From positions 4,273 to 28,272 of the forward strand of contig JAAEQG010000450.1 of NCBI GenBank assembly GCA_024231775.1: a stretch of 24,000 bases of DNA, in the 5' to 3' direction. Every line of letters begins with the position of its first letter. Position 1 is the first letter of the stretch. The notes beneath the pieces were generated by a model. The model had not been told where the DNA came from and made no database searches. It saw nothing but the letters and a program-made list of their open reading frames with translations. The DNA comes from a bacterium. GTDB taxonomy: Bacteria > Planctomycetota > Phycisphaerae > UBA1845. Shown piece by piece: positions 1 to 24,000 of the stretch. The position numbers were made by a program, and so were the translations under genes.

Positions 1-440
1 AGTTTGCCGAAGATGTTGGGAATCTGTTGGCGAACGATACCCGGTCCGTTGTCCCGCACGACAACCCGAAAGCGGTCTTCCGCAAGTTGTTGCACGTCGA
101 TCTCGAGGTCCGCCAGGATCCCTGCCTCCTCGCACGCATCGAGGCTGTTGTCCACCGCCTCCTTCACCGTGGTCAGCAGAGCTTTGCGCTTGTTGTCAAA
201 ACCCAGCAGGTGGCGATTCTTGGCGAAAAACTCGGAAACCGAGATCTCGCGCTGCTGTTTCGCCATCGACTCCGCGGACTTGCGCCCGCTGCGCTTGCCC
301 GCTGCGCCCGTACCTCCCGATGGGCGGCGTCCGCTGCCTGTCTTTCCAGCAGGTGTCTTTCGTACCTGAGCCACTGGGTTACTCCGAACCGGAGATGAGT
401 CGAACGGTAGGTCCATCTGCTGCGGTGAAGCGGTGGTCAT
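1..440 (-). CDS. top6B: DNA topoisomerase VI subunit B (GHKL/Bergerat ATPase), N-terminal part; the gene continues past the left edge
   Basis: Absent from the ORF track because the window truncates it. My hand translation of the reverse complement from ATG 440..438 gives [147 protein letters not shown]. The blocks EISVxEFFxKNRHxLGFD, [20 protein letters not shown] and DNGPGI are the conserved Top6B N-terminus. An internal ATG at 266..264 ([10 protein letters not shown]) is an alternative start; the 58 residues before it are basic and low-complexity. Confidence 0.85.
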
Positions 441-774
441 GATCGCCTTCCTGGCTGACAGTTCAATCCGTTCGCGGCGGACTACATGGCAGAGTGGGTA
501 GTGTACGCACGCACCACATCGTCACAATAGGAAGAGAACTCAGAAACCCCGGCACCATCGCCAGCCCACTGACCGCACGCGCCCATGGAACGTCGCGATT
601 GTATCCGAACTTCCTCCGCTTGTCGCGAACCCCGAACAGCTCCAGCTCCAGGAGCGTCGCGCCCGGGCCATCCCCACCTTTTCCACCACGTTGACAAGCT
701 GTGAATCTCCAATGAACTCACAGCCTCCAATCGTCCAGATGGGCGAGTAATGGGCTGTTCACTTCCGCTTTTCG

Positions 775-783
775 TGGTAGAAT
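775..783 (+). promoter_or_regulatory. Possible extended -10 element (TGgTAGAAT) upstream of dnaA
   Basis: The sequence tggtagaat lies about 135 nt upstream of the dnaA ATG. There is no convincing -35 hexamer. Motif match only. Confidence 0.2.
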
Positions 784-916
784 GAAGGCCTGTGCAGGAT
801 ACCAGGAGCGCGAGCCTAACCTCCCATCAGAAAAGGTGTTAGGCTAGCCATCCCACCGTGTAGTCAACGTGTACCCAACGCCGCTTGCCCGCGGCACAGC
901 CCAAGGGTCCCCGCGG

Positions 917-2248
917 ATGCCGAACTTAGAATCATCCGAGTGGAAGGAGATCGTTACCCACCTACGGACTCGCTTTCCCGATCTCATGCGCGGCTGGTTC
1001 GCCAATCTCGAACCGCGCCGCCTCCACGGCGGTGCGCTCACCATCCTGGCCGCAAACCCCGCCCAGGTGCGCTATCTCAACGCCCACTGCCGCCAACCTT
1101 TCACCGAAGCCGCCCAGGCCGCAACCGGAATGCTCATCTCCGTCGAATTCGAGACCGACCAGCCGGAGAGCGTCTCGGTCGCCCCTCTGTCGTTCGAGCA
1201 CGAATCGCCGGAGATGATGCTCAACGACGACTACGTCTTCGGAAACTTCGTCACCGGCCCATGCAATCGACTCGCCCACGCCGCCGCAGTCGCGGTTAGC
1301 GAATCCCCCGGGAAAGCCTATAACCCCTTGTTCCTTCACGGAAATGTTGGGCTAGGTAAGACGCACCTCCTCCAGGCCGTCTGCCACACCATACGAGACC
1401 GGGTCCCCGAACGGCGCACCCTCTATATTTCCTGTGAGACGTTCACCAACCATTTCATAGAAGCCGTCGAACGCGGAGCCCTGAATCAGTTTCGCTACCG
1501 CTACCGACATGTAGACGTGCTGGTGATCGACGACATCCAGTTTCTCGGTGAGCGCGAGCGTAGCCAGGAGGAGTTCTTCCACACCTTCAACACGCTCCAT
1601 CAGTCGCAGCGGCAGATCATCGTGTGTGCGGACTGCTGCCCCGCAGAGATTCCCAGCCTCCAGGAACGACTCATCAGCCGCTTCAACTCCGGGCTCGTGG
1701 CCCTGGTCGACCGCCCCTGTCTCGAAACCCGGATGGCCATCATCCGCAAGAAAGCCAAACTCCGCTGCATCGAAGTACCCGAGGATGTGGTCAAGCTGAT
1801 CGCCGCCCGGGTGGAGACCAACATCCGCGAGCTGGAGGGCGCCCTCCTCAAGACCGACGCCCTCAGCCAGACCCGCGACGGCATCATCACCGGAGAGATC
1901 GCCCTGGAGGCCCTGGGAAGCCTGGAAACCCGTCGCCCCGTAACCATCCCGGAAATCATCGACTTGGTCAGCTCGCGCTACAGCGTCCGCGTGTCCGACC
2001 TCCAAGGACGCAAACGCACTAAGTCCGTCACCGGACCACGACAGGTTTGCATGTACCTCGCCCGGGAGCTGACCAACCACAGCCTGGAGGAAATCGGCGG
2101 CTTCTTCGGCGGTCGGGACCATTCCACCGTCCTGCACGGCTGCCGACTCATCGCCGAAAGCCGGGCAAGCGACGGCCAATTGAACGGCAACGTGGAGGAA
2201 CTCACAGACCTGTTACAAAAAGGGCGTTCCGGGGGTCGAGCGATGTGA
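917..2248 (+). CDS. dnaA: Chromosomal replication initiator protein DnaA
   Basis: Track ORF 869..2248. Walker A motif NPLFLHGNVGLGKTHLLQAV, an AAA+ core (VLVIDDIQFL), and the C-terminal DnaA-box-binding domain (RQVCMYLARELTNHSLEEIGGFFGGRDHSTVLHG). I chose ATG 917 (MPNLESSEWKEIV) because AAGGG sits 9 nt upstream. GTG 869 is the longest alternative start. Confidence 0.95.
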   Translation: MPNLESSEWKEIVTHLRTRFPDLMRGWFANLEPRRLHGGALTILAANPAQVRYLNAHCRQPFTEAAQAATGMLISVEFETDQPESVSVAPLSFEHESPEMMLNDDYVFGNFVTGPCNRLAHAAAVAVSESPGKAYNPLFLHGNVGLGKTHLLQAVCHTIRDRVPERRTLYISCETFTNHFIEAVERGALNQFRYRYRHVDVLVIDDIQFLGERERSQEEFFHTFNTLHQSQRQIIVCADCCPAEIPSLQERLISRFNSGLVALVDRPCLETRMAIIRKKAKLRCIEVPEDVVKLIAARVETNIRELEGALLKTDALSQTRDGIITGEIALEALGSLETRRPVTIPEIIDLVSSRYSVRVSDLQGRKRTKSVTGPRQVCMYLARELTNHSLEEIGGFFGGRDHSTVLHGCRLIAESRASDGQLNGNVEELTDLLQKGRSGGRAM

Positions 2249-2508
2249 ACAGTGCTGTGACGCCGGTTCGGTTTACCGCCGGAAGCGGAGTTCAGGCTGG
2301 TACGGCTGGACGGTCGGTGGGCAACCGCCCGGTTGGGGACATCCTATCTCGCAGGCTGTCCACAGCTCCGCATGGGCTGGCTGACGCTGTAGGAACGGGT
2401 ACAATATGAGCTTAGCGAAATCGCGCCCGCGATCGTCACACAACTTACAGGCCCTTATAGGGAATATTAGGGTTGATAAGGGTACTATAGTATAAGGATG
2501 CGCAAGCA
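2249..2508. other. dnaA-dnaN intergenic spacer; candidate oriC/DNA-unwinding region and dnaN promoter/RBS
   Basis: About 2440..2500 (cttatagggaatattagggttgataagggtactatagtataagg) is clearly AT-rich against GC-rich surroundings. Two 7/9 matches to the DnaA box TTATCCACA: ctgtccaca at 2356..2364 and ggttgataa at 2471..2479 (reverse orientation). AAGGA RBS at 2494..2498, 10 nt before the dnaN ATG. Confidence 0.3.
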
Positions 2509-3606
2509 ATGAAGGTCAGGGTCCAACGTGCCGAACTAGCCGACGCCTTGACGGCCGCGTGCAGCGTTGCGCCAACGCGCAGCCCCAAGCCAATCCTCCA
2601 ATGTGTACTGCTCGAAGCTGCGACGGATCATTGCCGCCTGCAGGCAACTGACCTGGAAATCGGAATTCGCGCGCTCCTGAGCCAGGTCGAAGTGGCCGAA
2701 GAGGGCTCGACCCTGGTGGCTGCGGACAAGCTCGCTCAGATTGTTCGCGAGAGCACGGACGACGTGCTGGAGATCGAAACCGACGAAACGACGTGCCATG
2801 TACGTGGTGCGGCGAGCCATTTTCAGATCTACTGCCAGGAACCGGCGGAGTTCCCTCCCGTCGCCGACCTTGCCGGCGAGCCGGATTTCGAGATCGAACC
2901 GGCTGTCCTAAAACGCCTCACCGAGTGGACGGTCATCGCCGCGGCGCGGGAGAGCACGCGCTACGCGATCAACGGCGTGCTCTGGGACCAGCGGGGCACA
3001 AAGCTGACCCTGGTAGCCACCGACGGGCGGCGCTTGGCCCGCGCGGCTGGCGCTGTGCAAGCCGCCGGAGAGCCCGAGCACCGGGCCATCGTGCCCAGCA
3101 AGGCCATGCACCTGTTCCAGAGGGTGCTGGGCGAGGGAAGCGATCCGATTGCGCTCAAGATCACCGATAGCCAGATCGTGGCACGCTCGCCGCGCATGGT
3201 GGTAACCGCCGGGCTGGTGGAAGGGCAGTTCCCCCAGTACGAGGAGGTCATCCCCAACGATTGTGACAAGGAACTCGATCTCCCCACCCTGCAGTTCCTG
3301 GGCGCGGTCAAGCAGGCCGCTCTGCTCACCAACGAAGAGTCGCGGGGGGTGCGCTTCTCGCTCAGTCCGGACCGCCTGACCCTCTCGAGTCGAGCTCCGG
3401 AGCAGGGCGAAGCGACCATCGATCTCGAAGTGAGCTACGCCGGGCCGCCGATCGACATCGGCTTCAACCCGGTGTTCCTCATCGAAGCGCTTCGAGTTGT
3501 ACGGACGGATTCCGTGAAATTGCAGCTGAAGGATGCCAAACGGCCCGGAGTGCTGCTCGGGGGGGAAGACCTGCTGTGCGTGGTCATGCCGGTGAACCTC
3601 TCATAG
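2509..3606 (+). CDS. dnaN: DNA polymerase III beta subunit (sliding clamp)
   Basis: 365 aa, the expected clamp length, directly after dnaA. Typical N-terminus MKVRVQRAELADAL..SPKPILQCVLLEA and C-terminal end LLCVVMPVNLS. Good RBS. Confidence 0.95.
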   Translation: MKVRVQRAELADALTAACSVAPTRSPKPILQCVLLEAATDHCRLQATDLEIGIRALLSQVEVAEEGSTLVAADKLAQIVRESTDDVLEIETDETTCHVRGAASHFQIYCQEPAEFPPVADLAGEPDFEIEPAVLKRLTEWTVIAAARESTRYAINGVLWDQRGTKLTLVATDGRRLARAAGAVQAAGEPEHRAIVPSKAMHLFQRVLGEGSDPIALKITDSQIVARSPRMVVTAGLVEGQFPQYEEVIPNDCDKELDLPTLQFLGAVKQAALLTNEESRGVRFSLSPDRLTLSSRAPEQGEATIDLEVSYAGPPIDIGFNPVFLIEALRVVRTDSVKLQLKDAKRPGVLLGGEDLLCVVMPVNLS

Positions 3607-3633
3607 ACCCATGGGCGACAGCGAGGGCTGGGC

Positions 3634-6704
<3,071 letters not shown>

Positions 6705-6928
6705 ACCCGCGCCCGGGACCGTCCGAAGTCGTGCGGCCTCCCGGCAGAAGGTCTGATCCGATCAGCGCCGCGACCGCGAGGGAGCGGACGACGAGCAGCC
6801 CTCGCCGTTGTCGCCTGACTCAACCCGTGGATCCTCTGGGGTATCCTCCGGAGTGCGACGCAGGAGCGGAATGTAAAGCGAAGATTCGTAATCAGCGGCA
6901 AATAGGGAATCGACTTGCACGCAGAATC

Positions 6929-6937
6929 TGCTAAAAT
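6929..6937 (+). promoter_or_regulatory. Possible extended -10 promoter element (TGcTAAAAT) for the mur/fts cluster
   Basis: The sequence tgctaaaat lies 36 nt upstream of the murE ATG, inside the 268-bp gyrB-murE gap. TTGCAC at 6915..6920 is only 11 bp upstream, too close for a -35. GGAG RBS at 6961..6964. Confidence 0.25.
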
Positions 6938-6972
6938 GGAGGGGCCTCAAGGATGAGCGCGGAGCGATTCTA

Positions 6973-8508
6973 ATGGCCCCAAAGGATTGGACCCTACGCC
7001 GGTTGCTGGGTGCAGCCGGCCTGCTCGAGCACGGCGCCGACCTCCCTCCGGACATCCCCATCGCCAGCCTGACCGACGACTCGCGGAACGTTTCCTCGGG
7101 AAGCTGCTTTGTAGCCATATCCGGCACGCGGGCCGATGGTCGCGGGTTCATCCCCGCGGCGGCGGCAGCCGGTGCCGTGGCCGTGGTGGATGAGGGAGGC
7201 AGTGGCGTACCCGCTGGCGTGGTACATGTACGCGTCCCGGACAGTCGCTCAGCCCTCGCCAGACTGGCGGCGGTCTTCCACGGAGTCACCCAATGCCGCA
7301 ACGGCCGCCGGCTGCGCCTGATCGGCATCACCGGGACCAACGGAAAGACCACCACCTGCCGATTGCTGCAAGCCATCCTGGAAGCGGCGGGCCACCGGAC
7401 CGCATCAGTGGGCACCCTGGGCTACGGCCTGGGTAGCAGATCGGTCCCGAGTCGGATGACCACCCCCGCGCCCCTCGTATTGTGTGACCAGCTCGCCCAC
7501 GCCCTCGACGCCGGGGCGACCTACGCGGTGATGGAAGTCTCCAGCCACGCCCTCGACCAACACCGTTGCGACGGTCTAAGCTTCGACGCCGCCGTCTTTA
7601 CCACCCTCAGCGGCGATCACCTCGATTATCATGGAACTCGGGCAGCGTATGTCCGCGCCAAGAAACGCCTGTTCGACGTACTGGATGCGGACGCCGCCGC
7701 GATCGTCAACGCAGACGATCCGGCGAGTCCGGAGATGCTCCCGGATTGTCGGGCGGCAGTTGTTCGGTACGGCCTGACTGCAACCGGAACGGACGTGAAC
7801 GCAGAAGTGGTCCGCTCGTCGATCGAGGGCAACCTGCTGCGGCTGCGCTTCGCCGGGCGGACCGTGAACCTGTCCAGCCGGCTGATGGGTCGACACAACG
7901 CGATCAACATCGCGGCAGCCGCTGCGGCGGCATGGAAGCTGGGTGTCCCCGTGGGAGATATTGTGCGCGGAATCGAGGACACCAAGGTGGTGAGCGGCCG
8001 CCTGGAGCGCGTAGAACCAGACGGTTGCCCGATCTCCGTCCTGGTGGATTACTCGCACACCGACGACGCCCTGGATCATGCCTTGGCCACGCTCGTCCCT
8101 CTGACGGTTGGACGGTTGATTTGTGTATTCGGATGCGGCGGCGACCGCGACCGCACCAAGCGACCGCGCATGGGCGCCGTCGTCGGTCGCAGAGCACACG
8201 TAGCCGTGGTGACCAGCGACAATCCGCGAACTGAAGACCCCCGAGCGATCATCAACGAGATCCTGCCCGGGATCGAGGGTTACGAAGATTGCTCCACACA
8301 CGTCGAGCCCGACCGCCGTCAGGCGATCAAGCTGGCGGTGGGTCTGGCGGAACCCGGCGACACAGTCCTGATCGCTGGAAAAGGGCACGAAACCTATCAG
8401 GACCTCGGGGCGGAGCAGGCTCATTTCGATGACGCGGAAGAAGCCCGAGAGGCCATCCAGGCCGCCAGCCGGCAACGCACTTGGACCGTGGGAGCGGGTG
8501 CGCCATGA
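6973..8508 (+). CDS. murE: UDP-N-acetylmuramoyl-L-alanyl-D-glutamate--2,6-diaminopimelate ligase
   Basis: LTDDSRNVSSGSCFVAISGTRADGRGFI, P-loop GITGTNGKTTT, and VVTSDNPRTEDP. The DNPR motif is the meso-DAP specificity signature of MurE. Confidence 0.95.
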   Translation: MAPKDWTLRRLLGAAGLLEHGADLPPDIPIASLTDDSRNVSSGSCFVAISGTRADGRGFIPAAAAAGAVAVVDEGGSGVPAGVVHVRVPDSRSALARLAAVFHGVTQCRNGRRLRLIGITGTNGKTTTCRLLQAILEAAGHRTASVGTLGYGLGSRSVPSRMTTPAPLVLCDQLAHALDAGATYAVMEVSSHALDQHRCDGLSFDAAVFTTLSGDHLDYHGTRAAYVRAKKRLFDVLDADAAAIVNADDPASPEMLPDCRAAVVRYGLTATGTDVNAEVVRSSIEGNLLRLRFAGRTVNLSSRLMGRHNAINIAAAAAAAWKLGVPVGDIVRGIEDTKVVSGRLERVEPDGCPISVLVDYSHTDDALDHALATLVPLTVGRLICVFGCGGDRDRTKRPRMGAVVGRRAHVAVVTSDNPRTEDPRAIINEILPGIEGYEDCSTHVEPDRRQAIKLAVGLAEPGDTVLIAGKGHETYQDLGAEQAHFDDAEEAREAIQAASRQRTWTVGAGAP

Positions 8509-9908
8509 TCGCCCTGCAACTCGGCAAGATCGCGGAAGTGGTGAGCGGCAAACTGCGCGGGAACCACGCCGCGTCAGCAACCGGGGTGTCCACAGACACG
8601 AGAACTCTAAACCCCGGAGACCTGTACATTGCCCTGCGTGGTGAGCGGTTTGACGGACATACGTTCGTCGGGCAGGCCTTTGACAAAGGTGCCTGCGCCG
8701 CCGTCGTCAGCGAGCAAGCGGAAACCGCAGACGAACACAAAGGCCCGTTCATCGTCGTGGCCGATCCTCGGGACGCGCTTTTCCGGCTAGCCCAGTGGTA
8801 CCGTCAACAGTTGACCTGCACAGTGATCGCGGTCACCGGAAGCAACGGCAAGACGACCACCAAGTGCATGATCGATCACCTACTGGGGACGGCCTTGCGC
8901 GGCCGCGCCGCCCGGAAGAGCTACAACAACGACATCGGTGTTCCGTTGACCTTGTTGTCGGGTGAAGTTGCGGATGAATACCTGGTCGTGGAGATCGGAT
9001 CGAACGCACCGGGAGAGGTCGCCCGTCTTGCACGACTAGCCAACCCAGAGATTGGTGTGGTCACCTCCATCGGAGAGGCGCATCTGGCGGGCCTGGGCAG
9101 CATTGAAGACGTCGCCCGCGAGAAGCTGTCCCTGCTGGACCACGTCAAGCCGGATGGAACCGGCGTCGTGAACCTGGACGACGTGCGCTCGGTGGACGGC
9201 GCTTCAATACCATCCGGGCAACGCACGGTGACGTTTGGAATAGCTCCGGACGCGGACGTGAGCATCGGTCGGGTGGAGTCCACGCTCAAGGGCGTGGGTT
9301 TCCGGATCGGCGATCGCCGGACAGTGACACTCCCCGTACTTGGCGTACACAACGCCCTGAATGCCGCCGCAGCTTATGCAGTCGGGCGCTGCCTGGGCCT
9401 TGCGGAACAAGAGCTGGTCGAGGCGTTAAGCACCGTGCGCCTTCCGGAGATGCGTCTGAAGGTGCACCGGATCGGCGGAGTGACCCTGATCGAAGACTGC
9501 TACAACGCAAACCCGACTAGTATGGCTGCGGGCGTCGAGGTGCTCCAGTCGGTGGGCCAAGGTAGGCGGGTGCTGGTGGCGGGGGAGATGCTCGAACTCG
9601 GATCCGGGAGCGGGGCGCGACACTATGGAGTGGGTGCCCTGGCGGGAAGACGTGGGGTCGAGGTAATCGTCTCCGTCGGTCGGGGAGCGGTTCCGGTTGT
9701 GGAAGGGGCGTGCGCCGAAAGCACCGACGTGCTTACGTTGACCTGCAAAACCACCGAGGAAGCCTGCGCCCGAGTCCCGGATCTCCTGCGCGCGGGTGAC
9801 ACTGTCTTACTGAAGGGCTCGCGCGCTCTGGGATTGGAGCGTGTCACCCGGAGCGTAGCGAGTCGGTTCGGGGCGACCGACCGCGTCAGCCAGTGCGAAC
9901 AGGAGTAG
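8505..9908 (+). CDS. murF: UDP-N-acetylmuramoyl-tripeptide--D-alanyl-D-alanine ligase
   Basis: STDTRTLNPGDLYIALRGERFDGHTF and VTGSNGKTTTK. ATG 8505 overlaps the murE stop as ATGA (8505..8508), which suggests translational coupling. The track ORF starts at TTG 8481. Confidence 0.9.
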   Translation: MIALQLGKIAEVVSGKLRGNHAASATGVSTDTRTLNPGDLYIALRGERFDGHTFVGQAFDKGACAAVVSEQAETADEHKGPFIVVADPRDALFRLAQWYRQQLTCTVIAVTGSNGKTTTKCMIDHLLGTALRGRAARKSYNNDIGVPLTLLSGEVADEYLVVEIGSNAPGEVARLARLANPEIGVVTSIGEAHLAGLGSIEDVAREKLSLLDHVKPDGTGVVNLDDVRSVDGASIPSGQRTVTFGIAPDADVSIGRVESTLKGVGFRIGDRRTVTLPVLGVHNALNAAAAYAVGRCLGLAEQELVEALSTVRLPEMRLKVHRIGGVTLIEDCYNANPTSMAAGVEVLQSVGQGRRVLVAGEMLELGSGSGARHYGVGALAGRRGVEVIVSVGRGAVPVVEGACAESTDVLTLTCKTTEEACARVPDLLRAGDTVLLKGSRALGLERVTRSVASRFGATDRVSQCEQE

Positions 9909-9914
9909 TCGAGC

Positions 9915-11057
9915 GTGCTGTATCACCTCTTCAGGTTGATGCTCGAGGGGCGGCACTACGCATACGAGAATCCTCTGTTCCGCGCGACATTGGCTGCACT
10001 GTTCTGCTTCCTGTTTGTGCTCATCCTCGGTCCCCGAGTGATTCGCCAGCTCGTCAAGTACAAAGTGGGCGATCATGCGGAGTTCGACCACGAATCTCTA
10101 AACGAGTTGATGCGCGACAAGCAGCGGATCCCCACCATGGGCGGGATCCTGATCATCGCAGCCATCATGCTGGGCACGCTGCTGTTCGCCGACTTCATGG
10201 TGTTCTACGTGCAATTGGGGATCGTCTGTCTGTTATGGCTGGGAGCACTGGGTGCGGTCGACGACTGGTTCAAGCTCACCGCCAAGAAGAGGACCGGGAG
10301 TCGGGACGGGCTGAAGAGCTACGAGAAGCTGTTGTTTCAGATGGGTCTGGCGGTGATCGTAGGCTACTTCGTTTACAGTGCGGGGCAGACCAACCACGCC
10401 TGGGTGGCCGGGGCGGATGCAGTGGAGTCCCGCGAAGCCTATCGTGTGCTCAGCGTACCCTTCTACAAGCACGGCTTCAGCTTGGGTACAGCCCCGTTCA
10501 TGCTCATCGCCGTACTGGTGATCACTGGGACCAGCAACGCCGTCAACTTCACCGACGGGATGGACGGATTGGCTTCCGGCTGCGTGGGCATCTGTGCGCT
10601 GGTGTTCATGATTCTGGCTTATGTAGTGGGGGACGAGACCGTAGCCCGCAAGCTGTTGATTCCACACGTTCCCCACAGTGGTGAGCTGGCGGTCATGTGC
10701 GGGGCAACCCTCGGAGCGTGCGCCGGCTTTCTCTGGTACAATTGTCATCCGGCGCAGGTGTTCATGGGAGATACGGGTTCTCTCCCTCTGGGGGGCGTGA
10801 TCGGATACATCGCCGTGGTCACCCGCCAGGAATTGATGCTGTTCATCGTCGGAGGGGTGTTTGTGATCGAAGCCGTGTCCGTCATGCTGCAGGTGTGGTA
10901 CTTCAAGACCACCGGCGGGCGGCGGATGTTCCGCTGCGCCCCACTGCACCATCACTATCACCTGAGCGGTTGGACGGAGACGCAGACGGTGACCCGGTTC
11001 TGGTTGCTGGGGGCGATGTTCGCGGTCTTTGCCCTCGCGACGATGAAGTTGCGCTAA
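9915..11057 (+). CDS. mraY: Phospho-N-acetylmuramoyl-pentapeptide transferase
   Basis: Polytopic membrane protein with NAVNFTDGMDGLA and MGDTGSLPLGG motifs and the PLHHHY segment. GTG start with AGGAG 9 nt upstream. Confidence 0.95.
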   Translation: MLYHLFRLMLEGRHYAYENPLFRATLAALFCFLFVLILGPRVIRQLVKYKVGDHAEFDHESLNELMRDKQRIPTMGGILIIAAIMLGTLLFADFMVFYVQLGIVCLLWLGALGAVDDWFKLTAKKRTGSRDGLKSYEKLLFQMGLAVIVGYFVYSAGQTNHAWVAGADAVESREAYRVLSVPFYKHGFSLGTAPFMLIAVLVITGTSNAVNFTDGMDGLASGCVGICALVFMILAYVVGDETVARKLLIPHVPHSGELAVMCGATLGACAGFLWYNCHPAQVFMGDTGSLPLGGVIGYIAVVTRQELMLFIVGGVFVIEAVSVMLQVWYFKTTGGRRMFRCAPLHHHYHLSGWTETQTVTRFWLLGAMFAVFALATMKLR

Positions 11058-11099
11058 CGCAGAGGCGTATGCCGTTTACATTGTGGTTCCGAAGGGCGC

Positions 11100-12362
11100 A
11101 TGGCGGATCGAGCGAGTGGGGGCTGGGTGATGGGCAAGAGCGACATCGCGGGGGAAGCGACCGCCAACGCCATCATGGTCGTAGCTGCTGCGCTGATGAT
11201 GATCGGGGTCGTGGCGGTGGCTTCTGCGAGCGGCGGAGTGGATCGTTCGTCCTCGGTCGAATGGTGGAGGACCGGCTTCGGTCGCCAGTTGATCTTCGTG
11301 GGGTTCGGCCTCGCCACGATGCTGATGTTCTCCTGGGTGGGTCCTCAGGCGTTTGCATGGCGCCACAGATCGTGGTGGCAGCCGTCCCTTCTGTTGGTGG
11401 TGTTGGCCGGCGCGTGCCTGAGTCTGGCGCTGATCCCGGGTATCGGGTTGGAGCGCAACGGCGCGAGGCGATGGTTAAGCATCGGAACGCCTGGTGTGGG
11501 GCCTGCGTTTCAGCCGTCGGAGATGGCCAAAGTGGCCTTGGTGGTCTTCTTGGCCGCTTTTGTCGGCGGGCGATCCAAGCTGGTGGGATCGGTGACCAAG
11601 CTCCTCTTGCCATCCGTTGCGGTCATCGCCGTGCTGACCGCGCTGGTTGGCGTGGAGGACTTCGGCACTGCGGCACTGCTCGGGCTGGTGGGGGGGGCGA
11701 TCCTGCTTGTGGGAGGCTGTCGCCTGATCCACCTCGTAGTGGTTGCGCTTCCGGGCATAGCTACCGGCGCCTACCTGGTCTACTTCGAACCCTACCGCAT
11801 GGAACGTTTGACCAGCTTCGCGGACATCTGGGCCGATCCACAAGGCAGCGGGTATCACGCCATCCAATCCCTGGCGACGATCGCCTCCGGAGGCTGGTTC
11901 GGGTCCGGCTTGGGCTCGGGGATTCAGAAGTACGGCTACCTGCCCGCCAGCCAGACCGACTTCATCTTCTCGGTCTGGTGCGAGGAGACCGGCGTCTTCG
12001 GTGGTTTGCTCATCGTTCTGCTGTTCGTCGCCTTCCTGCTCCTGGGACTGCGGGCCATGCGGCGAGCCCGCAGCTCGGAGGCACGCTTACTGGCGTTCGG
12101 CGTCACCCTGCTGATTTGCTTGCAGGCGGTGATAAACCTCGCGGTGGTCAGCGTGGTGGCTCCCACCAAGGGAATCGCCCTACCCTTCGTCTCCGCCGGA
12201 GGGTCTGGCGTGGTGTTCTTGGCTGCCCTGGTCGGTCTCCTGGCTGGAGTCGCCCGTACCGCGGCGGTCTCAGCCTCGACAACCACGGACCCCTCGCTCC
12301 AGCCCTCAAGCGGTGCCGCCGAGGGCGAGGCGGCGCTCTCCCCCGGAGGAGCGAGCGGATGA
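11100..12362 (+). CDS. ftsW: SEDS-family peptidoglycan polymerase / lipid II flippase-type protein FtsW
   Basis: Multi-TM protein with FQPSEMAKVALVVFLAAF and the C-terminal GIALPFVSAGGSGVV motif of FtsW/RodA/SpoVE. I call it ftsW from its dcw context (mraY upstream, murG downstream). An alternative in-frame ATG lies at 11130. Confidence 0.85.
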   Translation: MADRASGGWVMGKSDIAGEATANAIMVVAAALMMIGVVAVASASGGVDRSSSVEWWRTGFGRQLIFVGFGLATMLMFSWVGPQAFAWRHRSWWQPSLLLVVLAGACLSLALIPGIGLERNGARRWLSIGTPGVGPAFQPSEMAKVALVVFLAAFVGGRSKLVGSVTKLLLPSVAVIAVLTALVGVEDFGTAALLGLVGGAILLVGGCRLIHLVVVALPGIATGAYLVYFEPYRMERLTSFADIWADPQGSGYHAIQSLATIASGGWFGSGLGSGIQKYGYLPASQTDFIFSVWCEETGVFGGLLIVLLFVAFLLLGLRAMRRARSSEARLLAFGVTLLICLQAVINLAVVSVVAPTKGIALPFVSAGGSGVVFLAALVGLLAGVARTAAVSASTTTDPSLQPSSGAAEGEAALSPGGASG

Positions 12363-13537
12363 GCGCAGGTGCTGCCACCATTCTGGAGAGGCCCACCGAC
12401 TCGGTTGACGCTGCTAGCACGGTGGTCTTTGCCGGAGGCGGTACTGGCGGGCACGTCTTCCCCGCCCTGGCTGTTGCCGAAGCGGTACGCGAGCTGCGCT
12501 CCGACGTTGGTTTCGTGTTCTTCAGCACCAACCGGGCGTTTGACCGGTCCGTGCTCGAGCGCACCGATGGTGAGTGGATCGCCCAAAGCGTTCGACCGCT
12601 CAGGTCCGCACCCTGGACCTGGCCGCGGTTCTACCTGGATTGGCGACGTTCCTGTCATGATTGTCGGCGAGAGTTCTCGCGTCGGCGTCCCGCGGTCGTA
12701 GTCGGAACGGGAGGATTCGCCAGCGGACCGCCGGTGTGCGAAGCGGACCGGGGCGGTATCCCCACGATCCTGCTGAATCCGGACGCCGTCCCCGGACGAG
12801 CGAACCGGTTTCTGGCGCGAAGGGCCCGGCGGATATTCGTGCAGTGGCCCGAAACCCTCAAGGCCCTTCGCGACCATGACCACTGTGAGGTCACCGGATG
12901 CCCCATCCGAGCCCAGTTCCGCACCGCGGACCGGTCAGCAGGCCTGGAACACTTCGGGCTGGACCCCGCCCGGCGAACCCTGCTCGTAACCGGAGCCTCC
13001 CAGGGGGCGACTTCAATCAACCGGGCCATGGTCGCGATTCGCGAACTGCTGGCAGGCGCACCCGAATGGCAGATCCTCCACCTCACCGGCCAGGCGGATC
13101 TCGAGCCCACCCAGGCCGGATACGAGGAAGCGAACGTACCAGCGAAGACCCTGCCCTTCACCCACCGAATGGCGGATGCGCTGGTTGCAGCCGACCTGAT
13201 TGTCTCCCGCGCGGGGGCTTCGACCCTGGCAGAGATCACCGCCCTGGGCAAACCGGCGGTGCTCCTGCCCTATCCCTATCATCGAGACATGCACCAGCAA
13301 GCTAATGCGCGCGTACTGGTCAAAGCGGGGGCGGCGAGGATCGTGCACGACCGAATCGTGCCCGAGAAGACCGCAGCAGGATTACGCGAGGTGCTGCCCG
13401 GCTTGATGAGCGATGCGGACGCGTTAGCCCGCATGGCTGCCGCAGCCCGACGCATGGGCACCACGAACGCCTCCGGACACGTCGCCCAGCGGATCTGTGA
13501 ACTGATCCCGCCGCCCGCGAACTCGGGAGGGCGATGA
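12359..13537 (+). CDS. murG: Undecaprenyldiphospho-muramoylpentapeptide beta-N-acetylglucosaminyltransferase
   Basis: This is the C-terminal part of the artefactual 946-aa track ORF 10697..13537. From ATG 12359 (ATGA overlap with the ftsW stop) it reads MSAGAATILE...VVFAGGGTGGHVFPALAVAEA, the MurG G-loop. Later motifs: GGFASGP and SRAGASTLAEITALGKPAVLLPYP. Confidence 0.9.
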   Translation: MSAGAATILERPTDSVDAASTVVFAGGGTGGHVFPALAVAEAVRELRSDVGFVFFSTNRAFDRSVLERTDGEWIAQSVRPLRSAPWTWPRFYLDWRRSCHDCRREFSRRRPAVVVGTGGFASGPPVCEADRGGIPTILLNPDAVPGRANRFLARRARRIFVQWPETLKALRDHDHCEVTGCPIRAQFRTADRSAGLEHFGLDPARRTLLVTGASQGATSINRAMVAIRELLAGAPEWQILHLTGQADLEPTQAGYEEANVPAKTLPFTHRMADALVAADLIVSRAGASTLAEITALGKPAVLLPYPYHRDMHQQANARVLVKAGAARIVHDRIVPEKTAAGLREVLPGLMSDADALARMAAAARRMGTTNASGHVAQRICELIPPPANSGGR

Positions 13538-13688
13538 GATGAAGCGAAAGCGCCCACCCAACCGATATCATAAGGGTGAGCGAGATGGGTCCAGCGGTTT
13601 CCCCGGGCTTTTCTCATCCCCCAGGCTATCATTCAAAACGACCTCTGGCGACAATATGGTCGCTCGATAATCCCCTGGAGAGGAAGCG

Positions 13689-15119
13689 GTGTTCAACCCC
13701 GACAAACCGCCTGGCGCACCCCGAACCGACGCCGCGCCCGAACCGCGCGAACGTGTTCACCTGATCGGGATCGGCGGGTGCGGAATGTCCGCGGCAGCCA
13801 ACCTGCTGATGCGCCAAGGCGCGCGCGTCAGCGGGTCGGACGCCCGTGACTTCGAGGGGTTAGGCCGGCTGGTCGCCCAAGGCGCGATCGTACGAGTAGG
13901 TCACCACGCAGACCACCTACCCCCCAACGCGGACCGCGTAGTGGTCAGCGCCGCCATTCCCCAGTCCAACCCCGAGTGGGTCGCCGCCCGCCGCCGAAAC
14001 CTGCCCGTCCTGTCCTACCCGGAACTGCTGGGAGAGATGATGCGCCATCGGCGGGGGATCGCCGTTGCGGGCACCCACGGAAAAAGCACCACCACAGCCT
14101 TGCTCGCGCATCTGTTCACCTCCGCGGGCTACGACCCCACCTTCATCATGGGGGCCGCCGCCGACCAGTTGGGCGGAAGCTCAGGCGCAGGCCGGGGCGA
14201 ACACTTCATCGTCGAAGCTTGTGAATACGGTCGATCGTTTCTGGCCCTGGAGCCTGCGGTTGCGGGAATCCTGAACGTCGAGGCGGACCATCTGGACTGC
14301 TACCAGAATCTCGATGACATCCGCGCAGCCTTCGCGCAGTTTGCCGCCCAAGTTCAGCCGGGTGGTACGCTCATCACTCCCCACGGAGAGTTGGACCTCG
14401 GCGAGGAGGTTCTTGCTCGTGGTGTCGTGCATGAAACCTACGGTCTTCTCCCCGGGGCTAGCTGGCAAGCGGATAACCTCCAGGCGGAGTCCGGCTGCTG
14501 CGCGTTCGACGTCACCCACGATGGGCGGAAAGTGCTGTCAGCCCGCCTGGCCCTTCCGGGTGTCCACATGGTCCAGGATGCTCTGATGGCTGCGGCACTA
14601 GCCTGCCATGAGGGACTGGCCCCGGAGGCGATCGCCGCCGGTCTCGAGTCGTTCGCAGGAATCGAACGACGGATGTCCCGGCGCGGCACGGGCTGCGGGG
14701 TCACCGTCATCGACGACTATGCTCACCACCCGACGGAAATCGCCGCCACCCTGCAGGCTATCAATGATCGTTATCAACCGCGACGAACCTGGGTCGTCTT
14801 TCAGCCGCATCAGGCCTCGCGGACCCGGCGCTTGATGCACGAGTTCGCCTCCTCCTTCGCGGCGGCGGACGTGATCATCGTCGCAGACATCTACTGCGTC
14901 AGGGACACCGCCGAAGATCGGGCCTCCGTGCGGGCAGCGGACCTCGCGTCGCTGATCCACCGCAACGGAGGCGACGCCCGCTATGTCGGCGATTCAGACG
15001 AAGTCGCCCGCCACGTGGGCGAGAACCTGACCGAAGGAGACCTCGTCGTCACCATGGGAGCCGGTGACGTGTGGAAGATCGCCGATGCACTGGTTGAGCG
15101 AGTTCAAAGAGCGGGTTGA
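13689..15119 (+). CDS. murC: UDP-N-acetylmuramate--L-alanine ligase
   Basis: VHLIGIGGCGMSAAANLLMRQGARVSGSD, GIAVAGTHGKSTTTALL and DDYAHHPTEI. GTG start preceded by GGAGAGGAAG. Confidence 0.9.
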   Translation: MFNPDKPPGAPRTDAAPEPRERVHLIGIGGCGMSAAANLLMRQGARVSGSDARDFEGLGRLVAQGAIVRVGHHADHLPPNADRVVVSAAIPQSNPEWVAARRRNLPVLSYPELLGEMMRHRRGIAVAGTHGKSTTTALLAHLFTSAGYDPTFIMGAAADQLGGSSGAGRGEHFIVEACEYGRSFLALEPAVAGILNVEADHLDCYQNLDDIRAAFAQFAAQVQPGGTLITPHGELDLGEEVLARGVVHETYGLLPGASWQADNLQAESGCCAFDVTHDGRKVLSARLALPGVHMVQDALMAAALACHEGLAPEAIAAGLESFAGIERRMSRRGTGCGVTVIDDYAHHPTEIAATLQAINDRYQPRRTWVVFQPHQASRTRRLMHEFASSFAAADVIIVADIYCVRDTAEDRASVRAADLASLIHRNGGDARYVGDSDEVARHVGENLTEGDLVVTMGAGDVWKIADALVERVQRAG

Positions 15120-15966
15120 ACAGAACGTTCCACTGTCACCGATGACGTGGTTCAAGCTGGGCGGCTGCGCTCAGCATATGTACCGCCCCAACAGCGCCGA
15201 AGATCTCGCCCGCCTCATGCGCCGAGCCCACGAGGAGAACGTCTCCACCCGCGTCCTCGGCGGGGGCGCCAACGTACTCATCCAGGACGACGGCGTGAAC
15301 GGAGTCGTCATCCGCATGGACGACCCGGGGTTTCAGGGCATTGACTTCGAGGGCACCCGCGTGGTGGCTGCGGGCGGCGCCGACCTGATGCGGCTGGTCC
15401 TCGAATGTGTGCGCCGTAGCCTCAGTGGACTGGAGGGCCTGGCGGGTATCCCCGGTACGGTGGGCGGGGCGATCTGCATGAACGCCGGCGGCAAGTTCGG
15501 CTCGATCGGCGATTGCGTCCACGCCGTGCAACTGCTCAGCCTCGATGGAACCGTGCGCATGGTCTCGAAGAGCGAGCTGGATTTCGGGTATCGGTGCTCG
15601 GGAGTAGGCCGGCAGATCGTGCTCTCGGCTGAATTCGAACTGGTAAAGGAAGATTCCGGCGGAGTGCGGGCTCGCTACGACGAGGCTTGGGCCGCCAAGA
15701 AACGATCCCAGCCGCCGCTCAAAGCCCATTCCGCCGGTTGCGTGTTCAAGAATCCGCCGGGGCATTCCGCGGGGAAGCTCATCGACCAGGCGGGAATGAA
15801 GGGCGAAACCGTCGGCGGCGCCTCCGTGTCCGCCGAGCACGCCAACTTCATCATCGCCCACGAAGGAGCGACCTCCGCGGACGTGTTACGCCTCGTCGAG
15901 CGCATCCAAGAGAAGGTGCGCCGGAAGTTCGGCATCAACCTGGAGATGGAAATCGACGTCTGGTAG
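15085..15966 (+). CDS. murB: UDP-N-acetylenolpyruvoylglucosamine reductase
   Basis: VPLSPMTWFKLGGCAQHMYRPNSAEDL, VLGGGANVLIQDDG and SAGCVFKNPPGHSAGKLIDQAG. The start at ATG 15085 (or GTG 15064) overlaps the end of murC by 35-56 nt. Confidence 0.9.
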   Translation: MHWLSEFKERVEQNVPLSPMTWFKLGGCAQHMYRPNSAEDLARLMRRAHEENVSTRVLGGGANVLIQDDGVNGVVIRMDDPGFQGIDFEGTRVVAAGGADLMRLVLECVRRSLSGLEGLAGIPGTVGGAICMNAGGKFGSIGDCVHAVQLLSLDGTVRMVSKSELDFGYRCSGVGRQIVLSAEFELVKEDSGGVRARYDEAWAAKKRSQPPLKAHSAGCVFKNPPGHSAGKLIDQAGMKGETVGGASVSAEHANFIIAHEGATSADVLRLVERIQEKVRRKFGINLEMEIDVW

Positions 15967-15984
15967 AGCCAACCCCAAGACTCA

Positions 15985-16014
15985 TGTGGGACCGGCTTTC
16001 CAGCCGGTCAAGAC
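15985..16014. repeat. Hairpin repeat, copy A (tgtgggaccggctttccagccggtcaagac)
   Basis: Perfect 8-bp stem 15990..15997 / 16002..16009 with loop ttcc, 24 nt after the murB stop. Related copy at 22826..22855. A second 6-bp hairpin (gacagg/cctgtc, 16012..16032) follows directly. Confidence 0.8.
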
Positions 16015-16082
16015 AGGCCAAAAAGCCCTGTCCCGCAGTTTCCAGATGGGCTCTGGCAAGAGCAGCTTCAGTCCAAACGTAG

Positions 16083-16103
16083 CGTCCGGCGTCTCGCCGG
16101 ACG
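16083..16103. repeat. GC-rich hairpin (cgtccggc gtctc gccggacg)
   Basis: Perfect 8-bp inverted repeat with a 5-nt loop. No U-tract follows, so it is not a canonical intrinsic terminator. Confidence 0.7.
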
Positions 16104-16142
16104 TCCTCTGTTCTCGGCCCGTGTGGACGCAGGCCGCTACAC

Positions 16143-16160
16143 TTGGATTGAGAATGCTCA
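16143..16160. repeat. Left copy of an 18-bp direct repeat (ttggattgagaatgctca)
   Basis: 14/18 identical to 16430..16447 (atggattgaacatgctct). Shared cores are TGGATTGA and ATGCTC. The two copies bracket the repeat-rich core of the island. Confidence 0.6.
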
Positions 16161-16166
16161 AAATAC

Positions 16167-16209
16167 GTACCATGGCGCAGCAAAGTGTATGTACCATGGC
16201 GCAGCAAAG
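16167..16209. repeat. Tandem direct repeat, 2 copies, 24-bp period (gtaccatggcgcagcaaag)
   Basis: The 19-bp units at 16167..16185 and 16191..16209 are identical and separated by tgtat. Each unit contains the palindrome CCATGG. Confidence 0.9.
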
Positions 16210-16214
16210 CGTGG

Positions 16215-16256
16215 GATATCAGGATGGCTCCGACAGATATTAGGATGACCCCGACG
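16215..16256. repeat. Tandem direct repeat, 2 copies, 21-bp period (gatatcaggatggctccgaca / gatattaggatgaccccgacg)
   Basis: 17/21 identity between adjacent units. It directly abuts the 24-bp-period repeat. Confidence 0.75.
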
Positions 16257-16286
16257 TTTTAGCCCTGGAAGGGCGTCTGAATATAG

Positions 16287-16313
16287 CCCAGGGTGAGCGC
16301 AGCGAGCCCTGGG
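16287..16313. repeat. Hairpin cccaggg-N13-ccctggg
   Basis: Perfect 7-bp inverted repeat 16287..16293 / 16307..16313 with a 13-nt loop (tgagcgcagcgag). Confidence 0.7.
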
Positions 16314-16335
16314 TAACAAGGCCCCCCAAAGCAGA

Positions 16336-16350
16336 GCCCCCGGAGGGGGC
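16336..16350. repeat. Perfect GC palindrome gcccccggagggggc
   Basis: 6-bp G/C stem with the 3-nt centre gga. Confidence 0.7.
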
Positions 16351-16429
16351 GAAGGAAGAACTCGGCGCCTCCTGAAGCGATGAGGCATCTGCGGAAAACT
16401 GCTTTCATAATACCGGATATACGCTATGC

Positions 16430-16447
16430 ATGGATTGAACATGCTCT
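16430..16447. repeat. Right copy of the 18-bp direct repeat (atggattgaacatgctct)
   Basis: See 16143..16160. Confidence 0.6.
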
Positions 16448-16515
16448 GGCTAGTCGCCGGAAGAGACTCGAATCGACGCTATGATACCAGACCCAGGAGG
16501 ACTATGCCGACCAAC

Positions 16516-16540
16516 GAGCCGCGGACTTCAGTCCGCGCGG
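16516..16540. repeat. Hairpin repeat, ddl-upstream copy (gagccgcggacttcagtccgcgcgg)
   Basis: 7-bp stem 16520..16526 / 16531..16537 with loop ttca. 23/25 identical to 17674..17698; the two differences are a paired A-T to G-C change in the stem. Confidence 0.8.
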
Positions 16541-16642
16541 CCACTAGAACACCAGAAGCAACATGATCGGGAATCGGGCAATCGGCACAATTGAACTAGA
16601 TCTGGTATGACTCGGACCCAGGAGCGGGACGGAGAAAACGCG

Positions 16643-17656
16643 ATGCCTCGAACCGCAAATGCCCACAAGAACGCGAAGGTGCGCCGTCCGCCCTCCACCA
16701 AGACCCGAGGCTCCATGGCCCTGAATACTCTGGACATTACCGTGTTAGCCGGAGGACCCAGCGAAGAGCGCGCGGTGAGCCTGGACAGTGGCCGAGCGGT
16801 ATGCGCCGCACTGAAACGCCTGGGACACCGGGCGACCATGATGGACATCGTTCCCGAAGACCTGGCTGCCCTGGACTCGCCTTGCGACTGCGTGTTCGTC
16901 GCCCTGCACGGGACCTTCGGGGAGGATGGCCAGGTTCAGCGTCTTCTGGAAGGAAGGGGCATATGCTACTGCGGCGCCGGTCCCGCAGCCTCCGCCCTCT
17001 CGATGGACAAAGCCGCCGCCAAGGAACGCTTCACCGAGGCGGGCATCCCCACCCCGCGCTTCGAGGTGGTCACCGCCGAAACCCTGGACCGCGCCGTCGA
17101 CGCCTGGAAGGCGCCGATCGTCATCAAGCCGGTGCGTTCGGGGAGCAGCGTGGATACCTACATTGTGCATCCACCGAGTGGTATCACCGAGGAGCTGAGC
17201 ACTGTCATCGACCGACACGGGGACGCTCTGATCGAGGAGTTCATCGAAGGCCTCGAGCTGACCGTCGGCATCCTCGGCGATCGGGCATTGCCTCCTCTGG
17301 AGATCCGGCCCAAACGAGCGTTCTATGATTACCAAGCCAAGTACGTCGATGACGATACCGAATACATCTTCGATATCGATCTACCTCAGCAAGTGCTCGA
17401 GGACATCAGCCGACAAAGTCTCCGCGCCCACCGACTGCTGGAGGTTCGAGACTTCTGCCGCGTCGACTGGATGGTCGACCGGCACACCCGGAAACCGTAC
17501 CTCCTGGAGATCAACACCATCCCCGGGTTCACCAGTCATTCGCTACTACCCAAGGCGGCAGCCCGGGCGGGTATCTCTTTCGACGAGTTGTGCCAGCGAA
17601 TTGTCACTCTGACCATGCACCGGAGCGAACCTGGTATAGACCGCCGGGCGCCCTGA
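16643..17656 (+). CDS. ddl: D-alanine--D-alanine ligase
   Basis: ITVLAGGPSEERAVSLDSGRAVCAAL, ALHGTFGEDGQVQRLLE, and ATP-grasp segments (KPVRSGSSVDT, EINTIPGFTSHSL). The start is uncertain. ATG 16643 has GGAGA 7 nt upstream, the track ORF starts at ATG 16607, and the conserved core begins at ATG 16715 (MALNTLDITVLAGG). Confidence 0.9.
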   Translation: MPRTANAHKNAKVRRPPSTKTRGSMALNTLDITVLAGGPSEERAVSLDSGRAVCAALKRLGHRATMMDIVPEDLAALDSPCDCVFVALHGTFGEDGQVQRLLEGRGICYCGAGPAASALSMDKAAAKERFTEAGIPTPRFEVVTAETLDRAVDAWKAPIVIKPVRSGSSVDTYIVHPPSGITEELSTVIDRHGDALIEEFIEGLELTVGILGDRALPPLEIRPKRAFYDYQAKYVDDDTEYIFDIDLPQQVLEDISRQSLRAHRLLEVRDFCRVDWMVDRHTRKPYLLEINTIPGFTSHSLLPKAAARAGISFDELCQRIVTLTMHRSEPGIDRRAP

Positions 17657-17673
17657 CCGATCGAGAGTTCAAG

Positions 17674-17698
17674 GAGCCGCGGGCTTCAGCCCGCGCGG
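17674..17698. repeat. Hairpin repeat, ddl-downstream copy (gagccgcgggcttcagcccgcgcgg)
   Basis: 7-bp stem 17678..17684 / 17689..17695 with loop ttca, starting 18 nt after the ddl stop. It may act as a terminator or stabiliser, but no U-tract follows. Confidence 0.8.
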
Positions 17699-17800
17699 TG
17701 GAGCGAAGCGAGAATCGCCTTGAATGTTTGTTCAGTGGGCAGTCGGAAACCAACATCCGTATCAGGCTCGCCATACGGGCCGCAGTAGAGGGCAAGATCA

Positions 17801-18670
17801 TTGGCACGGGCGAAGCGAAAGAAAACATCCGGATCCTACTGGCCGCAGTGGTGGTCATCCAAGGATCAGGCAGCTAAGCGGGCTTCCCTGGTCATGGCCC
17901 TGCAAGTGCTCGCCGTCGCTGGGCTGGCCGTGGGAGCGACGTACGCCCTGGCCACCCTCGAAGCCCGGGTCCACGCCGCGCAACGTTTCGCCGACTCACC
18001 CGTCGTCGAGCTGGCGGACGTCCCCCCCGGATTAGAGGAGACCATCGCCGCGAAAGTGGCGCCGTTTGAACGCGCTCGGGGATACGACCCCGAGATTTGC
18101 CTGAAGATCGGGCGAGCCCTCGAGGCGGACCCCTGGGTTCGACGAGTGCGCAGCGTATCCCGGCTCAGCGATCTGCGTGTGGTCGTCGAGTGCGACTATC
18201 GCGAGCCGGCAGTGCTGATCCAAATCGGCAACATCTTCTACGTAGCGGATAACGAGGCGGTCCGGCTGCCCGGGACCTACGGATACGAACAGACCCTTCC
18301 GCTGATTCAGGGGGTGGGCAGCGAGCCGCCTGCCCCGGGCGAGCGGTGGAACGCCCCGGACCTGGACGCGGGAATGGCCCTGATCCATCTGATCTCCCGC
18401 GAGACCTTTGCCCACCAGATTACCGGTGTCCAGGTGCACAACTTCGGCGGACGCTTATCGCCGAGGGAATCACACCTGGTGTTAGCCACCGACCGGTCTG
18501 GAAGCCTGATCTACTGGGGATCGGCACCCGGGGCAGAGGTGGAGGAGAACTCTCCCGCTCAGAAGATGGCCATCCTGCGCGACAACTACGCCCGTCTTGG
18601 GCGGGTGGATGCGAACTGCGGGCCGATTGACATCTCTGCGTATCCCGACCGGTTTATCGTTCCACGATGA
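17801..18670 (+). CDS. ftsQ: FtsQ/DivIB-like cell division protein (bitopic, POTRA domain)
   Basis: Basic N-terminus (MARAKRKK), one TM helix (LVMALQVLAVAGLAVGATYALATL), then a POTRA-like segment: DPWVRRVRSVSRLSDLRVVVECDYREPAVLIQIGNIFYVADNEAVRLP. It sits in the canonical position after ddl. TTG start with GAGGG 8 nt upstream; alternative ATG at 17894. Confidence 0.7.
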   Translation: MARAKRKKTSGSYWPQWWSSKDQAAKRASLVMALQVLAVAGLAVGATYALATLEARVHAAQRFADSPVVELADVPPGLEETIAAKVAPFERARGYDPEICLKIGRALEADPWVRRVRSVSRLSDLRVVVECDYREPAVLIQIGNIFYVADNEAVRLPGTYGYEQTLPLIQGVGSEPPAPGERWNAPDLDAGMALIHLISRETFAHQITGVQVHNFGGRLSPRESHLVLATDRSGSLIYWGSAPGAEVEENSPAQKMAILRDNYARLGRVDANCGPIDISAYPDRFIVPR

Positions 18671-18834
18671 TTGGGTATTCTGGGTATTATGCGCATATTG
18701 GCCGTGGAGAATGAGGAAATATGCCGCTGCTGCAGCCCGAATACACGTGCGTGAGCGCCACCGGGGTATCGTTCTGACGCCGCCTGGGCGGCGAGTGTTG
18801 CTGGTGGCTGCCAGCCATTATGAGAGGGTTCGTC

Positions 18835-19665
18835 ATGGACGCACACCAGATCACTCAGTTTCTCGATCAGATCGAGCGACTTTGGGTCTCCCAGGTTCCG
18901 CCGGAGTACCAGATTCCGGCGCTCCCCGTCGCCGTGGGCGCGCTCGTCGCGGGCATCGTGCTGAGCGTCCTGGGGGCCAAGCTGGCCCGGTTCGGGATCG
19001 CCTGCGCCTTTGGCGTTCTGGGAATAATGGCGGGCGTCCTGCTGGCGCCGGGAGTCAACCTACCGGAAGCGGTGATCGTGGTCCTTGGCGCCCTCGTGGT
19101 TGGGGGGCTGGGCTACGGATTGTTTCGCTTATGGGTCGGCATATCCGCTGCCGCGTTCTTTGGGGTCGTCGCGGTCAGCATTTACGGAAGCCAAGCGGTC
19201 GTACCGCATTTCGTTGAGTACGATCCAGCCTATCGCCTGGACAGTACCTGCATTGTGTCCGAAACGATCGTTACTGACACTGGAGGTTGCGACCGGTTCG
19301 ACACCGTCCTATCGGACCTGCGCATGTGGGCCGACGATTTCTGGCTGTACGTCCAGCACCGGGAGACCGATGTCAACAGGAAGGTACTGGGGATCGGGTT
19401 GGGGGCGGGCCTGCTTGGCCTGCTGCTGGGCACGATCATCCCGCGTTTGACCTTGATTGTGGTCTCTTCGGTCGTGGGGACGGTGCTGGTGATGTCTGGC
19501 CTAGCCGGTTTGGCGGCGGAGTTTCACCTCGACTTGTCCCGGGCAGGTATGGAGCACGGGCGGTTCGCCGCCGCTGCGGGGATTACTTTCCTGTTGGCGT
19601 CCCTGCTGTTGCAGACTCTGCTGACGCGCCAACCTCCTGCCGCGCCACGTCCCGAGCCTCAGTAG
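18835..19665 (+). CDS. Glycine-rich polytopic membrane protein, unknown function (tentatively DUF4203/TMEM198-like)
   Basis: About 7 predicted hydrophobic helices, and a roughly 60-aa hydrophilic loop with two Cys (VEYDPAYRLDSTCIVSETIVTDTGGCDRFDTV...). ATG 18835 has GAGGG 7 nt upstream; the track ORF starts at 18820. The N-terminal TM motif LPVAVGALVAGIVLSVLGAKLARFGIACAFGVLGIMAG resembles the next gene. Family name is from memory only. Confidence 0.6.
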   Translation: MDAHQITQFLDQIERLWVSQVPPEYQIPALPVAVGALVAGIVLSVLGAKLARFGIACAFGVLGIMAGVLLAPGVNLPEAVIVVLGALVVGGLGYGLFRLWVGISAAAFFGVVAVSIYGSQAVVPHFVEYDPAYRLDSTCIVSETIVTDTGGCDRFDTVLSDLRMWADDFWLYVQHRETDVNRKVLGIGLGAGLLGLLLGTIIPRLTLIVVSSVVGTVLVMSGLAGLAAEFHLDLSRAGMEHGRFAAAAGITFLLASLLLQTLLTRQPPAAPRPEPQ

Positions 19666-19774
19666 CCAGGTGCGGATCGCGCTCGGCGTCAGCCGTTGCC
19701 GATCTGCATCTCAGACCAGGTGCAGCCACGGGTGATCCGCCCGAGCTCGCGCCGCAAAGCTCTGGGGGTGGACG

Positions 19775-20395
19775 GTGATAAGCCTGCAAACTTACCTCAT
19801 GTGGCTGCGGGGCCTGGATACGCTAGCCGGTCTTCCCATTATCCTCATCGGTCTGGCGGTCATGCTCGGCGGATGGCGGATGGGCCGTGTCTGCGTGATC
19901 CTCTCCTGCGCGGCGATTGGCGCGGGCGTTGGCTGGCATGTGGCGCACGTGTCCAGCAGTCCGTGGCTGGCATTGGCTCTGGGTGGTGGCTTGGTCACTG
20001 GGGTGCTGGGGTTCCTGTTGCGCGCCTACGCGGCGCCGGTGCTCGGTGGTGCGATCGGGGCTGCGGTCGTGATGCAGCTCCTGATCCCGTTTCGCCTCGA
20101 TGGATGGCCCTGGTGGATCTCCTTCGTCTTAGCCTTTGCCTGCGCAGGGGCCTTGTGCATGACTAATCTCCGCCTGGTGGTAATCATCATCACCTCACTC
20201 GAAGGCGCGCTGCTCCTGGTGTCCGGGCTGGTTCCGATCATGACCATGTGGCCTGGGCTCCTACGCTTCTTCGAGAGCACCAACAGAGTGAGCTGGATAT
20301 TCTTCCCGTTCATGGTGCTGGTCCCGGCGATCGTGGGCTACTTCCTCCAAGTCGCCGATTCAAGGCGTCATCCTTCCGGATCAGCCAGGGCCTGA
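19775..20395 (+). CDS. Glycine-rich polytopic membrane protein, apparent paralog of the preceding gene
   Basis: About 6 hydrophobic helices. LPIILIGLAVMLGGWRMGRVCVILSCAAIGAGVG parallels the LP-x5-G...G-x-(K/R)-x-x-R...G-x3-G pattern of 18835..19665. GTG 19775 or ATG 19799 as start. Confidence 0.55.
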   Translation: MISLQTYLMWLRGLDTLAGLPIILIGLAVMLGGWRMGRVCVILSCAAIGAGVGWHVAHVSSSPWLALALGGGLVTGVLGFLLRAYAAPVLGGAIGAAVVMQLLIPFRLDGWPWWISFVLAFACAGALCMTNLRLVVIIITSLEGALLLVSGLVPIMTMWPGLLRFFESTNRVSWIFFPFMVLVPAIVGYFLQVADSRRHPSGSARA

Positions 20396-20448
20396 ACGGA
20401 ACAGCCCAGGCTCCCCTCAGTGCATGGCGAGGAGCAATGGGATAGGCT

Positions 20449-20988
20449 CTACTCAATGGTACTGAGCGACTCCATTATGCGCGTGCTCATGTTCTGATAA
20501 GCGATGATCCCCACCACCCCCAAGATGTCCTCATCCGAGAAACCGCCGCTTCTAAGTTCCTGAATATCGACAGGACTGCACGCATCCGGAGACCGAGTCA
20601 CCTTGACAGCCAGGTCTGCAATCAGTCTCTCACGAACGCTCAGCTCCGCTTTGGTATAGTCTTCCGCTACCTGTGTAGCCAGTTCCTTATTCTTCGCCGC
20701 TCGACCGAGGGCTTCAAGGTGGCTAGCCGTTCAGTGTACGCATCCAACAAAGGAGGATGTCACCAACGCAGCGACCTCCTTCTCCCGCGCGCTCAAGCCG
20801 GACGCATTGCGATACACCGCCGAGCATAGACTGTCTATGCACTTCGCAACCTCCGGGGACAGGCTCGTGATTCGCGTGAGGTCAGATACCTCCCCAGTCA
20901 ATGCATTGCGCGTCTCATTATATAGCTGCTTTACTTCTTCATTCGAAGTGTCATCCTCGTCGATCCCTATCCACGGTACCCAACCCAT
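20449..20988 (-). CDS. AhpD/carboxymuconolactone decarboxylase-family peroxidase-related protein with in-frame UGA (candidate selenocysteine at residue 86)
   Basis: Track ORF 20731..21000 ends ...SAREKEVAALVTSSFVGCVH at TGA 20733..20731. My hand translation in the same frame continues for 93 codons (TASHLEALGRAAKNKELATQVAEDYTKAELSVRERLIADLAVKVTRSPDACSPVDIQELRSGGFSDEDILGVVGIIAYQNMSTRIMESLSTIE) to TAG 20451..20449. The family motif C-x-x-C-x-x-x-H reads C-V-H-[TGA]-T-A-S-H here. ATG 20988 has GGAGA 5 nt upstream; the track start, TTG 21000, is less likely. Confidence 0.7.
20676..20725 (-). promoter_or_regulatory. SECIS-like stem-loop immediately 3' of the in-frame UGA
   Basis: In the mRNA, counting from the first nt after UGA: apical stem +19..+24 / +29..+35 (GCCCUC/GAG(C)GGC, one bulged C) closing a GGUC tetraloop at +25..+28. 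Lower helices CCUU/AAGG (+12..15 / +43..46) and UAGCC/GGCUA (+6..10 / +51..55). Folded by eye only. Confidence 0.4.
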
Positions 20989-21103
20989 ATCATTCTCCAA
21001 TCACGAAACTGTACGGTAACACATACTCTACGCGAGAATCCAGTATACCCCATCGACTCATGCTGAAGCTCGACCGTACCGCGGCTGGCCAGAAGCAGTG
21101 TAG

Positions 21104-21124
21104 CGCCACCCCTTGTGGGTGGCG
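21104..21124. other. GC-rich hairpin between the zinc-ribbon gene and the selenoprotein-candidate gene
   Basis: cgccaccc cttgt gggtggcg: a perfect 8-bp stem with a 5-nt loop, 114 nt downstream of the zinc-ribbon gene stop on the minus strand. No U-tract. Possible terminator or processing site. Confidence 0.3.
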
Positions 21125-21237
21125 AGAAGTCCATCAGAGACCAAAGCGCGAGTGCGGGCTCAGCCCCAGCCGCGCCGCGTGCGATCCGTCCAAGCCCCAA
21201 GGGGGTGATGGAAGGGTTCGCTCCCTCTCCGAAGAAC

Positions 21238-21648
21238 TTACGGTTCACCCGCCGTTCGGCTCGCCACACACTGTTCGCAGCGCGCGTGGCGCCGCCCGTC
21301 CGGCTCCACGCGCATGAAAGGCTGACCGCAATCCGGACAGTCCGCCGCCACCCCCGCCGCCGCTCTCCCACATTCCGGGCAGGGGACTCGCCCATGGGCA
21401 CGCGGCTCTCCCTCCTCGGACGCGCTCTCCGCGCGGTGGGTCATCATCAACCTGGCCCGCTCCCGCGGCGTCGCGCTAAAGACATGTCCGCACGCGCCGC
21501 AGATGAACATCTGCGCTGATTCGCGCGTATCTGGCATTCCCGCCAGAGGGGCATCCGCGCCCTGGACTAGGTGATAGGCGCCCACCGCCGCTGCCGCGAC
21601 GATCACCATTCCGAAGACGACCTGCCTGGCTCGGGATCCTTCGCTCAT
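21238..21648 (-). CDS. Membrane-anchored double zinc-ribbon protein, unknown function
   Basis: From ATG 21648: MSEGSRARQVVFGMVIVAAAAVGAYHLV (signal anchor), then four CxxC pairs: CGAC...CPEC and CPDC...CEQC. Third-codon positions are strongly G/C, consistent with real coding. The track ORF extends to 21774, which would overlap the upstream gene. Confidence 0.55.
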   Translation of the reverse strand: MSEGSRARQVVFGMVIVAAAAVGAYHLVQGADAPLAGMPDTRESAQMFICGACGHVFSATPRERARLMMTHRAESASEEGEPRAHGRVPCPECGRAAAGVAADCPDCGQPFMRVEPDGRRHARCEQCVASRTAGEP

Positions 21649-21731
21649 CTTCCTGACTACCGTACCCCTGGTGGCAGAGTACCACTGCCGCTTACCCGAC
21701 CCCGCGGTTCGCCCAACCCGCGGAACAGTCG

Positions 21732-22667
21732 TCAAGGAATACTCCACTCCATATCCTCGGCAAGAACCGTCCACTCCGACCCGGACATCCGTCGGGTGTC
21801 AGCCGCCACATTAGCAACGTGGCCGTCGAGAAACGCCAGATTATGCTGGGAGAACTGGCGATGAAAACCCATCTCCTGAATACCCCGGAAGACTGCGTAG
21901 TCGAACGGGTCCTCATCAATAGTAACGTATCGGGACGGGAAGCGTTGCAGGGCCATCGCCCAAATCCGCTGCATCTGGCGGCTACGGCAGGGCCACACCG
22001 TCGGCGGCCCAGAGGTGCAGGACTCGACCGGCTCGACCCCACATACTCCCAGGGTCTGCTCCGCCGTCCCGTCACCATCGTAATCGACGCCCTCTACCAG
22101 ACGGGTCTGATACCACCCGAAGGAGTTCATCTGATAGCTGGTCCCCACGTCGTCGTAGGCTGAGTACGTGTCATCGGCGCTGGCCACCCACCACCGCCAT
22201 TGCGTGGAAACAGTGTCGGACGGACACCTGAACACCGGCTGACCGGTGACCTCCTCGAGGTCCTTCGCTCCCGGACCGGTCTGGACCGGCGCCGCCACTT
22301 CGTTCTTGTTCATGTACACCGTCAGTGGACGACGGTTAGCCGGTATCTGCCGATAGCCGCCCAGGGCGGTCCTCCAAAACGGATTCTTCCCCAGCCATCC
22401 GCCGTAGCTCCACGAGCAATACCCACGCGGGCACCCTTCGTCAGTGGTCAGCACGACGATCGGGAACGCGTCAAACTCCGCCGCGTAGGTGAGCAACGCG
22501 GTATTGATCGACCGCATGTTTGTCTGGCACTTAACCTGCTTGGCCTGCTCGCGGGCCTTGCTGAGCGAGGGGAGTAGGAGCGAGACCAGAAGTCCGATGA
22601 TCGAAACAACCACCAGCAGCTCGACCAGAGTAAACCCCTGCGCGGATCGTGTTGAAGACCTCACCAC
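21732..22667 (-). CDS. Prepilin-type N-terminal cleavage/methylation domain protein (DUF1559-like pseudopilin family)
   Basis: SAQG|FTLVELLVVVSIIGLLVSLLLPSL is the class III signal / N-methylation motif. The C-terminal NLAFLDGHV resembles the DUF1559/H-X9-DG-type ending. GTG 22667 gives an 11-residue leader. The track start (22769) adds a 34-aa extension that runs through a hairpin repeat. Confidence 0.8.
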   Translation of the reverse strand: MVRSSTRSAQGFTLVELLVVVSIIGLLVSLLLPSLSKAREQAKQVKCQTNMRSINTALLTYAAEFDAFPIVVLTTDEGCPRGYCSWSYGGWLGKNPFWRTALGGYRQIPANRRPLTVYMNKNEVAAPVQTGPGAKDLEEVTGQPVFRCPSDTVSTQWRWWVASADDTYSAYDDVGTSYQMNSFGWYQTRLVEGVDYDGDGTAEQTLGVCGVEPVESCTSGPPTVWPCRSRQMQRIWAMALQRFPSRYVTIDEDPFDYAVFRGIQEMGFHRQFSQHNLAFLDGHVANVAADTRRMSGSEWTVLAEDMEWSIP

Positions 22668-22713
22668 CCGCTCGGCCCTGTGTACGCAAACAGGCCCCCA
22701 GGACCCGATGACT

Positions 22714-22734
22714 CCCCTCCTTCCTGGGGAGGGG
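22714..22734. repeat. G/C hairpin cccctcc ttcctgg ggagggg
   Basis: 7-bp perfect stem upstream of the pseudopilin-like gene. This is why the extended ORF reads PSPNPSPGRRG. Confidence 0.6.
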
Positions 22735-22810
22735 TTGGGGGAGGGTAGTTTCTCCGGGCGCTCACGCATATGGAGCTCTCTGCCATCCTGTCCTGGTATC
22801 AGCTCTGGAA

Positions 22811-22870
22811 CCTATCCCAAACCCCTGTGGCACCGGCTTCCAACCGGTGTTTGACCGGTTCTGGGATAGG
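22811..22870. repeat. Nested stem-loop element containing hairpin repeat copy B (22826..22855)
   Basis: Outer 9-bp perfect inverted repeat cctatccca (22811..22819) / tgggatagg (22862..22870). Then aacc/ggtt. Inner hairpin caccgg cttccaa ccggtg (22831..22849). Three ACCGGT-type cores. Confidence 0.65.
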
Positions 22871-23064
22871 CACCAGTTTCACCATCCCATGCCCACGGAC
22901 AATGATACACTGTCGTGGATCGCCATCACAGAACTGTACGCAACATCGCGCCAGAGAGTCAACGATGCTCGCCGCAAAGGACGGAGAGTTCCTCCGGCAC
23001 ACGCCCATCCACGCGTAGCCGATCATGGGCTGGGCTAACCGTGTCCAGCCGCTATACTCCGCCC

Positions 23065-24000
23065 ATGGCTAAGGGATCACGGAAAGTCATCTACGCTGCG
23101 CTAGCCGGGAACGCGGGGATCGCGGTGACCAAGTTCATCGCCTCCACCGTGACCGGATCGAGCGCGATGCTCTCCGAGGCGATCCACTCCGTCGTTGACA
23201 CCGGAAACCAGTTGCTCTTGCTTTGGGGCATGAAGAGGGCAAGTCGACCGGCCGACGAGCGCTTCCCGCTCGGCCACGGCAAGGAGGTATACTTCTGGTC
23301 CTTTGTGGTGGCGATTCTCATCTTCGCGGTCGGGGCCGGCGTGTCGCTCTACGAGGGGGTCAAGCATGTGCTCCACCCGAATCCAGTCGAAAACGTTGGG
23401 GTCAGCTACGTTGTATTAGCCATCGCCGTTGTCTTCGAGGGAGCTGCGTGGTGGTTTGCCCTTCGTGGTTTCCGGGCGGCGAAGGGCGCGCGGGGCTACT
23501 TCGAAGCTGTGCGCGCAGGCAAGGACCCGACCCTGTTCGTAGTTCTGCTCGAAGACTCCGCCGCGTTGCTGGGCCTGCTGGTGGCCTTCTGCGGGATCGG
23601 CCTTGGCCAACTGACCGGGAACCCCTACTTCGACGGCGGAGCGTCGATCATCATCGGGTTGATCCTCGCGGCGGTCGCATGCCTGCTGGCCTGGGAGACC
23701 AAGGGACTGCTCATCGGCGAAGCCGCCGACCCCGCAGCCCAGCACCGCATCCGCGAGATCATCTCGGCCCATGCGGGTGTAAAGCAAGTTAACGAACTGA
23801 TTACGATGCACATGGGGCCGCAGAGCATCCTGGTGAACATCAGCCTGGACTTTACGGACGAACTGTCGAGCGCTGCGTTAGAGGAGGCGGTGGCCGAACT
23901 CAACGGTAGGATCAAGCAGGCTGTTCCCGACGTCCACCGCGTATTCATCGAAGCGGAATCATGGACTGCCCATCGTGCCCAGCGCCAACAACAGCCCTAA
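23065..24000 (+). CDS. Cation diffusion facilitator (CDF) family divalent-metal efflux transporter
   Basis: MAKGSRKVIYAALAGNAGIAVTKFIASTVTGSSAMLSEAIHSVVDTGNQ (the HSxxD metal-site motif in TM2), six TM segments, and a C-terminal cytoplasmic domain (VNELITMHMGPQSILVNISLDF). The track ORF start at 22915 adds 50 non-conserved residues. TATACT at 23053..23058 sits 6 nt before the ATG, so the mRNA may be leaderless or have a very short leader. Confidence 0.9.
   Translation: MAKGSRKVIYAALAGNAGIAVTKFIASTVTGSSAMLSEAIHSVVDTGNQLLLLWGMKRASRPADERFPLGHGKEVYFWSFVVAILIFAVGAGVSLYEGVKHVLHPNPVENVGVSYVVLAIAVVFEGAAWWFALRGFRAAKGARGYFEAVRAGKDPTLFVVLLEDSAALLGLLVAFCGIGLGQLTGNPYFDGGASIIIGLILAAVACLLAWETKGLLIGEAADPAAQHRIREIISAHAGVKQVNELITMHMGPQSILVNISLDFTDELSSAALEEAVAELNGRIKQAVPDVHRVFIEAESWTAHRAQRQQQP

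What the first reader, a model, noticed from the sequence alone, without database searches (positions are those of the whole stretch)
18671..20395. Two paralogous polytopic membrane proteins occupy the ftsA/ftsZ position after ftsQ
Seen in sequence: the dcw cluster runs ...murB, ddl, ftsQ-like, then continues on the same strand with two glycine-rich multi-TM proteins (18835..19665 and 19775..20395). They share an N-terminal LP-x5-G...G-x-K/R-x-x-R...G-x3-G helix pattern. No actin-like or tubulin-like gene follows. Established knowledge: in most bacteria ftsQ is followed by ftsA-ftsZ, and Planctomycetota are reported to lack FtsZ with an unresolved division mechanism. Inference: these genes are positional candidates for lineage-specific envelope or division factors. 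The gaps (164 and 109 bp) mean co-transcription is not guaranteed.
Basis: inference. Interest (0 to 1): 0.62.

Follow-up and report, generated by a model that had tools for sequence, protein, structure and literature searches.

The report
Paired DUF4203 membrane genes after ftsQ
In this FtsZ-less Phycisphaerae planctomycete the cell-wall/division gene cluster ends with a real but divergent ftsQ followed by two anciently duplicated seven-helix membrane proteins of the uncharacterised DUF4203 family; relatives usually keep them there, which makes them a testable but unproven lead for envelope growth or division.

Summary
Two genes, A (18835-19665, 276 aa) and B (19775-20395, 206 aa), follow ddl and ftsQ on the + strand. 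No ftsA or ftsZ follows, and neither was found in the 97.6%-complete genome.

- **ftsQ:** The "ftsQ-like" gene fails the Pfam models, but its confident model matches only FtsQ structures.
- **A and B:** BLASTP finds no similarity between them. Family profiles do (hhalign E 8e-10), and both match genuine Pfam PF13886 (DUF4203, TM7S3/TMEM198-like) proteins from other Planctomycetota (B E 4e-20, A E 2e-11; reversed-sequence controls about 1e-4). They are divergent DUF4203 proteins, below Pfam's cut-off.
- **Synteny:** ftsQ-A is adjacent in 35 of 38 checkable same-order genomes. ftsQ-A-B is kept in 30 of 41 checkable. The genes downstream of B differ in every relative I checked. Linkage broke several times, and in other families of the class the A-B pair stands alone.
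- **Regulation:** In this family the ftsQ-A gap carries a conserved, genome-rare promoter-like motif.

My best reading (0.45) is an accessory membrane complex co-expressed with the wall/division machinery. It cannot be an FtsA/FtsZ substitute, because it has no cytoplasmic domain. The function is untested. The scan found this same arrangement earlier in other genomes.

The parts
13689..15119 (+). murC (context: upstream dcw gene)
   Evidence: Pfam Mur_ligase, Mur_ligase_M and Mur_ligase_C.
15064..15966 (+). murB (context)
   Evidence: Pfam FAD_binding_4 and MurB_C.
16607..17656 (+). ddl (context)
   Evidence: Pfam Dala_Dala_lig_N and Dala_Dala_lig_C.
17801..18670 (+). Divergent ftsQ: short basic cytoplasmic tail, one membrane helix, then POTRA and beta domains in the periplasm
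   Evidence: No Pfam match for the window protein. Only 1 of 22 orthologues touches FtsQ_DivIB_C (E 0.009) and 1 of 22 touches POTRA_1. The AF2 model has pLDDT 88.8. The top 8 Foldseek PDB hits are all FtsQ (2vh2, 5z2w, 8hhf, 6h9o, 2vh1; E 4e-7 to 2e-5, probability 1.0). The family is present in 293 of 301 class genomes.
18671..18834 (+). ftsQ-A intergenic gap (164 nt) with conserved non-coding boxes: TATTAT at 18685-18690 and the bipartite GGAAATAT-N14-CGAATAC at 18715-18744
   Evidence: AATA[AT]-N14-15-CGAA[TC] lies 44-117 nt upstream of the A start in 11 loci of the own-family clade. The strict pattern occurs only 6 times in the 6.7-Mb genome, counting both strands. No terminator-like site lies in the gap in the gene direction; the only hit there is one 5-pair stem on the opposite strand, and the scan found 4 sites against 1.8 expected by chance. 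No Rfam match.
18835..19665 (+). Gene A: 276-aa, seven-helix inner-membrane protein. It is a divergent DUF4203 (TM7S3/TM198-like) paralogue with an N-terminal helix and a loop of about 60 aa between helices 4 and 5.
   Evidence: 18 close homologues, and 536 cluster representatives in 1.84 billion proteins, all about 270-290 aa. hhalign against genuine PF13886 proteins: probability 97.3%, E 2e-11. AF2 model pLDDT 69. Foldseek against the PDB finds nothing.
19666..19774 (+). A-B intergenic gap (109 nt)
   Evidence: No terminator-like site in the gap; one weak site (5 pairs) lies inside A's 3' end at 19564-19580, 85 nt before its stop. No conserved motif was found upstream of B in any locus. Gap length varies from 47 to 367 nt among relatives.
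19775..20395 (+). Gene B: 206-aa, seven-helix inner-membrane protein. It is the DUF4203 paralogue closer to the canonical family and lacks the long loop.
   Evidence: hhalign against genuine PF13886 proteins: probability 99.3%, E 4e-20 over 194 columns. A plain HMM of the B family hits Pfam-positive DUF4203 proteins at E down to 1e-20. Shared motifs are G-x-R-x-x-R after helix 1, T-S-x-E-G-A in helix 6 and a Q at the end of helix 7.
20449..20988 (-). Convergent AhpD/CMD-like gene; marks the end of the conserved block (not part of the feature)
   Evidence: Pfam CMD on the - strand ORF. The earlier scan note e1-2460297 reads it as a selenoprotein; I did not re-test that.

Best explanation
A and B are two anciently duplicated, seven-helix inner-membrane proteins of the DUF4203 (TM7S3/TMEM198-like) superfamily. 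The predicted topology is N-terminus outside and C-terminus inside. Almost nothing protrudes from the membrane except a loop of about 60 aa in A, predicted to be periplasmic.

They most likely pack, alone or together, into a small glycine-zipper membrane complex. That complex is expressed with the distal dcw genes and acts as an accessory (scaffold, stabiliser or regulator) of the membrane-embedded peptidoglycan-synthesis and division machinery: FtsQ, an FtsB-like protein, FtsW and class B PBPs. It is not a replacement for FtsA or FtsZ.

**Shown:** gene reality, paralogy, superfamily membership, order-wide linkage to ftsQ, and the failure to find ftsZ or ftsA.
**Inferred:** topology, complex formation, co-expression, and any role in wall growth or division.
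For: - **Conserved block edge.** The block ...murC-murB-ddl-ftsQ-A(-B) is kept across at least ten families of the order, although A orthologues are too diverged for unaided HMM detection (f2: E 1e-5 genome-wide). The gene after B differs in every relative I checked.
- **Counts.** ftsQ-A is adjacent in 35 of 38 checkable genomes. ftsQ-A-B is kept in 30 of 41.
- **Tight spacing.** In nine of the eleven f3-f5 loci measured the ftsQ-A gap is 0-59 nt, which suggests one transcript.
- **Anchor gene.** The upstream gene is a genuine FtsQ by fold.
- **Partners present.** The genome keeps an FtsB/DivIC-like gene, two class B PBPs, MreB and MreD, but no FtsZ or FtsA was found.
- **No catalytic signature.** The invariant residues are glycines, interface arginines, Trp and Gln. 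The membrane core has no conserved charged residue except E143 in B. This fits a packing or scaffold protein better than an enzyme.
- **Travelling pair.** Adjacent paralogues that move together, even outside dcw, suggest a hetero-oligomer.
Against: - There is no experimental or expression evidence.
- Linkage was lost in several lineages: genus g5 of the own family has ftsQ, A and B on three contigs, and f117, G551, G561/G563 and G281 also lost it.
- In other families of the class the pair sits among unrelated genes such as queA and a citrate-synthase-like gene (named from their translations; not Pfam-scanned).
- Canonical DUF4203 genes in other Planctomycetota are not near dcw genes.
- In this family the ftsQ-A gap holds its own promoter-like motif, so A and B may be regulated apart from ftsQ.
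- Families f2 and f3 mostly lack B, so a heteromer cannot be obligatory.
- In Planctopirus limnophila most dcw genes are dispensable (PMC12283558), so dcw membership does not prove a division role.
Confidence: 0.45

Rival explanations
1. A and B are general-purpose DUF4203 membrane proteins with a housekeeping role unrelated to division. Their place at the end of dcw is an inherited gene order of one order. It is tolerated because they sit at the operon's edge and is kept only by weak selection or inertia.
For: - The pair stands alone with unrelated neighbours in other families of the class.
- Linkage broke independently several times, and the genes were retained elsewhere in those genomes.
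- Canonical DUF4203 genes elsewhere in the phylum show no dcw context.
- The family also occurs in eukaryotes with unrelated roles (Pfam description of PF13886).
- A has its own candidate promoter in the gap.
Against: Gene order normally decays quickly at this divergence (FtsQ about 25% and A about 20-30% identical). Here the block edge falls exactly after A/B in every relative I checked, while everything downstream is shuffled. In several families ftsQ and A are 0-60 nt apart, which is typical of operon partners.
Confidence: 0.3
2. A and B are envelope-stress proteins. In this family they are transcribed from a conserved alternative-sigma (ECF-like) promoter in the ftsQ-A gap and protect or repair the membrane under stress.
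For: - The bipartite motif AATA[AT]-N14-15-CGAA[TC] is conserved 44-117 nt upstream of A in 11 loci.
- Only 6 strict copies exist in the whole genome. Apart from the A copy, four lie 65-125 nt upstream of ORFs, and two of those encode small membrane proteins (a TM2-domain protein and a small membrane peptide).
- The geometry recalls ECF promoters such as B. subtilis SigW, TGAAAC-N16-CGTATA. I recalled this from memory and did not test it.
Against: - The motif is missing in genus g3 and in families f2-f5, where A abuts ftsQ.
- No sigma factor or transcription start has been identified.
- Five other genomic hits are too few to define a regulon, and one of them lies inside hemL.
- The motif could equally be an operator or a 5' UTR element.
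Confidence: 0.1
3. A and B form a transporter or channel, for example for a peptidoglycan precursor, the carrier lipid or an ion needed for wall synthesis.
For: They are polytopic seven-helix proteins encoded next to peptidoglycan-precursor genes. Polytopic families of unknown function (DedA, DUF368) were recently shown to recycle undecaprenyl phosphate; this is my own background knowledge.
Against: - The genome already has MurJ and DedA-family genes, so no obvious transport step is missing.
- There is no conserved charged or polar network inside the membrane apart from one Glu in B.
- No structural match to any transporter in the PDB, although the model is only of moderate confidence.
Confidence: 0.1

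Closest known systems
Pfam PF13886, TM7S3/TM198-like domain (formerly DUF4203; eukaryotic TMEM198 and TM7SF3 plus uncharacterised bacterial proteins)
   Same: Seven-helix core. Full-length collinear profile-profile matches to genuine members from other Planctomycetota: B E 4e-20, A E 2e-11. Shared motifs are G-x-[KR]-x-x-[KR] after helix 1, T-[SA]-x-x-G-A in helix 6 and Q near the end of helix 7.
   Different: Neither window protein reaches Pfam's gathering score (A 15 bits against 29.2; B no hit). A carries an extra N-terminal helix and a loop of about 60 aa between helices 4 and 5. Only this Phycisphaerae branch is a tandem pair tied to ftsQ. No bacterial member has a known function, and no paper in the library mentions DUF4203.
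Canonical dcw cluster ending ...ddl-ftsQ-ftsA-ftsZ (E. coli, Verrucomicrobium spinosum)
   Same: The gene order murC-murB-ddl-ftsQ is the same, and the ftsQ is genuine by fold.
   Different: ftsA and ftsZ were not found anywhere in the genome, as published for Phycisphaerae (PMC12283558). The two genes that follow ftsQ are integral membrane proteins with no cytoplasmic domain, so they are not analogues of FtsA or FtsZ.
Small polytopic accessory proteins of wall-synthesis machines, such as MreD of the MreBCD elongasome
   Same: Small, multi-helix, with no catalytic motif. Encoded as the distal gene of a morphogenesis operon. Function is inferred mainly from context.
   Different: No sequence or profile similarity. 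This genome has its own MreD (Pfam). The analogy concerns the way of working only and is untested.
FtsZ-independent division in Chlamydiota and Planctomycetota
   Same: A peptidoglycan-containing lineage that lacks FtsZ but keeps FtsQ, FtsW, PBPs and MreB.
   Different: DUF4203 proteins have not been implicated in those systems in the papers I searched.

Membership tests
Pfam PF13886 (TM7S3/TM198-like, DUF4203) | Score above Pfam's gathering threshold (29.2 bits) against the family HMM | tested here: not met
   A scores 15 bits (E 0.02); B has no hit. Across the families, 9 of 18 A members and 4 of 9 B members give sub-threshold hits (best E 0.0033 and 1.3e-4). The six-frame genome search does not recover A or B.
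Pfam PF13886 (TM7S3/TM198-like, DUF4203) | Full-length homology to proteins that do pass the Pfam threshold | tested here: met
   I aligned 15 Pfam-positive Planctomycetota proteins. hhalign gives B probability 99.3%, E 4e-20 over 194 columns, and A probability 97.3%, E 2e-11 over 181 columns. Reversed and shuffled controls give E 1e-4 to 0.9 over short stretches. The B-family HMM hits these proteins directly at E down to 1e-20.
Pfam PF13886 (TM7S3/TM198-like, DUF4203) | Seven transmembrane helices | tested here: inconclusive
   The AF2 model of A (pLDDT 69) shows helices consistent with seven membrane spans plus an N-terminal helix. Hydropathy agrees, but the loops are too short to separate the spans automatically. 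N-out/C-in topology is inferred from the positive-inside rule only.
FtsQ/DivIB (for the upstream gene 17801-18670) | Match to Pfam POTRA_1 (PF08478) and FtsQ_DivIB_C (PF03799) | tested here: not met
   No hit for the window protein. Only 1 of 22 orthologues matches each model, weakly. A profile search of PDB sequences finds no FtsQ.
FtsQ/DivIB (for the upstream gene 17801-18670) | Bitopic protein with a POTRA domain plus the FtsQ beta domain fold | tested here: met
   AF2 pLDDT 88.8 with a single long helix at 23-59 followed by alpha/beta domains. The Foldseek top 8 are all FtsQ (E 4e-7 to 2e-5, probability 1.0), followed by DivIB and POTRA domains.
FtsQ/DivIB (for the upstream gene 17801-18670) | Position in the dcw cluster directly after ddl | tested here: met
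   ddl-ftsQ adjacency holds in the window and in all order-level loci examined.
Functional substitute for FtsA/FtsZ (cytoskeletal or tethering division protein) | A cytoplasmic domain able to polymerise or to tether a polymer to the membrane | tested here: not met
   A and B are almost entirely membrane-embedded. The cytoplasmic loops are 1-5 residues and the C-terminal tails about 12 residues. No actin-like or tubulin-like domain is present.
Paralogous pair (A and B derived from one ancestor) | Significant collinear similarity over the whole core | tested here: met
   BLASTP finds nothing. hhalign of the family profiles gives probability 96.5%, E 8e-10 over 183 columns, against controls of E 0.02-0.3. 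In the tree A forms one clade (94/86) and 18 of 21 B sequences form another (95/82).

The most novel reading that the evidence does not exclude
A and B are core, lineage-specific membrane components of the FtsZ-independent divisome of this Phycisphaerae order. They would mark or organise the constriction site in the membrane and recruit FtsQ and the septal peptidoglycan synthases, so binary fission would fail without them.
Probability: 0.1. Interest if true: 0.85.

Novelty: new variant of a known kind. Interest (0 to 1): 0.42.

Why it matters
How Planctomycetota divide without FtsZ is an open question, and Phycisphaerae are the branch that still divides by binary fission. A conserved, uncharacterised membrane-protein pair tied to ftsQ gives that question a specific, cheap target for localisation, depletion and interaction tests.

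It would also give the first functional context for any bacterial member of the DUF4203/TMEM198 family. The evidence so far is only genomic association with clear exceptions, so this is a lead and not a discovery.

Tried and rejected
- **Pairwise similarity:** BLASTP of A against B found nothing. Only profiles show the relationship.
- **Structure search for A:** Foldseek against the PDB gave no hit with E below 0.9. The model is only moderate (pLDDT 69).
- **Sequence route to FtsQ:** A profile search of PDB sequences with the FtsQ-like family returned only chance ribosomal S8 matches. The fold search was needed.
- **A's loop as a dcw-specific FtsQ-binding insert:** rejected. The loop is also present in the stand-alone A-like proteins L042, L046 and L049.
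- **A and B filling a missing flippase or carrier-lipid recycler:** not supported. MurJ and DedA are present; DUF368 was not found.
- **A replacing FtsB/FtsL:** weakened. A DivIC/FtsB-like gene exists. The Pfam FtsL model is insensitive (it matched only E. coli among the controls), so the lack of an FtsL hit says little.
- **Class-wide ftsQ-DUF4203 linkage:** rejected. In families f10 and f11 ftsQ is followed by other polytopic proteins with no detectable relation to A, B or DUF4203.
- **Known RNA in the gaps:** none in Rfam.
- **Terminators or sigma-70 consensus promoters between the genes:** no sigma-70-type promoter anywhere in 17500-20800; four weak terminator-like sites (1.8 expected by chance), none inside either gap in the gene direction (one on the opposite strand in the ftsQ-A gap, one inside A's 3' end).
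- **Naming a cultured carrier:** the genome-contig scan returned only MAG titles.
- **Literature:** no paper mentions DUF4203, and none of the planctomycete division papers I read discusses genes after ftsQ.
Full report
**1. What is in the sequence**

On the + strand the window carries murC (13689-15119), murB (15064-15966) and ddl (16607-17656), all with clear Pfam matches. Next come a 289-aa gene with no Pfam match (17801-18670) and then two hydrophobic ORFs.

ORF A is best read from the ATG at 18835 (276 aa). This start aligns with the first residue of every homologue and with the database copy of the protein. ORF B runs 19775-20395 (206 aa, GTG start). The gaps are 164 and 109 nt.

The next gene (20449-20988) lies on the opposite strand and is an AhpD/CMD-like gene (earlier scan note). 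B therefore ends the co-directional run. A DUF1559/prepilin-type gene further on and the names attached to homologues place the genome in Planctomycetota, class Phycisphaerae.

**2. Is the upstream gene really ftsQ?**

By sequence it barely is. Of 22 orthologues, one touches FtsQ_DivIB_C (E 0.009) and one touches POTRA_1 (E 0.16). A profile search of PDB sequences finds nothing relevant.

By structure it is. The AlphaFold model built from the 22-sequence alignment is confident (pLDDT 88.8; one long helix at 23-59, then alpha/beta domains). Its eight best Foldseek matches in the PDB are all FtsQ (E 4e-7 to 2e-5, probability 1.0), followed by DivIB and POTRA domains. The family occurs in 293 of 301 sampled genomes of the class.

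**3. Are ftsA and ftsZ present elsewhere?**

The genome is 97.6% complete but split into 1,677 contigs. It has no tubulin/FtsZ match. The three FtsA-domain matches are two PilM proteins and MreB.

The genome does carry a DivIC/FtsB-like gene, two class B PBPs, MurJ, DedA and MreD. The lack of ftsZ, ftsA and ftsB in Phycisphaerae has been published (PMC12283558). Here an FtsB-like match just passes the Pfam cut-off.

**4. What are A and B?**

BLASTP sees no similarity between them. Their family alignments (18 and 9 sequences) match each other over 183 collinear columns (hhalign probability 96.5%, E 8e-10).

Pfam gives only recurrent sub-threshold hits to PF13886 (TM7S3/TM198-like, formerly DUF4203): 9 of 18 A members and 4 of 9 B members.

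To test this properly I collected 15 proteins from other Planctomycetota that do pass the Pfam cut-off and aligned them.
- B matches this alignment at probability 99.3%, E 4e-20 over 194 columns.
- A matches at probability 97.3%, E 2e-11 over 181 columns.
- Reversed alignments give E about 1e-4 over short stretches, and column-shuffled ones give E 0.3-0.9. Hydrophobic composition therefore does not explain the matches.
- A plain HMM of the B family hits the Pfam-positive proteins directly, at E down to 1e-20.

The shared motifs can be seen by eye: G-x-[KR]-x-x-[KR] after helix 1, T-[SA]-x-x-G-A in helix 6 and a Q near the end of helix 7. Both proteins are thus divergent members of the DUF4203 superfamily. 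B is the more canonical one. A is a derived branch with an extra N-terminal helix and a loop of about 60 aa between helices 4 and 5.

The model of A (pLDDT 69) shows the expected bundle and has no match in the PDB. The invariant residues are glycines, arginines at the predicted cytoplasmic interface, Trp, Pro and Gln. The only conserved acidic residue in the membrane is the Glu of TS-x-EGA in B. From the positive-inside rule I infer N-out/C-in topology.

A maximum-likelihood tree puts all A-like proteins in one clade (94/86). It places 18 of 21 B-like proteins in another clade (95/82), on the same side as canonical DUF4203. The second gene of family f3 forms a separate long branch. Both clades include the stand-alone pairs, so the duplication predates the order.

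**5. Is the position conserved?**

*Close and mid-distance relatives.* Contigs carrying homologues of 34-59% identity show the same order: ftsW-murG-murC-murB-ddl-ftsQ-A-B. The gene after B differs each time: DUF4920, a peptidase M28, an AP endonuclease, and here the AhpD-like gene.

*Class sample.* Sixteen-kb regions from 20 genomes, then 15 more, were scanned with my own HMMs. I combined these with the match coordinates from the genome searches. Within the order, ftsQ-A is adjacent in 35 genomes and not adjacent in 3 (two genomes of genus g5, and G281).
- This count includes six genomes where the whole-genome search had missed the diverged A.
- It also includes four f2 genomes whose weak A hits (E about 1e-5 to 1e-6) lie exactly after ftsQ.

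*Order sample.* In a second sample of 61 genomes from 11 families, FtsQ is in all 61 and a true B in 44. The arrangement ftsQ-A-B is intact in 30, broken in 11 and undeterminable in 3 because of contig ends.

*Exceptions.*
- The breaks fall in at least five separate lineages: genus g5, f117, G551, G561/G563 and two f3 genomes.
- In G548 only B has moved away.
- Families f2 and f3 mostly have A without a detectable B (3 of 10 genomes each have a B match).
- Outside the order, the A-B pair is still adjacent but far from ddl and ftsQ, among unrelated genes.
- In families f10 and f11, ftsQ is followed by other polytopic proteins with no detectable relation to A or B.
- Canonical DUF4203 genes in other classes have no dcw neighbours within 1.5 kb.

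**6. Are the genes co-transcribed?**

No terminator-like site lies in either gap in the gene direction. The scan gave four weak 5-pair sites in 17500-20800 against 1.8 expected by chance: one on the opposite strand in the ftsQ-A gap, and three inside A, the last 85 nt before its stop. No known RNA family matches in the region.

Comparative data give two pictures.
- In nine of the eleven f3-f5 loci measured, the ftsQ-A gap is only 0-59 nt, which suggests a single transcript.
- In the window's own family the gap is 87-210 nt and holds conserved boxes.
  - A TATAAT-like hexamer lies shortly after the ftsQ stop (TATTAT at 18685-18690 here; exact TATAAT in four relatives).
  - A bipartite AATA[AT]-N14-15-CGAA[TC] lies 44-117 nt before the A start in 11 loci, with a spacer that is not conserved. 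Here it is GGAAATAT...CGAATAC at 18715-18744.

The strict pattern occurs only six times in 13.4 Mb of two-strand sequence. Four of the other five copies lie 65-125 nt upstream of ORFs; two of these encode a TM2-domain protein and a small membrane peptide. One copy lies inside hemL. A looser copy precedes mreD.

This looks like a promoter, with a geometry like ECF-sigma promoters, or like an operator.

**7. Interpretation**

*Shown.* The genes are real. They are ancient paralogues of the DUF4203 superfamily. They are attached to a genuine ftsQ at the distal edge of the dcw block through most of one Phycisphaerae order. No ftsZ or ftsA was found in the genome.

*Inferred.* Because operon-edge synteny persists at 20-30% protein identity while downstream genes turn over, I favour functional coupling to the wall/division machinery as a membrane-embedded accessory complex (confidence 0.45).

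*What they are not.* They cannot be cytoskeletal substitutes for FtsA or FtsZ, since they have essentially no cytoplasmic mass.

*The main rival (0.3).* They may be general membrane proteins whose linkage is historical. Support comes from the repeated loss of linkage, the stand-alone pairs and the separate promoter-like element.

*Weaker alternatives.* An envelope-stress reading and a transporter reading each stand at 0.1.

**8. Novelty**

The family (PF13886) is known but has no assigned bacterial function, and no paper in the library mentions DUF4203. The planctomycete division papers I searched do not discuss genes after ftsQ.

This scan has already reported the same arrangement in several other genomes, with the same verdicts. 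I reached my conclusions before reading those notes, and they agree.

- the reversed-sequence controls;
- the explicit list of linkage breaks;
- the finding that A's loop is not specific to dcw-linked copies;
- the conserved promoter-like motif in the ftsQ-A gap.

Noticed in passing
window 18685-18690 and 18715-18744 (ftsQ-A gap): Conserved non-coding boxes: TATTAT shortly after the ftsQ stop, and a bipartite GGAAATAT-N14-CGAATAC. The bipartite motif is kept 44-117 nt upstream of gene A in 11 related loci, with a spacer that is not conserved. Its strict form occurs only 6 times in the whole genome. It may be an ECF-like promoter or an operator.
   Followed up: partly
own genome: C784:6092(-), C114:809(-), C1379:20402(-), C102:877(+), C249:9518(+): The same rare bipartite motif lies 65-125 nt upstream of a TM2-domain protein, a small membrane peptide and two unknown ORFs. 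A looser copy precedes mreD. This could be a small envelope regulon, but the sites are too few to tell.
   Followed up: partly
L073-L077 (genomes G247, G199, G087, G007, G248; other families of the class): In other Phycisphaerae families ftsQ is also followed on the same strand by a small polytopic membrane protein (218-288 aa). These proteins show no detectable relation to A, B or DUF4203 (hhalign E above 0.03).
   Followed up: partly
L041, L044, L047 (family f3): The second membrane gene after A in family f3 forms its own long branch next to the A clade and not inside the B clade. It may be an independent duplication or a very diverged B.
   Followed up: no
G106 and G176 (genus g5, own family); L071 2369-5467: In this genus ftsQ, A and B lie on three different contigs, and ftsQ is followed by a 1033-aa ORF instead. 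B of G176 contains an in-frame TGA.
   Followed up: no
window 17801-18670: The ftsQ of this class is invisible to the Pfam POTRA_1 and FtsQ_DivIB_C models, yet it folds confidently as FtsQ. Annotation pipelines will label it hypothetical.
   Followed up: yes
own genome C405:8182-8370: A DivIC/FtsB-like match just over the Pfam cut-off (31.5 bits), although ftsB is reported as lost in Phycisphaerae (PMC12283558).
   Followed up: no
window 15967-16606: There is a 640-nt non-coding gap between murB and ddl. It was also flagged by earlier scan notes as rich in hairpins and repeats. I did not examine it.
   Followed up: no

What the first reader, a model, noticed from the sequence alone, without database searches (positions are those of the whole stretch)
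20449..20988. In-frame TGA replaces the second Cys of the CxxC redox motif in an AhpD/CMD-family gene: candidate selenoprotein
Seen in sequence: the 89-aa track ORF stops at TGA 20733..20731, but the same frame stays open for 93 more codons to TAG 20451..20449. The joined 179-aa product is collinear with the peroxidase-related carboxymuconolactone decarboxylase/AhpD-like family, from SGLSAREKE through DYTKAELSVRERLIADLAVKVTRSP to GFSDEDILGVVGIIAYQN. Established knowledge: that family carries C-x-x-C-x-x-x-H, and Sec usually substitutes for a catalytic Cys. Here the motif reads C-V-H-TGA-T-A-S-H. Inference: UGA is decoded as selenocysteine. AhpD-like/CMD selenoproteins have been predicted in computational selenoproteome surveys, so the family is not new. 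This locus would still be annotated as a truncated gene or pseudogene by standard callers, and it implies the host has a Sec-decoding trait.
Basis: partly seen in the sequence, partly recalled or inferred. Interest (0 to 1): 0.72.

Follow-up and report, generated by a model that had tools for sequence, protein, structure and literature searches.

The report
AhpD-like selenoprotein gene with SECIS

Summary
Window 20988..20449 (- strand) is a 179-codon frame with one in-frame TGA (20733..20731, codon 86) inside C83-V-H-[TGA]-T-A-S-H90. The read-through product passes the curated cut-off of TIGR01926 (peroxidase-related enzyme, AhpD/CMD superfamily).

Four results support selenocysteine decoding:
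- All 18 full-length orthologues found in public genomes carry TGA at this codon. Their record titles name Desulfobacterota/delta proteobacteria, Myxococcota, Anaerolineaceae, Phycisphaerae, Acidobacteriota and SAR324.
- The part after the TGA is better conserved than the part before it.
- In 77 more distant full-length homologues the column is Cys in 60.
- A hairpin, GCCCUC-GGUC-GAG(C/U)GGC, starts 18 nt after the UGA. It is virtually invariant in all 19 sequences, including synonymous sites. Codons 93-96 use a single codon everywhere, whereas none of 67 other conserved degenerate codons do.

TGA ends 10 of 16 other genes in the window, so the genetic code is standard.

"AhpD-like protein, COG2128/TIGR01926, CxxU" is a listed bacterial selenoprotein family (Sargasso Sea 2005, GOS 2008, 2026 review). 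Sec-decoding Planctomycetes are also documented. This is therefore a new member of a known kind.

The host's selA/selB/selC/selD could not be checked. Low interest.

The parts
20449..20988 (-). Complete recoded coding sequence of the AhpD-like (TIGR01926) selenoprotein: 179 codons plus TAG stop, ATG start at 20988..20986
   Evidence: sequence and translation. TIGR01926 121.8 bits against a cut-off of 81.8, residues 6-177. PF02627. PDB 6k40 AhpD, E=3.7e-19 over residues 6-176; collinear 179-aa orthologues.
20995..20998 (-). Shine-Dalgarno-like GGAG, 6 nt upstream of the ATG
   Evidence: Read directly. Function is inferred.
20731..20733 (-). In-frame UGA, codon 86, proposed selenocysteine codon; it takes the place of the second Cys of the CxxC motif
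   Evidence: TGA in 19/19 orthologous sequences. The column is Cys in 60/77 distant homologues.
20696..20712 (-). SECIS core hairpin: 5' stem GCCCUC (20712..20707), apical loop GGUC (20706..20703), 3' stem GAG-C-GGC (20702..20696, with one bulged C). It begins 18 nt after the UGA and the loop begins 24 nt after it.
   Evidence: RNAalifold consensus, 6 pairs kept in 18-19 of 19 sequences; codons 93-96 (GCC CUC GGU CGA) are a single codon wherever the residue is kept (18-19 of 19), against 0 of 67 other conserved degenerate codons.: -8.0 kcal/mol in the window, about -8 to -11 kcal/mol in 18 of 19 sequences, Fisher p about 1e-6.
20677..20728 (-). Extended stem-loop predicted for this window only (two lower helices around the core hairpin)
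   Evidence: window MFE -17.4 kcal/mol. The lower helices are not conserved among orthologues, so they are weak evidence.
20740..20742 (-). Cys83 codon (TGC), first residue of the C-x-x-U redox pair
   Evidence: Cys in 19/19 orthologues and in 71/77 distant homologues.
20734..20736 (-). His85 codon (C-x-H-U); equivalent by spacing to His132 of M. tuberculosis AhpD
   Evidence: His in 18/19. Tyr in 63/77 Cys-type homologues. The relay residues are described in PMC3141380.
20719..20721 (-). His90 codon, the His of the CxxCxxxH motif
   Evidence: His in 19/19 and in 74/77 distant homologues.
20776..20778 (-). Glu71 codon, 12 residues before Cys83; same spacing as Glu118-Cys130 of M. tuberculosis AhpD
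   Evidence: Glu in 19/19. Spacing compared with PMC3141380. The functional role is inferred.
20449..20451 (-). True stop codon, TAG
   Evidence: Orthologues end at the same position...SLSTIE*.

Best explanation
The gene at 20988..20449 (- strand) encodes a 179-residue AhpD-like thiol/selenol oxidoreductase of the TIGR01926 'peroxidase-related enzyme' subfamily. Its codon 86 (UGA) is read as selenocysteine.

Decoding (inferred from the anatomy). While the ribosome approaches the UGA, the hairpin GCCCUC-GGUC-GAGCGGC 18 nt downstream acts as a bacterial SECIS. It would recruit SelB-GTP-Sec-tRNA(Sec), so that Sec is inserted instead of termination.

Chemistry (inferred by homology). The product carries a C83-x-H85-U86-x-x-x-H90 centre with E71. 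This is the same five-residue relay and spacing as Glu118/Cys130/His132/Cys133/His137 of M. tuberculosis AhpD. Sec sits at the position of Cys133, the exposed residue that attacks the partner protein. The enzyme is therefore expected to cycle between a selenol/thiol and a selenenyl-sulfide form, passing electrons to a peroxiredoxin-type or other oxidised substrate.

What is shown and what is not. The sequence features, their conservation and the family membership are shown. Sec insertion, the physiological substrate and the reductant are inferred.

Origin. The gene is compositionally atypical for its neighbourhood and has no conserved neighbours, so it was probably acquired horizontally as a self-contained gene with its SECIS.
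For: Anatomy:
- One in-frame TGA within an otherwise open 179-codon frame.

Family:
- TIGR01926 121.8 bits against a cut-off of 81.8; PF02627 49.1 against 23.
- PDB AhpD 6k40 E=3.7e-19, aligning CVYC..H to CVH[U]..H.
- Foldseek top hits are all AhpD-like structures.

Recoding:
- TGA is at the identical codon in 18/18 full-length orthologues, 61-79% identical. Their record titles name Desulfobacterota/delta proteobacteria, Myxococcota, Anaerolineaceae, Phycisphaerae, Acidobacteriota and SAR324.
- The column is Cys in 60/77 distant homologues, and the closest Cys form reads GCVHCTASH.
- The post-TGA part has lower dN (0.08-0.23) than the pre-TGA part (0.16-0.44), with synonymous sites saturated.

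SECIS:
- The consensus hairpin has 6 pairs kept in 18-19 of 19 sequences.
- It is conserved at synonymous sites: 4 of 4 hairpin codons are mono-codon, against 0 of 67 elsewhere, p about 1e-6.
- The Cys homologues P0013 and L021 do not encode A-L-G-R, and L021 scores only 13.9 bits on the model.

Standard code:
- TGA terminates 10 of 16 other genes in the window.

Literature:
- AhpD-like CxxU selenoprotein family (PMC1088965; PMC2398784; PMC13188914).
- AhpD relay residues, and Cys133 as the attacking residue (PMC3141380; PMC6626918).
- Sec machinery in Planctomycetes (PMC4807772).
Against: - The host's Sec machinery was not seen. There is no tRNA in the window and no sel genes among the window's ORFs. 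The host genome is not in the searchable collections.
- The hairpin shows invariance, not compensatory covariation. In the single window sequence the fold is not significantly more stable than shuffles (z = -1.35). Rfam has no matching family.
- The gene's lower GC (0.546 against about 0.63) suggests horizontal acquisition, which leaves open that it landed in a host unable to decode it.
- No biochemical data exist for this subfamily's substrate.
Confidence: 0.9

Rival explanations
1. The Sec gene and SECIS are intact, but the present host lacks, or has lost, the Sec-insertion machinery. The gene would be a recent horizontal arrival, and translation would stop at UGA86 to give an inactive 85-residue fragment.
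For: The gene's GC is 0.546 and GC3 0.63, against 0.60-0.67 and about 0.73-0.81 in its neighbours. No neighbours are conserved across phyla. No sel genes or tRNA-Sec are in the 24-kb window. The Sec trait is patchy in Planctomycetes; genome P3 in PMC4807772 has none.
Against: The frame, all five relay residues and the SECIS core are intact in the window. Real decayed copies look different: L019 has lost its N-terminal half and has a mutated hairpin, and L020 has an internal deletion with a frameshift. Sec-decoding Planctomycetes exist, and a Phycisphaerae MAG carries the same gene (L006).
Confidence: 0.06
2. Ordinary pseudogene or truncated gene: the TGA is a nonsense mutation of a Cys codon, and the downstream frame is a relic.
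For: Standard gene callers stop at the TGA. Public catalogues hold many 85-aa fragments.
Against: The same TGA occurs in 18/18 orthologues whose record titles name six phylum-level groups. There are no other stops or frameshifts. The downstream half is more conserved than the upstream half. A conserved hairpin sits at the SECIS position.
Confidence: 0.02
3. Alternative genetic code: in this organism TGA encodes Trp or Gly (code 4 or 25), so residue 86 is not Sec.
For: Five database proteins of this clade (P0001-P0005) are recorded with W at this position.
Against: TGA is the stop codon of 10 of 16 other genes in the window, including dnaA, gyrB, murE, ftsW and murC. By their record titles the orthologues come from standard-code lineages. 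The W entries all come from short contigs of 842-1444 nt, where a caller can choose code 4. Trp at a CxxC catalytic position makes no chemical sense.
Confidence: 0.01
4. Sequencing or assembly error at 20731..20733 in what is really a TGC/TGT Cys codon.
For: None specific.
Against: TGA is invariant in 19 independent assemblies. The neighbouring Cys83 codon varies freely between TGT and TGC (11 against 8). A SECIS hairpin is present that the Cys homologues lack.
Confidence: 0.01

Closest known systems
AhpD-like selenoprotein family (COG2128 / TIGR01926, CxxU motif), first described from the Sargasso Sea metagenome (Zhang, Fomenko & Gladyshev 2005, PMC1088965); 'AhpD-like 1' in the GOS survey (PMC2398784); listed in the 2026 review PMC13188914
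   Same: Same HMM family: TIGR01926, passed above its cut-off. Same CxxU redox motif, with Sec as the second residue. A stem-loop with G in the apical loop lies just downstream of the UGA. Cys-containing homologues are widespread.
   Different: Nothing essential. This copy sits in a Planctomycetota-like chromosome beside the dnaA/dcw region. Its clade has C-x-H-U rather than the C-x-Y-C common among Cys homologues. I could not compare it directly with the published example, MCB9421940.1.
Mycobacterium tuberculosis AhpD (Rv2429), CxxC alkylhydroperoxidase/AhpC reductase (PDB 1knc, 1gu9)
   Same: The five-residue relay has identical spacing: Glu-(11)-Cys-x-His-Cys-x-x-x-His against E71-(11)-C83-V-H85-U86-T-A-S-H90. 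Sec occupies the position of Cys133, the exposed residue that attacks AhpC Cys61. Both have the all-helical AhpD/CMD fold.
   Different: The relationship is distant: Foldseek E 0.03-0.4, 12-16% identity. In the M. tuberculosis enzyme the active site lies in the C-terminal half of the chain (helices H8-H9). Here it is mid-chain, in a single CMD-type domain. No AhpC, lipoamide dehydrogenase or DlaT partner genes are adjacent here.
Solved TIGR01926-type 'uncharacterized peroxidase-related proteins' and D. radiodurans AhpD (PDB 6k40, 2prr, 2pfx, 2oyo, 3c1l)
   Same: Closest solved relatives by sequence (E 4e-19 to 2e-13, full length) and by fold. The CxxCxxxH motif is aligned.
   Different: All are Cys forms with C-x-Y-C, 23-28% identity.
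Escherichia coli fdhF SECIS (the archetypal bacterial SECIS)
   Same: A hairpin inside the coding sequence immediately 3' of the UGA, with a small apical loop carrying G-U. From memory, the fdhF loop also reads GGUC with essential G23/U24. This was not tested here.
   Different: The loop here lies 24 nt after the UGA, about two codons further than in fdhF. The bulge is on the 3' strand. SelB binding is untested.

Membership tests
TIGR01926 peroxidase-related enzyme (AhpD/CMD superfamily, COG2128) | Full-length match to the family HMM above the curated cut-off | tested here: met
   121.8 bits against a cut-off of 81.8, residues 6-177 on profile positions 2-173 of 178, with Cys written at codon 86. 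PF02627 49.1 bits against 23.
TIGR01926 peroxidase-related enzyme (AhpD/CMD superfamily, COG2128) | C-x-x-C-x-x-x-H redox motif with an upstream Glu (the AhpD proton relay) | tested here: met
   E71, C83, H85, [UGA]86 and H90 have the same spacing as Glu118/Cys130/His132/Cys133/His137. The second Cys is replaced by the UGA codon. These columns are conserved in 18-19 of 19 orthologues.
TIGR01926 peroxidase-related enzyme (AhpD/CMD superfamily, COG2128) | All-helical AhpD-like fold | tested here: met
   sequence match to solved AhpD-like chains, E down to 3.7e-19 over the whole length; the AF2 model of orthologue P0001 is all-helical and its top 46 Foldseek PDB hits are AhpD/CMD-type structures. 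The model is of low confidence (pLDDT 66, TM about 0.55).
TIGR01926 peroxidase-related enzyme (AhpD/CMD superfamily, COG2128) | Peroxidase or peroxiredoxin-reductase activity | not testable with these tools
   Needs biochemistry. No partner genes are adjacent.
Bacterial selenoprotein gene (SelB/SECIS-dependent UGA recoding) | In-frame UGA aligned with a catalytic Cys in homologues | tested here: met
   Cys in 60, Ser in 8 and Gly in 5 of 77 full-length homologues. The closest Cys form, P0013, reads GCVHCTASH.
Bacterial selenoprotein gene (SelB/SECIS-dependent UGA recoding) | UGA and the downstream reading frame conserved in orthologues under purifying selection | tested here: met
   TGA in 19/19; downstream aa identity 68-85%, dN 0.08-0.23, dS saturated.
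Bacterial selenoprotein gene (SelB/SECIS-dependent UGA recoding) | SECIS stem-loop shortly 3' of the UGA, with a small apical loop containing G | tested here: met
   a 6-bp hairpin with a GGUC loop that starts 24 nt after the UGA, invariant at synonymous sites (p about 1e-6). Conservation is shown, not compensatory covariation. The 16-37 nt spacing rule of bSECISearch is recalled from memory.
Bacterial selenoprotein gene (SelB/SECIS-dependent UGA recoding) | Host encodes selA, selB, selD and tRNA-Sec (selC) | not testable with these tools
   None are in the 24-kb window. The host genome was not found in genome contigs (best match 79%) or in the gene index.
Bacterial selenoprotein gene (SelB/SECIS-dependent UGA recoding) | Selenium actually incorporated at the UGA position | not testable with these tools
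   Requires 75Se labelling or mass spectrometry.
Reassigned-UGA genetic code (table 4 / 25) | TGA not used as a stop codon by the organism's genes | tested here: not met
   10 of 16 other genes in the window end in TGA.
Pseudogene | Loss of constraint: further stops or frameshifts, decay of motifs, no conservation past the lesion | tested here: not met
   the frame is intact and conserved. Contrast the truly decayed copies L019 and L020.

The most novel reading that the evidence does not exclude
The Sec-containing clade (C-x-H-U) carries a 17-nt SECIS core that is virtually identical in 19 sequences. This holds even though synonymous sites elsewhere in the gene are saturated. The genomes span six phylum-level groups. 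The window's copy is compositionally foreign to its Planctomycetota-like chromosome. The most novel reading left open is that this is one self-contained selenoprotein gene lineage spreading between phyla by horizontal transfer, here caught after a fairly recent arrival. It could then serve as a marker for transfer among Sec-decoding bacteria. A less likely variant is that it has landed in a host that cannot decode it.
Probability: 0.4. Interest if true: 0.3.

Novelty: new member of a known kind. Interest (0 to 1): 0.17.

Why it matters
The practical value is annotation. Standard gene callers split or truncate this gene. Public protein catalogues contain its clade as 85-residue stubs, as C-terminal stubs, or with Trp at the Sec site.

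The locus also predicts that the host, probably a Planctomycetota bacterium, decodes selenocysteine. That can be checked on the full genome.

It does not open a new question. The AhpD-like CxxU selenoprotein family, bacterial SECIS elements and Sec use in Planctomycetes are all documented. A modest scientific point is that the Sec clade reproduces the full Glu/Cys/His/Cys/His relay of M. tuberculosis AhpD, with Sec at the attacking position. That makes it a clean candidate for testing what Sec adds to AhpD chemistry.

Tried and rejected
- Rfam, at gathering threshold on the whole window and at E<=10 on 20400..21300, found no SECIS-type family. Only noise hits (Xist, U6) appeared. I know of no general bacterial SECIS model in Rfam, so this says little.
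- tRNA scans of the window and of 22 related loci found no tRNA-Sec, and in fact no tRNA at all.
- An exact-protein look-up of the window's DnaN found nothing on record. The best genome contigs match to the gene was 79%. The host genome could therefore not be located or searched for selABCD.
- A lower SECIS helix that I specified on the alignment is not conserved: 26% of cells paired and no covariation. My columns may also have been slightly out of register with the window's own fold. Per-sequence folds show heterogeneous lower pairings. Only the 6-bp core is claimed.
- The single-sequence fold of 20660..20740 is not significantly better than shuffles (z = -1.35). The evidence for the hairpin is comparative.
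- All-against-all BLAST of flanking ORFs found gene order conserved only among closely related loci, chiefly the Desulfuromonadales-type group L012-L015. No operon partner is conserved across phyla.
- Promoter and terminator scans of 20300..21400 found nothing.
- A covariance model of the element found no second copy in the window.
- The AF2 model had only pLDDT 66 from a 5-sequence alignment with Trp at the Sec site. It is used only as weak fold support.
- The window's own translation could not be given to the alignment or structure tools because of the internal stop.
- Rejected explanations: pseudogene, alternative code and sequencing error (see rivals).

Full report
**1. The observation.**

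On the minus strand the frame starting at ATG 20988..20986 runs for 85 sense codons, meets TGA at 20733..20731, and continues for 93 more codons to TAG 20451..20449. The mechanical ORF list shows the 89-aa ORF 21000..20731 from an upstream TTG, and a 50-aa remnant ORF in the downstream part. A GGAG lies 6 nt before the ATG, and all orthologues start at the equivalent Met. The coordinates 20449..20988 and "residue 86" are correct.

**2. What the protein is.**

With Cys written at codon 86:
- The product scores 121.8 bits on NCBIfam TIGR01926, "peroxidase-related enzyme" (curated cut-off 81.8), over residues 6-177.
- It scores 49.1 bits on Pfam PF02627, CMD (cut-off 23).
- Against solved structures the best sequence match is D. 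radiodurans AhpD 6k40 (E=3.7e-19, residues 6-176). There C-V-Y-C-A-V-S-H aligns with C-V-H-[U]-T-A-S-H. Next come the structural-genomics "uncharacterized peroxidase-related proteins" 2pfx, 2prr, 3c1l and 2oyo.
- An AlphaFold model of the 75%-identical orthologue P0001 was of low confidence (pLDDT 66). It is all-helical, and its best Foldseek PDB hits are these same AhpD-like structures.

**3. Is the TGA a stop, an error, or a sense codon?**

*Orthologues.* A scan of one genome per species found 18 full-length orthologous loci, 61-79% identical. Their record titles name Desulfobacula, Desulfobacteraceae, Desulfobulbaceae, Desulfocapsaceae, Desulfuromonadales and Malonomonas rubra DSM 5091. They also name Myxococcota, Anaerolineaceae, Phycisphaerae, Acidobacteriota and SAR324. 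Every one has TGA at exactly this codon and an open, collinear frame to the same C-terminus...SLSTIE*. The adjacent codons vary freely: Cys83 is TGT 11 and TGC 8, and His85 is CAC 9 and CAT 9. Codon 86 is TGA in 19 of 19.

*Selection.* Between the window and its relatives the part after the TGA is more conserved (68-85% aa identity, dN 0.08-0.23) than the part before it (51-74%, dN 0.16-0.44). Synonymous sites are saturated. The downstream half is therefore translated.

*Distant homologues.* An exhaustive HMMER search with P0001 showed a characteristic pattern. Close relatives appear only as 85-aa N-terminal fragments ending ...GCVH, or as C-terminal fragments. Then there is a jump to full-length homologues of 25-49% identity. 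In 77 such full-length single-domain homologues the TGA column is Cys in 60, Ser in 8 and Gly in 5. Cys83 is kept in 71 and His90 in 74. The closest Cys form, P0013 (49%), reads GCVHCTASH.

*Database entries with Trp.* Five database proteins of the clade carry Trp at the site (P0001-P0005). They come from contigs of 842-1444 nt. I read them as TGA translated under code 4 by the gene caller.

*Genetic code of the window.* TGA ends 10 of 16 other genes, including dnaA, gyrB, murE, ftsW, murG, murC and ddl. The code is standard.

*What decay looks like.* Two related loci show it. L019 has lost the N-terminal half and has a mutated hairpin. L020 has an internal deletion that fuses MPWNPWI out of frame to ...ASHTEALGR. 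The window's copy shows none of this.

**4. The SECIS element.**

Eighteen nucleotides after the UGA lies GCCCUC-GGUC-GAG-C-GGC (window 20712..20696). It has six pairs, one bulged base and a GGUC loop that starts 24 nt after the UGA.

- RNAalifold recovers this hairpin as the consensus structure of the 19 aligned sequences, with 18-19 of 19 sequences keeping each pair.
- There is no compensatory covariation, because the element does not vary at all.
- That invariance is the evidence. Codons 93-96 (Ala-Leu-Gly-Arg, 4- to 6-fold degenerate) are GCC CUC GGU CGA in every sequence that keeps the residue.
- None of the 67 other conserved degenerate codons in the gene is mono-codon; they use 2-6 codons each (Fisher p about 1e-6).
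- The core folds at -8.0 kcal/mol in the window and about -8 to -11 kcal/mol in 18 of 19 sequences.
- The Cys-type homologues do not encode A-L-G-R at this place: TEKLEK in P0013 and SPVLRQ in L021. L021 scores only 13.9 bits on a covariance model of the element.
- The wider stem predicted for the window alone (20728..20677, -17.4 kcal/mol) is not conserved. The single-sequence fold is not significantly better than shuffles.
- From memory, not tested here: the position and the G-containing small loop fit the bacterial SECIS consensus of Zhang and Gladyshev, and the E. coli fdhF loop also reads GGUC.

**5. Mechanism.**

*Shown.* A conserved UGA sits at a catalytic-Cys position, a conserved hairpin lies just 3' of it, and the downstream coding is under selection.

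*Inferred.* SelB-GTP-Sec-tRNA(Sec) binds the hairpin and inserts Sec at codon 86.

*Active site.* E71-(11 residues)-C83-V-H85-U86-T-A-S-H90 reproduces the spacing of the M. tuberculosis AhpD relay Glu118, Cys130, His132, Cys133, His137 (PMC3141380). Sec replaces Cys133, the exposed residue that attacks Cys61 of AhpC, while Cys130 is partly buried (PMC6626918). The expected chemistry is a selenol nucleophile that forms a mixed selenenyl-sulfide with an oxidised partner and is resolved by Cys83.

*Substrate.* The partner is unknown. No peroxiredoxin or lipoamide-system genes are adjacent, and no neighbour is conserved across phyla.

*A clade feature.* The Sec clade has His at C-x-H-U, as M. tuberculosis AhpD does. 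By contrast, 63 of 77 Cys homologues have Tyr there.

**6. Context.**

- The window carries dnaA, dnaN and gyrB, then a dcw cluster (murE, murF, mraY, ftsW, murG, murC, murB, ddl and an ftsQ-like gene) with no ftsA/ftsZ.
- After that come two membrane proteins, the AhpD-like gene (convergent), a zinc-ribbon protein, a DUF1559 protein with an N-terminal methylation motif, and a cation-efflux transporter.
- DUF1559 pseudopilins and the missing ftsZ point to Planctomycetota. This is inference from general knowledge.
- The AhpD-like gene has GC 0.546 and GC3 0.63, against 0.60-0.67 and about 0.73-0.81 for the neighbours. This is consistent with horizontal acquisition.
- No sel gene or tRNA is in the window.
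- The host genome could not be found in the accessible collections. The host's Sec-decoding trait therefore remains an inference.
- Full Sec-insertion gene sets have been reported in several Planctomycetes, including Gemmata obscuriglobus and Isosphaera pallida (PMC4807772). A Phycisphaerae MAG carries the same TGA-containing gene (L006).

**7. Comparison with what is known.**

- The "AhpD-like protein" (COG2128) with a CxxU motif was reported as a new selenoprotein family from the Sargasso Sea, with 27 sequences (PMC1088965).
- It was the fourth most abundant prokaryotic selenoprotein family in the GOS data: 299 sequences against 902 Cys homologues (PMC2398784).
- It occurs in sequenced genomes (PMC1794560).
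- It is listed as "AhpD-like protein, TIGR01926, CxxU" in a 2026 review (PMC13188914) and is browsable in BSepDB (PMC13326102).

The gene here meets the sequence-level defining features of that family.

**8. Verdict.**

The gene is a new member of a well-catalogued selenoprotein family, not a new kind. Interest is low, about 0.17.

The residual uncertainty of about 10% is almost entirely whether this particular host decodes the UGA. The most novel reading still open is inter-phylum horizontal spread of one Sec-gene lineage with a frozen SECIS.

Noticed in passing
window 16261..16313 (-): Rfam Acido-Lenti-1 sRNA match just above threshold (38.8 bits against a gathering score of 37, E=1e-5), in the spacer between murB and ddl.
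   Followed up: no
window 869..18670 (+): dnaA, dnaN and gyrB are followed directly by a dcw cluster (murE, murF, mraY, ftsW, murG, murC, murB, ddl, ftsQ-like) with no ftsA/ftsZ after it. Together with the DUF1559/N_methyl protein at 21732..22769 (-), this suggests a Planctomycetota host. Most gene names come from reading the translations; only dnaA, ftsW, DUF1559 and the CDF transporter were checked by Pfam.
   Followed up: partly
window 20449..20988 compared with its flanks: The selenoprotein gene has GC 0.546 and GC3 0.63, while 15 of 16 neighbouring genes have GC 0.60-0.67 and GC3 0.73-0.81. This is compositionally foreign and suggests horizontal acquisition.
   Followed up: partly
proteins P0001-P0012, P0014-P0023 (public catalogues): Public protein collections mis-represent this clade. 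It appears as 85-aa N-terminal stubs ending GCVH, as C-terminal stubs starting after the SECIS region, or as full-length entries with Trp at the Sec position, apparently TGA translated under code 4 on short contigs. One C-terminal stub, P0010, is fused to a PF04986 transposase-like region.
   Followed up: partly
L019:9900-10280 and L020:9970-10280: Two related loci hold decayed copies. L019 lacks the N-terminal half and its hairpin is mutated (GAG to GCG). L020 has an internal deletion joining MPWNPWI out of frame to ..ASHTEALGR, which removes the TGA. They are useful as negative controls for what a pseudogene of this family looks like.
   Followed up: partly
codon 85 (window 20734..20736) across homologues: The Sec clade and its nearest Cys form have C-x-His-(U/C), like His132 of M. 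tuberculosis AhpD. By contrast, 63 of 77 more distant Cys homologues have C-x-Tyr-C, like P. aeruginosa PA0269. This may be a co-adaptation of the proton relay with Sec.
   Followed up: no
window 21238..21774 (-) and 21732..22769 (-): The zinc-ribbon ORF and the DUF1559 ORF overlap by 43 nt as listed. The start of the downstream ORF is probably later than listed. The 249-nt spacer 20989..21237 upstream of the selenoprotein gene has no sigma-70-like promoter match.
   Followed up: no
Foldseek hits of model md40399fbce84: Among the AhpD-like structural neighbours is Bmp8, a thiol-dependent debrominase (6ohi/6ohj). This is a reminder that this fold supports chemistry other than peroxide reduction.
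   Followed up: no
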